From Chitinophagaceae bacterium (lineage in GTDB: Bacteria > Bacteroidota > Bacteroidia > Chitinophagales > Chitinophagaceae): a stretch of DNA of 44,915 nt. The notes under the pieces are model-generated. The model made no database searches, had not been told where the DNA came from, and saw only the letters and a program-made list of their open reading frames with translations. Below, one piece after another: positions 1 through 44,915 of this stretch. Every line of letters begins with the position of its first letter. Position 1 is the first letter of the stretch. Where the stretch lies: assembly GCA_035292525.1 (NCBI GenBank), contig DATDPZ010000230.1, positions 1 through 44,915 of the forward strand. Reading direction: 5' to 3'. The translations under genes were made by a program, and so were the position numbers.

Positions 1-104
1 TCATCGCTACTGTTGCTTCCGTCATCTACGTTATAAGTCTTTGAACAACTCCCAAACAGGATGACCAGTACCAACATCCATCCTGTATATTTTATCTGTT
101 TCAT
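1..104 (-). CDS. Putative lipoprotein, N-terminal fragment. The gene runs off the left edge of the window, directly downstream of the TonB-dependent receptor.
   Basis: The reverse complement of 1-104 starts with ATG (102-104) and reads MKQIKYTGWMLVLVILFGSCSKTYNVDDGSNSSD. This is a signal peptide ending in a Cys lipobox-like LFGSC. Only 34 codons are visible. Confidence 0.55.
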   Translation of the reverse strand, partial: MKQIKYTGWMLVLVILFGSCSKTYNVDDGSNSSD

Positions 105-130
105 ATTTTTATTTTATTCCGGTTAAATTT

Positions 131-2923
131 TTATTTGAAATTATACGTATAGGCTACAGAAATACTGGCGCCATACTTTACGTCATTTACCACCTGGTCA
201 TTTTTTTTGTTATAAACTTTTTTATTATCCAGGTTCTGGTAAAAAATTGTTTTCTGATTCAACATGTCGGACAGATTCAGTTTCAATTCTCCCTTCTTTC
301 CTACCTGCTTTCCCACCTGAAAATCCAGGATATCTCTTGCTCTTTCATAGATATCCGGGTAACCGGCAAAACCAACATCAGCAATCCGTTCGCCGGTACG
401 GTTATAAAGCAAACTGAAGGCAAGTCCGTTTTTAATTGTGTTGTATAAAATTCCTGCATTGATCAGGTAAGGAGACTGACCCTGAAGCGGACGTTCTTTG
501 CTTTCAAGATTTAAGGAAGCAATATTTACGGCAGACTTTATAATGGCCATGTTGGCATAAACAATTGTGTTTTCCAGCCAGCTTTTCTCTCCGAGAAAAC
601 TGAGTTGTTTTCTGATTTCCAGCTCCGCTCCGTAAGTATCTGCCTGGTCAGAATTGATGAAAGTGCGGATACGGTTACTGGGCACTGATCCGGAAAGTAT
701 GGCCTGCTCAATCGGATTTTTAAAGTTTTTATAGAAAGCAGATACGGAAACTATTTCACCTGCTTTTGGAAAAATTTCAAAGCGGATGTCTGCATTGGTA
801 TTCAAACTTCGTTGCAAATCAGGATTGCCAATGATGGAACTGTTGGTAACAAAATCATAGTAGGAAAAATTGGCCAGCTCACGGAATTCAGGTCTGGATA
901 CTGTCTGGGACAGCGCCAGTTTCAGGTTTTGTTTACGGGTAAAACTAAAAGTAAAGCTGGCAGAAGGCAGCACATCAAAATTTTTGTTACTCACAGCTAC
1001 CATACGGCCCGAAAGATCACGGGTATTCACTTCCTGGTTGAAATTTTCTACCCGTATTCCCCACAATAATCTTAATTTATCTGTAAAGCGGTTATCTAAA
1101 AGTGCATACCCTGCATTGAGCATTGAAGTAGCATGGTAGCGGTCAGTATTGCTGGTAATATCTTCAATAATAAAACCATCAGCGTTGATGTTTTCTTTAT
1201 TAAAGATTTTATCCGGAGGCAGAGTCAGCAGGTTTTCATTAAATGTACCATAAGGACTTTTCTTATATGTGAGAAACCTGGTTTGGAATTCTCTGGTTTT
1301 ATTCTGTCCCGAATAACCTGCTTTGAAAGTTTGTTTTTCATCATTCCAAATAAATGGCAGGGAATAATTAATGTTGGCTCCTGTAGCATGCTCATCCAGG
1401 TTACTGAAGAAGCGGAAAGTATTTTGTGGACGCAGAATAACAGAATAGGGTGATAAAGGAGAACTGATAGGCCGGAAGAATGAAATCACGGCCAGGTCGG
1501 GTTGATCCCGGTTCGTGTTTGAGAAACTGAAATTCCAGTTAAGCTTTTGATTGTTTTTACCCAACCGGTGTTCCCCTTCCAGTTGCGAACTGATCAGGGT
1601 TTTAATCAGCAGGTCATTGGCTGTCGTTCCGTTTTCAAGGTTAATGGCCTGGTCGTTATCATAATTAAATCCGCTTCGGGTGGTAAAGGTATTTTCAAAG
1701 GTCCTGTTGAAAAGATTCTTCAATGAAATCTTACTTTTTCCTTTTACCAAAGAAAAATTTGCCAGGGCCCCGAGGTTGGTTGTGTTTTTAAATAAAACAT
1801 CGCCGTATTCATATGAAGTGATGCCGGCACTTTCATAATCTTTACGGTTACTTTCATTAATGGATTGTATATGCTGATAAGTCAGTGAAAGTACTGTGCC
1901 GAAATAACTTTCCCCGGAAAGTTCTTTCCTGTTTCCAAAGGTCAATTGTATGTTTTGTGCCGGTAAAGAAACCGGAGTTTTGCGAAGCCCGAAATGATTA
2001 TCAAACATTTTTGAAAATGCAACTTGCTCACCGGAAGATGCGCTGTTGTATTTAGTTCTTGATTGGGGAAAGGAAGAAGGCATGTTACGGGTGCCATCAT
2101 CAAAACCAAGAAAATCATAATTACCTTTTACTCCTGATTTGAATTCCCTGAAAGTTGTTTGTGTATTAACACCCAGTCCTGCACCCAATGAAAAAAAGTT
2201 TTTTGAAGGAACATCTTTGGTATTCACCTGAACCATACCGCCGCTAAAATCACCGGGCAAATCGGGAGAAGCTGTTTTATTGATGATAATATTATCTACA
2301 AGGCTTGAAGGGATAATATCAAAAGAAAATGCTTTTCTGTCTGGTTCGCTGCTTGGTAAAACGGAATTATTGATCATGGCTCCGTTGTACCTGTCGGCCA
2401 GGCCACGCACTACCACAAATTTATTTTCCTGAACAGAAGCTCCGCTAACTCTTTTCAACACTGCGCCGGTATTCCTGTCAGGAGATTTTTTTATTATATC
2501 GGATGCTACCCCGTCGCTCATTCCCGCCTGTGTACGCTGCAGATTATAAAGTGTATTAATAGATTCTTTTCTGGCTGAAGAAGTAAGGACAACCGCTGAC
2601 ATTTCACGGGATTGAACTTCCAGCCCAATATCTATTTCGGTAAGTAATCCGGTTTTTACTTCTACTTCAGTTATTACTTTCGACTGGTAACCGGAATAAG
2701 ACAGCAGCAAAGTATATATTCCCGGCTCCATGCTGATTAGATAAGTGCCTTCCACACTGGTAGAAATTCCTTTTGCCTGTCCTTTGATAATAATGCTGGC
2801 TCCTGCCAGGGGTTCATTTGTTTTCAGATCTTTTACTTTCCCCGCTATTTTTCCCAACTGGGCGGATACAGAAACGGAAAAACAAATTAAACTGAGAATA
2901 AATGTGCTGGTAATCTTGCTCAC
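131..2923 (-). CDS. TonB-dependent receptor with an N-terminal carboxypeptidase-regulatory-like domain
   Basis: 930-aa ORF with a GTG start and signal peptide MSKITSTFILSLICFSVSVSAQ. A CarboxypepD_reg-like segment follows (GKVKDLKTNEPLAGASIIIKG...GIYTLLLSYSGYQ). The plug-like region is VRGLADRYNGAMINN...PDLPGDFSGGMVQVNTKD. The C-terminal barrel ends in YTYNFK. Confidence 0.9.
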   Translation of the reverse strand: MSKITSTFILSLICFSVSVSAQLGKIAGKVKDLKTNEPLAGASIIIKGQAKGISTSVEGTYLISMEPGIYTLLLSYSGYQSKVITEVEVKTGLLTEIDIGLEVQSREMSAVVLTSSARKESINTLYNLQRTQAGMSDGVASDIIKKSPDRNTGAVLKRVSGASVQENKFVVVRGLADRYNGAMINNSVLPSSEPDRKAFSFDIIPSSLVDNIIINKTASPDLPGDFSGGMVQVNTKDVPSKNFFSLGAGLGVNTQTTFREFKSGVKGNYDFLGFDDGTRNMPSSFPQSRTKYNSASSGEQVAFSKMFDNHFGLRKTPVSLPAQNIQLTFGNRKELSGESYFGTVLSLTYQHIQSINESNRKDYESAGITSYEYGDVLFKNTTNLGALANFSLVKGKSKISLKNLFNRTFENTFTTRSGFNYDNDQAINLENGTTANDLLIKTLISSQLEGEHRLGKNNQKLNWNFSFSNTNRDQPDLAVISFFRPISSPLSPYSVILRPQNTFRFFSNLDEHATGANINYSLPFIWNDEKQTFKAGYSGQNKTREFQTRFLTYKKSPYGTFNENLLTLPPDKIFNKENINADGFIIEDITSNTDRYHATSMLNAGYALLDNRFTDKLRLLWGIRVENFNQEVNTRDLSGRMVAVSNKNFDVLPSASFTFSFTRKQNLKLALSQTVSRPEFRELANFSYYDFVTNSSIIGNPDLQRSLNTNADIRFEIFPKAGEIVSVSAFYKNFKNPIEQAILSGSVPSNRIRTFINSDQADTYGAELEIRKQLSFLGEKSWLENTIVYANMAIIKSAVNIASLNLESKERPLQGQSPYLINAGILYNTIKNGLAFSLLYNRTGERIADVGFAGYPDIYERARDILDFQVGKQVGKKGELKLNLSDMLNQKTIFYQNLDNKKVYNKKNDQVVNDVKYGASISVAYTYNFK

Positions 2924-2945
2924 AATAAATTAGTTTTTGTTGTGG

Positions 2946-2953
2946 CAAAACTA
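2946..2953 (-). promoter_or_regulatory. Bacteroidota-type -7 promoter box (TAGTTTTG) for the receptor gene
   Basis: The minus strand reads TAGTTTTG, which matches TAnnTTTG. It ends 22 nt upstream of the GTG start at 2923. A TTG lies 16 nt upstream, inside the proximal direct repeat. Confidence 0.5.
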
Positions 2954-2964
2954 TCCGGTGAAGA

Positions 2965-3012
2965 TGATGCAAATGTTACGCCCCGGTTATGTAATTGTGA
3001 TGCTAATGTTAC
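2965..3012. promoter_or_regulatory. Two 15-bp direct repeats, TGATGCWAATGTTAC, spaced 33 bp start to start and overlapping the receptor promoter
   Basis: 2965-2979 is TGATGCAAATGTTAC and 2998-3012 is TGATGCTAATGTTAC, a 14/15 match. The proximal copy covers the -33 region of the predicted promoter. Confidence 0.5.
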
Positions 3013-3030
3013 TTTTGTATTAAGAATTTA

Positions 3031-4350
3031 TCAGAACTTGAATTGCAGGCGGCAGGTAAATACATTATCCTTCAGATCTGACGTGTATCCGGAAAGCCGG
3101 GTTGTTTCGTTTTTAACGATATCGTAGTAAAAAATAAGCTTGGTTTGTAAATTGAAATGGTAAACATAACCAAAGCCAACTGTTGAAAATTTAATATCTG
3201 CAGGGGTCAGGTTGGTTCCTGTTTTTCCAATTTCTGATTTGCTTACTTTTATATTAGGGTCATACCAGTCATACTTCAAAAGCAACTGGTTTTTGGTATT
3301 AATAATGTTATGTAACAGGTAAAAAAACGAGCCGTTAAAATGACGGACATAAGTGGGCAACAGTACTCCGTTTAAAGCAGGCAAAGCTCCGGGATTAGCC
3401 GTGCTGGTATTGGTTCCGGGTTGTGTGCCAAACCAATGCTCTGCCCGCAATTCAGTTTCGCCACGGGGACGATGAATTTTGAATTGAATGTCTGCGCCGT
3501 AATAATGCCGGGGAGAAGCTTTACCAAGATTGGAAACAGATGAATCAATGAAAAATAGTTTATCGCCATTGGCTGCTGTGCTGCTGGTATAAACGTATTT
3601 AGTGCCGTTTTTCCAACCGCCTCTTAAAAAAGAAAGACCGGCTCCTATTTCTGTATAATTAATTTTTTGAGGTTTTAAAAGCAAGCGGGAAATAAAATCT
3701 TTCCGGTCATCAAAATCTGTAGTGCCTACCACCCCCTGTCCATTAAAAAATCCTGCATCAAATTTAAAATTTTTCAGTTTATGTTTATTGGTAGGTGATT
3801 CAAATGAAAATACAATACCCAGGTCTCTTTCTCCCGGCATCAGGATTTGAGACATACGGCCTCTTTCCGGAGTTTCTCTTGCATTGGAACTTAAGTTCAC
3901 TTCAAACCCAAATGGCCTGGCAAATAAGCCGGCAGCGACCGACATAAAATTTCCTTTTGTTTCAAATATACGAACAAACATATCCCGGACAATTACTCCC
4001 CTTTCGGTTGCATCTATCTGAAAAGTAAATAATGCCTTAGGAAAATTTTGCCTGGTTTTTAATAAATAATCTATTTTTATCCTGGCTCTTCTTAACATGA
4101 ACCTGGTTTGTGAATACTGAGAAAAATTACCCCCGGCAAAAGATTGTACGCCGTCTGACTGGGCTACCTGAAATTGGGGCTGCATATAACCAGATATAAT
4201 CAGGTTTTCAAACCGCTTTATAAGTGGGCGTACTGTATCCTTAATAAAAAATGAAGAGTCTATATCTGTCAGATATCGTTGAGCATTTAAGGTTTGTATT
4301 GATAAAGAAAGAGCAATAATATTGCATACAAAAAATAACCTGTAAATCAT
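3031..4350 (-). CDS. Outer-membrane porin, probably of the phosphate-selective porin O/P family
   Basis: 439-aa ORF with signal peptide MIYRLFFVCNIIALSLSIQTLNAQ. The sequence has an alternating beta-strand character and ends in an aromatic residue (RLQFKF). It is divergent from the PhoU-like/PiT pair. Confidence 0.65.
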   Translation of the reverse strand: MIYRLFFVCNIIALSLSIQTLNAQRYLTDIDSSFFIKDTVRPLIKRFENLIISGYMQPQFQVAQSDGVQSFAGGNFSQYSQTRFMLRRARIKIDYLLKTRQNFPKALFTFQIDATERGVIVRDMFVRIFETKGNFMSVAAGLFARPFGFEVNLSSNARETPERGRMSQILMPGERDLGIVFSFESPTNKHKLKNFKFDAGFFNGQGVVGTTDFDDRKDFISRLLLKPQKINYTEIGAGLSFLRGGWKNGTKYVYTSSTAANGDKLFFIDSSVSNLGKASPRHYYGADIQFKIHRPRGETELRAEHWFGTQPGTNTSTANPGALPALNGVLLPTYVRHFNGSFFYLLHNIINTKNQLLLKYDWYDPNIKVSKSEIGKTGTNLTPADIKFSTVGFGYVYHFNLQTKLIFYYDIVKNETTRLSGYTSDLKDNVFTCRLQFKF

Positions 4351-4433
4351 TTACCCCTAATTTAAAGCATCAAAATGAATAGAAGCGGTTGCAAAATACT
4401 TTTTTTGTCATATAAAATCAGCATTTCTTTGCC

Positions 4434-4472
4434 ATTAATAATAAATTATCTCTATATTAATTTATTATTAAT
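4434..4472. repeat. Perfect 15-bp inverted repeat with a 9-bp spacer in the divergent porin / PhoU-like promoter region
   Basis: 4434-4448 is ATTAATAATAAATTA and 4458-4472 is TAATTTATTATTAAT, its exact reverse complement. The spacer is TCTCTATAT. Confidence 0.6.
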
Positions 4473-4535
4473 AAAAAATTACCAGGGTTGAATTTGATTA
4501 TGGCTGGTAACTTCGCAATCAATAAATTTTAAATT

Positions 4536-5183
4536 ATGAGTCTCAATGCTATTATGAAAATATTTGTTCCAAAGAGCAAAGTATTTTATGATCTTTTTGA
4601 AAATGTAGCCAATAATGTTGCTATTATGGGGAAAAAACTCAAAGAGCTGGTAGCCGAACCTGACTTTGATAAAAGAGCGGCCATCATTACCCAGATTGAA
4701 GATCTGGAACATGCCAATGATGATTTGACACATAATATATTTACAGAGCTTGGAAGAAATTTTATTACCCCCTTTGACAGAGAAGATATCCATTACCTGG
4801 CCACGTCGCTGGATGATATTGCAGATACCATTTATGCTTCTGCCAAAAAAATCAACTTCTACCGGGTAAACCCGAATGATATCGGCATTCAGAAATTAGC
4901 AGAGATCATTGACCAAAGTGCTTCACTTGTTTGTACGGCTGTTATCGGGCTCCGGAATATGAAGAATGTGCGCCAGATTACAGAATCTCTTGTAAAAATT
5001 AATAGTATGGAAAACCAGGCCGATGATATTTTTGATATGAGTATTGAGCGTCTTTTCGAAACCGAACCAAATGCCAAAGAAGTTATTAAGAAAAGAGAAA
5101 TCTACCAGGTGATGGAAGTAGCCACAGATAAATGTGAAGATGCAGCGAATGTTATCGAGTCTATTATTATTAAATATGCCTGA
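4536..5183 (+). CDS. DUF47 / PhoU-like putative phosphate transport regulator
   Basis: 215-aa helical protein (MSLNAIMKIFVPKSKVFYDLFE...DREDIHYLATSLDDIAD...ENQADDIFD). This is the typical DUF47 partner gene found directly upstream of a PiT transporter. Confidence 0.8.
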   Translation: MSLNAIMKIFVPKSKVFYDLFENVANNVAIMGKKLKELVAEPDFDKRAAIITQIEDLEHANDDLTHNIFTELGRNFITPFDREDIHYLATSLDDIADTIYASAKKINFYRVNPNDIGIQKLAEIIDQSASLVCTAVIGLRNMKNVRQITESLVKINSMENQADDIFDMSIERLFETEPNAKEVIKKREIYQVMEVATDKCEDAANVIESIIIKYA

Positions 5184-5262
5184 TTAAATATGTGGGCTAT
5201 ACTTCAATTTTCATGAAGGAACCCGAACATCTGTATTTTACTAAATCTGCAAATTAATATTT

Positions 5263-6462
5263 ATGATGACTTTTTTGATAGTAGTCATAGCACTCACCTT
5301 AATTTTCGATTATATCAATGGTTTTCATGATGCGGCTAATTCCATCGCTACCGTTGTTTCCACTAAAGTACTAACACCTTTCCAGGCTGTACTCTGGGCT
5401 GCTTTTTTCAATTTCGTTGCCCTTTATATTTTTACGGATTTTAACGTAGCAACAACTATATCAAAAACTGTACATAAAGAATTTATTACACTGCCTTTGA
5501 TTTTTTCTGGAATAATTGCTGCAATAATCTGGAACCTGCTCACCTGGTGGTTTGGCATTCCTTCTTCTTCTTCACACACTTTGATGGGTGGATTTGCCGG
5601 CGCTGCTATTGCACATGCCGGATTCAGTTCCGTTAGCGCCCCGATAATTATAAAAACAGCAGTTTTCATTTTTCTTGCACCACTAATTGGTATGATAATG
5701 GCATTAATCCTCTCTTTGTGGTTTCTCAATTCTTTCCGAAAAAACCATCTTCCAAAACTTATTTCGGTTTTGGTATTAATAATTGCCGGATACCTGCTTT
5801 ATTATAATCTTGAACTGGATCCTGAGAAATTAAAAGAAGTAAGTTTTGAATCTTATTTCATGAAAGTAATTTTTTTCCCAAGAAACTTTAAATGGAATAT
5901 ACTGGCCTTTATCATTTTAATGATATGCGTTCTTACCTTTTATTTAAATACAATGAATGTAACCAAATCAAATCATTGGTTCAAAAGAATGCAGTTAATT
6001 TCTGCAGCAGCATTCAGCATAGGACATGGGGGTAACGATGCACAAAAAGCTATGGGTATTATTGCTGCCGCAATGATGGCAGCCGGTCAAATCGGAGATG
6101 CAAGTGAACTTCCCTACTGGGTTCCTTTTGCCTGCCATCTGGCTATGGCTTTGGGTACGCTGACCGGAGGCTGGAAAATTGTAAAAACAATGGGCACCCG
6201 AATAACTAAAGTAACACCATTTGAAGGGGTGGCAGCAGAAACTGCCGGAGCTATTACCTTGTTTGTCACAGAAGCATTAAAAATTCCAGTAAGTACCACC
6301 CATACAATATCGGGAGCCATTATGGGTGTTGGAGCAACAAAAAGATTATCAGCTGTACGCTGGGGCGTTACTGTAAACCTGCTTTGGGCATGGGTACTTA
6401 CTATTCCTGTAAGCGCCTTACTGGCAGCAGGAGTTTATTCAGTAGTAAAACTGTTCTTCTAA
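5263..6462 (+). CDS. Inorganic phosphate transporter, PiT family
   Basis: 399-aa polytopic membrane protein carrying both PiT signature repeats: GFHDAANSIATVVST near the N-terminus and GHGGNDAQKAMGII in the second half. Confidence 0.9.
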   Translation: MMTFLIVVIALTLIFDYINGFHDAANSIATVVSTKVLTPFQAVLWAAFFNFVALYIFTDFNVATTISKTVHKEFITLPLIFSGIIAAIIWNLLTWWFGIPSSSSHTLMGGFAGAAIAHAGFSSVSAPIIIKTAVFIFLAPLIGMIMALILSLWFLNSFRKNHLPKLISVLVLIIAGYLLYYNLELDPEKLKEVSFESYFMKVIFFPRNFKWNILAFIILMICVLTFYLNTMNVTKSNHWFKRMQLISAAAFSIGHGGNDAQKAMGIIAAAMMAAGQIGDASELPYWVPFACHLAMALGTLTGGWKIVKTMGTRITKVTPFEGVAAETAGAITLFVTEALKIPVSTTHTISGAIMGVGATKRLSAVRWGVTVNLLWAWVLTIPVSALLAAGVYSVVKLFF

Positions 6463-6508
6463 GCTTATCTCGTTTTTTTTTTCCGATTTTTGCTACAAAT
6501 AAACTTTC

Positions 6509-7564
6509 ATGGCAAAAATTTTAGTCACCGGCGGATGTGGTTATATTGGCTCTCATACCCTGGTTGATCTTATTGAAAACGGATATGATGTGGTCTGTGT
6601 AGATAATAATTCAAGGTCTAATGATTCGATGCTTGAAAGAGTAGAAAAGATCACTGGTCAGAAAATAAAGAACTATAAAGTTGATCTCTGCAATTTTGAT
6701 GACAGCTTTGCCATCTTCCAGGAAAATATTGATATCAGGGGCGTCATTCATTTTGCCGCCTTCAAATCTGTAAATGAATCGGTAGAAAATCCCCTGATGT
6801 ATTTTGAAAACAATCTTTTTTCGCTGATCAATTTGCTGAAATGCGTGAAAGAATTTGAAATTCCCTGGTTTGTATTCTCTTCTTCCTGCACAGTATATGG
6901 CAGCCCGGACAACAGCCCTGTTACAGAAAACACACCATTAAAACCTGCTGCATCTCCCTACGGCGCAACCAAACAAATGGGCGAGCAAATTGTTTCTGAG
7001 TTTGCAAAAACTTCTGAAACAAAATGTATCCTGCTCCGGTATTTTAACCCGGTGGGAGCTCATCCCTCTGCTATCATTGGAGAAATGCCGGTGGGTAAAC
7101 CTCAAAATCTCTTTCCCGCTATAACACAAACTGCTATTGGTAACCTGCCCCAGTTGATTGTTTATGGAAATGATTATCCAACCAGGGACGGCAGCTGCAT
7201 CCGCGATTTTATTCATGTTTGTGATATTGCCAATGCTCATACCCTTGCCGTAGATTATGTAGCCGAAGGAAAAAATAGATCTTCCTGTGAAGTATTTAAT
7301 CTGGGTACCGGTAATGGAGTAACGGTGCTGGAAGCAATTCATGCCTTTGAAAAAGCAAACGGAGTGAAACTGAACTATATAACCGGACCAAGAAGGCCGG
7401 GAGATATTATGTCAATTTATGCCAATAATGATCTTGCAAAAACAGCCTTGGGCTGGAATCCAAAATATAGTATTGAAGACATGGTAAAAACTGCATGGAA
7501 ATGGGAACAAAGATTAAAAGCAGATGAAAAAGTGTTTTCAGGAAAACCAGGCGAATTGAATTAA
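6509..7564 (+). CDS. galE: UDP-glucose 4-epimerase
   Basis: 351 aa with the Rossmann motif VTGGCGYIGSH, the catalytic YGATK motif, and RYFNPVGAH and DYPTRDGSCIRDFIHV. Confidence 0.9.
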   Translation: MAKILVTGGCGYIGSHTLVDLIENGYDVVCVDNNSRSNDSMLERVEKITGQKIKNYKVDLCNFDDSFAIFQENIDIRGVIHFAAFKSVNESVENPLMYFENNLFSLINLLKCVKEFEIPWFVFSSSCTVYGSPDNSPVTENTPLKPAASPYGATKQMGEQIVSEFAKTSETKCILLRYFNPVGAHPSAIIGEMPVGKPQNLFPAITQTAIGNLPQLIVYGNDYPTRDGSCIRDFIHVCDIANAHTLAVDYVAEGKNRSSCEVFNLGTGNGVTVLEAIHAFEKANGVKLNYITGPRRPGDIMSIYANNDLAKTALGWNPKYSIEDMVKTAWKWEQRLKADEKVFSGKPGELN

Positions 7565-7871
7565 TGGTCAATTGACAATCTTCAATTGGCAATTGGCAAA
7601 GAACTATTGATTGAATCATGGCTTCAAAAAATTTTCTTTTACTGATCAGATCAGGAGATCATCAAGAAGTGTTTGTAACAACATTGCTGAAGCATACAGA
7701 AAGAAAAAATACCCGGCACATTTTGTTCTAAAAATAACCACTAGCGACGCAGAAAACTCAGAAACAAACGTATGGTTTGACTTCCCTAAAGATTGCAGTT
7801 ATATAGCTTTGGAGAAACACCAATCATTAATTAATCGTAATAAGAGATTGGAAGATTGCTTAATCAGATGA
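7560..7871 (+). pseudogene. Decayed four-helix-bundle protein gene (23S rRNA intervening-sequence protein family)
   Basis: The frame reads ..TIFNWQLAKNY*LNHGFKKFSFTDQIRRSSRSVCNNIAEAYRKKKY...SETNVW. The family core DQIRRSS..NIAEA is present. There is an in-frame TGA at 7608-7610, no ATG, and the W-to-QIRR segment is shorter than I remember for this family. The frame opens inside the galE stop region. Confidence 0.5.
7569..7598. repeat. Left arm of an imperfect inverted repeat flanking the four-helix-bundle gene (CAATTG-rich)
   Basis: AATTGACAAT (7570-7579) and GGCAATTGGCA (7588-7598) have reverse-complement partners at 7957-7966 (10/10) and 7945-7955 (10/11). Confidence 0.6.
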
Positions 7872-7944
7872 TCAATAACCCAGATAAATATTAGTAGAGC
7901 AAAATGAGCCGATTTTTGTCTATTACCATTTGTTTATTGCTTAA

Positions 7945-7967
7945 TGCAAATTGCCTATTGTCAATTT
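7945..7967. repeat. Right arm of the inverted repeat flanking the four-helix-bundle gene
   Basis: TGCAAATTGCCTATTGTCAATT. It overlaps the -33 TTG of the predicted transketolase promoter. Confidence 0.6.
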
Positions 7968-7987
7968 CCTCTTAACTCTTACTTTTG
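7958..7987 (+). promoter_or_regulatory. Bacteroidota sigma-A type promoter, TTG-N19-TACTTTTG
   Basis: TTG at 7958-7960, an exact 19-nt spacer, then TACTTTTG at 7980-7987. The motif ends 17 nt before the ATG at 8005. Confidence 0.55.
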
Positions 7988-8004
7988 CGACACAAAATAT
8001 TTTA

Positions 8005-8958
8005 ATGCTTAAAGAAATTCAACCTTCAGGAAATAAAGACACCCGAAGCGGATTTGGTGACGGAATAGTAGAACTTGCCAGAAAAAATCCTAACATTGTT
8101 GCCTTGACTGCTGATCTGGCCGGTTCTTTAAAGCTGCAGCAGTTCATCAAAGAATTTCCCGAACGTTTTTTTCAATGCGGCATAGCCGAAGCCAATATGA
8201 TGAGTATTGCTGCCGGATTAACCATCGGCGGAAAAATTCCTTACACCACTACGTTTGCCAACTTTTCTACCGGCCGTGTATATGATCAGATACGTCAGAG
8301 TATTGCTTATAGTGGTAAAAATGTAAAGATCTGTGCATCGCATGCAGGAGTTACGCTTGGTGAAGATGGCGCCACACACCAGATTTTAGAAGACATTGGA
8401 TTGATGAAAATGCTCCCCGGTATGACTGTGATTGTACCCTGTGATTATAGCCAGACAAAAGCAGCAACAATGGCAATTGCAGATCATACAGGACCTGTTT
8501 ACTTAAGATTCGGAAGACCCGTGTGGCCGATATTCACTTCTGCTCTTCCCTTTGAAATCGGAAAGGCACAATTTTTTTCAGAAGGAACGGATGTTTCCAT
8601 TTTTGCCTGTGGCCATTTGGTATGGAATGCTATCCAGGCCGGTGTTATTTTACAGGAAAAAGGCATTCGTGTAGAAGTGATAAATATTCATACCATCAAA
8701 CCGATGGATGAAGCAGCCGTGATCAAATCCATTCGTAAAACAAAATGTGCCGTGACTGCCGAAGAACATAATGTAATCGGCGGACTGGGCGATGCAATAG
8801 CACAATGTGCAGCAAGGAATTTTCCGGTGCCCATTGAATTTGTAGGTACGAAAGATACTTTTGGCGAAAGTGGTACTCCAAAAGAATTACTGAAAAAATA
8901 CGGTTTAGATGTGCCGGATATTGTTGCCGCTGCAGAAAAAGTAATGGGAAGAAAATAA
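8005..8958 (+). CDS. Transketolase, C-terminal (pyrimidine-binding) subunit
   Basis: [41 protein letters not shown]...[15 protein letters not shown]...[15 protein letters not shown] chose the ATG at 8005 over the TTG-extended ORF at 7951 because the predicted promoter lies inside that extension. Confidence 0.85.
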
Positions 8959-8978
8959 TTTTTTTATCCGTTCAATTT

Positions 8979-9010
8979 AAAACCAATACTTCGAAAGCAT
9001 TGGTTTTTTT
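8979..9010 (+). terminator. Rho-independent terminator after the transketolase subunit gene
   Basis: AAAACCAAT (8979-8987) pairs with ATTGGTTTT (8999-9007) across an 11-nt loop, and the T run continues to 9010. Confidence 0.6.
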
Positions 9011-9135
9011 ATTAAATAAACAATTGCTGGTTTATTCCATTTACTGCTTGATCCGGAATCTGGAAAAAACAATTCCAAAAGCAAATGCTGGCTTAAGCCA
9101 ATAAAAAAAACTATTTTTATCGGGGTAAATTAAAC

Positions 9136-9735
9136 GTGGCCGTATTCCAATATTCTAAACCAATCAATAAACCCGAACCCATGGCCCTGACGACAATAAG
9201 TGATACAGAATTACTGGTAGAATTCCGTAACCCTGTTACAAAAGAGAAAGCATTCACTTCCATCATAAAAAAATACCAGGAAAAACTCTATTGGCATCTT
9301 CGCCGGATGGTAGTAGAGCATGAAGACGCTAATGATGTACTTCAAAATGTGCTGATTCGTGTATGGAACGGACTTGAAAATTTCAGGGAAGACAGTCAGC
9401 TGTATACCTGGCTTTACCGTGTAGCTACGAATGAATGCCTCACTTTTCTGGAACAACAAAAGAAAAGATCGGCAGTTTCTTTAAATAATGTAGAATCGGG
9501 GCTGGAAAACAAGATCAAAGCAGACCTTCATTTTGATGGCAATAAACTGGAGTGGAAATTGCAGTTAGCCATCCAGCAACTCCCGGATAAACAGAAAATT
9601 GTGTTTCAATTACGGTATTATGATGAGATGCCCTATGAAAAAATGAGCCGGGTACTGGAAACAAGTGAAGGTGCCCTGAAAGCAAGTTATCATCACGCCG
9701 TTAAAAAAATTGAGGAATACATTAAGAATCATTAA
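9136..9735 (+). CDS. ECF-type RNA polymerase sigma-70 family factor
   Basis: The region 2 and region 4 pattern is present (DANDVLQNVLIRVWNGLENFREDSQLYTWLYRVATNECL ... QKIVFQLRYYDEMPYEKMSRVLETSEGALKASYHHAVKKI). The start is ambiguous between GTG at 9136 and ATG at 9181. Confidence 0.85.
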   Translation: MAVFQYSKPINKPEPMALTTISDTELLVEFRNPVTKEKAFTSIIKKYQEKLYWHLRRMVVEHEDANDVLQNVLIRVWNGLENFREDSQLYTWLYRVATNECLTFLEQQKKRSAVSLNNVESGLENKIKADLHFDGNKLEWKLQLAIQQLPDKQKIVFQLRYYDEMPYEKMSRVLETSEGALKASYHHAVKKIEEYIKNH

Positions 9736-9771
9736 ACTTATAATTGGAAATTCTGTCTCAACATAGTTAAA

Positions 9772-10545
9772 ATGACAAGCAGAAACCCCATATTGAATGA
9801 ATTAACCGGTTTAGGGAGCATATTAGCCCAAATCAGTCCCCAACATCTCTATAAAGTACCTGATGGTTATTTTGAGGGGCTGGCTAACCAAACAATGAAC
9901 CGGATCAAAGCTCTGGAAGCAGCCGGTGCAAATGAGGAATTGGAAATTTTGTCGCCTTTGCTGAGTGGTATTTCTAAAGAAAATTTATTTGAAGTTCCTG
10001 CCGGTTATTTTGAAAACCTGAGTGAAAAATTAATGCAGGGTATTCGTGACCATGCTGATTACCTGACAAGTGATGAAGAAATTGCTTCCTTATCGCCATT
10101 ATTAAGCAACATCAGCAGGAAAAGTCCTTACGACATCCCGGCCGGCTATTTTGAAAATCTGAATACAGTAATTGAAAATAAAAAAGAAGCTAAAGTAATT
10201 TCAATAACAAGCCTTAATTGGTATCGTGTTGCCGTTGCCGCTGTTATTTTCGGCGTTGTAGCAATTGGTGCTTTGTTTTTTATGAACCCAAAACAAATTG
10301 ATCCTAATAAAAATCCGCAGGCCTGGGTAAAAAAGAACGTCAATAAAAATGTCAGCCAACAGCAGTTAGATGATTTCGTTGCGCTTGCAAAAGGAAATGA
10401 AAACAACAAAAACCTTTCCGACAATATAAAAACAGATGAGATGAAGGAATTGATGAAGGGTGTTTCAGAAAAAGAGATACAGGATTTTTTAAATGACGCG
10501 GTAGCTTTGGAGTCGGGTGATGCAGAAGATATATTTTTGAATTAA
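9772..10545 (+). CDS. Single-pass membrane protein with three P[AD]GYFE[GN]L repeats, a putative anti-sigma factor partner
   Basis: It sits immediately downstream of the ECF sigma gene. It has three repeats of about 46 aa (..VPDGYFEGL.., ..VPAGYFENL.., ..IPAGYFENL..), one transmembrane helix (WYRVAVAAVIFGVVAIGALFFM) and an acidic C-terminal tail. I did not recognise a zinc-binding anti-sigma motif. Confidence 0.5.
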   Translation: MTSRNPILNELTGLGSILAQISPQHLYKVPDGYFEGLANQTMNRIKALEAAGANEELEILSPLLSGISKENLFEVPAGYFENLSEKLMQGIRDHADYLTSDEEIASLSPLLSNISRKSPYDIPAGYFENLNTVIENKKEAKVISITSLNWYRVAVAAVIFGVVAIGALFFMNPKQIDPNKNPQAWVKKNVNKNVSQQQLDDFVALAKGNENNKNLSDNIKTDEMKELMKGVSEKEIQDFLNDAVALESGDAEDIFLN

Positions 10546-10556
10546 GAGAGAAAGAA

Positions 10557-10970
10557 ATGAAAAAAATAATATTCATATTAACCCTTACTTTGTTTTCCGG
10601 CTTTGCCTCACAGGCACAGGACGATCACAATGATAAGATCCGGGATAAAATGAGAGAGTTCATTCAAAAAAGACTGAACCTTTCCAGAAATGAAGCTGAG
10701 CGTTTTAGTCCCGTTTTTGTCCGTTACTTCACAGAATGGAGGCATGCCCTTAGAGAAAACAAGGATAACCTGATCCGCGAACAAAAAGTTGTTGAACTGA
10801 AAATCCGTTACCGCAATGAGTTTCGAGAAATTGTTGGTGAAAAAAGAAGTTCTGAAGTTTACAAACAGCAGGATGTGTTCATTGATCAGTTGAAAAGAAT
10901 GCGGGAAGAACAAATTAAAAACCGAAGGGATGACCGGCCGAATAAACGGTTCGAAGCCCTTAATTATTAA
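10557..10970 (+). CDS. Small secreted helical protein, possibly a Spy/CpxP-like periplasmic protein
   Basis: Signal peptide MKKIIFILTLTLFSGFASQAQ, followed by a charged helical sequence with LNLSRNEAERFSPVFVRYF, which resembles the LTxxQ-type motif. It is the third gene of the sigma operon. Confidence 0.4.
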   Translation: MKKIIFILTLTLFSGFASQAQDDHNDKIRDKMREFIQKRLNLSRNEAERFSPVFVRYFTEWRHALRENKDNLIREQKVVELKIRYRNEFREIVGEKRSSEVYKQQDVFIDQLKRMREEQIKNRRDDRPNKRFEALNY

Positions 10971-10999
10971 TTTAAAAAAATGTTTTTCAAAGGTTAACA

Positions 11000-11032
11000 A
11001 CGGCCGGCTCTGATAAGGGTCGGCTGTTTTTT
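11000..11032 (+). terminator. Rho-independent terminator ending the sigma operon
   Basis: ACGGCCGGCTC pairs with GGGTCGGCTGT (11 bp including G-U pairs) around the loop TGATAA, followed by TTTTTT. Confidence 0.55.
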
Positions 11033-11082
11033 AAACACGAATGGTCGCTGATTATTGCTGATTTTCACTAATAATTTCTTTT

Positions 11083-11466
11083 ATGGTTGATGATTTACTT
11101 TTTAAAGAAGAATGTTATAAGCTTATTGGGATCAGCATGAAAATTCATACAAAGATTGGAAAAGGATTTAAAGAAATAGTTTATAAAGATGCTCTTGAGG
11201 TAGAATTTCAAAATAATGAAATCCCTTATGAAAGAGAAAAGAAGTTTAAAATTCAATACGAAGATGCTGTACTTCGTCATTCCTTTGACGCTGATTTTTT
11301 TGTGTATAATTCTATCATCCTTGAGATAAAAGCTGCATCACAATTTCTTCCTGACAACTTCAAACAAACCCTGAATTATCTTAAGGCTTCGCAGGTAAAA
11401 CCGGGAATTCTAATAAATTTTGGCGAGGACAAACTAAATTTTAAAAGAATCGTTTGTTCCTATTAG
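11083..11466 (+). CDS. GxxExxY protein (PD-(D/E)XK nuclease-fold small protein family)
   Basis: 127 aa with GKGFKEIVYKDALEVEF, FDADFFVYNSIILEIKA and GILINFG, the hallmark layout of the GxxExxY family. The gene stands alone, and its stop lies 3 nt from the stop of the convergent MBL gene. Confidence 0.8.
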   Translation: MVDDLLFKEECYKLIGISMKIHTKIGKGFKEIVYKDALEVEFQNNEIPYEREKKFKIQYEDAVLRHSFDADFFVYNSIILEIKAASQFLPDNFKQTLNYLKASQVKPGILINFGEDKLNFKRIVCSY

Positions 11467-11469
11467 CGT

Positions 11470-12243
11470 TCATTCGCCTTCATTAGCATAAATTGGCGAT
11501 TTAATATCATGATAAAACAGAAAGGTCCATTTTTCTTTTCTACCCGTTTCCCACCATGCAGTTCTTAACTCCAATGCTTTTTTCCCGTTAAAATCATATT
11601 TAGCTACAAACCGGTGTTTCATTTGCTGCAGTTGTGGAGCATCATCACCTCCAAAAAAAATTATTTCATCGCGGTCCCGGATCCAAAAAACCTGGTGATG
11701 GAGAGAGTGTGCTCCCGTTCTTTTAAACTGTATATATTCATCAATCAATCCCTCCTCTTCTTTCAGCAATTCTACCCGGGAAGAATTTTTTAAAGCAGCG
11801 ATTCTTTCATACATAAAAGAAGAAGAACCTTTTTCTAATGCAAAGTTCAATTCACTTTCCTGCACATAATAAGTGGCATCAGGAAAGCTGAGGATTGAAG
11901 GATCTGCCGCTTCAGTCACCGCACCAGCATGATCCTTGTGTAAATGGGTGAGTAATACTTTGGTGATATCCGAAGGATTAATTCCTGCTTGTGAAAGATT
12001 ATAGTGGATTTGCAATTTCTCTTTTTTATCTCCAGCAGCATCCTTATAAGTAAACCCCAATCCGGTATCTAGCAGTAAAATGTCTTTTGAGGTGATCACA
12101 ACAAAAGGCTGTATTTCCACCAACAGGCTACCTGCCGGCCGGGATTGTAAATTGTGTTCATCCTCATTAAATGGAACAAAAAGTTTTGTTTTATCAACCG
12201 TAAAGGAGCCTTCGCTGAGGGGAATAATTCTCATAGATTTCAA
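11470..12243 (-). CDS. MBL-fold metallo-hydrolase
   Basis: 257 aa with the metal-binding motif THLHKDHAG, an upstream LLDTG, and a downstream HS..HH. Confidence 0.8.
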   Translation of the reverse strand: MKSMRIIPLSEGSFTVDKTKLFVPFNEDEHNLQSRPAGSLLVEIQPFVVITSKDILLLDTGLGFTYKDAAGDKKEKLQIHYNLSQAGINPSDITKVLLTHLHKDHAGAVTEAADPSILSFPDATYYVQESELNFALEKGSSSFMYERIAALKNSSRVELLKEEEGLIDEYIQFKRTGAHSLHHQVFWIRDRDEIIFFGGDDAPQLQQMKHRFVAKYDFNGKKALELRTAWWETGRKEKWTFLFYHDIKSPIYANEGE

Positions 12244-12309
12244 AAATACAAATCACAAATTCCAAATGTGATATTTGCTTCCGTTAATTACCAATTTTGT
12301 TTTTTAGTT

Positions 12310-13647
12310 TTAGCGTAATACCATCTGGCGGTCAGCATCCAGTCTTATAAGAATAAAAAGCAATATGGTATTTGTAAGCAATGAGGTGCCTCCATAGCTA
12401 ACAAACGGAAGAGTAATACCAATCACCGGGGCAAGGCCAATAGTCATAGCCAGGTTGATACTGATATGAAAAAAGAAAACAGCCCCCACCCCGTAAGCAT
12501 AACACCTGCTGAACACACTGCGTTGCCGTTCGGCAATGGTAACGATTCTTAATAAAAGGACCAGGTATAGTCCAAGTAAAAAAATACTGCCCAAAAAACC
12601 AAAGCCCTCGCCGATTGTACAAAAAATAAAATCGGTTCTTTGCTCCGGTACAAAATCAAACCTGGTTTGCGTTCCTTTCAATAATCCTCTTCCTGCCAGG
12701 CCACCACTTCCAATAGCAATCTTTGATTGTTTTACATTATAGTCAACATCTTTTTTTCTTGCCGGCGTTGAACTCTCTTCGCCTGTACTAATCTTGTATT
12801 CAACCGGGACATCTTTTCCAATGGTACTGAAAATCCTTTCCACCTGGTGTGGCCTTAGTACATGTTTGAAAAATTGAGGCACCCCGATATAAACCAAAGA
12901 ACAGGTCAGCAACCACACAAAAGCGATCTTCATTAATAGGGAAAACTTTCTTTTTATCTGCTTACGCAAAATGATTGCAACAAAAACCGCTATCACAGTA
13001 AATATTAAAACCAATATGTCATTGGGAATAAGCAGTGTGGAAATAACCAGCAGTGCCACTGAAAATCCCAGGACCAGCACATAGGAAGACAATCCCTCTC
13101 TGTACATAACAATAAAGAAAGACAGATAAACAAGCGCCAAGCCGGTTTCGCTTTGAAAAATACTGAAGACGGCCGGTAATAATGTAATGCCGGTGGCTAT
13201 TAACTGTGATTTTGTTTTACTAAAATCCGTATCCGGCCTGGAAAGATATTTTGCCAGGGCAAGGCATACACATATTTTACAAAATTCCGCAGGCTGAAAC
13301 TGGAAACTGCCAATACGAATAATTGAATCCGTCCCTCTAACACTTGAACCCAGGGGAAAAACCAGTATTAATAATAAAATTCCAAAGGCATACCAGATAT
13401 TGGCGGTAGCGGCAAAAAATTTACTATCGGTAAGTAAAATAAACATACCGATAAACCCTGCGATTATAAAAAAATAAAATTGTTTACTGAAATCAGTTTT
13501 AAATCCCATGAAAGACTGTAGCACATTTTCTCCTTCGCGGTAAGTAGCTCCAAAAATGGCGACCATTCCAATAATACACAACAATACCCAAAGCCAAACC
13601 AGGCTCCAGTCAATACCTTTTGATATTTCGGGATTTTGTTTGGTCAT
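12310..13647 (-). CDS. rodA: Rod shape-determining protein RodA (SEDS family)
   Basis: 445-aa polytopic FtsW/RodA/SpoVE-like protein (PAEFCKI..., FIFCTIGEGFGFLGS, LPFVSYGGTSLL). It overlaps the mrdA stop by 4 nt. Confidence 0.9.
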   Translation of the reverse strand: MTKQNPEISKGIDWSLVWLWVLLCIIGMVAIFGATYREGENVLQSFMGFKTDFSKQFYFFIIAGFIGMFILLTDSKFFAATANIWYAFGILLLILVFPLGSSVRGTDSIIRIGSFQFQPAEFCKICVCLALAKYLSRPDTDFSKTKSQLIATGITLLPAVFSIFQSETGLALVYLSFFIVMYREGLSSYVLVLGFSVALLVISTLLIPNDILVLIFTVIAVFVAIILRKQIKRKFSLLMKIAFVWLLTCSLVYIGVPQFFKHVLRPHQVERIFSTIGKDVPVEYKISTGEESSTPARKKDVDYNVKQSKIAIGSGGLAGRGLLKGTQTRFDFVPEQRTDFIFCTIGEGFGFLGSIFLLGLYLVLLLRIVTIAERQRSVFSRCYAYGVGAVFFFHISINLAMTIGLAPVIGITLPFVSYGGTSLLTNTILLFILIRLDADRQMVLR

Positions 13648-15731
13648 ATCAGCTTCGCTCCAGTTTTCTTAGTACCCGTTTGATTAAAGTTTAAGAGGGC
13701 AAACCATTCTACTCTTTTCTTCTTATTGGGAGTATTTGGAAAAGTGGGAACTTTAGTTTTTTGCAAAACGTATTTATGAATATAAAGGCTATCCCTCGTC
13801 ATTTTGAACCACTCGTATGCCCTGATTGAATCTTCCCGGAATTGTTCCCTTGTCAACCACTTAGGCATCAGGTTGGTGGCGGCAATTCTTTCTACATCGG
13901 CTTTACTTCTTTCCTGGATTGTATCATTCAGGTATTTTTCCATTAATATTCTCGCTATTGGGCCTGCCCAGGTAGAACCATACCCTGCATTTTCTACTAC
14001 TACGGCTAATGCAATTCTTGGATTTTCTTTGGGTGCAAAACAAACAAACATGGAATTATTAGGAAGCTTTACTCTTTTCCTGTCTAATATCCGGTAGTTT
14101 TCAGAAGTACCGGTTTTTGCACAGACTTCTATTCCCGGAATTTTTGCGATCCTTGCTGTACCATGTTCTACTACATCATGCATACCATTGATCACAGCCT
14201 GGTAGGCTGTATCTGAAATATGAGTAAGCACTTCATGTTTAATTCTGTATGGCTCTAAAAAAATAGTGTCTTCTTCAGTCTCCTGGTCTATTTTCTCAAC
14301 AAAATGAGGTGTATAGTAATACCCTTTATTTGCAATAATGCTCATAGCATTGGCTAACTGCAGTGGAGTAGTTGTCATCATATCCTGGCCAATACCAAGG
14401 GTCAGATTAGTACAGGAGTTCCATTGGTTCCGGTATTCCTTATTATATCTTGCCGAATCAGGAATATTGCCTTTGTCTTCACTTGGTAAATCAATACCGG
14501 ATCTTACACCCAGGCCAAATGTATTCAAATAGTCATGCCATCTCTGGTAACCTTCTTTTACATTTTTAAACTTTGGGTTATCAACTGTCAACCGGAAAAC
14601 ATGAGCATAATAAGCATTACAGGAATTGGCAATGGATAAACGGAGGTTGGCCGCATGTCCACCGCCGGCATGTGTGCAGGCAGGTTTACCAATTCCACAT
14701 CCATTGTATCTTCCCATACATGGAAAGCCAAACGCGGGGGTGATTACTCCTTCATCCAATGCTACTAATGCGCCAATTGGTTTGAAGGTGGAGCCGGGAG
14801 GATATAATCCTTTGATTGCCCTGTTAAGCAATGGAGAAGAAACATCCAGCACCAGTTTTGCATAGTTCTTACTTTTTTCAGGACCGGTAAGATTATTTGG
14901 GTTAAAATTGGGACCAGAAACCATGGTTAGAATACCGCCTGTTTTTGGATCAAGCGCCACTACAGCACCTACTTTGTTTGTCATCAGTTTTTCTGCCAGT
15001 TGCTGCAACTCTATATCAATATATGTTTTTAATCCACGGCCGGCAATAGCAGAAGTATCAAACTCTCCGTTTTCAAAAGAACCAACCAGCCTGTTTTTAT
15101 TATCCTTGATCAGGTATTGTACACCCCGCTGGCCCTTCAATACTTTTTCATAATAAGATTCAAGGCCGCTTTGCCCGATATAATCTCCCATGCGGTAATA
15201 ATTTCCCGACTGCACTATTTGTTTCGGGCTTACTTCAGAAATATAACCCATAATATGTGCCCCGGAATTGAAAGGATATACACGAACGGGACGCTGCACC
15301 AGGACAAAACCCGGAAACCGCCAGCTATTTTCTTCAAACCTTGCCTGCAAATCAGGTGTTAGCAGATCATCGAAGATAGAAGGCCGTACAGAAGTATTTT
15401 TTATAATGGCATCCACCATCCTTTTTTTGAATTCCGGTTCATCAATCCCCATCATTCTGCAAAACTCCAACGTATCAATTCCTTTTACTTCGGCAGGGGT
15501 TACCATCAGGTCGTACATGTAAGCATTGTTCAGTATTGCCCTCCCTTTACGATCGTAAATGATTCCTCTTTCGGGATAAACTATTTTTGGATATATGGCA
15601 TTATCCATTGCCAGCTTTCTGTATTTATTAGAAAGGACCTGGAGGTTGAACAACTGTACAAAAATTGCAAAAAATGCTACCAGGAAAATAAGCTTGATAA
15701 TACGGCTTCTTGATTGGTTAAACACAGGCAT
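13644..15731 (-). CDS. mrdA: Penicillin-binding protein 2 (elongasome transpeptidase)
   Basis: 695 aa with an N-terminal membrane anchor and the transpeptidase motifs STFKP, SCN and KTGT. It lies between mreD and rodA. Confidence 0.9.
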   Translation of the reverse strand: MPVFNQSRSRIIKLIFLVAFFAIFVQLFNLQVLSNKYRKLAMDNAIYPKIVYPERGIIYDRKGRAILNNAYMYDLMVTPAEVKGIDTLEFCRMMGIDEPEFKKRMVDAIIKNTSVRPSIFDDLLTPDLQARFEENSWRFPGFVLVQRPVRVYPFNSGAHIMGYISEVSPKQIVQSGNYYRMGDYIGQSGLESYYEKVLKGQRGVQYLIKDNKNRLVGSFENGEFDTSAIAGRGLKTYIDIELQQLAEKLMTNKVGAVVALDPKTGGILTMVSGPNFNPNNLTGPEKSKNYAKLVLDVSSPLLNRAIKGLYPPGSTFKPIGALVALDEGVITPAFGFPCMGRYNGCGIGKPACTHAGGGHAANLRLSIANSCNAYYAHVFRLTVDNPKFKNVKEGYQRWHDYLNTFGLGVRSGIDLPSEDKGNIPDSARYNKEYRNQWNSCTNLTLGIGQDMMTTTPLQLANAMSIIANKGYYYTPHFVEKIDQETEEDTIFLEPYRIKHEVLTHISDTAYQAVINGMHDVVEHGTARIAKIPGIEVCAKTGTSENYRILDRKRVKLPNNSMFVCFAPKENPRIALAVVVENAGYGSTWAGPIARILMEKYLNDTIQERSKADVERIAATNLMPKWLTREQFREDSIRAYEWFKMTRDSLYIHKYVLQKTKVPTFPNTPNKKKRVEWFALLNFNQTGTKKTGAKLI

Positions 15732-15885
15732 AGATCAATGAAAGAGATGACAGGTTAGAAGTAAAAGCACAAATTACAACTTAGAAATTATAATTAAAAT
15801 GAAGTCATCATCTTTTAGTTTTCTTTTATCGTTTTTCCAAACCCAAGATAGTTTTTTTTCATTCCATCATTTGTTATTTCAAATA

Positions 15886-16419
15886 TCAGGACGTATTGGT
15901 CCGGAATTTCAGTTTCCTCGGAAATAATACTTCAGCTGTCAGTATCATCAACATGCTGATACCCGTGGTAGCAAAAACTTTTATGATAAAATCAAGAAAA
16001 CTTCCAAACTCCAGCCACTCCAGAAACACCAGATAGCCGTGGTGTAAAAAAGTAAGTACAAAAACATAGACAGAATAGGGAGCCCAGCCCATGGCTCTTG
16101 CAGATGGTTCACGGTAGTTAAATTCTGACAGATCTTTTGGGGTAAGCACATTCACCAGGAAAGGCCGTATATAGGCGATCAGCAGGCAGGCTGCAGCATG
16201 TAAACCCGGGGAGCTGGTAAAATAATCGAGGGTTAAGCCGGTAAAAAAACCAATGATCAATAACCAAAACCTTGATACCGAAAAAGGGATCCAGAGGATG
16301 AATAAAAAATAAATGACGGGTACAATAAAACGATGCAGTGGCGGAATATTATCCAGCACATACACCTGCAGGGCTATGAAAAGGAAGAACCGTAATATAT
16401 TTCTGATAAGATCACTCAT
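15886..16419 (-). CDS. mreD: Rod shape-determining protein MreD
   Basis: 177-aa hydrophobic protein directly after mreC with a 4-nt overlap, the typical position and size for MreD. Confidence 0.8.
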   Translation of the reverse strand: MSDLIRNILRFFLFIALQVYVLDNIPPLHRFIVPVIYFLFILWIPFSVSRFWLLIIGFFTGLTLDYFTSSPGLHAAACLLIAYIRPFLVNVLTPKDLSEFNYREPSARAMGWAPYSVYVFVLTFLHHGYLVFLEWLEFGSFLDFIIKVFATTGISMLMILTAEVLFPRKLKFRTNTS

Positions 16420-17294
16420 GGTTTTTTCTTTTGTATCTCATCTATTTTTTTCTGTGTGGCTTTGTCCAGGTTTATTTGTTCTTCCCGCTGCAGGTTTTCA
16501 ATTACAAATACCTGTTGCAGGTTTTGGAAATTTGCTGACGTCCTGATCTTTAACACATAAAAGTTGGTGCTTTTGTCATCTACTATTTCTGCAACCGTGC
16601 CAATCATCCAACCGGGAGGGAAATTGTAGGAGTAGATACCGGTAAGTACAGTATCTCCAATCACCACGGAGTCGCTTTTAGGAATGTCCCGTAAAGTCAG
16701 GTACAAAGGGTTTTTGCCATCCCACTCTATTCTTCCGTTAATCCTGCTTCTTTTCATCATCGCATTTACCTTACTCTGTATATGTAACAGGCTCATGGCC
16801 TGGCTGAAGTTTTCGCTGACAGCAACGATCTGACCTGCTACACTCCCATCAGAATTGATAACAGCCATATTATCTTTAATCCCATTTTTTGCTCCACGGT
16901 TGATCTGGAAATAATTTTTCTGATTAATGATTGAGTTACTTACCACTTTAGCTTCCCGGGCAATATACCTTCTTAAAGCACCCGAACTGTCAAAGCTGAT
17001 GCTGTCTTTCATCAAAACCATTCCCGTATCTGCCAGCAGAAAATTACCAGGAAGAAGGTTAAGCAGATAGTCATTCATCCGGTGTACTTTCAGGTTCTCT
17101 TCTTTTAAATGAAAGTATTCATCTACTTTATTAATATTGGAATTGAAGTAACCGGTTATTTCATTTGCCTTACCTAAAAAAACTGCCCGGTGGTACTGAT
17201 TGTACCGGAATAACATGGACAATGCCACGAACTGCAACAGTAAAAAACTGATGAAAGTAAAATATCGGCGTATAAAAAGGAAGACGTTACGCAT
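16416..17294 (-). CDS. mreC: Rod shape-determining protein MreC
   Basis: N-terminal anchor MRNVFLFIRRYFTFISFLLLQFVALSML, a coiled segment and a beta-rich domain. I prefer the ATG at 17294 to the GTG-extended ORF start at 17312. Confidence 0.85.
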   Translation of the reverse strand: MRNVFLFIRRYFTFISFLLLQFVALSMLFRYNQYHRAVFLGKANEITGYFNSNINKVDEYFHLKEENLKVHRMNDYLLNLLPGNFLLADTGMVLMKDSISFDSSGALRRYIAREAKVVSNSIINQKNYFQINRGAKNGIKDNMAVINSDGSVAGQIVAVSENFSQAMSLLHIQSKVNAMMKRSRINGRIEWDGKNPLYLTLRDIPKSDSVVIGDTVLTGIYSYNFPPGWMIGTVAEIVDDKSTNFYVLKIRTSANFQNLQQVFVIENLQREEQINLDKATQKKIDEIQKKKP

Positions 17295-17335
17295 ACAAAT
17301 TTCCCTCTCCACTTGTGGAGGGGGTTAGGGTGAGG

Positions 17336-18361
17336 CTAACGCATCACGAAAGGAAACCGGTCATAATGCTTCAGTGCTATACCGGTACCACGTACTACAC
17401 TCTTCAGTGGATCGTCAGCAATATGTACAGGTAGTTTTATTTTTTGACTCAATCTTTTATCCAATCCACGAAGCAAAGCGCCGCCACCGGTTAAATATAA
17501 ACCACGGCGGTAAATATCGCCGGCAAGTTCCGGAGGGGTTTGTTCCAATGCTTTTAAGATTGCTTCTTCTATTTTAAAAACACTTTTATCAAGTGCTTCA
17601 GCAATTTCCTGAAAACTCACCATGATCTGTTTAGGAATACCGGTGACCAGGTCACGTCCGTTTACCGGGATATCATCCGGAGGATTATCCAGGTCTTTCA
17701 TAGCAGCTCCTACCTGAATCTTTATCTGTTCCGCTGTTCTTTCACCAATCAACAAGCTATGATAGCGGCGAAGTGCTTCCATAATATCCGCTGTAAATTC
17801 ATCTCCTGCAATCCGGATACTCTGATCACAAACAATTCCTGCAAGAGCAATTACTGTAATGCCGGTAGTGCCCCCGCCAATATCTATGATCATGTTGCCT
17901 ACCGGCTCTTCCACATCAATACCTATACCCAGCGCAGCGGCCATCGGCTCATGAATAAGGTACACTTCCTTGGCCCCGGCCTGTTCTGCACTGTCACGAA
18001 CAGCTCTTTTTTCCACTTCAGTAATGGAAGAAGGAATACAGATCATCATTCTCCAGCTGGGGGGAAACCAGGGTTTTTTAGGATATACCATTTTGATAAA
18101 CTCCCTGATCATTAATTCAGCCGCATTGAAATCAGCGATCACTCCGTCTCTCAGCGGACGAACGGTGCGGATACTCTCGTGAGTTTTTTCATGCATCATT
18201 AATGCCCGTTTACCCACTGCCAGCACTTCCTTTGGATTATTCCGGTTCAGTGCAACAATAGAAGGTTCGTTCACCACCACTTCGTCGTTATGTATTATGA
18301 GGGTATTGGCCGTACCCAGATCAATAGCAATTTCTTGCGTAAACCAGTTAAAAAGTCCCAT
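17336..18361 (-). CDS. mreB: Rod shape-determining protein MreB (actin homologue)
   Basis: 341 aa with IAIDLGTANTLI, DIGGGTTG and GGGALLRGLDKRL, a canonical MreB. Confidence 0.95.
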   Translation of the reverse strand: MGLFNWFTQEIAIDLGTANTLIIHNDEVVVNEPSIVALNRNNPKEVLAVGKRALMMHEKTHESIRTVRPLRDGVIADFNAAELMIREFIKMVYPKKPWFPPSWRMMICIPSSITEVEKRAVRDSAEQAGAKEVYLIHEPMAAALGIGIDVEEPVGNMIIDIGGGTTGITVIALAGIVCDQSIRIAGDEFTADIMEALRRYHSLLIGERTAEQIKIQVGAAMKDLDNPPDDIPVNGRDLVTGIPKQIMVSFQEIAEALDKSVFKIEEAILKALEQTPPELAGDIYRRGLYLTGGGALLRGLDKRLSQKIKLPVHIADDPLKSVVRGTGIALKHYDRFPFVMR

Positions 18362-18616
18362 TCTTATTTTTTGAAATTAATGGTGGCAAAGTTGGCATAA
18401 ATAAACCGAAATAACAAAGCAAACATCATGCTACAGAAATATTTTTTTATGTATTTATGATTCTGATATCTGCAGAGAATTGAATTCTTAAACCAGAATT
18501 GATTTTCTATTTAGCTATTGTTTCGATTGTTTATGCCGGCTAATACAGGAAGTCTACTTTTGATTCGTTCCCCTACAGAACTCTTCAGAACAAAATGATT
18601 AATTTCAAATTCAATT

Positions 18617-19780
18617 ATGCGTATCATTAACCGCACAGTGGTCATTCTTTCCGTTGTCAGTTTATTTGCCGACATCGCCAGTGAGATGATCTATCCGGTG
18701 ATACCGATTTACCTGAAAGAGATTGGGTTTTCCGTCTTGTTGATTGGTATTCTGGAAGGCATTGCAGAGTTTACTGCCGGAATCAGTAAGGGCTATTTTG
18801 GAAAGCTGAGTGATGAAAAAGGAGTCCGCCTTCCTTTTATTAAAAGTGGCTACTTTCTCAGTACCATCAGCAAACCCATGATGGCTGTTTTCACTTTCCC
18901 TCTCTGGATATTTTTTGCCAGAACGGTTGACCGTTTTGGAAAAGGACTCCGGACGGCAGCAAGGGATGCTTTGCTTTCACAACAGGCTTCTAAAGAAACA
19001 AAAGCAAGGGTCTTTGGTTTTCACCGGGGGATGGATACAGCCGGCGCCGCTATCGGGCCATTGCTTGCTTTGACTTTTCTGTATTTTTTTCCGGATAATT
19101 ATGCTACACTTTTTTATCTCGCTTTCATCCCGGGTGTAATCGCCGTATTACTTATTTTCCTGCTGAAAGAAAAAAAAGAACCCGTATCCACGTTGAGCAA
19201 AGGGAATTTTTTTTCTTTTTTTAAATACTGGAAAATTGCCGGACCAGAATTTAAAAAAATAGTAAAAGGATTATTGCTGTTTGCTTTGTTCAACAGTTCT
19301 GATGTTTTTCTGCTGCTCATCACGAAAGAGGTTACCGGCAGTGATACCATTACCATTGCTGCCTATGTTTTCTATAACCTGGTGTATGCCACTGCAGCCT
19401 ATCCCTTCGGCTCTCTTGCTGATAAGTTCGGGATCAAAAAAGTTTTTATCACAGGGGTAATGATGTTTACTGTCGTCTATGCAGGATTTGCATTTCAACC
19501 TTCTGTTGTTGTCATCTTTATTCTTTTTTTCATTTACGGTATTTATGCTGCAGCTACGGAAGGCATCAGTAAAGCATGGATCACTAACCTGGCTCATGAA
19601 AAAAACACAGCAACTGCAATTGGTTTTTATACTTCCTGCCAAAGCATTTGCAGTTTACTGGCCAGCGTTATTGCAGGTTTTATCTGGAGCCAGTTTGGAA
19701 GTTTTTATACATTTGGTATTACTGCGCTTATTGCTTTTTTTGTTTTAATTTATTTCTCTCTGACACTCAGAAAGTACTGA
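18617..19780 (+). CDS. MFS transporter
   Basis: 387 aa with about 12 hydrophobic segments and the MFS loop motif DRFGKG. Confidence 0.8.
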   Translation: MRIINRTVVILSVVSLFADIASEMIYPVIPIYLKEIGFSVLLIGILEGIAEFTAGISKGYFGKLSDEKGVRLPFIKSGYFLSTISKPMMAVFTFPLWIFFARTVDRFGKGLRTAARDALLSQQASKETKARVFGFHRGMDTAGAAIGPLLALTFLYFFPDNYATLFYLAFIPGVIAVLLIFLLKEKKEPVSTLSKGNFFSFFKYWKIAGPEFKKIVKGLLLFALFNSSDVFLLLITKEVTGSDTITIAAYVFYNLVYATAAYPFGSLADKFGIKKVFITGVMMFTVVYAGFAFQPSVVVIFILFFIYGIYAAATEGISKAWITNLAHEKNTATAIGFYTSCQSICSLLASVIAGFIWSQFGSFYTFGITALIAFFVLIYFSLTLRKY

Positions 19781-19872
19781 GTACAGACAACCAGCATTTA
19801 AAAAACTGGCACGAAAATGGAAAGTTGGGGATCGAAATCCTGACCCACCCTTATTCACTTAAAATATTTTTT

Positions 19873-20352
19873 ATGAAAAAAGTACTTGTATCTGTGTTTA
19901 CCATGCTCCTGGCAACTGCCTCTTTTGCACAAAGTAAAAGTGCAAAAAGTTCCACTTACAAATCTGCTTTAGGCGTAAAAGTATGGGATGGCGGAGGAAT
20001 TTCTTACAAACATTTTTTTGAAGGAAATAATGCAGGAGAATTAATTGGTTATTTCTGGAACAGGGGATTTCGCCTGACCGGTCTTTATGAAATTCATGGA
20101 AACTTTGCGGATGCCCCCGGATTGAAATGGTATATCGGACCCGGTGCTCATATTGGTTTTTATAATTATGTTCATAAAAATAATCGTATCGAAGGAACTT
20201 ATATTGGCGTGGATGGTGTCTTAGGGCTGGATTATAAATTCAAAGAAGCTCCCATAAATCTTTCCATTGACTGGCAGCCTTCTTTTGAATTCGGAGAGTT
20301 TGTTGGCTTTATTAATTACTGGGGAGGGCTGGGCATCCGTTATACTTTTTAG
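19873..20352 (+). CDS. Small outer-membrane beta-barrel protein
   Basis: Signal peptide MKKVLVSVFTMLLATASFAQ, alternating aromatic/Gly strands and a C-terminal GIRYTF. I rejected the 5-prime extension of the ORF to 19648, which overlaps the end of the MFS gene. Confidence 0.65.
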   Translation: MKKVLVSVFTMLLATASFAQSKSAKSSTYKSALGVKVWDGGGISYKHFFEGNNAGELIGYFWNRGFRLTGLYEIHGNFADAPGLKWYIGPGAHIGFYNYVHKNNRIEGTYIGVDGVLGLDYKFKEAPINLSIDWQPSFEFGEFVGFINYWGGLGIRYTF

Positions 20353-20378
20353 TAAATTCATGAGCTGAATCCTGAAAA

Positions 20379-20405
20379 GGGAAGCGTATTCCTATGCTTC
20401 CTTTA
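20379..20405. terminator. Bidirectional hairpin terminator between convergent genes
   Basis: GGAAGC (20380-20385) pairs with GCTTCC (20396-20401) across a 10-nt loop. It has an A-rich 5-prime flank and a T-rich 3-prime flank. Confidence 0.5.
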
Positions 20406-20469
20406 TAAATTTGCAGACATAGGTATTCATTCAACAATATTGACAGGTAATCCAATTTTAGAATTGTGA

Positions 20470-21474
20470 TTACTGATGCACAAATCCTAATCTTTTTTCT
20501 ATTTCTGCTGACAGTTGAGGCTGTCTTCTTCTTTCTACCAGGAAACTGTTGAGTTGTGCAATTTCTTTGAAGATATAATGTTTGTCTGCAGCTGCTTTGA
20601 GGTAGTCTTTTCCTGTACTGCCGCCGGTTCCAATTCTTGTACCAATCATCCGGTGTACCATATTCATATGGCGGTATCTCCATGAACTTAACTGCTCATC
20701 AATTTCAAGCAGGCAATTCAGTAATTGAAATGGTAATTGAAGCAAGGGATAGCCGCGGTAGAGCATGATAAAAAGTGCAGAGCGACATGCAGTAGAAGAC
20801 AGTGACCGCTGAATGTTGAGTGTTGAATGTTGAGTGTTGAATGTTTCATCAAATACTGTTAAGTTTTCTTTTTCTGCATCAGCCAGGCTGTTTTGATAAG
20901 CCATGCGGTATCTTTCCCAGAAAGAATTTTTATCACCAGTTACTGATGGTGTAAGCGGCATTCTTTCCAGCCAGGCATTTACCAGGTCAAGTAAAGATTT
21001 ATTTGATTCGGCTTTTTTGATCAGCTCCACATGTTCTTTTCTTAATTGTGAAGTATAATAATCTTTGCCATGTCGATGCTCATACTTCAGTCCCAGTTTA
21101 GCTTCCAGTTCTTTAAATTGCCAGCTTTGAAAACCTGAAGCGGGACGAAGCATGTCGCGAAAATCCAGGAAATCCATCGGTGTCATGGTTTCCATTATGT
21201 CGATCTGGTGAACTAAGACCTGAAGAATAGTTACTGTTCTTTTCAGACGATGAACTACAATTTGTAATTCAGGACTATTATCATTCAAAGCAGGTTTATT
21301 CATGATTGTAGCAACAGAATCCACTTCATGATGCAGTTGCTTAAACCAAAGTTCATAAGCCTGGTGAATAACGATGAATAGCATTTCATCATGTGCGGGA
21401 AGATTCAGTTTTTCACTTTCCGGAAATTGTGCATTGAGAATTTTATCCAGCTGAAGATAATCGTGGTAATGCAT
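20470..21474 (-). CDS. kynA: Tryptophan 2,3-dioxygenase
   Basis: 334 aa: MHYHDYLQLDKILNAQ..., SGFQSWQFKELE, WRYRHMNMVHRMIGTRIGTGGSTGKDYL. Confidence 0.85.
   Translation of the reverse strand: MHYHDYLQLDKILNAQFPESEKLNLPAHDEMLFIVIHQAYELWFKQLHHEVDSVATIMNKPALNDNSPELQIVVHRLKRTVTILQVLVHQIDIMETMTPMDFLDFRDMLRPASGFQSWQFKELEAKLGLKYEHRHGKDYYTSQLRKEHVELIKKAESNKSLLDLVNAWLERMPLTPSVTGDKNSFWERYRMAYQNSLADAEKENLTVFDETFNTQHSTLNIQRSLSSTACRSALFIMLYRGYPLLQLPFQLLNCLLEIDEQLSSWRYRHMNMVHRMIGTRIGTGGSTGKDYLKAAADKHYIFKEIAQLNSFLVERRRQPQLSAEIEKRLGFVHQ
20813..20854. repeat. Three tandem 14-bp units inside kynA, 42 bp in total and therefore in frame
   Basis: TGACCGCTGAATGT / TGAGTGTTGAATGT / TGAGTGTTGAATGT. Copies 2 and 3 are identical and copy 1 matches at 11/14. 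The repeat encodes TFNTQHSTLNIQRS. Confidence 0.8.
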
Positions 21475-21540
21475 AAATTAAACACTGATGAAGACGAAGT
21501 TACTTTATTAATTACAGAGAGTACAGGGTCTTAAAAATGT

Positions 21541-22830
21541 TCACTCCTGTTCGTAAAATTCATAGCCTATATCTTTGCGATAAGACATACCGGTGAAAGA
21601 AATTTTCTCTAATTCAAATAAAGATCGTTGTACGGCCAATTCAAGTGTATTGCCAAACGAGGTCATACATAAGACACGACCACCATTTGTAACAATTTCA
21701 TCATCTTTTAATTTTGTGCCGGCATGAAACAATATACCCGTAGCTGTTTTTACATCTTCAAGCCCGGAAATCGTGAGCCCTTTTTCATAAACGCCGGGAT
21801 AACCACCACTGACCGCAACAACAGCGCAGGCAAAACGGGGATCCATCTCAATTTTTATTTTATGCAATTCCTGTTTTGCAGTGGCATGAAGTAATCCGGC
21901 AAAATCATTTTTAAGGCGGGGCAGCACCACTTCTGTTTCCGGATCACCCATCCGGCAGTTATACTCGATCACATACGGTTCTTCATTTACTTTTATTAAC
22001 CCCAGAAAAATAAACCCGCAATAATCAAGTCCTTCTGTTTTCAAACCTTCTATAGTGGGTCTGATTATTTTCTCTTCTACTTTATTCATAAATATTTCGT
22101 CGGCAAATGGCACAGGGCTCACCGCACCCATACCCCCGGTGTTTGGTCCATGATCTCCTTCCCCTACCCGTTTATAATCTTTTGCTTCGGGCAGGATGAC
22201 ATAATTTTTACCATCGAATAAAACAAAAACAGATAATTCAATTCCATCAAGAAATTCTTCCACTACTACTTTTTTACCGGCTTCGCCAAATTTAGCCCGT
22301 TGAATCATGAGTTCAAACTCTGCCAGTGCTTCTACATGATTTTCACAGATCACAACTCCTTTTCCCGCTGCCAGTCCATCTGCTTTTAGCACTACCGGCA
22401 GCGAATGATTTTTCAGGTAATCTATACCCTCCTGGTAATTAGATAGTGTAAATTCTTTATAGGCTGCTGTGGGAATATTAAATTTTTGCATGAATGCTTT
22501 TGCAAATGCTTTGCTTCCTTCCAGCTGTGCTGCATCTTTTGAGGGTCCAATTATTTCCAGGTCTTTAAATGCCGGTTCATTTTTTAAATAATCGGAAACT
22601 CCTTTCACTAAAGGCTCTTCCGGTCCTACCAGGACAAGATCAACTTTTTCATCAATACAGCAGTTTTTTATAGAATTAAAATCATTAACACCAAAATCCA
22701 GATTAGTGCCATATTGCATTGTGCCGGCATTACCTGGAGCAATAAATAATTTTTCACAAAGCGGACTCTGAGAAAGCTTCCATGCAAATGCATGCTCACG
22801 GCCTCCGGATCCAAGTATAAGTATACGCAT
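21541..22830 (-). CDS. purD: Phosphoribosylamine--glycine ligase
   Basis: MRILILGSGGREHAFAWKL..., an ATP-grasp core and a C-terminal TNGGRVL. I prefer the ATG at 22830 to the extended ORF start at 22896. Confidence 0.9.
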   Translation of the reverse strand: MRILILGSGGREHAFAWKLSQSPLCEKLFIAPGNAGTMQYGTNLDFGVNDFNSIKNCCIDEKVDLVLVGPEEPLVKGVSDYLKNEPAFKDLEIIGPSKDAAQLEGSKAFAKAFMQKFNIPTAAYKEFTLSNYQEGIDYLKNHSLPVVLKADGLAAGKGVVICENHVEALAEFELMIQRAKFGEAGKKVVVEEFLDGIELSVFVLFDGKNYVILPEAKDYKRVGEGDHGPNTGGMGAVSPVPFADEIFMNKVEEKIIRPTIEGLKTEGLDYCGFIFLGLIKVNEEPYVIEYNCRMGDPETEVVLPRLKNDFAGLLHATAKQELHKIKIEMDPRFACAVVAVSGGYPGVYEKGLTISGLEDVKTATGILFHAGTKLKDDEIVTNGGRVLCMTSFGNTLELAVQRSLFELEKISFTGMSYRKDIGYEFYEQE

Positions 22831-22974
22831 GTTATTTTTGTAAATTTTGGTAAATTCTTTGCGAATATCGTTTAAGATCATTAAAGAAATGATCAAAAAA
22901 TTGCAAGTGGAAGAATTTGCCTATTTTGCTATCCACTAACTTTAAAATACTATTGTCAAATTAAAAATCGCTGT

Positions 22975-24687
22975 ATGAGTCAACATGAATTATCGAAAGG
23001 ACACCCACGGGGTCTTTACGTTTTGTTCTTTACTGAAATGTGGGAACGTTTCGGTTATTACCTGATGCTGGGAATTTTTTCTCTGTATATGCTGGACAGT
23101 CATCAAAATGGCGGGATGGGTTTTGATGCACAAAAAAAATCAGATATCTACGGTACTTACCTGGGGCTTGTTTATTTAACCCCCTTTATTGGCGGCCTGC
23201 TGGCAGACCGTATCTTAGGTTACAGGAAAAGTATTATTATCGGTGCTTTACTGATGGCTTCCGGGTATATTGGGTTAGCCTTACCCGGCGAAACAGCTTT
23301 TTATATTTCGCTGTTGCTGATCATTGTTGGTAATGGATTTTTCAAACCAAACATTTCAACACTGGTAGGTAACCTTTATAATAAACCCGAACACCAACAT
23401 AAAAAAGATGCCGGCTATAATATTTTTTATATGGGTATCAATATCGGCGCTTTTGTCTGCAATTTTGTTGCCGCCTATATGCGGATAAATTACGGATGGG
23501 GCTATGCATTTGCCGCTGCCGGTGTAGGTATGATCATTGGTCTTATTTGGTTTTTGAAAGGTATGAAACATGTAAAGGATGTTGATATCGTTAAGCCAAC
23601 TACAAAAGAAGATCTGCCCCTTTCAAAAATTTTTTCAGCAGTTTTAGTGCCTGTATTTATTTTTGGCATCCTGGGCTGGATTATACCGGGTAATATTTTT
23701 GGCTCTGATGGTAATGATGCTTTCCTGATTGGCAGCCTTCCGGTTATTTTCTACTACATCTCCCTTTGGTACAGGGCCAGTGTGCAGGATAAAAGACCAC
23801 TTGCTGCCCTGCTTACAGTAATGGGATGTGTGGTGGTGTTTTGGGCTATCTTTCATCAGAATGGTGATGCACTTACTGTTTGGGCCGAGGAATACACAGA
23901 CCGTAAAATGTCTCCAGCCATAGCCGGGGTAGCTGATAAAGTTGATCTGGCACAAACAGTAAACTATCATGAATCGGTTGGATATAATGAGGAACAATTT
24001 AATACATATATGGCCGGTTTGGCCAAACAAAAAGATTCTTTAACAGCAGCAGGCAATGCAACTGCTGCCAATGAAATTTCAAATACAATCACCATCCGTG
24101 ATAAATCAAGATCTTATTTTTCTAACCTGCCCACGGAAAAAAGACCGGAAAGCGGGCAGGACCTTAAGCTGGTATCCACAGAATTATTCCAGTCCATTAA
24201 TCCTTTTTGGGTAATTGTTTTAACACCTGTCATTGTAGGAATTTTTGGATTCATGAGAAGAAGAGGGAAAGAACCTTCTACCCCGGCTAAAATTGCTCTT
24301 GGACTTTTGATTACTGCACTTTCTGCCCTTGTCATGGTACTTGCCGTAAAATCCATTAACACTTCAGCAGATAAAGCATCTTCTTTGTGGTTATGGGCAA
24401 GCTATGGCGTAATAACCATCGGGGAGCTTTGTCTTTCGCCAATGGGATTATCACTGGTATCAAAACTAAGTCCGCCAAGACTTACTTCTTTGATGATGGG
24501 AGGCTGGTTTTTATCCGTGAGTATCGGCAACAAACTTTCCGGTATGTTATCCGGTATGTGGGAAGGGTACGATGATAAATCACAATTCTTCCTTGCCAAC
24601 TTTTTTATTGTCATCATTCCGGCCATTGCTTTATTCTTATTATTAAGATGGCTTAACCGGGTAATGAAAGAAAAAGGGGTGAGTTAA
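22975..24687 (+). CDS. Proton-dependent oligopeptide transporter (POT/PTR2 family), long form
   Basis: 570 aa with FTEMWERFGYY, GGLLADRILG and FKPNISTLVG. It carries an extra soluble insert of about 80-90 aa relative to the paralogue downstream. Confidence 0.9.
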   Translation: MSQHELSKGHPRGLYVLFFTEMWERFGYYLMLGIFSLYMLDSHQNGGMGFDAQKKSDIYGTYLGLVYLTPFIGGLLADRILGYRKSIIIGALLMASGYIGLALPGETAFYISLLLIIVGNGFFKPNISTLVGNLYNKPEHQHKKDAGYNIFYMGINIGAFVCNFVAAYMRINYGWGYAFAAAGVGMIIGLIWFLKGMKHVKDVDIVKPTTKEDLPLSKIFSAVLVPVFIFGILGWIIPGNIFGSDGNDAFLIGSLPVIFYYISLWYRASVQDKRPLAALLTVMGCVVVFWAIFHQNGDALTVWAEEYTDRKMSPAIAGVADKVDLAQTVNYHESVGYNEEQFNTYMAGLAKQKDSLTAAGNATAANEISNTITIRDKSRSYFSNLPTEKRPESGQDLKLVSTELFQSINPFWVIVLTPVIVGIFGFMRRRGKEPSTPAKIALGLLITALSALVMVLAVKSINTSADKASSLWLWASYGVITIGELCLSPMGLSLVSKLSPPRLTSLMMGGWFLSVSIGNKLSGMLSGMWEGYDDKSQFFLANFFIVIIPAIALFLLLRWLNRVMKEKGVS

Positions 24688-24709
24688 TTACTGATCTTTA
24701 ATTATAACC

Positions 24710-24735
24710 AGGTGGCTCATCAGCCACCTTTTTTA
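24710..24735 (+). terminator. Rho-independent terminator between the two POT genes
   Basis: AGGTGGCT and AGCCACCT form an 8-bp stem with the loop CATC, followed by TTTTT. Confidence 0.7.
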
Positions 24736-24777
24736 ATACCTTTCATTATTCAAAATTCACTTCAATAATTTTTTGAA

Positions 24778-26274
24778 ATGACAGCCAACCTTCAAACAAC
24801 AGCATCAGCTGGTACCACAAAACAACCCAGGCAACTCTATCTTTTATTTTTTTCAGAAATGTGGGAGCGGTTTTCCTTTTATGGAATGAAAGCATTATTG
24901 ATTGCCTATATGGTAAGCCAATTAAAATATGATGATCCAAAAGCTTATGCCATACTGGGATCTTATGCTGCTTTGGTTTATACCATGCCAATGTTTGGTG
25001 GATTTATGGCCGATCGTTTTATCGGTTACCAGCGTTCTGTAATGTTCGGCGGCATTTTAATGACCCTGGGTCATTTTATTCTTGCATTACCCCAAGACTG
25101 GAGTTTCTTTTATGGAATGGCTTTTATCATATGCGGTAATGGATTTTTTAAACCAAATATCTCCAGCCTGGTAGGAACATTATACAATGAAAATGATCCG
25201 AGAAGAGACAGCGGTTTCTCCATTTTTTATATGGGCATAAATATTGGCGCTGCCATCGGCGGTTTTCTATGTGCTTATGTGGGTACCGAAATAAACTGGC
25301 ATTATGGATTTGGCCTTGCCGGAATATTTATGCTGCTGGGGTTGATTGTTTTTTTATTCGGAAAAAAATCTTTGGGTCACAGGGGCTTGCCACCAAACCC
25401 GGAAGCATTAAAAAAACCAGTTTTTTCTTTTATCAAACCAGAACATTTAATTTATGGAGGCACATTATTGGTGGTACCTCTTATAGTTACTTTATTTCAA
25501 CAATATTATTTAATGGATTATATCATGTTCGGCCTGGGGCTGGTTGCATTAATTTATGTTCTGGCATTAGGTATGAAAATGGAAAAAGGTGTAAAATTAA
25601 AATTGTTTGCAGCGCTGATCATGATCATTTTCTCCATTATATTCTGGGCCGTGTATGAACAAAATGCCGGCGCCATGAATTTGCTGGCAGAAAGAAATTC
25701 GAAAATGGTTTTATTCGGTTTTGACCTGCCGGAACTATCCATCAATAATTTTTTACCTCCGGGATGGGTGATTATTCTCACCCTTTTTGTTGCACCACTT
25801 TGGCCCTGGCTCAATAAAAGAGGAAAGGAACCCAGCACACCTTTAAAATTTGCACTATCCTTTATTTTACTGGGTGCCGGTTTTTTTGTTTTTTACCTGG
25901 GTTGCCTGGTAAATGAAAACACCGGTATTGTTCCCTTATGGCCTTTTGTGTGGGGATACTTTTTTATTATCCTGGGTGAGCTTTGTTTATCGCCGATCGG
26001 CCTGTCAATGGTCACCAAATTATCGCCGGCAAAAATGGTTTCTTTAATGATGGGCATCTGGTTTTTTGCATCGGCCATTGGCGAGTTCCTGGCAAGTAAG
26101 ATTGGTTCATTAATGAGTGTGCCGGAAGAAGTGCTTGCAAAAAACGACCCGATAATTTCTTTACCCTATTATGCCGATGTTATTCTGAATATTGCGGTGG
26201 CTTCTGCAGTAATCGGGGTCTTACTGATTTTTACAGTACCCTTCCTGAAAAGATGGATGGGCAATGTGAAATAA
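24778..26274 (+). CDS. Proton-dependent oligopeptide transporter (POT/PTR2 family), short form
   Basis: 498 aa with FSEMWERFSFYG, GGFMADRFIG and FKPNISSLVG. Confidence 0.9.
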   Translation: MTANLQTTASAGTTKQPRQLYLLFFSEMWERFSFYGMKALLIAYMVSQLKYDDPKAYAILGSYAALVYTMPMFGGFMADRFIGYQRSVMFGGILMTLGHFILALPQDWSFFYGMAFIICGNGFFKPNISSLVGTLYNENDPRRDSGFSIFYMGINIGAAIGGFLCAYVGTEINWHYGFGLAGIFMLLGLIVFLFGKKSLGHRGLPPNPEALKKPVFSFIKPEHLIYGGTLLVVPLIVTLFQQYYLMDYIMFGLGLVALIYVLALGMKMEKGVKLKLFAALIMIIFSIIFWAVYEQNAGAMNLLAERNSKMVLFGFDLPELSINNFLPPGWVIILTLFVAPLWPWLNKRGKEPSTPLKFALSFILLGAGFFVFYLGCLVNENTGIVPLWPFVWGYFFIILGELCLSPIGLSMVTKLSPAKMVSLMMGIWFFASAIGEFLASKIGSLMSVPEEVLAKNDPIISLPYYADVILNIAVASAVIGVLLIFTVPFLKRWMGNVK

Positions 26275-26276
26275 GT

Positions 26277-27554
26277 TTATATAAAATCCAGATAGCTGTA
26301 TTTGTTTTTTAAAATGGCTGCTTCATCTGCTCCCAGCCAGTTTTTTAACACGGTGGCATATACATTTTTAAAATCCACATTAAATTTCAGGTCGCCTTCT
26401 TCAAGATCTGCAAGGTCGGGCATTGGATTAATCAGGCCTTTTTGTTTTAATGCACCGCTGATAAAAAACATGTTGTTTGCTGTGCCATGATCGGTTCCCC
26501 CGCTGCCGTTTTGCGATACTCTTCTGCCAAACTCAGAAAAAGACATCAGCATCACATCATTAAAACGATTATTGGCTTTCAGGTCTTTTACAAAAGATTT
26601 CACTGCCTCATTCAGTTGGGTAAAAAGGTTTTGCTGCTGGATTTGCTGATTGATATGGGTATCAAAACTACCCAGCGAAACATAATACACTTTTGTATTG
26701 ATGTCAGAAAAAATCAGCGAGGCAATCGTTTTTAAATTATTCCCAAGTTCCGTTTTCGGATAATCAGCTTTTGATGGATGCAGTTTACTTTTTTCAAAAA
26801 TATAATCGGCAGAAGAAATTGTTTCAGCCATTGTTTTATATAAATAATCCACTGGTTGTTCACCAGGATCATTCCCGCCTGCCAGCCCGTGCCCGTACGG
26901 ACGGGAATGACTCAGACGGGCAGTTTTGTGTTGCTGCATCACTTCTTTAAAAAACCGTTGATTGGCTGTTCCGAATAATCGCTTTGGATCTTTCATGGCA
27001 ATAGCTTTAGCCTGCTCTCCTTTCATAGCAAGACTCAATGTGTCATCCAGCTCCAGTGCATAGGTAGGTTTATCACACCCCTGGCATTGCGCATCGAGGT
27101 AACGGCCCAGCCAACCTGTATTCCAATAGTCGCGGCTGTCGCTGGCACTGTGCCATATATCCATACTTCTGAAATGAGAACGATCGGGATTGGGATAACC
27201 CACATTGTTGAGAATACTCAAACTCCCATCACCATACAGTTCTTTCAGTCCTGTTAAAGCAGGATGTAATCCGGCCTCATCTGTCAATGATAATACTTTA
27301 GCTTTTTCAATACCAAGTTTTGGCCTTGATTTATAATAAATATCATTGCGGAAAGGGATCACTGTATTTAATCCATCATTTCCTCCGCTCAGCTGAAGTA
27401 TCACCAATACTTTATTTCCCGAAGGCACCAAATTTTTCCCCCGTCCGAACAGGTCATCCGGGCGGGCTTCAAAAACTTTCAGGAATTTTGGTACCAGTAC
27501 AGATGCGGTAGCCAGTGAACCGACTTGTAAAAATTCTCTTCGTTTGATAATCAT
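26277..27554 (-). CDS. DUF1501 domain protein (alkaline-phosphatase/sulfatase-like fold) with a twin-arginine signal
   Basis: 425 aa. The N-terminus MIIKRREFLQVGSLATASVL is a Tat motif. The text also shows QLSGGNDGLN, FDTH and GGTDHGT, as I remember for DUF1501. Confidence 0.8.
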   Translation of the reverse strand: MIIKRREFLQVGSLATASVLVPKFLKVFEARPDDLFGRGKNLVPSGNKVLVILQLSGGNDGLNTVIPFRNDIYYKSRPKLGIEKAKVLSLTDEAGLHPALTGLKELYGDGSLSILNNVGYPNPDRSHFRSMDIWHSASDSRDYWNTGWLGRYLDAQCQGCDKPTYALELDDTLSLAMKGEQAKAIAMKDPKRLFGTANQRFFKEVMQQHKTARLSHSRPYGHGLAGGNDPGEQPVDYLYKTMAETISSADYIFEKSKLHPSKADYPKTELGNNLKTIASLIFSDINTKVYYVSLGSFDTHINQQIQQQNLFTQLNEAVKSFVKDLKANNRFNDVMLMSFSEFGRRVSQNGSGGTDHGTANNMFFISGALKQKGLINPMPDLADLEEGDLKFNVDFKNVYATVLKNWLGADEAAILKNKYSYLDFI

Positions 27555-27624
27555 TTTATTTAGCTTTTTGCTGCTAGCTATAAGCCGATAGTTAATTGCT
27601 AAAGGCTCACAACTAAACGCTGTT

Positions 27625-29127
27625 TTAACACAACTGATATTCCGGCGTACTCATTAATTGCAACGTTGCTGACCTGATAAATTTTTCCATATTACTATCA
27701 TCAGCATGTTGCTGAATCAATTTGTTATTTACGGGATTACTGGTTTGCAATAAACTTTTACTGATCTCATTTACCAGTTGATCCTTTTGCACTTTTTCGA
27801 TTTTGGTACCAGAGAACTCTTTTGAAGATTTCATAAACGCAAAATGATTCAGGTAGTCTTTCCATTCAATAGTTGCTTTGATAACCGATCGTTTGCCATA
27901 ACCCATCATTTTGTTTTCGGTATCTGTCGTTTTTCGTCCCATCATCTGGTCGTCATCATCTTTATTAGTTAGATTTAATTCATCAGTTTCATTCAGCAAT
28001 TGCGGAATACGCATCCGCAGCATCAGGCTGCTGCTGTCAATCCATGTTTTTCCTCCCGGCCAGCCGGCCACATTTGGCGGATAAAATAATACCTGTCCAA
28101 GAGCTCTTTGCAAAAACGTAAAAGCTTCTTCATTCTCCAGTTTCATGGGCAGCATACGCCGGATGCCTGCAATCAATTCAATGGGTGATTTTATTTTGCT
28201 ACCGATATTTTTAGCTTCATAAAACCAGTTGCTGTTAAAAATATCATCCATTAATTTTCCAATATCATAATCACTTTTATAAAAACGATCAGCCAGCCAA
28301 TCAATCTTTTCGTTGTCAGGATTATCATTTACAAAAAACCGGTAGAGCTTTTGTGTAACATATTTTGCAGTCTGTTTATGTTCCAGTAAAATATCCAATA
28401 CTTCTGCTCCATCAAAATTGCCTGTTTTTCCCAACACAGTTTTTGATCCGAAATCATGTTGAAACCGACGGAAAATAAATTCGCCGTTAAATCCTGCACT
28501 CCATCCCGTAAATGCACGGGCAGCTTCCCTGATATCATTTTCTGAATAATGGCCACGTCCCATGGTAAAAAGTTCCATCACTTCCCGTGCAAAGTTTTCG
28601 TTAGGCTGATCTTTTTTATTTTGCTGATTATTTAAAAAATTCAGCATAGCCGCAGTTTTAGAAACTTCGTGCAGCATAATCCGGAAACTTCCCAGGGCAT
28701 TTCTGCGAAGTACATCCAGTAAGCCCTGCTGAAAAAATACATTCAGGTTGCGGCAGGCAAAATGGCCATGCCAGAAGAAAGCCGTTTTTTCTCTTAGTTG
28801 TGCATCTGTATTGACAAAAAGTTTCAACCAGTTCAGGTTAAGACTTCTTACGCCTTCTCTTTGTTTTTGCTGAACTTTTTTTCTCTCATCTTCTGACATT
28901 TCATTTCTTCTTTGCTGGCGACCGGCTTCTTCTATGCCGGCAAAGAGACCTTTGAGAAAATCATCTGCCACATCAATGAATTCTGGTTTTTTGGCCGATG
29001 ATTTTTTTAAAGCAGTAAATAATTGTTGGGGGGTAATACGGGAAAGATCAGTCAGCTGTTCTACGGCTGGACCGAATCCGGCCCGCCACATCAGGTGCTG
29101 ATTTTTTTCTTGATTAGACAAGGGCAT
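27625..29127 (-). CDS. DUF1800 domain protein
   Basis: 500 aa with HLMWRAGFGP, FWHGHFA and ENFAREVMELFTMG..Y.E.DIREAARAFTGW, the usual DUF1800 signature. It lies directly upstream of DUF1501. No signal peptide is visible. Confidence 0.8.
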   Translation of the reverse strand: MPLSNQEKNQHLMWRAGFGPAVEQLTDLSRITPQQLFTALKKSSAKKPEFIDVADDFLKGLFAGIEEAGRQQRRNEMSEDERKKVQQKQREGVRSLNLNWLKLFVNTDAQLREKTAFFWHGHFACRNLNVFFQQGLLDVLRRNALGSFRIMLHEVSKTAAMLNFLNNQQNKKDQPNENFAREVMELFTMGRGHYSENDIREAARAFTGWSAGFNGEFIFRRFQHDFGSKTVLGKTGNFDGAEVLDILLEHKQTAKYVTQKLYRFFVNDNPDNEKIDWLADRFYKSDYDIGKLMDDIFNSNWFYEAKNIGSKIKSPIELIAGIRRMLPMKLENEEAFTFLQRALGQVLFYPPNVAGWPGGKTWIDSSSLMLRMRIPQLLNETDELNLTNKDDDDQMMGRKTTDTENKMMGYGKRSVIKATIEWKDYLNHFAFMKSSKEFSGTKIEKVQKDQLVNEISKSLLQTSNPVNNKLIQQHADDSNMEKFIRSATLQLMSTPEYQLC

Positions 29128-29202
29128 TAATAAAATTTTGATTGTGACATCAATAAAATAACAAAGTTTAAGCCGTTCATCATATTGCTGTATTACTAAA
29201 TG

Positions 29203-29232
29203 TTGAATAAATGATGTTATTTTTTACATTTG
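29203..29232 (+). promoter_or_regulatory. Bacteroidota sigma-A type promoter, TTG-N19-TACATTTG
   Basis: TTG at 29203-29205, an exact 19-nt spacer, then TACATTTG at 29225-29232. The motif ends 14 nt before the ATG at 29247 and lies inside the longer ORF that starts at 29211. Confidence 0.55.
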
Positions 29233-29246
29233 TCCACCGAAAAGTT

Positions 29247-30290
29247 ATGAAGATCCGGGCACTAAAATACCTTTTACCATTGATACTTTATGCCGGGGCC
29301 ATCCTGTCCTTTCATGCTACCGGTATTATTGTCTGGTTTCCCCTGGTATTTGCCTGGGTGGTTATTCCTCTTCTTGAATTATTTATTAAGTCTGATGCGG
29401 GCAATATGAGTGCCACAGAAGAAGAACTCAGCAAGGCAGATAAAACTTATGAACTGATACTCTACCTGATTGTGCCCTTGCAATTCGTGTCGTTATATTT
29501 TTTCCTTTATAATTTAAATGACCCGTCATTGCGTTGGTACGATATTACCGGACGTATCTGGGTAATGGGATTGCTCTGTGGAGTATTTGGTATTAATGTG
29601 GGTCATGAACTGGGGCACCGGGTAAATAAATTTGAACAAACGCTGGCAAAAATGCTGTTGCTTACTTCGCTGTATATGCATTTTTTTATTGAGCATAATA
29701 AAGGACATCATAAAAGAGTAGCCACGCCGGAAGATCCCAGCAGTGCCCGCTATGGCGAATGGGTTTTTGCATTTTATTTCCGGTCAGTCATTTTCAGTTA
29801 CCTGAGTGCCTGGCATATTGCCAATAAGGAAGTGCAAAAAAAGGGATATGCTGTTTTTTCTATTCAAAATGAAATGATCCAATTTCAATTTATCCAGGGT
29901 GCATTTATAGCGCTGTTATTTTTTCTTTTCGGGTGGCTGATTACTCTTTATTTTCTTGCGGCAGCCGTTATTGGTTTTCTACTGCTGGAAACAGTTAACT
30001 ATATTGAACACTATGGGTTGCAAAGAAAAATTTCTGCAGAAGGTAAATATGAACGAGCCATGCCGGTACATAGCTGGAACAGTGACCATGTGATTGGCAG
30101 ACTTTTTCTTTTTGAGCTAAGCCGTCACAGTGATCATCATTATTTAGCCAGTAGAAAATACCAGCTGCTGCGCCATCATGATGATTCAACACAAATGCCT
30201 ACCGGTTACCCGGGGATGATGCTGCTGGCCCTGCTGCCGCCTGTTTGGTTTTGGGTGATGAATAAAAGGATAAAAAAATTGTCTGATTAA
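29247..30290 (+). CDS. alkB: Alkane 1-monooxygenase / membrane fatty-acid-desaturase family hydroxylase (AlkB-like)
   Basis: Histidine boxes HELGHR, EHNKGHH and HSDHH, plus NYIEHYGL. I chose the start at 29247 because of the promoter position. The alternative start is 29211. Confidence 0.8.
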   Translation: MKIRALKYLLPLILYAGAILSFHATGIIVWFPLVFAWVVIPLLELFIKSDAGNMSATEEELSKADKTYELILYLIVPLQFVSLYFFLYNLNDPSLRWYDITGRIWVMGLLCGVFGINVGHELGHRVNKFEQTLAKMLLLTSLYMHFFIEHNKGHHKRVATPEDPSSARYGEWVFAFYFRSVIFSYLSAWHIANKEVQKKGYAVFSIQNEMIQFQFIQGAFIALLFFLFGWLITLYFLAAAVIGFLLLETVNYIEHYGLQRKISAEGKYERAMPVHSWNSDHVIGRLFLFELSRHSDHHYLASRKYQLLRHHDDSTQMPTGYPGMMLLALLPPVWFWVMNKRIKKLSD

Positions 30291-30943
30291 CTCTTTTTTC
30301 TGTCCAATAATAATCTGAAACCAAAATAAAGATTGGATGAAAAATTATTCAGACTGCTTGAAACAGAGATCTGAGTGGATCTCAAAACATCATTAATACC
30401 AGGGTTGTCGATAAGATTTTTGGTTACCTGGTAACTGACACTGGCAATGTTTTTTAATCCTGCTTCCAGATGCAGTTTTTGAGAAACTTTATAAGAAAGA
30501 CCCGGAGAAACATTTATCCCGACTGAAGTTTGCTTACTTTTATTTATTGTAGTCTGAATTTCAAAACTACTTGTGGAATATCCAACGCCGGCATTTCCCT
30601 GTATAAATCCGGAAAAATTATTTTTAATACTGCTATACTTACGTATAAAATAACCCACCCCGGTATTATTTGTTTCAGTTATAGCGGAACTAAAATTATT
30701 TGTGCTTTTTGAACTTCCAATTTGCAGATAGCCTCCTTGTATAATATCCTGACGTGTGGCCACTCCGATCAATGGCGAAAAACTAAATCCATCGTTTTTA
30801 TTTGCAGTACCTGATAATGTTTTCTGTTCCTGAATAAAAATTGAAAGATCACCACCCAGCAATAAAGAACCTTTTGATACCTGTGTAAAACTTACGGAAT
30901 GAAGCATGGCCGACATCATAAATAGTAAAATTATTTTTTTCAT
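30287..30943 (-). CDS. Secreted beta-rich protein, a putative outer-membrane beta-barrel
   Basis: Signal peptide MKKIILLFMMSAMLHSVSFTQ followed by alternating S/G/T-rich strands. I prefer the ATG at 30943 to 31012. It overlaps the convergent alkB end by 4 nt. Confidence 0.5.
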   Translation of the reverse strand: MKKIILLFMMSAMLHSVSFTQVSKGSLLLGGDLSIFIQEQKTLSGTANKNDGFSFSPLIGVATRQDIIQGGYLQIGSSKSTNNFSSAITETNNTGVGYFIRKYSSIKNNFSGFIQGNAGVGYSTSSFEIQTTINKSKQTSVGINVSPGLSYKVSQKLHLEAGLKNIASVSYQVTKNLIDNPGINDVLRSTQISVSSSLNNFSSNLYFGFRLLLDRKKS

Positions 30944-31047
30944 AAGCTGTTTATTTTTTTGTGAAACTAAAGTTGAAAAAAGATAAAGAAAAACGATTTC
31001 ACCTGCTTTCACAAAACATTATCCAAACAAACTGTGAAGTGCATGAC

Positions 31048-32133
31048 CTACTCTACTTCTTTAATTTTGAGAAAAAGTGTTTTTAAGGTTTCGTTCTGAT
31101 GAATTCCGTTTTTATTAAACCACTCACTCTTTCTGATATAGTCAATTCGTTTAACCAGGTCCGGGTGGCTGCTGATCCATTCGCCTGATTGATTTCCAGA
31201 TTCCGTTATTTCCACATTCAGTAACTCAAATAAACGAACAAATCCATTGCCATCAATTTTCCTTTCGCTCAGTATTTTTAATCCCACCAGGTCAGCTTCT
31301 TTTTCCAGTTTCCGGGAATAGTTTAATCCTTTCAGGTGATCTGCATTACGAATCACAGTATTAGCCATAGAGCCAATATCACCAAAGATGATGGATAAAA
31401 AAACAGAAGATGCCAGTTGCCGGAAAAGTGTTCTTGTACTATGCTTCTTATTTACATGGGTGAACTCATGTGCTAATAAGGCGGCAAGATCCTCGTAATG
31501 ATCCATACCTGCCAGCATTTTATCATACACCACAATGTTTCCTCCCGGCATGGCGAAAGCATTGATAATTTCATCTTTTACAACCGAAATCCTGACACCA
31601 TATTCTGTAGGTATATTCAGTTCCCTGAAAAACTCATTTGTATAAAAAGTTTTTGCTTCGTCCAGTATAAAATTATTCCTGAGCGCATCATAAATTCCAT
31701 CACCCAGTTTTTCCTCATAAGAAACCGGCACCCTGTTCGCTAACCGCTCAGCCAAAAATGGAATTAAAAAAAAATATAACCCAACCAGAACAGTAAAAAA
31801 AATTCCCAGTCCCTTAGCTATTCTCATCACATTTTTATTGTTATTTCTTTTAATCCAGGATCTATCCCGGAGAGCAAGGATGCTTTCAAGCTTATCTGCA
31901 AACTCTTTGCTTTCCACTTCAATGATCTGAACAGGATAAGTGCCGCACCGCACAATGGCCTGTCCTCTTTTCCAGAAACTATCTTTGATGATCTGATGGT
32001 ATGGCCATACGATAACCTGTGGGTTATTGTTTTCATCCCGGGTGCCAATACTGATACGATCTTTTAATAATAAAACGGTAGCTTCCTGAGCCTTGCCATT
32101 TTGTAAATAATATTTTGCTGTAAAGGCATCCAT
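31048..32133 (-). CDS. M48 family zinc metallopeptidase with an N-terminal cytoplasmic domain and a membrane anchor
   Basis: 361 aa with the HEFTHV (HExxH) motif, a downstream EKEAD and the transmembrane segment GLGIFFTVLVGLYFFLIPFL. Its start codon shares 1 nt with the serS stop codon. Confidence 0.8.
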   Translation of the reverse strand: MDAFTAKYYLQNGKAQEATVLLLKDRISIGTRDENNNPQVIVWPYHQIIKDSFWKRGQAIVRCGTYPVQIIEVESKEFADKLESILALRDRSWIKRNNNKNVMRIAKGLGIFFTVLVGLYFFLIPFLAERLANRVPVSYEEKLGDGIYDALRNNFILDEAKTFYTNEFFRELNIPTEYGVRISVVKDEIINAFAMPGGNIVVYDKMLAGMDHYEDLAALLAHEFTHVNKKHSTRTLFRQLASSVFLSIIFGDIGSMANTVIRNADHLKGLNYSRKLEKEADLVGLKILSERKIDGNGFVRLFELLNVEITESGNQSGEWISSHPDLVKRIDYIRKSEWFNKNGIHQNETLKTLFLKIKEVE

Positions 32134-33404
32134 TATAAAATGGCGTCCGCGCCAAAATACTGATGAAGAACCAGGGGAAGATTTATTCTGCCGACGGTTT
32201 GATTATTCTCCAGCAAACAAGCAACAATCCTGGGCAATGCCAGTGAGCTTCCATTCAGTGAATGGACTAACTGCATTTTCCCGTTACTGTTTTTAAACCG
32301 GATTTTCATACGGTTAGTTTGAAAACTTTCAAAATTAGAAACAGAACTTACTTCCAGCCATTTTTCCTGTGCAGCGCAGAATACTTCAAAATCGTAAGTG
32401 AGGGCTGAAGCAAAACTCATATCACCGCCACATAGTTTTAAAATTCTGTACGGCAATTTCAATGAATTCAATAGTTTTTCAATATGGGTAACCATTTCTT
32501 CAAACACTTCATAGCTTTTATCAGGATGCACCAACTGAACGATCTCCACTTTATCAAACTGGTGAACCCGGTTGAGGCCTCTCACCTCTTTACCAAAACT
32601 TCCAGCTTCCCTTCTGAAACAAGGTGTGAACGCAGTCATCCTTATAGGCAGATCGGTTTCTTTTACAATTTCATCCCTGTAAATATTAGTTATCGGAACT
32701 TCGGCAGTAGGGATCATGAAAAAATTATCGGCAGGCATAAAATACATCTGTCCTTCTTTATCCGGAAGCTGACCCGTACCAAATGCACTTGCTTCATTTA
32801 CCATCAAGGGTGGCAGGTATTCGGTATAGCCGGCTGCGGTATTGAAGTCAAGAAAATATTGCACCAATGCCCTTTGTAATTTTGCGCCCTGTCCTTTATA
32901 TAATGGGAACCCGCTCCCGGTAATTTTTGCGCCGGTTTCAAAATCCACGATACCGTATTTTTTTATCAGCTCCCAATGCGGAACTGATCCAGCCGGTAGC
33001 ATTGGTATTTCTCCTGCTGTTTTTACAGTTACATTATCTTCAGGCGTTTTACCAACAGGTACTTTTTCTGATGGCAGGTTGGGAAGTAAAACGAGTTTAT
33101 CCTGCAATAGTTTTCCCGTTTCAGTTAATTTTTCTGTGACCGGCTGAAGTGAGGATTTTAATTCAGCTACTTCCTTTTTTTTGTTTTCAGCATCAACTTT
33201 TTGCCCTTTTGCCATCAACTGTCCTATTTCTTTTGATACACTGTTCACTTTTGACTGTATAGTATCAAAATCCAGTTGCAGTTTTTTTCTTTCATCATCC
33301 AGGTTCAGTATTTCATCTGCAAGGCCAGGTTCTGAAAAGTTTTTTACAGCCAGCCTGCTCTTCACCAACTCTGTATTATTCCGGATAAATGCAACCTGCA
33401 ACAT
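32133..33404 (-). CDS. serS: Serine--tRNA ligase
   Basis: MLQVAFIRNNTELVKSRLAVKNF... with a coiled-coil arm and class II motifs (FRREAGS, GSSLALPR). I prefer the ATG at 33404, and a -7 box lies 17 nt upstream. I rejected the ORF extension to 33530. Confidence 0.9.
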   Translation of the reverse strand: MLQVAFIRNNTELVKSRLAVKNFSEPGLADEILNLDDERKKLQLDFDTIQSKVNSVSKEIGQLMAKGQKVDAENKKKEVAELKSSLQPVTEKLTETGKLLQDKLVLLPNLPSEKVPVGKTPEDNVTVKTAGEIPMLPAGSVPHWELIKKYGIVDFETGAKITGSGFPLYKGQGAKLQRALVQYFLDFNTAAGYTEYLPPLMVNEASAFGTGQLPDKEGQMYFMPADNFFMIPTAEVPITNIYRDEIVKETDLPIRMTAFTPCFRREAGSFGKEVRGLNRVHQFDKVEIVQLVHPDKSYEVFEEMVTHIEKLLNSLKLPYRILKLCGGDMSFASALTYDFEVFCAAQEKWLEVSSVSNFESFQTNRMKIRFKNSNGKMQLVHSLNGSSLALPRIVACLLENNQTVGRINLPLVLHQYFGADAIL

Positions 33405-33421
33405 TCTTTTCCAATTTGCGG

Positions 33422-33429
33422 CAAAGATA
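33422..33429 (-). promoter_or_regulatory. -7 promoter box TATCTTTG for serS
   Basis: The minus strand reads TATCTTTG (TAnnTTTG), 17 nt upstream of the serS ATG. Confidence 0.45.
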
Positions 33430-33531
33430 AAAGGAATACCATACAAGAATAAGAGTAATAATTGCATCAGGTTAAATGAGGGTTCAATTTCCAAATTCCC
33501 AATCACTAATTCCTTCATTACTCCTCTCACC

Positions 33532-33539
33532 TATCTTTG
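33532..33539 (+). promoter_or_regulatory. -7 promoter box TATCTTTG for the divergent hypothetical gene
   Basis: The plus strand reads TATCTTTG, ending 5 nt before the ATG at 33545. This implies a leaderless or near-leaderless mRNA, or a later start codon. Confidence 0.4.
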
Positions 33540-33544
33540 CCTTT

Positions 33545-33889
33545 ATGGAAATAAAGGATGATCTGCAATCCCGCTGGTGGGCTTTGGAAGCAAAACTGAT
33601 GGAGCGATTTGGCAAAAAACCTGATCTTGAAACTATCCTGTTCCTGATCGGCATCCAGGAGTTTGGACAAATACGGGAAAAATTTACTAAGGAGCAAAAA
33701 CAGGATCTTATGCATGTGGCCGTTTGCAGCTTGTTTTCAGCCAGCGGATTTTATGAACTGGAGGGAAAAGATACTGATGGCTGGCCGCATTTCCGGCAAT
33801 TGAAAACCATGCCCGAGATGAATATGTTTGAACAGGAAAACTTCCTGAAAGACCATATCCTCCTTTATTTTGAAAATCATTCTTTATAA
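33545..33889 (+). CDS. Hypothetical cytoplasmic protein
   Basis: 114 aa (MEIKDDLQSRWWALEAKLMERFGKKPDLETILFLIGIQEFG...). I recognised no motifs. I rejected the ORF extension to 33476. Confidence 0.5.
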   Translation: MEIKDDLQSRWWALEAKLMERFGKKPDLETILFLIGIQEFGQIREKFTKEQKQDLMHVAVCSLFSASGFYELEGKDTDGWPHFRQLKTMPEMNMFEQENFLKDHILLYFENHSL

Positions 33890-33994
33890 TCAATAGCTTT
33901 TTACAGGAAAAAATTGATACTGATTTTTGGATACCAATCCGGATGGACACAGGTGATTCATATAGGACAATTAAAAAACATTAAATAATAACAC

Positions 33995-34702
33995 ATGAAA
34001 AAATGGATTGTATTTGTACTTAGTTGTATTCTTTTTCTTTCATTATCTGCACAAAAAGATTCAGTGATTAAGAAAAAAGACAGTAAAAGAGATGTGCTAA
34101 TACAAACCAGTATGGGTGATATGGTGATCCGGCTTTCGGATTCCACACCTTTGCATCGCGATAATTTTCTGAAACTGGTGAAAAAGAAATTTTATGACAG
34201 TGTGTTATTTCACCGGGTAATCAGGAATTTTATGATTCAAAGCGGGGATCCCAACAGTAAAACAGCCAAACCGGGTCAATCGCTTGGAAATGGCGGACCG
34301 GGCTATACCATAGCTGCAGAATTCAGAACATCCCTGTTTCATAAAAAAGGAATGCTGGCCGCTGCCAGGATGAGCGATAATGTAAACCCGCAAAAGGCCA
34401 GCAGTGGCAGCCAGTTTTACATAGTACAGGGGAAGGTATTCAGTGATGCCGGGCTTGATTCTGCCGAAACGTTCAGGCTGAATGGCAGAAAAATTCCATT
34501 AAATCAACGGGAAGTTTATAAAACTATTGGTGGCGTTCCCCATCTTGACCAGAGCTATACTGTATTTGGAGAAGTGGTTTTGGGTCTAGATGTTCTTGAT
34601 AAAATAGCAGCAGTAGAAACCAGTAAGGGACAGGACCGGGACAGACCTGTTCAAGATGTAAAAATCATCAATACAAAACTGGTGAAACGAAAACGCAGGT
34701 AA
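33995..34702 (+). CDS. Peptidyl-prolyl cis-trans isomerase, cyclophilin type, secreted
   Basis: Signal peptide MKKWIVFVLSCILFLSLSAQ, then FHRVIRNFMIQSGDP, SGSQFYIV and TVFGEVV. Confidence 0.9.
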   Translation: MKKWIVFVLSCILFLSLSAQKDSVIKKKDSKRDVLIQTSMGDMVIRLSDSTPLHRDNFLKLVKKKFYDSVLFHRVIRNFMIQSGDPNSKTAKPGQSLGNGGPGYTIAAEFRTSLFHKKGMLAAARMSDNVNPQKASSGSQFYIVQGKVFSDAGLDSAETFRLNGRKIPLNQREVYKTIGGVPHLDQSYTVFGEVVLGLDVLDKIAAVETSKGQDRDRPVQDVKIINTKLVKRKRR

Positions 34703-34773
34703 ATACAATACTAAAAAACTTTTTAAGCATTTCAACTTGTTTTTATAATCTTTGCAGCTCAAAACACATAGCT

Positions 34774-35151
34774 ATGAATTTCCCAAAAAATCTCCGTTAT
34801 ACAAAAGATCATGAGTGGATAAAACTGGATGGTAATATTGCTACTATTGGGATTACCGATTTTGCACAAAGGGAACTGGGTGACATCGTTTATATAGAAG
34901 TAGAAACTATTGGTAAATCATTAAAAGCAGGAGAAGTGTTTGGTACCGTGGAAGCTGTGAAAACCGTTTCTGATCTGTTTATGCCATTAAACGGTACGAT
35001 AACAGAACTGAATCCTGCACTTGCAAATTCTCCCGAATCAGTCAACAATGATCCTTATGGTGAAGGATGGATGATTAAAATGAAGGTAGGGAATCCCGAT
35101 GATTTGAATGCATTAATGGATGCGGCAGCCTATCAGGCTATGGTATCATAA
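34774..35151 (+). CDS. gcvH: Glycine cleavage system protein H
   Basis: 125 aa with YTKDHEWI, the lipoyl-lysine context VEAVKTVSDL, and DPYGEGWM. Confidence 0.95.
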   Translation: MNFPKNLRYTKDHEWIKLDGNIATIGITDFAQRELGDIVYIEVETIGKSLKAGEVFGTVEAVKTVSDLFMPLNGTITELNPALANSPESVNNDPYGEGWMIKMKVGNPDDLNALMDAAAYQAMVS

Positions 35152-35180
35152 ATCTGTACAAAGAAATTTATCGTTTATAA
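35150..35180 (+). promoter_or_regulatory. ECF-type promoter candidate, AAATCT-N16-CGTTTATAA, upstream of the ECF sigma gene
   Basis: AAATCT at 35150-35155, a 16-nt spacer, then CGTTTATAA at 35172-35180. It is about 50 nt upstream of the TTG start at 35230 and has the same architecture as the two copies at 39871-39979. Confidence 0.5.
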
Positions 35181-35229
35181 AGTATACCCGAGCCAGGGAT
35201 GTATTATTTTTTTTAGCTTTAACCAACAA

Positions 35230-35772
35230 TTGAACTCAACTTCCAAATACAGCGAACAGGAGCTTATTGTTTTGCTTAAAGAGCAAAGCAATGAGGGGTT
35301 CAATTATTTATATGATAATTATTCAGGTGCTTTGTTTACCATCATTAACCAGGTGGTAGCCGACAAAGACATTGCCAGCGATGTTTTACAGGAAGTCTTT
35401 GTTAATATCTGGAGAAAAATAAACCTGTATGATGCAACGAAAGGAAGAATATTTACCTGGATGCTGAATATAGCCAGAAATGCAGCTATTGATAAAGTAA
35501 GATCCAAAGGATTCATAATTAACCTGAAAAACCAGCCTATTTCAGATAACGTAAATGCTGTAATAACTGCAAGTGTACAGCCCGAAACCTGTGATGTAGG
35601 ACTAAAAAAGGTATTGATGAAATTGAAAGAAGAGTATCGAACTTTGATTGACCTTTCGTATTTCCAGGGATTTACTCATGAAGAAATTTCAAAAATGCTG
35701 GGAATTCCGTTGGGTACCGTAAAAACAAGAATCAGAACTGCATTAAGTCAATTAAGAATATTGATACAATAA
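35230..35772 (+). CDS. ECF-type RNA polymerase sigma factor
   Basis: 180 aa with a TTG start. Region 2 reads DVLQEVFVNIWRKINLYDATKGRIFTWMLNIARNAAIDKVR and region 4 reads YRTLIDLSYFQGFTHEEISKMLGIPLGTVKTRIRTAL. Confidence 0.85.
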   Translation: MNSTSKYSEQELIVLLKEQSNEGFNYLYDNYSGALFTIINQVVADKDIASDVLQEVFVNIWRKINLYDATKGRIFTWMLNIARNAAIDKVRSKGFIINLKNQPISDNVNAVITASVQPETCDVGLKKVLMKLKEEYRTLIDLSYFQGFTHEEISKMLGIPLGTVKTRIRTALSQLRILIQ

Positions 35773-35776
35773 AAAA

Positions 35777-36550
35777 GTGAATAGCAAGGAATACATATCA
35801 AGTGGAATGATCGAAAGCTATGTGCTGGGTTTGCTCAGTGCAGAAGAAAACCTTGAAATGGAACGTGCCTGTGCAGAATACCCGGAAATAAAAGCTGCCA
35901 GAGAAGCATTTGAATTGCTGGTAGAAGAGCAAGCTATGGAAAATGCAAAGCCAGCGCCCCGGGAATTAAAACAAAAAATTGCTGCTGAACTATTTTCGGA
36001 TTTTGAGTCTGCACCGGTTATTCCAGTTTCCTCGTCTCCTGTACGGGATAGAAGCCCAAAAACTTTCCGATGGCTTCGTTATGCTGCAGCTGCCAGTTTT
36101 ATTTTACTGGTTGGTAGTTTGTGGTGGAATATGAATTTGAAAAATGAAAACAGGGAAATTAAAGCTCAGTTAGAAGATTTCAATAACAGATTGGCACAGG
36201 CAGAACAAGATGCCAGAGTAATCCAGGGCTCAAATAAGATAGCTATTTTAGCCGGCACAGCATTTTCTCCTCAGTCATCTGCAACTGTTTACTGGGATAC
36301 TACTTCACATGATGTTTATCTGCTGGTAAATAATCTCCCGATCCCCGCTTCAGATGAACAATACCAGCTTTGGGCCTTATTAGATGGCAAACCGATAGAC
36401 ATGGGTGTGTTTGAAATCACACAAAAACCACTTCAGCTATACCGGATGAAGAATGCACAGGCCGCACAGGCTTTTGCCATTACACTGGAGAAAAAAGGCG
36501 GCAGCCCCACGCCAACTCTGGAAAAAATCGTAGTGCTTGGAAATTTATAA
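35777..36550 (+). CDS. Anti-sigma factor, RskA (anti-sigma-K) type
   Basis: It starts 4 nt after the sigma gene stop. The N-terminal helix is SGMIESYVLGLLSAEENLEMERACAEYPEIKAAREAFE, there is one transmembrane helix (AAAASFILLVGSLWW), and the C-terminal domain reads YQLWALLDGKPIDMGVF...AFAITLEKKGGSPTPT, as typical of RskA. Confidence 0.8.
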   Translation: MNSKEYISSGMIESYVLGLLSAEENLEMERACAEYPEIKAAREAFELLVEEQAMENAKPAPRELKQKIAAELFSDFESAPVIPVSSSPVRDRSPKTFRWLRYAAAASFILLVGSLWWNMNLKNENREIKAQLEDFNNRLAQAEQDARVIQGSNKIAILAGTAFSPQSSATVYWDTTSHDVYLLVNNLPIPASDEQYQLWALLDGKPIDMGVFEITQKPLQLYRMKNAQAAQAFAITLEKKGGSPTPTLEKIVVLGNL

Positions 36551-36648
36551 CCTCCTTTTTTAAAACTGTTCCTCTATTTTTTTCGTACCTCTATTGGTTC
36601 GATCGCTACTTGCTATAGTGGTTTTGGTTCTATAGTTGGTTTAAAGCC

Positions 36649-36678
36649 GGAGCCCTCTTTTGGGGGCTCCATTTTTTT
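36649..36678 (+). terminator. Rho-independent terminator about 100 nt after the anti-sigma gene
   Basis: GGAGCCC and GGGCTCC form a 7-bp stem with an 8-nt loop, followed by ATTTTTTT. Confidence 0.7.
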
Positions 36679-36782
36679 GTTTATCCCTTTTCTGCAATGA
36701 GTTATTTTAGCATTACTAAAACCGGTGAAGTCTATTATAATTTATTTCACTTTTCAATAAATATTTTTTGAGAAAGAAAAAA

Positions 36783-37151
36783 ATGCCCCTGTTTGTAGCA
36801 ATTACCTGGCTAATTGTTGTAACAATTTTGTTGTGCCTGCCCGGTAATGAGTTTCCTAAGATCAGCTGGCTAAATAAAATTTGGTTTGACAAATGGGTGC
36901 ACCTCGGTTTATTTTTTGCATTGACAGCAATCTGGTGCTTGTACTTTTCCGGTAAAAAAACTGAAACCGGCAAAAGAAGAAAAATTTTTACCCGGCTTGC
37001 AATACTAAGTTTTGTGTATGGAATGACAATGGAAGTAATTCAGCATTATTTTATACCATTAAGGTCTTTCGATGTTGGAGATATCCTGGCCGATGGAGCC
37101 GGTTCGCTGGGAGGATTTCTTTATTCATTAAGTAAATTTTTGAATAAATAA
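36783..37151 (+). CDS. VanZ family membrane protein
   Basis: MPLFVAITWLIVVTILLCLPG...DKWVHLGLFFALT...MEVIQ..IP.R.FD..D..AD..G. I prefer the ATG at 36783 to the TTG at 36768. Confidence 0.75.
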   Translation: MPLFVAITWLIVVTILLCLPGNEFPKISWLNKIWFDKWVHLGLFFALTAIWCLYFSGKKTETGKRRKIFTRLAILSFVYGMTMEVIQHYFIPLRSFDVGDILADGAGSLGGFLYSLSKFLNK

Positions 37152-37210
37152 ACCACGGGTAGTTCCGGGGTTTGAAGGAATTTATTCATCCTGAGAACAT
37201 ATATTTTACA

Positions 37211-38500
37211 TTATAACTTCCTTTTTATTTCTTCACTGTTCAATGGGCCCAGTTCAAATGAACTGTCCAGGCATTCCTGAAATAATTTTTCAGCAACTTT
37301 TTTTTCTCCGGTATTTTCAAGAATATATGCTGCATGCAGCAGGGCCTCTGGTTCATGAGTTTTTCCTAAAACAAATTTGTTCACCAGGTCATTGGCTTTA
37401 TTCACTTCTCCTTTTTTATAATATACCCAGGCCATCCAGTCATATGTTTCAGGAGTTGGCCGGTTGTTCACTTCTTTTTCTGCAAGGGCCAGTGCTTTAT
37501 CAAAATCCATCAATTCCTCCGCATAAATACGGATCAGGTATTTGTTGTACATATTTACATAAGCAGGGTTTTCAACAATTGAAACAAATTTTGAAATGTA
37601 ATCTTTTTTCAATTCTGCATCTCCTTCCCATTCTGCTATTTCTGCAAGAGTCAGGTAGAGATCCGGCATCTGGGTCTTAGTTAATATATATTGAAGAAGA
37701 CGTTTAGCTTCTTTACTGTTTTTGTCGTGAGAAAAAGCGATCCAGGCAATGCCTTTTAGTGCATACAGGAAAGTACTGTCAAGACGTAAAACATCCAGGT
37801 AATTTTTATATGCTTCTTCCACTCTGCCGGCATGACCGTACATATCCGCCAGGTTTGATTTTGCCCACAGGATCAGGGAACTTTTATTTGCAGATTCTGC
37901 CTTTCCCAACGCCTGTTCCATCAGCAGGATCGCCTTATCAAGATGGCCATAATGATCTTCCGACTTTGCTTTCCGGATCAGGTAGTCAAACTCGTTTATA
38001 TTTTTTACCTGGTTTAAATTGTCTTCCGCTTCACCAAAAAGCCCGATTTCCATTGCTGCGTCAAACTTTAAAAGCTTTATTACGTAAGGATTCACTCCTA
38101 TACTGTCTGCTAACTGCAAATATGCCCATGCATCCTGGAAACGATGTTGGGTAATGGCATTTTGTGCAATAGAAAAATAAATTTCGGGCTCTGTATTTTT
38201 TACTTTGGAAAGGCATCTGACATAAAAAGAATCAGCAATATGCAGATCATTTGCCTGGCCAGTTATTTTAAACCGATTTATATGATTGGATGCCAGTTCC
38301 AGCATATTCACATAGCTACCGGTATCTGCCAAAAGTCTGTTCTGCCAGAAGTCAATTTCTGAATTTGCATTTTCCAGCGGTATTTTCATTCTGTTTTCAT
38401 CAGAAAGAAAAACATTGTAGTCTTCAGGATTTGCAATTTTATTGTTGTTGCATGCACTAAAGAAAAACAGGAAACTTAAAAAAATAATAATCCGGTTCAT
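37211..38500 (-). CDS. Tetratricopeptide-repeat lipoprotein
   Basis: 429 aa with lipoprotein signal MNRIIIFLSFLFFFSAC, followed by repeated helical A/Y/L-pattern TPR-like units. Confidence 0.65.
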   Translation of the reverse strand: MNRIIIFLSFLFFFSACNNNKIANPEDYNVFLSDENRMKIPLENANSEIDFWQNRLLADTGSYVNMLELASNHINRFKITGQANDLHIADSFYVRCLSKVKNTEPEIYFSIAQNAITQHRFQDAWAYLQLADSIGVNPYVIKLLKFDAAMEIGLFGEAEDNLNQVKNINEFDYLIRKAKSEDHYGHLDKAILLMEQALGKAESANKSSLILWAKSNLADMYGHAGRVEEAYKNYLDVLRLDSTFLYALKGIAWIAFSHDKNSKEAKRLLQYILTKTQMPDLYLTLAEIAEWEGDAELKKDYISKFVSIVENPAYVNMYNKYLIRIYAEELMDFDKALALAEKEVNNRPTPETYDWMAWVYYKKGEVNKANDLVNKFVLGKTHEPEALLHAAYILENTGEKKVAEKLFQECLDSSFELGPLNSEEIKRKL

Positions 38501-38512
38501 AGCTGGTTGGTT

Positions 38513-38543
38513 TAAAAATCCGGGCTTACTAAAAAGCCCGGAT
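38513..38543 (-). terminator. Rho-independent terminator after the DUF4331 gene pair
   Basis: The minus strand reads ATCCGGGCT / AGCCCGGAT, a 9-bp stem with an 8-nt loop, followed by TTTTT. It lies between the distal DUF4331 gene and the TPR gene. Confidence 0.7.
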
Positions 38544-38560
38544 CAGAAATAATGTTTTAA

Positions 38561-39094
38561 TTAATGTGGTGAAGCCAGGAAAGGAAACACTGTAAGAAAT
38601 GTTTTATCATTTGCGTTTACATTATCCTTAGTTAATCCAGGATTAGCGCTGCCCATGGGCCCGCCGAAAATAAGCAGCAATTCCGTGTCAATTACATCAT
38701 CAGAAAGAGCCCTTCCGGTTAAAACATTAGTGCCATCAAAGAAAGTAGTTGTTCCACTCATTTTTACATTCAGCACATCAGTTACTAAAGCACCGGCAAA
38801 CGTAGCTTTATCCATACCCAATGCATTGGAAGTATACCCAAAACCGGTTAATACTGACTGGAACTGCGCATTAAAAGCTGCATTCATTTGAGAGGGAACA
38901 GTGTTGTTAAATTCGTTCTTGCGGGCAGAGCCGACAAATACTGTATTGATAGCCGGTCTGGCCATCTGATCTACCTGTGTATAAGTACCGGATGTGTCAA
39001 AAGTTTCAATGCTTGTCTTGTCTTTTTTGCAGCCTGCTGCAATCAGCATCATTGCTATTCCGGAGAAAACTATGAATTTATTTAGTGTATTCAT
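38561..39094 (-). CDS. DUF4331-like lipoprotein, corresponding to the C-terminal half of long DUF4331 proteins
   Basis: 177 aa with lipoprotein signal ...MMLIAAGC. MARPAINTVF and the C-terminal FPFLASPH match what I remember of the distal DUF4331 region. Confidence 0.6.
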   Translation of the reverse strand: MNTLNKFIVFSGIAMMLIAAGCKKDKTSIETFDTSGTYTQVDQMARPAINTVFVGSARKNEFNNTVPSQMNAAFNAQFQSVLTGFGYTSNALGMDKATFAGALVTDVLNVKMSGTTTFFDGTNVLTGRALSDDVIDTELLLIFGGPMGSANPGLTKDNVNANDKTFLTVFPFLASPH

Positions 39095-39125
39095 GATTAT
39101 GATTATTTTTTGATTAACGGTTAAT

Positions 39126-39797
39126 TTATTTCATTTTAGTTTCGGCCCATACGTTGATTGTTGCCACATTTCCCAAAAGTGCTTTAGGAATTTCAGCCAC
39201 AATTGACATCACATTAGTACCGGCAAATGCATCTACCCCGGGATTGCGAAACCCGGAGTGTGTGCCTCCAAGAATTTCTTTAAACCTGGACAGGTCAAAA
39301 AAGAAAGGATCATCACGGGGGCCAGCAAATATTTTGATGCCATTTGCATTGGTACCAATAGAAGGAGAAGAGCTATAAGCAGTAACAGATGTTTCTGTTA
39401 AGAGGCCATTGATTTTTACGGTACTAACAGTGCCAGTAGATCCGGGAGCTACCGGGCCATATGTCCTGAGTTTACCATTTTTAATAAGAAATTGAAAAAC
39501 GAGATCTTCCACATTATCTCCGGTATTGTCAATATTCAGTTCATACATCACATTGGATGGAAAAACTGCTGAGCCGGTAGCAGTTGGCGAAAGCAATCCT
39601 TGTGCATTAATAACAAATACCATTTTGCTGTTATCCCCAGGATTCTGGAATGCATAAATGTCGGTAATGTCGGTTCCAAGACTGGTACTGCCTGATCCTG
39701 TTACAGCAGGTGCATCAATATGATCAGCTGCATAAATTATGGCGCCTAGAGTAAAGACTCCGGCCAGGGCCGTCAATACGATTTTTCTTTTTGTCAT
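39126..39797 (-). CDS. DUF4331 family secreted protein, N-terminal half type
   Basis: 223 aa. The signal peptide MTKRKIVLTALAGVFTLGAIIYA is followed by ADHIDAP...DITDIYAF...GPRDDPFFFD, the characteristic DUF4331 opening motifs as I remember them. Confidence 0.7.
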   Translation of the reverse strand: MTKRKIVLTALAGVFTLGAIIYAADHIDAPAVTGSGSTSLGTDITDIYAFQNPGDNSKMVFVINAQGLLSPTATGSAVFPSNVMYELNIDNTGDNVEDLVFQFLIKNGKLRTYGPVAPGSTGTVSTVKINGLLTETSVTAYSSSPSIGTNANGIKIFAGPRDDPFFFDLSRFKEILGGTHSGFRNPGVDAFAGTNVMSIVAEIPKALLGNVATINVWAETKMK

Positions 39798-39870
39798 AAA
39801 AAAATTTTAGGTTTTAAATATTTATTGATTTGACCGTATAAGATGATATGCCTGTACGGAATGAATTGCA

Positions 39871-39901
39871 TTATATACGGCAGTTTTTCTTTTCCGGATT
39901 T
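39871..39901 (-). promoter_or_regulatory. ECF-type promoter candidate, AAATCC-N16-CGTATATAA, facing the DUF4331 operon
   Basis: The minus strand reads AAATCCGGAAAAGAAAAACTGCCGTATATAA. Both half-sites are identical to those of the plus-strand copy at 39948-39979. Confidence 0.55.
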
Positions 39902-39947
39902 ATGAATTTTTTTCCAGACAATCTTTTTATACCTGATTTAAGAAAGC

Positions 39948-39979
39948 AAATCCGGGAAAGTGGCTTCTCCCGTATATAA
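39948..39979 (+). promoter_or_regulatory. ECF-type promoter candidate, AAATCC-N17-CGTATATAA, facing the TonB-dependent receptor
   Basis: The plus strand reads AAATCCGGGAAAGTGGCTTCTCCCGTATATAA and ends 18 nt before the ATG at 39998. Confidence 0.55.
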
Positions 39980-39997
39980 CACATAACAAAACCGCTG

Positions 39998-42250
39998 ATG
40001 AAAAAAATAATTTTTTCAGTTTTACTGCTGTTTTCAATCAACCTCCCGGCACAAAAAGGAATTATTGAAGGATATATTAAAGACGGAGAAACCTCTTCGC
40101 CTTTGCCCGGCGCCAGTATACTGGTAACTACAGAACGTAAAGGAGAAAATACAGATCAGTTTGGCAAATTCAGAATTGCTGATATTATTCCGGGCAACTA
40201 TGAACTGGTAGCAACACATATTGGATATAAAACCGAAATTATACTGGTAGAAATTAAAGAAAACCTTGTGAGTACTGTTTTGGTGAATATGAAAAAAGCC
40301 AATCTCGATCTTGAAGAGATAAAACTGGAAGGCAGAAAAGATAACTTGCTAAATACTTTAAACCATATTGACATTATGCTCCGGCCGGTTAACACCTCGC
40401 AGGATGTATTACGGATAGTGCCGGGTTTATTTATAGCACAGCATGCAGGTGGCGGCAAAGCAGAACAAATTTTTTTAAGGGGATATGATATTGATCATGG
40501 TACGGATATTCAAATTACCGTTGATGATATGCCGGTGAATATGGTTAGTCATACACATGGGCAAGGCTATGCCGATCTGCATTTTCTTATTCCGGAAACT
40601 GTAGAAAAAGTAAATTTTGATAAAGGGCCCTATTTTTCAAACAAGGGAAACCAGGCCACAGCCGGGTTTGTGGAATTTCAAACCAAAGCGTTTATAAAAA
40701 ATAATACCATAAAACTGGAAACCGGCCGGTTCAATACACAAAGAGCAGTTGTTTTAGTAAAACTATTTAACAAGGAAAAAACCGGAAACCGGAAACAAAT
40801 TTACCTGGCCTCAGAATATTCCAGGTCGGACAGTTATTTTGAAAGTTCACAAGATTTTCATCGCTTTAACCTGATGGGTAAATACAATGTAATATTGAGT
40901 AAGCAGACTCAGCTGACAATTACAGCATCCTCATTTGACAGCAAATGGAATGCATCAGGACAAATACCGGAAAGAGCAGTAAAAAATAAATCGATCGGCC
41001 GTTTTGGAGCAATTGATAATAGTGAAGGGGGATATACAGGGCGAACCAATTTCAACATGCTCATTTCAAAACAATGGAAGAATGACTGGAAAAGTAATAG
41101 CCGGTTTTATTACAGCCGGTATCATTTCAAATTATTTTCAAATTTTACATTTTTTTTGAATGACCCGGTAAAAGGTGATCAGATTAAGCAAAAAGAGAAA
41201 AGAAATATTTATGGATATTCAACCCGGCTTTCAAAATCATGGTTGCCGGGCAATAAAAATACAATCAGCGAAATGGGATGGGGGTTTCGGCTGGATGATA
41301 TAAATGATATTGAACTGTCGAAATCTGTGAAAAGACTTCAACTGGAAACTTTACAAACCGGGAATGTGAATGAGATCAATATGTTTCTGTTCTGGAACCA
41401 GCAGGTAGATTTAACAGATCGTTTTACTATTAATGGTGGTATTCGCATTGATGCCTTTCAGTTTAAATACCAAAACCTGTTACTCCAGGAAAATAACATT
41501 CAACAGCAGCACAGAAACATTCTGAGTCCCAAATTAAATTTTGTTTACTCATTATCAGCTAAAGTAAAAATATATTTTAATAACGGAATAGGTTTTCATT
41601 CCAATGACACAAGGGTAATTCTGAATAACCAGGCAAATGATATTTTACCAAAAGTTTTGGGTTCAGATCTGGGTCTCATGCTGAAGCCGGCCAGTAACTT
41701 TATCATTAAAACTGCCATCTGGCAAATGTTTTCACAACAGGAATTTGTATATGTAGGTGATGAAGGAATAATAGAACCCGGTGGAAAAACAAAAAGGACC
41801 GGGTTGGATCTCTCCCTCAGATACCAGTTTTCAAAATGGCTGTTTGGAGATTTTGATCTGAATCTGACCAAAGCCAGGGCAACGGATAATGCGAAAGGAG
41901 AAAACTATGTTCCGCTTGCAGCAGCTTTAACAAGCATTGGCGGAATAACTGCCAAATCAAAAAATGGATTCAACGGTTCTTTCCGTTACCGGTTTATCAC
42001 TGACCGGCCCGCCAATGAGTTCAATACTATAAGAGCAAAAGGTTATATCATTGCAGATATACAATTATCCTATTCCAATTCTAATTTTGAATTCTCACTG
42101 TCAGCAGAAAATATATTTAACAGTAAATGGCGGGAGGCACAGTTTGAAACAAATTCCAGATTACAATACGAATCGGAGCCTGTTTCTGAAATTCATTTTA
42201 CACCAGGATCTCCCATGTTTCTGAAAGCTGCCTTTACATTGAAATTCTAA
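39998..42250 (+). CDS. TonB-dependent receptor with an N-terminal carboxypeptidase-regulatory-like domain
   Basis: 750 aa with signal peptide MKKIIFSVLLLFSINLPAQ. The CarboxypepD_reg-like segment is GYIKDGETSSPLPGASILV...GNYELVATHIGYK and the plug is LRGYDIDHGTDIQITVDDMPVNMVSHTHGQGYADL. The barrel ends in AAFTLKF. Confidence 0.9.
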   Translation: MKKIIFSVLLLFSINLPAQKGIIEGYIKDGETSSPLPGASILVTTERKGENTDQFGKFRIADIIPGNYELVATHIGYKTEIILVEIKENLVSTVLVNMKKANLDLEEIKLEGRKDNLLNTLNHIDIMLRPVNTSQDVLRIVPGLFIAQHAGGGKAEQIFLRGYDIDHGTDIQITVDDMPVNMVSHTHGQGYADLHFLIPETVEKVNFDKGPYFSNKGNQATAGFVEFQTKAFIKNNTIKLETGRFNTQRAVVLVKLFNKEKTGNRKQIYLASEYSRSDSYFESSQDFHRFNLMGKYNVILSKQTQLTITASSFDSKWNASGQIPERAVKNKSIGRFGAIDNSEGGYTGRTNFNMLISKQWKNDWKSNSRFYYSRYHFKLFSNFTFFLNDPVKGDQIKQKEKRNIYGYSTRLSKSWLPGNKNTISEMGWGFRLDDINDIELSKSVKRLQLETLQTGNVNEINMFLFWNQQVDLTDRFTINGGIRIDAFQFKYQNLLLQENNIQQQHRNILSPKLNFVYSLSAKVKIYFNNGIGFHSNDTRVILNNQANDILPKVLGSDLGLMLKPASNFIIKTAIWQMFSQQEFVYVGDEGIIEPGGKTKRTGLDLSLRYQFSKWLFGDFDLNLTKARATDNAKGENYVPLAAALTSIGGITAKSKNGFNGSFRYRFITDRPANEFNTIRAKGYIIADIQLSYSNSNFEFSLSAENIFNSKWREAQFETNSRLQYESEPVSEIHFTPGSPMFLKAAFTLKF

Positions 42251-42317
42251 TCACATATTCCTTATTTGTTTGGTAACCAGTTGCACAAAATCTACTTTCT
42301 GTTCTTAGTTATGGCAT

Positions 42318-42349
42318 AAAAAAAATTGACCCCTGTGGAAACAGGGGTC
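42318..42349 (-). terminator. Strong minus-strand rho-independent terminator about 360 nt downstream of prfA
   Basis: GACCCCTGT and ACAGGGGTC form a 9-bp stem at 42328-42349 with a 4-nt loop (GGAA on the plus strand). On the minus strand it is followed by AA and then eight T. Confidence 0.65.
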
Positions 42350-42493
42350 GCAACCAAAACTAACTGCTTATGAGAAAAATGACTGTTTTTAATAATCTTG
42401 TTCAAAAGTATAACGCAAATTTACTGCCATTAGTATGATCTGTCATGTTAATGAAAAATTAAAGCTCAGTCTTCGTATTTACTACAATAACAT

Positions 42494-42522
42494 CGGGTAA
42501 AATTTCTAAGAAATTTTACCCG
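42494..42522. repeat. Perfect 13-bp palindrome with a 3-nt centre in a gene-free region
   Basis: CGGGTAAAATTTC TAA GAAATTTTACCCG, followed by an A8 run on the plus strand. Neither strand has a T-tract after the hairpin. Confidence 0.7.
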
Positions 42523-42707
42523 GAAAAAAAAGATTCAACTAATAGAGCATCAGTAGTTAGTAACAATATCCCTTTTGTTAAAATAACAATTCTAAGACTT
42601 GAAGAAATTTAAAATTCAGTGGTATCATTAATCAATTAAACATCTTATACGACAGACTTTCATGAAAATAGCAAAAGCAGAAAGCTTTATCTTCTCTGAT
42701 TCTGCAA

Positions 42708-43772
42708 TTAATTTTGTTTTGCCAGCTTTTCAGAATTCTCGGCAAATTGTAAAGCATCAATGAATTCCTGGATATCTCCGTTCATAAAAGCAGGAAGGTT
42801 ATAGGAAGTAAGCCCGATACGATGATCGGTAACTCTTCCCTGGGGAAAATTATAAGTTCGGATCTTGGCGCTGCGGTCACCACTGCTCACCAGGCTTTTC
42901 CGGTGACGGGAAATTTCATCCTCCTGTTTTCTTACCTGCTCTTCATAAAGTTTTGTCCGAAGCATCTGCATTGCTTTTTCCCTGTTACCAAGTTGTGACC
43001 TTTCTGTTTGACAAATAATAACGGTACCTGTTGGCAGATGCGTCAGCATTACTTTTGTTTCCACTTTATTTACGTTTTGACCACCGGCACCGCCGCTTCT
43101 GGCCGTTTCCATCTTCACGTCACTTTCATTCAGTTCAAAGTCCACCTCTTCTGCTTCGGGCATGACAGCCACGGTGGCTGCCGAAGTATGTACACGTCCC
43201 GATCCCTCTGTTTCCGGTACTCTTTGAACCCGGTGTACGCCACTTTCAAATTTTAAAATACCATACACTTCATCACCGGTAACCTCCAGTTGCACTTCTT
43301 TATAGCCACCTACTGTTCCCTCGCTTTCACTGAGTATGGCTGTTTTCCATCCACGTCTTTCGCAATAACGGATATACATTCTTAATAATTCACCAGCAAA
43401 TAAACTGGCCTCATCTCCTCCTGTACCGGCCCTTATTTCAATAATAGCATTTTTATCGTCCTGAAGGTCTTTGGGAATCAGCATCTGCCGGATAACTGCT
43501 TCCATCTTTTCTTTTTTCTCTTCGGCTACCGGGGCTTCTGTTTTAGCCAGCTCCCTCATCTCTTCATCATCTCCGTTCAGCGCTTCTTTATAAAAAGCCA
43601 TATCATCCAGGAGTTTTCTGTATTCCTTATAAGCATTCACTATTTTTTCCAGGCTGCGGTATTCTTTGCTGGTAGCAACAAATTTTTTATTGTCATTTAC
43701 AATCTCAGGATTGGTCAGTGCAACACCCAATTGATCAAATCTTGCTTTTATGGCTTCTAACCTGTCTAACAT
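42708..43772 (-). CDS. prfA: Peptide chain release factor 1
   Basis: 354 aa with the RF1 tripeptide context RVQRVPETE and the GGQ motif [15 protein letters not shown]. Confidence 0.95.
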
Positions 43773-43891
43773 TAAATTGTTTTTAGTAACCAGCTTTAAA
43801 ATGATGTCCCCTGCCCTGAAGGTCAGCCAATGGCCATCTGCTCCATTTATCTTTAAGTAATTCTCCCTTTTATCAGGGGCAGCAAAATTAA

Positions 43892-43926
43892 CGATTTGGA
43901 TTTTGTAATTTGAAATTTGACATTTG
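43892..43926. repeat. Five tandem heptamers ending in TTTG, just upstream of the amidohydrolase start codon
   Basis: CGATTTG GATTTTG TAATTTG AAATTTG ACATTTG. The array ends 6 nt before the ATG at 43933. Confidence 0.7.
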
Positions 43927-43932
43927 CCGCAA

Positions 43933-44915
43933 ATGATTTATAAAAAATACAAAGCTGATCAACTGTTTGACGGGTACAGGTTTCACGATCAAAACAACGT
44001 ACTGATCACAGATGAGAAGGATAAAATACTTGAAATTGTTTCAGCATCAGATGCGGGGGAAGATATTCAAACAAGGAAGGGAATTCTTTCACCAGGTTTG
44101 ATCAATTGTCATTGTCATCTTGAACTCAGTCATCTTAAAAATGTTATTCCTCCACATACCGGCCTGGTTGAATTTCTTTGTTCGGTAGTTACCAAAAGAG
44201 ATTTTGCCCCGGAGATTATTCAACAGGAAATTATTAATGCAGAAAAGGAAATGTATAATAATGGCATCATTGCTGTGGGTGATATTGGCAATACATCAGA
44301 CACTGCCGATGTAAAAAGTAATAGCAAGATCCACTGGCAGAATTTTGTAGAAGTACTCAGTTTTACTGATAACCATGCAGAAAAGAATCTTGAACATTAT
44401 AGTCTGGTAGCAAAAACGCTGGAGCTCAAACTTCAGTCATCCAACATCCCACACCGAACAACCCTGGTGCCACATGCTCCCTACAGCATCAGCCCAAAAA
44501 CTTTTAAACTGATTAACCAACTAACAAAAAATCAAATCATCTCCATCCACAACCAGGAACATCCTGCCGAAGACGAACTTTACAAAACCGGCGGAGGAGA
44601 TTATTTGAAACTGTTTAAAGTTTTTGGCATGAATGAATCTCCCTTTCCTGTTACGGGCAAATGCAGTATCCGGTCCATTCTTCCTTATTTCAATAACGGA
44701 CAAACCATTTTTCTTATTCATAATACATTTATGCCAGAGGAAGATGTAGAATTTGCAAAAGATTATGCAAAAGAAAAAGATTTGAACCTGATCTGGTGTC
44801 TCTGTATAAATGCTAATCTCTACATTGAAAATAAAGTACCGCCCATAGAGATGCTGATGAACCATTATTGTCCCCTTGTTTTAGGCACGGATAGTTACAG
44901 CAGCAACTGGCAGCT
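43933..44915 (+). CDS. Amidohydrolase family protein (metal-dependent deaminase/chlorohydrolase-like), 3-prime end outside the window
   Basis: I translated this frame by hand and it stays open from the ATG at 43933 to the window end. It reads [14 protein letters not shown]...[14 protein letters not shown] (HxH metal site), [13 protein letters not shown] and LGTDS. It is absent from the ORF track because no stop codon lies inside the window. Confidence 0.75.

Follow-up and report, generated by a model that had tools for sequence, protein, structure and literature searches.

A candidate SigK/RskA-like ECF σ factor regulon of envelope genes, with predicted self-restraint, in a Chitinophagaceae bacterium

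What, if anything, joins seven adjacent genes at positions 35150-42250 of a 44,915-nt stretch of Chitinophagaceae DNA (the window) into one regulatory unit, and what would the regulated genes do for the cell? The reading preferred here, to which we give a probability of roughly three in four, is that the region is a SigK/RskA-like ECF σ regulon, in which a common promoter motif would drive a set of envelope genes and the σ factor would also restrain itself. Gene calling and Pfam searches bear out the seven genes described by a first-pass annotation of this DNA. On the forward strand, the gene for an ECF σ factor (35230-35772; TTG start codon; Pfam regions Sigma70_r2 and r4 only) is followed, 4 nt past its stop codon, by the start of a gene for a single-pass anti-σ factor with a periplasmic RskA_C domain (35777-36550; Pfam RskA_C E = 2e-22; score 107 against the NCBIfam anti-σ model NF052375, cut-off 100), and then by a gene for a VanZ-family membrane protein (36768-37151; Pfam and NCBIfam VanZ). 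The reverse strand carries an operon for the secreted N-terminal half of a DUF4331 protein (39126-39797; Pfam profile positions up to 236; Sec-type signal), for the C-terminal half as a separate lipoprotein (38561-39094; Pfam profile positions 368-421; lipobox AAGC) and, as its third gene, for a TPR lipoprotein (37211-38500; Pfam TPR; lipobox FSAC). Divergent from this operon, on the forward strand, is a TonB-dependent receptor gene (39998-42250) whose product has an N-terminal CarbopepD_reg (carboxypeptidase-regulatory-like) domain and a Plug domain in Pfam.

The bipartite sequence AAATCY-N16/17-CGTWTATAA, which had been proposed to precede the σ gene, the DUF4331 operon and the receptor gene, has exactly three matches in the window (35150-35180, forward; 39901-39871, reverse; 39948-39979, forward) and none in 100 dinucleotide-preserving shuffles, so the claim of three copies was exact, with none expected by chance. 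The form of the motif needs revision, in that the core kept among relatives, AAA(T/A)CC(A/G)-N16/17-CGTAnnT, is shorter than the proposed pattern and the TATAA tail is specific to the window. With a family-wide matrix, all four sites that score at least 12 fall within 35.5-40.0 kb, with about one expected in the whole window: predicted promoters of the DUF4331-DUF4331-TPR operon (39870-39903, reverse strand; score 22.2) and of the receptor gene (39946-39980, forward; score 16.9; the -10 block ends ~18 nt before the ATG), an intragenic site in the σ gene, GAAAAACC-N-CGTAAAT (35526-35559, forward; score 19.2), and a site directly after the anti-σ stop codon (36560-36593, forward; score 12.6). 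The copy before the σ gene, AAATCT-N16-CGTTTAT (35150-35180, forward), scores only 6.7 bits because it has CGTT where the matrix position is 98% A, and ~12 sites per window are expected by chance at this level. The first-pass annotation had also drawn on the lack of a TAnnTTTG housekeeping box before the DUF4331 operon and the receptor gene; none is found between the operon and the receptor gene (39798-39997) or before the σ gene, but this absence says little because the box is no commoner than chance in the window (48 found versus 57.7 expected).

Conservation of the motif at orthologous loci, which had been put forward as the test of the proposal, supports a σ/anti-σ promoter motif that links the DUF4331 operon and the receptor. 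Among 79 orthologous loci from Chitinophagaceae, Saprospiraceae, Flavobacterium and Cytophagales, 77 have the motif before the gene for the DUF4331 N-half, compared with 2.9 in shuffles (maximum 8) and 8 on the reverse strand, and positions that were not forced by the search pattern are conserved as well (97% have T at +7 of the -10 block, for instance). Of 80 loci, 47 have a receptor gene, which either diverges from the DUF4331 operon or is its last gene, and the link of the motif to receptors holds for the first arrangement only: the motif precedes 7 of 14 divergent receptor genes (11 of 14 at a score of at least 8.5), at a distance of 2-32 nt between the end of the -10 block and the start, but none of the 32 that lie downstream of the TPR gene within the operon (gap mostly 9-40 nt). 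The motif also stands before fasciclin genes in 11 of 12 loci, compared with 11 of 629 other open reading frames. In these comparisons, the motif is directional and follows transcription units.

By the relatives of its parts, the system is close to the SigK-RskA-MPT83 cassette, of ECF18/19 type, a comparison that is made because of the motif, the RskA-type anti-σ factor and the fasciclin target. As in the SigK systems of Mycobacterium and Yersinia, a two-domain ECF σ factor is apparently co-transcribed with a single-pass RskA_C anti-σ factor, and the promoters combine a -35 box containing ATCC with a -10 box containing CGTA (GCATCC/CGTAT is the consensus given for ECF18; PMC13492112). A further shared feature is a secreted fasciclin protein, which in related Bacteroidota loci is encoded by a motif-preceded gene; a conserved mpt83-sigK-rskA cassette has been described (PMC7509140). 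The fasciclin proteins of these loci are related to MPT70 (Pfam E = 1e-33; PDB 1NYO, E = 3e-13). The σ factor itself has SigK (NF007228) as its best NCBIfam match, at 120 bits and thus under the cut-off of 226, and SigK (4NQW, E = 9e-18) tied with RpoE (2Q1Z) among PDB matches. Unlike SigK, it has one cysteine and not the SigK pair; the main targets here, a split DUF4331, a TPR lipoprotein and a receptor, are absent from the described mycobacterial regulon, and the 45-kb window has no fasciclin gene. The description of this module as uncharacterised fits its DUF4331 targets, which are unstudied, but overlooked a close relative in SigK/RskA.

The genes that the motif precedes point to the cell envelope, and comparative data suggest what they might handle there. 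The DUF4331 N-half has 5396 homologues (among the matches listed, 210-260 aa, mostly 222-223), and the predicted mature N-terminus of the protein in the window is Ala-Asp-His. In 78 of 79 orthologues, this ADH is preceded by [ILV]-[YIFW]-A, and histidine at predicted mature position 3 is present in 78 of 79 and is also invariant across phyla; the cleavage site that would give this X-X-His N-terminus is a rule-based prediction. The genes for the two halves are neighbours in 73 of 80 loci, and the TPR gene follows the C-half gene in 68 of 80; split halves also occur in Croceicoccus, and DUF4331-TPR pairs occur in Streptomyces, Nostoc, Croceicoccus and Adhaeribacter. Membrane proteins of NicO/DsbD_2-like or HupE/UreJ type adjoin DUF4331-TPR in Streptomyces, Nostoc, Rhizobium and Croceicoccus, and HupE_UreJ_2 is found in 8 of 80 Bacteroidota loci, so that DUF4331-TPR lies directly beside such Ni/Co-type permeases in four other phyla or classes as well as in these eight loci; the 45-kb window, in contrast, has no HupE/NicO permease gene. 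Ni/Cu-type metal handling is suggested because of these permease-type neighbours and the invariant histidine at mature position 3. The predicted DUF4331 model (pLDDT 69.6, moderate confidence) has no structural relative in the PDB, and no mention of the family was found in the literature searched. The regulon might instead be real but have its DUF4331, TPR and receptor proteins serve envelope redox chemistry or cell-surface remodelling, like the mycobacterial SigK regulon (MPT70/83, DipZ). In its favour, the NicO-like proteins encoded beside DUF4331 in Nostoc and Streptomyces have the transmembrane family DsbD_2 as a further match, redox sensitivity has been reported for SigK-RskA (PMC7509140), seven Flavobacterium loci have a glutathione peroxidase gene after the receptor gene, and an Adhaeribacter DUF4331 protein has a type-9 secretion sorting domain, implying a cell-surface location. 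This role is possible, though we consider it doubtful, as the HupE/UreJ partners, the TonB-dependent receptor and the invariant histidine fit metal handling better and the σ factor is without a redox cysteine pair.

Autoregulation of the σ factor, which had been proposed from the copy of the motif before its gene, finds support at the level of the family but not mainly through that upstream site, which is degenerate here; the strong site in the window is the one within the gene. Of 74 loci, 61 have the motif either before or within the σ gene (0-1% in shuffles), and among these 28 have it upstream only, 28 internally only and 5 in both places; thus, the predicted upstream and internal promoters appear mostly to be alternatives among relatives. 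The upstream site scores 13.5 in the related locus L001 and at least 12 in 36 of 79 σ-centred loci. An intragenic site at the same position scores at least 12 in 13/31 and 33/76 related σ genes, compared with 0.9 genes (maximum 4) after synonymous-codon resampling, and its third codon positions are fixed in relatives while the amino acids vary. In the window, the intragenic -10 block ends ~218 nt before the anti-σ start codon, which recalls the E. coli σE circuit (rpoE P, rseA P3): both would have a σ-dependent promoter in the σ gene ~220 nt before the anti-σ start, and that of E. coli, rseA P3, starts 228 nt before rseA (PMC8595263). The two circuits differ in that the ECF group and the anti-σ family of E. 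coli are unrelated to those of the window, and in that the upstream and internal promoters of the window's relatives mostly replace one another. Basal σ expression probably comes from read-through from gcvH, and the order gcvH-σ-anti-σ-vanZ is found in most of 35 long σ-centred loci. VanZ is thus a conserved neighbour of the σ pair, as its inclusion in the cluster had implied, but a candidate regulon member at most: it is not supported as a target because the motif after the anti-σ gene precedes a terminator.

This last site would open a candidate small RNA of ~85 nt (36594-36680, forward), recognized by a terminator scan and by a block conserved in relatives. An invariant, unpaired 20-nt block (36624-36643, forward), conserved in 14 loci, is followed by an intrinsic terminator stem (36649-36670, forward) and a T run; compensatory changes are seen at 6 of the 9 pairs in the consensus fold, and a covariance model scores 67-97 bits in 14 loci, which are the loci used to build it or that carry the block. 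No Rfam family matches the candidate. The block is complementary at 15 of 20 bases to the translation-start region of the σ gene (35219-35238, forward), with a duplex energy of -14.2 kcal/mol here and a mean of -18.4 in 11 loci, compared with -8.8 for other start regions. Its best predicted partner among 55 start regions in the window is that of the TPR gene (38495-38515, reverse; -21.4 kcal/mol), a pairing that is weaker in L001 (-14.4) and L083 (-13.7). The counterpart in L001 of the site after the anti-σ gene reaches 16.7, and those in 10 metagenome loci, 15-30 nt past the anti-σ stop, reach 11-22. The loci with the small RNA form one clade, so the co-occurrence of the RNA and a complementary start region may reflect shared ancestry. 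Like the σ-dependent small RNAs of E. coli σE (MicA, RybB, MicL), which end in intrinsic terminators (PMC4102768, PMC1804206), the candidate ends in one; those RNAs target porin and lipoprotein mRNAs, whereas this one is predicted to pair with the start of its own σ gene. The block and hairpin could instead be the 3′ end of the σ/anti-σ mRNA, a terminator with a cis element that pairs with the mRNA's own 5′ start, a reading that we regard as rather unlikely. The element lies 10-45 nt past the anti-σ stop and ends in the operon's only strong terminator, the promoter site in the window scores only 12.6, and loci L092 and L093 carry the block without a good -10 box; against this, 11 of the 13 distinct loci listed have a σ-type promoter ahead of the block, 27-31 nt away in 10 of them, with scores of up to 21.6. 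In regulatory terms, the two readings come to the same thing, pairing with the σ start region.

Whether the neighbouring σ factor is the one that reads the motif depends on more than adjacency. The pair adjoins the DUF4331 operon in ~29 of 80 loci, but ~50 of 80 DUF4331 loci have no σ gene within 8 kb and most σ-centred loci lack DUF4331 within 10 kb; because many loci separate the two, the pairing of σ and targets rests on their common motif. These separated loci, together with the likeness of -35 and -10 boxes among related ECF groups (ECF11 is listed as GTGATC/CGTATA), would also be expected if another ECF σ encoded elsewhere read the motif and the local pair were unrelated to DUF4331 and the receptor. 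We judge this improbable, in view of the same motif at the σ gene itself in 61 of 74 loci, the window's four strong sites all lying within 4.5 kb of the σ gene, and the pair abutting the operon in Flavobacterium, Cytophagales and a Croceicoccus plasmid, where split DUF4331-TPR-HupE-σ-RskA_C form one gene string with GCATCC-N16-CGTAGCT in front. It is very improbable that the two inverted copies at 39871-39901 and 39948-39979, which gave a spurious hairpin-type Rfam match, are half-sites for a dimeric repressor or activator and not divergent promoters, since loci with an in-operon receptor retain a single copy, directional, before the DUF4331 N-half gene, ECF promoters typically show such a 16/17-nt spacing and CGT-type -10 box, and single copies also occur before fasciclin genes and inside the σ gene. 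Just as far-fetched is signalling by the receptor itself to the anti-σ factor, as in FecI/FecR/FecA: an ECF pair is likewise linked to a TonB-dependent receptor gene, but the receptor lacks an STN signalling domain, having CarbopepD_reg and Plug alone, the anti-σ factor is of RskA_C and not FecR type, and the receptor, the last gene of the target operon in most relatives, is a predicted target rather than a demonstrated sensor.

In the SigK/RskA-like reading, for which we infer start sites, σ dependence and the inducing signal from comparative sequence data, the membrane anti-σ factor would keep σ inactive until an envelope signal frees it. Free σ would then read AAA(T/A)CC-N16/17-CGTAnnT promoters and start four transcripts in the window: the DUF4331N-DUF4331C-TPR operon, the divergent receptor gene, an RNA that begins inside the σ gene and carries the anti-σ gene, giving negative feedback as at E. 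coli rseA P3, and the ~85-nt small RNA just 3′ of the anti-σ gene, with the site upstream of σ as a degenerate fifth. By pairing across the σ TTG start, and here also the TPR start, the single-stranded block of the small RNA could act as a post-transcriptional brake. Less certainly, metal might pass from the outer-membrane receptor to the secreted DUF4331 N-half, with its predicted N-terminal X-X-His (ATCUN-like) site, which would act in the periplasm together with two lipoproteins, the DUF4331 C-half and the TPR protein, and on to a HupE/NicO-type inner-membrane permease that other genomes encode in the cluster. The DUF4331 gene set is widespread but unstudied, and the target genes probably constitute a Ni/Co/Cu-type transition-metal uptake system.

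The seven adjacent genes described in the first-pass annotation were recovered in the same form by ORF calls and Pfam searches. The first (35230-35772, + strand) encodes a two-domain sigma factor of 180 amino acids with Sigma70_r2 at residues 27-94, r4/r4_2 at residues 126-176 and no region 3, the composition of an ECF (group 4) sigma factor, in which regions 2 and 4 alone make up a protein of ~180-200 amino acids. A 4-nt gap separates its stop codon (35772) from the start codon (35777) of the anti-sigma gene (35777-36550, +), so the two genes are presumably co-transcribed, as is expected of an ECF factor and the anti-sigma factor cognate to it. The latter has the layout of an RskA-type protein, with a hydrophobic stretch at approximately residues 97-118, as read from the sequence, that is followed by an RskA_C domain predicted to be extracytoplasmic (PF10099, E = 2e-22, residues 103-247), and it scores 107 against NCBIfam NF052375, which has a cut-off of 100. 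The remaining genes encode VanZ (36768-37151, +), a TPR lipoprotein (37211-38500, -), a DUF4331 protein in two pieces, C-terminal (38561-39094, -) and N-terminal (39126-39797, -), and a divergent TonB-dependent receptor (39998-42250, +) that contains CarbopepD_reg and Plug domains. The two DUF4331 halves cover complementary stretches of the 421-position Pfam profile (PF14224) and score 99.6 bits (N-half) and 56.4 bits (C-half) against a cut-off of 27. The gene order PPIase-gcvH-sigma-anti-sigma-vanZ (33995-37151 in the window) is kept on many contigs of a sigma-centred metagenome set (L081-L160), in which nearly all sigma genes start with TTG.

It had been proposed that the sigma gene, the DUF4331 operon and the receptor share a promoter motif, AAATCY-N16/17-CGTWTATAA, and this pattern has exactly three matches in the window, at 35150-35180 (+), 39901-39871 (-) and 39948-39979 (+), with none in 100 dinucleotide-preserving shuffles. 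The TAnnTTTG housekeeping box is indeed missing before the operon and the receptor, but the window as a whole shows no enrichment of this box (48 observed, 57.7 expected), so that little can be concluded from its lack there and this line of evidence was discarded. A scan with a two-block score matrix built from family sites returned four sites of at least 12 bits where ~1 was expected, all of them inside the cluster: before the operon (39903-39870, -, score 22.2), before the receptor (39946-39980, +, 16.9), inside the sigma gene (35526-35559, +, 19.2) and after the anti-sigma gene (36560-36593, +, 12.6). An Rfam search of 33900-42800 yielded nothing credible; a sub-threshold match to a plant microRNA family at 39872-39978 (27.7 bits, gathering score 83) is an artefact of the inverted repeat formed by the two divergent promoter copies. 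The reading of these two copies as an inverted-repeat operator was also rejected.

The proposal was evaluated in 80 loci retrieved by alignment of DUF4331 N-half homologs (52-76% protein identity) from species-representative genomes that cover Chitinophagaceae, Saprospiraceae/Lewinellaceae, Flavobacterium, Cytophagales and others. The trio of DUF4331 N-half, DUF4331 C-half and TPR genes is nearly universal among these loci, 47 of which contain a related receptor and ~29 a related sigma/anti-sigma pair. Of the words found most often upstream of the N-half gene, only the hexamer AAATCC does not consist solely of A and T. A loose pattern (A[AT]CC or ATC[CT], then N15-18, then CGTA) is present upstream of this gene in 77 of 79 loci, compared with 2.9 (maximum 8) in letter shuffles and 8 on the opposite strand. 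Several positions that the search pattern does not force are also conserved, including AA before the core, A or G after CC, and the T at the seventh position of CGTAnnT, which is found in 97% of sites. Thus, the core AAA(T/A)CC(A/G)-N16/17-CGTAnnT is conserved, while the TATAA tail of the original pattern is local to the window; lineage variants include AAAACC, seen in Flavobacterium, and GAAAACCGATC or GATCCA, seen in Saprospiraceae. Lack of conservation at orthologous loci was the outcome that the first-pass annotation had set against its own proposal, which was not refuted, since the motif recurs at 77 of 79 of them.

By these comparisons of sequence, the motif acts like a promoter across the 80 loci. 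It lies before a divergently oriented receptor gene in 7 of 14 loci (11 of 14 at a score of at least 8.5), before a receptor gene placed after the TPR gene in none of 32 loci, where the gaps are mostly 9-40 nt, and before unrelated ORFs in 11 of 629 cases. It also precedes a gene for a secreted protein of 180-190 amino acids in 11 of the 12 loci that have one; this is a fasciclin-domain protein (Pfam E = 1e-33; MPT70 structure 1NYO, E = 3e-13), for which a search of the 45-kb window found no gene. At single loci the motif was seen before genes for an MFS transporter (L074, 5979-6013, -, score 24.9), a CHRD-like lipoprotein (L010, 10708-10741, +, 15.3) and a HupE_UreJ_2 protein (L039, 11579-11612, +, 17.4). 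Strong comparative evidence therefore supports the interpretation of the sigma pair, operon and receptor as a predicted regulon that shares this motif, with three amendments: the system resembles SigK/RskA, the predicted autoregulation runs through an intragenic site in the window, and the circuit probably includes a small RNA.

The autoregulation claimed in the first-pass annotation is supported as a trait of the family, but not through the site it had placed upstream of the sigma gene, which scores only 6.7 because it has CGTT where the fourth position is 98% A. Only one of the 30 sigma genes in the first set of loci, that of the nearest relative (L001), has a good upstream site. The window's strong site instead lies within the sigma gene (35526-35559), ~218 nt before the anti-sigma start codon. 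When 31 sigma genes are aligned by codon around this position, the residue in front of a conserved valine differs between genes (F, L, N, Y, S or A), and its codon ends in C in nearly all of them; the valine is almost always encoded by GTA, and the codon after it has T as its last letter in nearly every gene but encodes a variable amino acid. Fixed codon letters amid variable amino acids indicate that CGTAnnT is kept intact at the DNA level. At this position 13 of the 31 genes score at least 12 and approximately ten more score 7-11; resampling of synonymous codons gave 0.9 genes (maximum 4) against the 13 observed. In the second set, of 80 sigma-centred metagenome loci, a sigma-type site is found upstream of the sigma gene in 36 of 79 loci and inside it in 33 of 76 (28 have just the upstream site, 28 just the internal one, 5 have both and 13 have neither), compared with 0-1% in shuffles. 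From this split, autoregulation is predicted to be a family trait with two alternative layouts, of which the window has the internal one. This layout matches that of E. coli rseA P3, a sigma-E-dependent promoter within rpoE whose start site is 228 nt upstream of rseA (PMC8595263).

The type of system was assessed from the anti-sigma factor, the promoter and the targets. Signaling of the FecI/FecR type was rejected from the Pfam results, since the receptor has no STN domain (CarbopepD_reg and Plug only) and the anti-sigma factor contains RskA_C rather than FecR. ECF18, ECF19 and ECF214 are RskA-type groups that form one clade (PMC7826278), and the promoter consensus tabulated for ECF18 is GCATCC/CGTAT (PMC13492112). 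The family matrix, AAA(T/A)CC ... CGTAnnT, has the features of a SigK-type promoter, namely ATCC in the -35 element and CGTA(T) in the -10 element. A cassette of mpt83, sigK and rskA with a conserved SigK site is found in Actinobacteria and Yersinia (PMC7509140). Taken together, the RskA_C anti-sigma factor, the promoter type and the fasciclin target of related loci place the predicted system beside SigK/RskA. It differs in its sigma factor, for which NF007228 (SigK) is the best of 85 NCBIfam models at 120 bits but below the cut-off of 226, and which matches the structures of SigK (4NQW) and RpoE (2Q1Z) equally well (E = 9e-18). In addition, the C133/C183 pair of M. tuberculosis SigK occurs in 94% of ECF18 and 56% of ECF19 proteins (PMC7509140), whereas the only cysteine of the window's sigma factor is that of the stretch ETCDV. 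Formal membership of the SigK family thus fails on both the model threshold and the cysteine pair.

The fourth matrix site, which lies 10 nt past the anti-sigma stop codon, precedes a candidate small RNA of ~85 nt between the anti-sigma gene and vanZ (36560-36680 including the promoter, +). A terminator scan placed the strongest terminator of the region here, with a stem of 9 pairs (7 of them G-C) at 36649-36670 followed by a T run. The same layout, consisting of a sigma-type promoter, ~30 nt of variable sequence, an invariant 20-nt block TTGGTTCTATAGTTGGTTAA (36624-36643 in the window) and a terminator hairpin, is found in L001 and 12 sigma-centred loci. Fourteen loci, all from one Chitinophagaceae clade, carry the element. 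RNAalifold leaves the block unpaired and detects compensatory changes in 6 of the 9 terminator pairs. No Rfam family matches the element; a covariance model scores 67-97 bits in the 14 loci and retrieved no further members, its weaker matches being terminator-like.

The block is complementary to the translation-start region of the sigma gene (TTAACCAAC..TTGAACC, 35219-35238). The predicted duplex averages -18.4 kcal/mol, versus -8.8 for the remaining start regions of these loci; in 9 of 11 loci no start region pairs better than that of the sigma gene, whose pairing is at background (-9.3) in 35 loci that lack the element. In the window itself the block pairs most strongly with the TPR start region (38495-38515, -), at -21.4 kcal/mol, a pairing that is weaker in relatives (-14.4 in L001 and -13.7 in L083). 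The sequence TAAACCAAC...TGAACC, complementary to the block, is present in both the TPR (38495-38515, -) and sigma (35219-35238, +) start regions. The element thus combines the predicted features of a trans-acting small RNA (promoter, unpaired seed, terminator and conserved complementary target). Its chief rival is a 3' element of the operon mRNA that acts in cis. The co-occurrence of the element with a complementary sigma start is of limited weight because the loci form one clade. We read the element as a predicted sigma-dependent small RNA that would feed back on sigma translation.

The function of the target genes was approached through structure and gene context. DUF4331, a family with members in the thousands (5396 matches for the N-half alone), was not mentioned in the literature searched. 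A profile search of DUF4331 against PDB sequences gave chance matches only, and an AlphaFold2 model of the N-half, built from 21 sequences with moderate confidence (pLDDT 69.6, pTM 0.68), had a best Foldseek match in PDB of E = 0.06 and TM 0.26, so the model yields no functional clue. The receptor and TPR protein returned only generic BtuB/Cir plug and TPR matches among PDB sequences, with no hint of a substrate. One histidine is invariant in DUF4331 across phyla. The N-half orthologs contain [ILV]-[YIFW]-A|A-D-H in 78 of 79 cases, and according to the -3/-1 rule, the sole cleavage prediction used, signal peptidase would leave Ala-Asp-His at the N-terminus; the N-termini predicted in other phyla are SSH, SDH or SNH. 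ATCUN sites, which bind Cu(II) or Ni(II), consist of X-X-His with the N-terminus free.

Annotated plasmids extend the gene context to other lineages. The order is DUF4331, TPR, a 'nickel transporter' that matches NicO and DsbD_2, and fasciclin in Streptomyces; DUF4331, TPR and a NicO/DsbD_2-like protein in Nostoc; and DUF4331 followed by HupE/UreJ in Rhizobium. In the alphaproteobacterium Croceicoccus, a split DUF4331 pair is followed by genes for a TPR-like protein, HupE_UreJ_2, an ECF sigma factor and an RskA_C anti-sigma factor, and GCATCC-N16-CGTAGCT precedes the operon; on this plasmid (L167, 5685-5745), GGCAGGTACG is repeated in tandem six or seven times ~60 nt upstream of that promoter. 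Adhaeribacter has a fused DUF4331 gene with a type-9 secretion sorting domain, followed by the TPR gene, and a divergent receptor, with the motif on both sides. In Adhaeribacter swui (plasmid L164, 6977-9397) this DUF4331 is a single protein of 806 amino acids whose C-terminal sorting domain implies location at the cell surface, and the receptor is annotated in two fragments. A HupE_UreJ_2 gene is present in 8 of the 80 Bacteroidota loci. In the close relative L083 (9164-12851), the TPR gene, preceded by a CGTAAAT box, and the receptor gene are immediate divergent neighbors, and the absence of DUF4331 genes between them suggests that the pair was lost or moved.

The permease neighbors and the invariant histidine at the predicted N-terminus make uptake of a metal of the Ni/Co/Cu type the most likely role of the target genes. 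Metal would pass from the receptor to periplasmic DUF4331 and TPR proteins and then to a HupE/NicO permease; a search found no gene for such a permease in the window. A redox or surface role is a possible alternative, given that the NicO-like partners of DUF4331 match DsbD_2 as well and that redox sensitivity has been reported for SigK-RskA. A glutathione peroxidase lipoprotein gene follows the receptor in L046 (13030-13617) and six other Flavobacterium loci, which may reflect lineage synteny or be a redox hint.

The locus is of a known kind, a predicted ECF sigma/anti-sigma regulon, and has an uncharacterized and widely conserved target module. We tentatively propose, with a probability of roughly 30%, that SigK/RskA-type ECF systems regulate an envelope metal-acquisition module found across phyla, composed of DUF4331, its TPR partner, a HupE/NicO permease and, in diderms, a TonB-dependent receptor. 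DUF4331 would be an ATCUN-type extracytoplasmic Ni/Cu-binding protein, often split in two, MPT70/83-type fasciclin proteins would serve as accessory components, and the sigma factor of one Chitinophagaceae clade would additionally drive a small RNA through which its own mRNA is silenced at the level of translation. If true, this would reveal a previously unrecognized module and suggest a purpose for SigK/RskA systems, including those of Mycobacterium.

For the DUF4331 family, the analysis provides a candidate regulator, a conserved promoter, fixed partners (the TPR protein, the receptor and HupE/NicO permeases) and a concrete hypothesis on its biochemistry, in which X-X-His at the N-terminus is a metal site. 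The locus also offers a compact natural example of predicted ECF feedback, in which alternative upstream and intragenic autoregulatory promoters are combined with a putative small RNA complementary to the sigma start codon. Because the same genes are tied to the SigK-RskA-fasciclin cassette through a common promoter type, a tractable Flavobacterium or Chitinophaga could serve to ask what SigK-type systems sense.

Follow-up and report, generated by a model that had tools for sequence, protein, structure and literature searches.

A short bipartite sequence in front of an ECF sigma factor gene, here called P_sig, is probably the distal, sigma-dependent promoter of the sigma/anti-sigma operon, providing positive autoregulation. 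In this soil Bacteroidota bacterium, P_sig would be one of five promoters of a feedback unit, which also includes a predicted promoter inside the sigma gene (P_int) and a candidate small RNA. The unit was found on a stretch of 44,915 nucleotides, referred to below as the window. A search of sequencing runs returned its sequence in DNA metagenomes only and in no RNA run. As an element, P_sig is ordinary and belongs to the known class of autoregulatory ECF promoters. Its peculiarities are a sub-consensus -10 element in the window genome and an unusual place in front of a presumed terminator. P_int and the candidate small RNA are more interesting than P_sig itself.

Autoregulation is widespread among ECF sigma factors, about half of which control their own expression (PMC7776599). 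An earlier note on this DNA proposed positive autoregulation from a cognate promoter, a proposal supported by footprinting and by the motif's tie to the sigma family. In the proposed mechanism, an RskA-type membrane anti-sigma factor would release the ECF sigma factor, and the resulting holoenzyme would recognise promoters of the form AAATCY-N16-CGTA. The released sigma factor would act at a DUF4331-TPR operon, at the gene of a TonB-dependent receptor, and at its own gene via P_sig. Two further cognate promoters in the operon would balance this positive loop. One of them, P_int, would allow the anti-sigma gene to be transcribed alone. The other, located after the anti-sigma gene and called P_sRNA, would produce a small RNA whose sequence is complementary to the sigma start region.

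P_sig consists of the hexamer AAATCT, a 16-nt spacer (35156-35171) and the element CGTTTATAA, all read on the forward strand. The gcvH gene ends with a TAA stop codon at 35149-35151, so the first two A's of the upstream half-site come from that codon. The overlap with the gcvH stop described in the earlier note thus amounts to two shared bases. Likewise, the distance of about 50 nt to the sigma gene is measured as 49 nt between the end of P_sig and the TTG start at 35230. Two copies of the same architecture had been placed about 4.7 kb away. Both were found near 39.9 kb, and the sequence confirms that P_sig differs from them by one base in each half-site. The site has the features of an ECF promoter, namely a bipartite -35/-10 arrangement, a fixed spacer of 16-17 nt and a -10 element containing CGT. 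The features discussed here are collected in Table 1.

Table 1. Positions of the promoters, genes and RNA elements in the window.
Feature	Position	Strand	Remarks
gcvH ORF	34774..35151	+	PF01597, E = 2e-42
P_sig -35 element, AAATCT	35150..35155	+	AAATCY, AAAACY or TAATCT across 14 lineages
P_sig -10 element, CGTTTATAA	35172..35180	+	fourth base T; A in nearly all relatives
Terminator-like hairpin (35181-35205) with T-run (35207-35214), presumably the gcvH terminator	35181..35214	+	from folding and consensus
Conserved box TAGCTTTAACCAACAA directly before TTG	35214..35229	+	sigmaA-like -7 box and complement of the small-RNA seed (AACCAAC)
ECF sigma factor gene	35230..35772	+	sigma2 (PF04542) and sigma4 (PF08281); SigK-like
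P_int (predicted), AAAACC-N16-CGTAAATGC	35528..35558	+	in codons of the sigma2-sigma4 linker; matrix score 17.0
RskA-type transmembrane anti-sigma gene	35777..36550	+	PF10099 (RskA_C); NF052375, 107 bits against a cut-off of 100
P_sRNA (predicted), AAAACT-N16-CGTACCTCT	36562..36592	+	ECF-type; 12 nt after the anti-sigma stop; window score 10.7
Candidate ECF-dependent small RNA, about 85 nt	36596..36680	+	unpaired 17-mer, terminator, T-run
TPR gene start region, AAACCAACCAGCTATGAACC	38481..38525	-	second site complementary to the small RNA; duplex -22.7 kcal/mol
Reference copy 1, promoter of the DUF4331N-DUF4331C-TPR operon, AAATCC-N16-CGTATATAA	39871..39901	-	matrix score 20.3
Reference copy 2, promoter of the TonB-dependent receptor gene, AAATCC-N17-CGTATATAA	39948..39979	+	matrix score 19.1

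The pattern AAATCY-N16/17-CGTWTATAA occurs exactly three times in the window, and the exact pattern of P_sig gave no match in 100 shuffles. With a looser pattern, AATC-N17/18-CGT, both strands of the window together give four matches, three of which are P_sig and the two reference copies. Sites were also scored with a two-block position matrix. This matrix was trained on 19 non-redundant sites taken from other genomes, where they lie upstream of DUF4331N and receptor genes, and the training set excluded every window site and every site upstream of a sigma gene. P_sig scores 12.2, which is rank 5 of 89,762 positions in the window. Markov-simulated sequences of window size reach this score about twice each (it was attained in 88 of 100 simulations), so P_sig alone is not significant window-wide, and a claim of that kind was rejected. 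On its own sequence, P_sig is only suggestive. For the approximately 100 nt upstream of the sigma gene, the chance of such a match is about 0.009.

The low score is chiefly due to the fourth base of the -10 element. This base is T in the window, giving CGTT in place of the family consensus CGTA; all 19 training sites and 12 of the 14 orthologous sites have A. Among the orthologous sites, that of the window has the lowest score, and the CGTT sequence probably lowers the strength of the promoter in the window genome.

Another line of evidence comes from related loci, which were collected from single contigs as well as from genomes and metagenomes. Close homologues of the sigma protein are numerous, and the gene order PPIase-gcvH-sigma-rskA-VanZ is kept in a clade whose sigma identity is 55-84%. 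Thirteen lineages share the TTG start of the sigma gene. Of the 13 lineages with gcvH-sigma synteny, 11 have their best upstream match to the matrix at -76 to -81 from the TTG. Scores range from 13.4 to 22.1 (L147, L148, L149, L150, L151, L001, L002, L082, L083 and L005), compared with 12.2 in the window, and the local chance of each orthologous match is at most 0.009. The matrix scan found no such site in two lineages of the synteny group (L004/L084 and L085). A pattern search found the same site in three other close relatives (L152, L153 and L154), making 14 lineages in all. The motif is thus kept upstream of orthologous sigma genes, which was the check suggested in the earlier note.

All 14 orthologous sites, the window included, have a spacer of exactly 16 nt. 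When the sites are anchored on CGT, the information content is 1.66 bits per position in the -35 hexamer and 1.48 in the -10 element; the spacer has 0.79 and the flanks about 0.5. The conservation of P_sig is confined to the two half-sites. In three lineages (L149, L150 and L001), P_sig is kept though the DUF4331 cassette is not nearby. An upstream site scoring at least 13 is present in only 17 of 72 dereplicated sigma homologues. The upstream promoter is therefore a clade-specific solution and not a family-wide one.

An example of a known arrangement of this kind is the autoregulatory promoter of B. subtilis sigW, TGAAAC-N16-CGTA; another is E. coli rpoE P2. Like these, P_sig is bipartite, has a 16-nt spacer and a CGT(A) -10 element, lies upstream of a sigma/anti-sigma operon, and shares its motif with sites in front of regulon genes. 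Unlike them, it has an AAATCY -35 element in place of a GAAC-like one, overlaps the stop codon of the upstream gene and precedes the presumed terminator of that gene; it is also a predicted promoter.

The region between P_sig and the sigma gene contains the terminator-like hairpin. In 8-9 of 11 lineages, gcvH is followed by such a hairpin and a T-run; the hairpin consensus has 10 pairs, 3 of them compensatory, with several broken cells. The full hairpin has a folding energy of -8.1 kcal/mol in the window, where the stem is weak, and of -8 to -16.6 kcal/mol across lineages. A generic sigma-70/terminator scanner, which is uninformative for Bacteroidota promoters, did not list the weak gcvH hairpin. 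As a presumed gcvH terminator, this hairpin would argue against expression of sigma by read-through alone; the earlier note had named exclusive read-through from gcvH as the outcome that would speak against its proposal, and the hairpin is found in most lineages.

At ECF promoters, transcription starts 10 nt after the flipped-out base of the -10 element (PMC7776599). By this rule, transcription from P_sig is predicted to start at about 35184-35186, 12-13 nt past the C of CGT and inside the 5' arm of the hairpin. Across lineages this arm begins 4-11 nt after the C of CGT. A start within the 5' arm is a geometry that recurs in most orthologues. Because the predicted start is inside the arm, an RNA initiated by sigma would not carry the complete terminator. 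Folded from the predicted start, the remaining structure has only -4.6 kcal/mol in the window and about -4 to -7 kcal/mol across lineages. Transcripts of gcvH would stop at the hairpin, and RNA started at P_sig would bypass the terminator and escape into the sigma gene.

Closer to the sigma gene, a conserved box directly precedes the TTG and reads TA(G/T)CTTT(T)AACCAAC across lineages. In Flavobacterium, the Bacteroidota sigmaA -7 box TAnnTTTG lies at -12 to -5 (PMC9723704). A sigmaA-like -7 box of the TAnnTT[CT]G type is found 7-10 nt before the conserved TTG in many members of the sigma family, and besides the window (35214-35232) such boxes occur in L030, L039, L048, L050, L054 and L095. 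These recurring boxes suggest a proximal basal promoter, which would produce a nearly leaderless mRNA. Basal expression of sigma would then probably come from the sigmaA-like box beside the TTG.

The position of P_sig admits two other explanations. The conserved sequence may serve gcvH, as part of its 3' end, its terminator context or an A-rich tract, or it may serve another regulator, with the resemblance to an ECF promoter being coincidental. The site does overlap the gcvH stop codon and abut the terminator-like hairpin, and its spacer is A-rich and then T-rich in most lineages. Such a coincidence is nonetheless very unlikely, for the conserved positions are the exact half-sites of a matrix derived from unrelated promoters, and the spacer of 16 is invariant. 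Moreover, in L082 and L083 the site lies 4-5 nt past the gcvH stop, where there is no overlap and the hairpin has no T-run, but the motif and its 16-nt spacer are kept. The motif is also kept in L005, in which no hairpin occurs within about 19 nt after it. In the other explanation, P_sig is active but most of its transcripts end at the hairpin and T-run, yielding a short leader or attenuated RNA, so that P_sig would not be a simple positive-feedback promoter. In 8-9 of 11 lineages, the region 9-40 nt downstream of the -10 element holds the hairpin and T-run, which could stop P_sig transcripts if the start were further upstream than predicted; with a start only 2-4 nt further upstream, most of the stem would be transcribed. 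Attenuation is nevertheless very unlikely, as folding from the predicted start leaves only 3-5 bp with -4 to -7 kcal/mol, and the fixed distance to the TTG (-76 to -81) fits a promoter that serves the sigma gene.

The CGTT sequence bears on a further explanation. P_sig may be a decayed or very weak relic of a real autoregulatory promoter, largely inactivated by the change from CGTA to CGTT. Expression of sigma would in that case rely on the proximal sigmaA-like box or on read-through, with feedback passing only through P_int and the small-RNA promoter. Besides the 19 training sites without exception, 48 of 53 intragenic sites have CGTA, the window site scores lowest of its orthologues, and the intragenic site of the same sigma gene scores 17.0. 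On the other hand, CGTT is fixed in close relatives about 98% identical to the window, in which the whole of 35150-35180 is unchanged. A second lineage, L153, likewise has CGTT at the same site with the remaining motif intact, so T at this position appears to be tolerated. CGTT serves as the -10 element in many ECF families, which also disfavours decay, and a relic is unlikely. The preferred interpretation of P_sig is that of an autoregulatory promoter, with a predicted dependence on sigma.

The proteins encoded downstream show a SigK/RskA arrangement, in which a two-domain ECF sigma factor is followed by an anti-sigma factor with an RskA_C domain. The best NCBIfam match of the sigma protein is NF007228 (SigK) with 120.3 bits, which is below the cut-off of 226, so that the threshold of the curated SigK family is not reached. 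The nearest solved structures are 2Q1Z and 4NQW, the latter being SigK. In SigK, a conserved pair of cysteines forms a redox switch (PMC7826278). The sigma protein described here is 180 amino acids long and has a single cysteine; the SigK redox pair is therefore absent.

The M. tuberculosis SigK/RskA system (ECF19) is thus a useful comparison. Its likenesses are the SigK family as best NCBIfam match, the nearby structure 4NQW, the RskA_C anti-sigma factor, and a small and local regulon. Unlike M. tuberculosis SigK, the sigma protein of the window is below the family cut-off and without the redox cysteine pair, and its regulon consists of DUF4331, TPR and TonB-dependent receptor genes and not of mpt70/mpt83. 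In M. tuberculosis, SigK does not drive the promoter directly upstream of its own gene; autoregulation occurs through the Rv0449c promoter (PMC7509140). This counts against autoregulation by P_sig, since the prototype SigK has no SigK-dependent promoter directly upstream (PMC7509140).

The predicted regulon carries the two reference copies, both of which lie in a divergent intergenic region at 39.8-40.0 kb. Sites of the form AA(A/T)(T/A)CC-N16-CGTA are found upstream of DUF4331N and receptor genes across Bacteroidota. The sigma/RskA pair is linked to the DUF4331-TPR-receptor cassette across this phylum at 38-85% sigma identity. For instance, sigma homologues of 38-47% identity, together with their RskA partner, are directly beside a DUF4331N-DUF4331C-TPR(-receptor) cassette. 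The motif is therefore found upstream of genes that are co-conserved with the sigma/anti-sigma pair, as documented by the 19 non-redundant sites from other genomes.

In several cassette-linked loci, the sigma gene is downstream of the cassette and in the same direction, and a separate upstream site was not found for it. By analogy with M. tuberculosis SigK, autoregulation in these loci could occur via the operon.

The earlier note regarded P_sig as what links the sigma factor to the DUF4331 and receptor promoters. The link itself is supported, but P_sig is not the only one, as P_int and the copy after the anti-sigma gene also carry the motif. P_sig would provide a missing regulatory link for a conserved and uncharacterised set of genes, consisting of two DUF4331 genes, a TPR gene and a TonB-dependent receptor gene; no mention of DUF4331 was found in the literature searched. 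The set can be assigned to a defined ECF sigma/anti-sigma pair with the consensus aAAATCC-N16-CGTAaaTA. This makes regulon prediction possible in Bacteroidota genomes, and deletion of the anti-sigma gene would offer a simple switch to turn the system on.

Several minor observations concern the cassette. In the window, DUF4331 is represented by two consecutive ORFs (38561-39797, reverse strand) of 223 aa, corresponding to the middle of the profile, and 177 aa, corresponding to its C-terminal end. A frameshift artefact can be dismissed, as every related locus across the phylum shows the split. The cassette lies between VanZ and prfA (37211-42250 in the window), and not every lineage of the synteny group has it. 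Compared in L149, L150, L001, L082 and L083, the cassette varies in this way and the sigma/anti-sigma/small-RNA unit stays put. L148 has kept only the receptor gene, along with an orphan divergent promoter at L148:11926 (reverse strand). Finally, the matrix also matches position 1867 on the reverse strand of the window (ACAATCC...CCGTAAAGATT, spacer 15, score 15.0), within a receptor-like ORF close to the beginning of the window. This match is probably due to chance.

P_int is the third-best matrix match in the window, and it lies within codons that join the two sigma domains. A site scoring at least 13 is found at its position in 47 of 72 sigma homologues. P_int is thus a stronger match than P_sig and is far more widely conserved.

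The conservation of P_int exceeds what the protein sequence needs. The codon before the valine ends in C in 56 of 69 sequences, even though 14 different amino acids are encoded there (p = 1.5e-31; C makes up 16.8% of third codon positions in the background). Likewise, 48 of 53 sequences use GTA for the valine, compared with 35% elsewhere (p = 9e-16). These are synonymous sites, and P_int is kept by selection on the nucleotides and not on the protein. Because the motif is embedded in the coding sequence of sigma under selection at the nucleotide level, it is tied to the sigma family. P_int establishes this tie more firmly than P_sig does.

A precedent for such a promoter is rseA P3 of E. coli, a sigmaE-dependent promoter inside rpoE with its start 228 nt upstream of rseA (PMC8595263). 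P_int has the characteristics of this type, being a cognate site inside the sigma gene from which the anti-sigma gene would be transcribed without sigma. Its start is predicted at about 35563, which is 214 nt before the start of the anti-sigma gene. Unlike rseA P3, P_int is conserved across a phylum-wide family by constraint on synonymous sites, and it is a predicted promoter. It would add a negative-feedback arm to the circuit. Another candidate product of the intragenic transcript, a protein containing only sigma4, was rejected, as the in-frame Met130 is not conserved.

The -10 element of P_sRNA begins with CGTACC, and the promoter scores 12-19 in eight orthologue lineages. The transcript predicted to start from it contains an unpaired and conserved 17-mer, TGGTTCTATAGTTGGTT, at 36625-36641. 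This 17-mer is identical in the window and nine other loci and has one mismatch in four more, in lineages whose sigma proteins are only 66-84% identical. The terminator (36649-36670) shows compensatory changes in 6 of 9 pairs. Throughout the clade, in 14 sources, the element is matched by a covariance model with 69-89 bits. It was found in L046 too, with its own ECF-type site and with a receptor gene between the element and the operon. A search of Rfam returned no family at E <=1 in 34600-40100. A weak Rfam match at 39872-39978 was rejected; it arises only because the two divergent promoters are inverted relative to each other.

The 17-mer is antisense to AACCAAC..TTG..GAACC, the start region of the sigma gene. 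The predicted duplex has -18 to -27 kcal/mol in 10 lineages, with z-scores of -3.6 to -6.6 against shuffled start regions. When whole loci are scanned, the sigma start region is the top window in two of them and ranks 4th to 43rd of approximately 3,300-8,200 windows in the other eight. The mRNA of L148 has two A-to-G changes, which would form G-U wobbles and so still allow pairing.

The start of the TPR gene, which is the top site in a scan of 25000-44915 of the window, may be a further target in the regulon. The corresponding duplexes have -20.9 kcal/mol in L147 and -18.4 kcal/mol in L151. Pairing with the small RNA was also considered as the sole explanation for the AACCAAC box. This idea is weakened by the clade of L094 and L095, which has AACCAAC without the small RNA; in both, AACCAAC adjoins the sigmaA-like box.

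The element has the sequence features of a trans-acting small RNA, namely a promoter, an unpaired seed, a covarying terminator and complementarity to targets. Examples for comparison are MicA, RybB and MicL, the sigmaE-dependent small RNAs of enterobacteria. Like them, the candidate has an ECF-type promoter, a conserved unpaired seed and an intrinsic terminator, and it is predicted to form the repressing arm of an ECF response. Unlike them, its predicted targets are the start region of its own sigma mRNA and a TPR gene of the regulon, and it occurs in Bacteroidota without a match in Rfam.

Tentatively, a terminator-escaping P_sig, P_int and a seed-antisense small RNA may together form a compact three-tier feedback for a Bacteroidota-wide and uncharacterised ECF family, a reading that is somewhat less likely than not. 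A positive-feedback start within the terminator stem of the upstream gene would permit escape from that terminator. The cognate promoter in the sigma2-sigma4 linker codons would supply extra anti-sigma factor. The invariant 17-nt seed would act antisense to the start regions of sigma and of the TPR gene of the regulon. The small RNA would pair fully only with the longer sigma transcript that is initiated by the ECF sigma factor. If confirmed, the circuit would be a compact case of layered ECF feedback in Bacteroidota, a phylum that has almost no dissected ECF circuits or small RNAs.

A last observation concerns the seed itself. In the window, the small RNA has a partial tandem duplication of the seed at 36617-36641 (forward strand), with GCTATAGTGGTT followed by TCTATAGTTGGTT.

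Follow-up and report, generated by a model that had tools for sequence, protein, structure and literature searches.

The described systems closest to the locus studied here are the SigK/RskA systems of the ECF18 and ECF19 groups, which together with ECF214 form a clade that has RskA-like anti-sigma factors in common (PMC7826278). The group of M. tuberculosis SigK is named ECF18 in one classification (PMC7509140) and ECF19 in another (PMC7826278); under the former naming, a redox cysteine pair is present in 94% of ECF18 and 56% of ECF19 (PMC7509140). Among the members of the M. tuberculosis SigK regulon are MPT70 and MPT83, two proteins with a fasciclin fold (PMC7509140; PMC10540498). For RskA-regulated ECF18, the ECF Hub consensus, as quoted in Table 4 of PMC13492112, reads xGCATCC for the -35 element and xxCGTATx for the -10 element, and a CGT -10 box is treated as an ECF hallmark (PMC9723704).

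We analyzed a 44.9-kb stretch of Chitinophagaceae DNA (hereafter, the window), in which two inverted copies of a bipartite element lie between a DUF4331 gene and a divergent TonB-dependent receptor gene. In our assessment, these copies are probably back-to-back ECF promoters, most likely read by the SigK-like sigma factor encoded at 35230-35772 under the control of an RskA-type anti-sigma factor. As in the ECF18/ECF19 systems, e.g., the sigK and mpt70/mpt83 promoters of M. tuberculosis, the element pairs an ATCC -35 box with a CGTAT -10 box, in keeping with the ECF18 consensus in its quoted form; an RskA-domain anti-sigma factor is encoded directly after the sigma gene; a putative autoregulatory copy precedes the sigma gene (here, in relatives); and secreted fasciclin-domain proteins are candidate targets in related Bacteroidota loci, as MPT70/MPT83 are targets in mycobacteria. 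In contrast to these systems, the host phylum is Bacteroidota instead of Actinobacteria or Proteobacteria, and the -35 box is AAATCC or AAAACC as opposed to GCATCC, the GC before ATCC in the quoted consensus not being common to both. Furthermore, the sigma factor has no redox cysteine pair and scores under the SigK family cutoff, and the main targets form a DUF4331-DUF4331-TPR-TonB receptor module that is unreported for SigK.

Other promoter classes share individual traits with this element. The B. subtilis SigW-type promoter has the form TGAAAC-N16-CGTA. Judged by this consensus as quoted, the present sites are similar in their 16-17 nt spacing and CGTA -10 box, and the -35 box of many relatives is AAACC or GAAC(C/T), whereas the -35 box in the window reads AATCC, with the central A replaced by T, and the sigma/anti-sigma pair probably belongs to another ECF clade. 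As in FecI/FecR-type and Bacteroidetes ECF240-type systems, an ECF sigma factor is proposed here to control a TonB-dependent receptor gene, but the anti-sigma factor is of the RskA type and Pfam detects no STN domain in the receptor. The sigma-A promoters of Bacteroidota (-33 TTTG / -7 TAnnTTTG) come from the same phylum, whose members commonly have short leaders that lack a Shine-Dalgarno sequence (PMC9723704), yet differ in their boxes from the AAWCC and CGTAwmT found here. Literature searches on RskA in Bacteroidetes and on ECF sigma factors with fasciclin in Flavobacterium returned no description of such a system, and the paper on ECF rewiring makes no mention of ECF18, ECF19, SigK, CGTA, or ATCC. 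The promoter type is well known and the mechanism itself ordinary and of little surprise, while the genes attached to it are unstudied. The value of the locus lies in annotation, i.e., in a compact and testable proposed regulon of an unstudied Bacteroidota sigma/anti-sigma pair, comprising the DUF4331 pair, a TPR lipoprotein, the TonB receptor, the sigma gene, and, in some lineages, fasciclin.

Two inverted sites in the divergent intergenic region

Direct readout of the minus strand at 39871-39901 gives AAATCCGGAAAAGAAAAACTGCCGTATATAA, and that of the plus strand at 39948-39979 gives AAATCCGGGAAAGTGGCTTCTCCCGTATATAA. Two inverted copies of AAATCCGG-N13/14-CCGTATATAA, as described in the initial annotation, are indeed present at these positions: the pattern AAATCCGG-N12-16-CCGTATATAA has exactly two matches in the window, compared with none in 100 dinucleotide-preserving shuffles. 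Other occurrences of AAATCCGG or CCGTATA within the window are found in numbers expected by chance. The occurrence at 38516 belongs to a separate hairpin.

The predicted DUF4331-facing promoter (39871..39901, minus strand) consists of the -35 element AAATCC (39901-39896), a 16-nt spacer (39895-39880), and the -10 element CGTATAT (39879-39873). In the predicted receptor-facing promoter (39948..39979, plus strand), the same -35 (39948-39953) and -10 (39971-39977) sequences are separated by 17 nt (39954-39970). On either side, Pfam identifies the genes named in the initial annotation, DUF4331 at 39126-39797 (minus strand) and the TonB-dependent receptor at 39998-42250 (plus strand), and the 18-nt gap reported between the end of the receptor-facing copy and the ATG at 39998 is confirmed. 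From general ECF promoter geometry, the DUF4331-facing start site is predicted at ~39870-39866, which would give a leader of ~70 nt.

Using a position matrix trained solely on DUF4331-upstream sites of other genomes, with the window excluded, we obtained scores of 21.7 bits for 39871-39901 and 14.3 bits for 39948-39979, which rank first and second in the entire window. Shuffled windows yield about 0.02 matches at 20 bits or more, 0.19 at 15 or more, and 1.0 at 12 or more. Because its score alone is not rare by chance, the 14.3-bit receptor-facing site rests mainly on its position and orientation.

Other elements were considered in the same region. A sigma-70 consensus scan of the intergenic region remained at chance level, and no TAnnTTTG box was found on either strand of 39798-39997, leading us to reject a housekeeping promoter there. 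A structured RNA or riboswitch was likewise rejected: the leader hairpin is weak (-5.7 kcal/mol, z = -1.8), and the Rfam scan returned only sub-threshold matches, the best of which (27.7 bits; gathering score, 83) is to a plant miRNA precursor model and arises from the inverted layout. A terminator-like hairpin in the receptor-facing spacer (39953-39972) is not conserved in two related loci (L082 and L083) and was therefore treated as a chance occurrence. An additional CCGTATAAG had been reported at 39834-39842 as an orphan half-site; the position is correct, but the sequence proves to be one arm of a small DUF4331-leader element, which is kept only in close relatives.

A conserved, oriented, and specific motif in related loci

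The comparison covered 85 related Bacteroidota loci. The bipartite motif is conserved, with a spacing of 16/17 nt and freely varying spacers, and roughly 94% of the loci have AAWCC-N16/17-CGTAwmT ahead of their DUF4331 gene. Among the 80 genome loci counted for this site, which represent Chitinophagaceae, Saprospiraceae, Flavobacterium, and Cytophagales, 75 carry it in the correct orientation at 10 bits or more. The -35 box of these 75 orthologous sites is AATCC in 34, AAACC in 28, AATCT in 9, and GATCC in 4, and spacers of 16, 17, and 18 nt occur in 57, 17, and 1 of them, respectively. CGTA is present in all of them, and 74 of the 75 have a T at +3 after it, a position that the seed pattern left unconstrained. 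The sites persist across families at 53-76% protein identity, and the motif is always directed toward the downstream gene; in Flavobacterium, about 28 nt separate the end of the DUF4331 site from the ATG. Of the 22 genome loci whose receptor gene is divergent, 18 have a receptor-facing site 18-33 nt before the ATG, as do all four closer metagenomic relatives.

These variants bear on the lack of AAC in the -35 element, which had been flagged as unusual. The window does read AATCC, but this is no anomaly: since ATCC is quoted for the ECF18 -35 element and, in relatives, AATCC alternates freely with AAACC or GAAC(C/T), the absent AAC is a normal variant.

The pattern of substitution among orthologous sites is in line with the earlier proposal of boxes under selection as opposed to a plain duplication, as the boxes are kept while the spacers are unrelated in sequence. 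In a 96%-identical relative (L081), all four substitutions within the sites fall into spacers (three in the DUF4331-facing and one in the receptor-facing site), and CGTA is invariant in all six aligned close-relative sequences. That the two copies arose by a recent local inverted duplication, or constitute a repeat element without a regulatory role, is consequently highly improbable in our view. The perfect identity of the 8-mer and the 10-mer between copies in one genome would be expected from such an event, but identical boxes beside unrelated spacers are the opposite of its outcome; in addition, the motif occurs nowhere else in the window, its orthologous sites are conserved across families, and no Rfam family exceeds its threshold.

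The motif is also specific. At 13 bits or more, the matrix has 111 matches in 1.08 Mb, 72 of which lie within 300 nt upstream of a DUF4331 gene in the correct orientation, a figure that is partly circular, as the matrix was trained on DUF4331-upstream sites. Independent of this training are three further classes of target. Sigma genes account for 10 sites versus 0.12 expected (P about 1e-16), divergent receptor genes for 4 versus 0.07 expected (P about 8e-7), and fasciclin genes for a site in four of four cases versus 0.01 expected (P about 9e-10). In related loci, the motif is positioned 16-27 nt upstream of all four complete fasciclin genes; the window itself contains no fasciclin gene.

The linked sigma/anti-sigma pair and competing readings

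Some 4 kb from the two sites, the window encodes an ECF sigma factor of 180 aa (35230..35772, plus strand; Pfam Sigma70_r2, Sigma70_r4_2, and Sigma70_ECF), whose best NCBIfam model is the SigK subfamily NF007228 (120 bits, under the cutoff of 226). Its top PDB matches, tied at about 9e-18, are R. sphaeroides RpoE and M. tuberculosis SigK (4nqw). The protein has a single cysteine, located in the region 2-4 linker, and hence no cysteine pair of the redox type typical of ECF18/19. Starting 5 nt past the sigma stop codon, the next gene encodes an RskA-type anti-sigma factor of 257 aa (35777..36550, plus strand), which matches both Pfam RskA_C (80.2 bits, cutoff 29.4) and the NCBIfam anti-sigma model NF052375 (107 bits, cutoff 100), and is followed by a terminator at 36649-36670. 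Homologues of this pair adjoin the DUF4331-DUF4331-TPR-receptor module in about 40 of the examined loci, drawn from several families. In most Chitinophagaceae loci, the pair lies outside the 8-kb flanks, i.e., the linkage is frequent but not universal.

In relatives, the motif upstream of the linked sigma gene indicates probable autoregulation. The syntenic relatives carry it 48-50 nt upstream of the sigma gene, with scores of 25.1 (L084), 17.5 (L083), and 11.6 bits (L001), and AATC and CGT are invariant in a four-way alignment of this site. The window has a weak, degenerate candidate at the same position (35148..35179, plus strand; AAATCT-N16-CGTTTAT), located 50 nt before the TTG start of the sigma gene and overlapping the gcvH stop codon. 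Because this copy scores a mere 3.8 bits and has CGTT instead of CGTA, autoregulation is uncertain in the window genome. The second site of the Flavobacterium loci is directed at the sigma gene and not at the receptor.

The proposal of two divergent ECF-type promoters made in the initial annotation is thus supported by the conserved spacing and orientation, by the sigma-upstream copies in relatives, and by the match to the quoted RskA-group consensus. It is unlikely, though not negligibly so, that the sites, while genuine ECF promoters, serve another ECF sigma factor whose gene lies elsewhere in the genome. A Bacteroidota genome encodes about 22 ECF sigma factors on average (PMC7826278), and many ECF groups share -10 boxes that contain CGT, as in the SM6 motif of F. 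psychrophilum (PMC9723704); the weak copy before the window sigma gene and the many Chitinophagaceae loci without a sigma gene within 8 kb would also be accommodated by such an arrangement. However, the repeated adjacency of the sigma/RskA pair and the module in several families, together with strong motif copies directly before those sigma genes, in orthologous position in syntenic relatives and far above the number expected, favors the linked sigma factor. The fit of ATCC...CGTAT to the consensus quoted for the RskA-regulated ECF group, and the fasciclin targets that parallel the SigK regulon, point in the same direction.

As an alternative, the initial annotation raised a dimeric repressor that binds the inverted AAATCCGG(R)AAAG arms. 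In the broader form weighed here, these arms, or the inverted repeat as a whole, would be an operator in place of -35 elements, at which a dimeric transcription factor represses or activates both divergent genes. The inverted copies do have 12 of 13 bases in common over AAATCCGGRAAAG, which exceeds what the family consensus requires, but this extended GGRAAAG identity is not kept in relatives. Across 23 loci, the two -35 cores lie anywhere from 34 to 81 nt apart, which is incompatible with a fixed dimer geometry and leaves the alternative unsupported, whereas each ATCC keeps its strict 16/17-nt distance to its own CGTA. Moreover, loci without a divergent gene carry one site, directed at DUF4331, and the second Flavobacterium site is oriented toward the sigma gene rather than a receptor. 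We therefore regard an operator as very improbable, if somewhat less so than the duplication considered above.

Under the preferred reading as ECF promoters, each site would comprise a -35 element AAATCC (family consensus AAWCC) and a -10 element CGTATAT (consensus CGTAwmT), 16 or 17 nt apart. One promoter would drive the DUF4331-DUF4331-TPR operon leftwards and the other the TonB-dependent receptor gene rightwards, with RNA polymerase that bears the SigK-like sigma factor as the most likely reader of both. The membrane RskA-type anti-sigma factor would keep the sigma factor inactive until an envelope signal releases it. The motif, its conservation, orientation, and specificity, and its genomic linkage to the sigma/anti-sigma pair are observations, whereas the start sites, the sigma factor that reads the motif, and the signal are inferred. 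Since the intergenic region contains no recognizable housekeeping promoter, both transcription units would be predicted to stay silent as long as the sigma factor is held inactive, and to come on together upon its release.

Proposed target genes and regulon

The first target gene of the leftward operon (39126..39797, minus strand) encodes a secreted DUF4331 protein of 223 aa (Pfam DUF4331, 3e-28), which has a signal peptide and the conserved motif AADHIDAP, and belongs to a large conserved family of 222-223 aa. Its AlphaFold model consists mostly of beta strands (pLDDT 71.5), and Foldseek returned nothing significant for it from the PDB (best E 0.046, TM below 0.3); a search of the family profile against PDB sequences returned noise only and no functional clue, and no papers on DUF4331 were found in the literature library searched. 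The second target gene (38561..39094, minus strand) encodes a lipoprotein of 177 aa, with the lipobox AAGC in its translation and a match to the C-terminal part of the DUF4331 profile (Pfam, 4e-15, profile positions 368-421); in related loci, its homologue always adjoins the first DUF4331 gene. The third gene (37211..38500, minus strand) encodes a TPR lipoprotein of 429 aa (Pfam TPR families), whose gene follows the DUF4331 pair in almost every locus.

The rightward target (39998..42250, plus strand) is the TonB-dependent receptor of 750 aa, for which Pfam detects an N-terminal CarbopepD_reg_2 domain and a Plug domain. Because these CarboxypepD_reg-like and Plug domains are not accompanied by a detectable STN signalling domain, there is no evidence that the receptor signals to the anti-sigma factor. 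In related loci, the receptor belongs to the same module, either as a divergent gene or as the last gene of the operon.

Extending the proposal beyond the window, we hold with moderate confidence that a SigK/RskA-like ECF system conserved across Bacteroidota may control, via AAWCC-N16/17-CGTAwmT, an undescribed envelope module of two DUF4331 proteins, a TPR lipoprotein, and a TonB-dependent receptor, and, in some lineages, secreted fasciclin proteins as well. The putative fasciclin targets, which have their counterpart in the SigK regulon of mycobacteria, suggest that the circuit is old and conserved; if this holds, the fasciclin-linked SigK regulon would be an ancient circuit spanning phyla, and the uncharacterized DUF4331 family would gain its first regulatory context. 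The motif can be scanned for in any Bacteroidota genome, and the cluster is carried by culturable Flavobacterium strains such as F. soyangense, F. franklandianum, F. ranwuense, and Flavobacterium sp. H122 (loci L051, L054, L055, and L049), which would lend themselves as models and offer a tractable route to the signal sensed through RskA. Within the leftward operon of the window, a hairpin is located at 38517-38543, ahead of the TPR gene.

Two inverted sites between the DUF4331 operon and the receptor gene

The intergenic region lies between a minus-strand trio running leftward, which encodes a secreted 223-aa DUF4331 protein (39126-39797), a lipoprotein that aligns with the C-terminal portion of the DUF4331 model (38561-39094), and a TPR lipoprotein (37211-38500), and a plus-strand gene running rightward for a TonB-dependent receptor with CarboxypepD_reg-like and Plug domains (39998-42250). 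On the minus strand, 39871-39901 reads AAATCCGGAAAAGAAAAACTGCCGTATATAA, and on the plus strand, 39948-39979 reads AAATCCGGGAAAGTGGCTTCTCCCGTATATAA, with ATCC-to-CGTA spacers of 16 and 17 nt, respectively. The two inverted copies described in the initial annotation are thereby confirmed: the composite pattern matches exactly twice in the 44.9-kb window and never in 100 dinucleotide-preserving shuffles, and its short halves, taken singly, occur at chance frequency in the window. As the initial annotation stated, 18 nt separate the end of the receptor-facing copy from the ATG at 39998. When the window was scanned with a matrix trained without it, the two sites ranked first and second (21.7 and 14.3 bits).

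About 4 kb to the left of this region, the plus strand carries an ECF sigma factor gene (35230-35772) and, starting 5 nt past its stop codon, a gene for an anti-sigma factor with an RskA C-terminal domain (35777-36550), whose product exceeds the cutoffs in both Pfam and NCBIfam; the anti-sigma gene is followed by a clean terminator. By the names of its homologues, the organism belongs in or near Chitinophagaceae. Unlike in FecA/FecR-type systems, no STN domain is detected by Pfam in the receptor, so a signalling loop of that type is not indicated. The DUF4331 protein has no solved relative and gave no significant fold match. Two separate conserved genes (38561-39797) share between them the 421 positions of the Pfam DUF4331 model: one encodes a secreted protein of the N-terminal type (222-223 aa), the other a lipoprotein of the C-terminal type (~177 aa). 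Because this arrangement is kept in nearly all related loci that reach far enough, the split is native and not a frameshift. In some Flavobacterium loci the second DUF4331 gene is duplicated (L051, L053, L059), and in L068 the whole pair is.

Conservation of the motif and the gene classes it precedes

Conservation was assessed in 80 loci with DUF4331 relatives (53-76% identity; Chitinophagaceae, Saprospiraceae, Flavobacterium, and Cytophagales) and in six metagenomic loci of closer relatives (78-96% identity). A strict ATCC-N15-19-CGTA search upstream of DUF4331 matched about half of the loci, in every case pointing towards the gene and with unrelated spacers. The 38 seed sites also kept positions that the search left unconstrained, namely a T three bases past CGTA (37/38), an A-rich stretch after CC, and a spacer of 16 or 17 nt only. 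With variants allowed, a DUF4331-upstream site of at least 10 bits is present in 75 of the 80 loci. The -35 core of these 75 sites is AATCC (34), AAACC (28), AATCT (9), or GATCC (4), the spacer is 16 nt (57), 17 nt (17), or 18 nt (1), and the -10 box is CGTAwmT, with the last T in 74. In closely related Flavobacterium genomes, AAATCC is exchanged for AAAACC at the same promoter; on this comparison, therefore, one factor must read both forms, and the "missing AAC" in the -35 element, noted in the initial annotation, is a normal family variant. In the L081 locus (96% protein identity), four substitutions fall within the two sites, all in spacers (one receptor-facing, three DUF4331-facing), leaving the boxes intact, and CGTA is invariant in all six aligned sequences.

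Both divergent promoters tend to carry the same -35 variant within one genome (AATCC in both in the window and L081, AATCT in both in L082 and L083), and L086 and L001 mix AATCC or AATCT with AAACC. The matched variants could reflect co-evolution with the sigma factor or simply shared ancestry.

Of the 111 matches that reach 13 bits in 1.08 Mb from related loci, 72 are found no more than 300 nt upstream of a DUF4331 gene, and they account for 71 of the 81 DUF4331 genes. This figure is partly circular, since sites of this class served to train the matrix. Three classes are independent of the training: the motif was observed at 10 sigma genes (expected 0.12; P about 1e-16), four divergent receptor genes (expected 0.07; P about 8e-7), and 4/4 complete fasciclin genes (expected 0.01; P about 9e-10). 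Where a divergent receptor gene is present, the best site pointing at it is 18-33 nt from its ATG in 18 of 22 genome loci and in all four closer relatives, with GAAC(C/T), AAAC(C/T), or AATC(C/T) as -35 and CGTAnnT as -10. The fasciclin-upstream motifs (L018:7246-7277, L061:7148-7180, L062:13382-13414, and L080:352-384; 19-24 bits) are located 16-27 nt before genes for secreted FAS1 proteins of ~180 aa (Pfam PF02469, E = 1e-30 to 1e-34); the window contains no fasciclin gene. At L018:10708-10739, a 15.6-bit motif lies 37 nt upstream of a gene that may be a further regulon member; it encodes a secreted protein of 211 aa whose weak CHRD-domain match (E = 1.4e-4) narrowly misses the Pfam cutoff.

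The candidate sigma factor and competing explanations

Four lines of evidence favour the SigK-like sigma factor at 35230-35772 as the reader of the motif. Homologues of the sigma/RskA pair adjoin the DUF4331 module in ~40 loci, including nearly all Flavobacterium, several Cytophagales, some Chitinophagaceae, and the syntenic relatives L001, L083, and L084. The motif precedes the sigma gene by 23-29 nt in about a dozen Flavobacterium loci and by 48-50 nt in the syntenic relatives (25.1 bits in L084, 17.5 in L083, and 11.6 in L001). At the orthologous position, the window holds a degenerate copy (35148-35179, AAATCT-N16-CGTTTAT, 3.8 bits), and AATC and CGT are invariant when it is aligned with the syntenic relatives. 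Because its -10 has CGTT versus CGTA in the syntenic relatives, and because the site and the stop codon of the preceding gene, gcvH (end 35151), overlap, the sequence suggests weakened autoregulation in this genome or read-through of the sigma operon from gcvH. The ECF Hub consensus for RskA-regulated ECF18 is xGCATCC (-35) and xxCGTATx (-10) (PMC13492112, Table 4), and ECF214, ECF18, and ECF19 form a clade with RskA-like anti-sigma factors in common (PMC7826278). In M. tuberculosis, mpt70 and mpt83 belong to the SigK regulon (PMC7509140), and MPB70 adopts a FAS1 (fasciclin) fold (PMC10540498), which parallels the motif before fasciclin genes in L018, L061, L062, and L080. The best NCBIfam model for the sigma factor is the SigK subfamily (120 bits, under the cutoff of 226), and in a PDB search SigK ties with R. 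sphaeroides RpoE. Having one cysteine only, the protein lacks the redox pair typical of ECF18/19.

The one serious rival is that a different ECF sigma factor reads the sites, given ~22 such factors per Bacteroidota genome and the widespread occurrence of CGT-type -10 boxes. The initial annotation had also offered a dimeric repressor bound to the inverted arms; such an operator is rejected, as the distance between -35 cores varies from 34 to 81 nt across 23 loci, only one site is present in loci that lack a divergent gene, and the second site in Flavobacterium faces the sigma gene, not the receptor. Nor does a recent duplication fit, since the boxes are identical yet the spacers unrelated, and the sites are conserved across families. 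The search for structured RNA gave no Rfam match above threshold. Neither a Bacteroidota TAnnTTTG box nor a convincing sigma-70-type promoter occurs in the intergenic region, so both transcription units probably depend entirely on the ECF sigma factor.

With the SigK-like factor as reader, an envelope signal would inactivate the membrane RskA-type anti-sigma factor, and the freed sigma factor would bind core RNA polymerase and initiate at both promoters, with predicted starts near 39866-39870 (-) and 39981-39985 (+). The DUF4331-DUF4331-TPR operon and the TonB-dependent receptor would thus be co-induced, together with the sigma operon itself in relatives, a feedback that may be weakened in the window's genome. 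Promoters of this type are already known, as are their logic and even the sequence signature; searches of the searchable literature found neither this Bacteroidota regulon nor papers mentioning DUF4331. The main use of these results is in annotation and regulon prediction.

Additional elements around the module

An extra CCGTATAAG at 39834-39842, present as first reported, falls inside a small element, TTCCGTAC-N~15-(T)ATACGG (39834-39862), in the predicted minus-strand 5' leader of the DUF4331 operon. The window and its closest relatives (L081, L082, and L083) keep this element, and loci at greater distance lack it. Its RNA folds into no more than a weak hairpin (5+3 bp; -5.7 kcal/mol, z = -1.8), and the element may serve as a binding site or as a leader structure. 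In the receptor-facing promoter, the 17-nt spacer (39953-39972) forms a 7-bp hairpin, flagged as terminator-like on the minus strand, in which the sole L081 difference is in the loop; it is probably due to chance, because it is absent from L082 and L083. Of the 80 genome loci, L001 alone gave a match (50% identity) to the VanZ-family ORF (127 aa; 36768-37151) that lies between the anti-sigma and TPR genes, so this ORF probably does not belong to the module.

The gap that separates the second DUF4331 gene from the TPR gene holds, on the minus (mRNA) strand at 38517-38543, a perfect 10-bp GC-rich hairpin, ATCCGGGCTT-TTTAGT-AAGCCCGGAT, followed by TTTT, which explains a AAATCCGG match at 38516. 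The predicted element resembles a partial terminator or a stabiliser inside the operon and could set the DUF4331-to-TPR expression ratio. In L022, the TPR gene has an ECF-type site of its own (27.3 bits).
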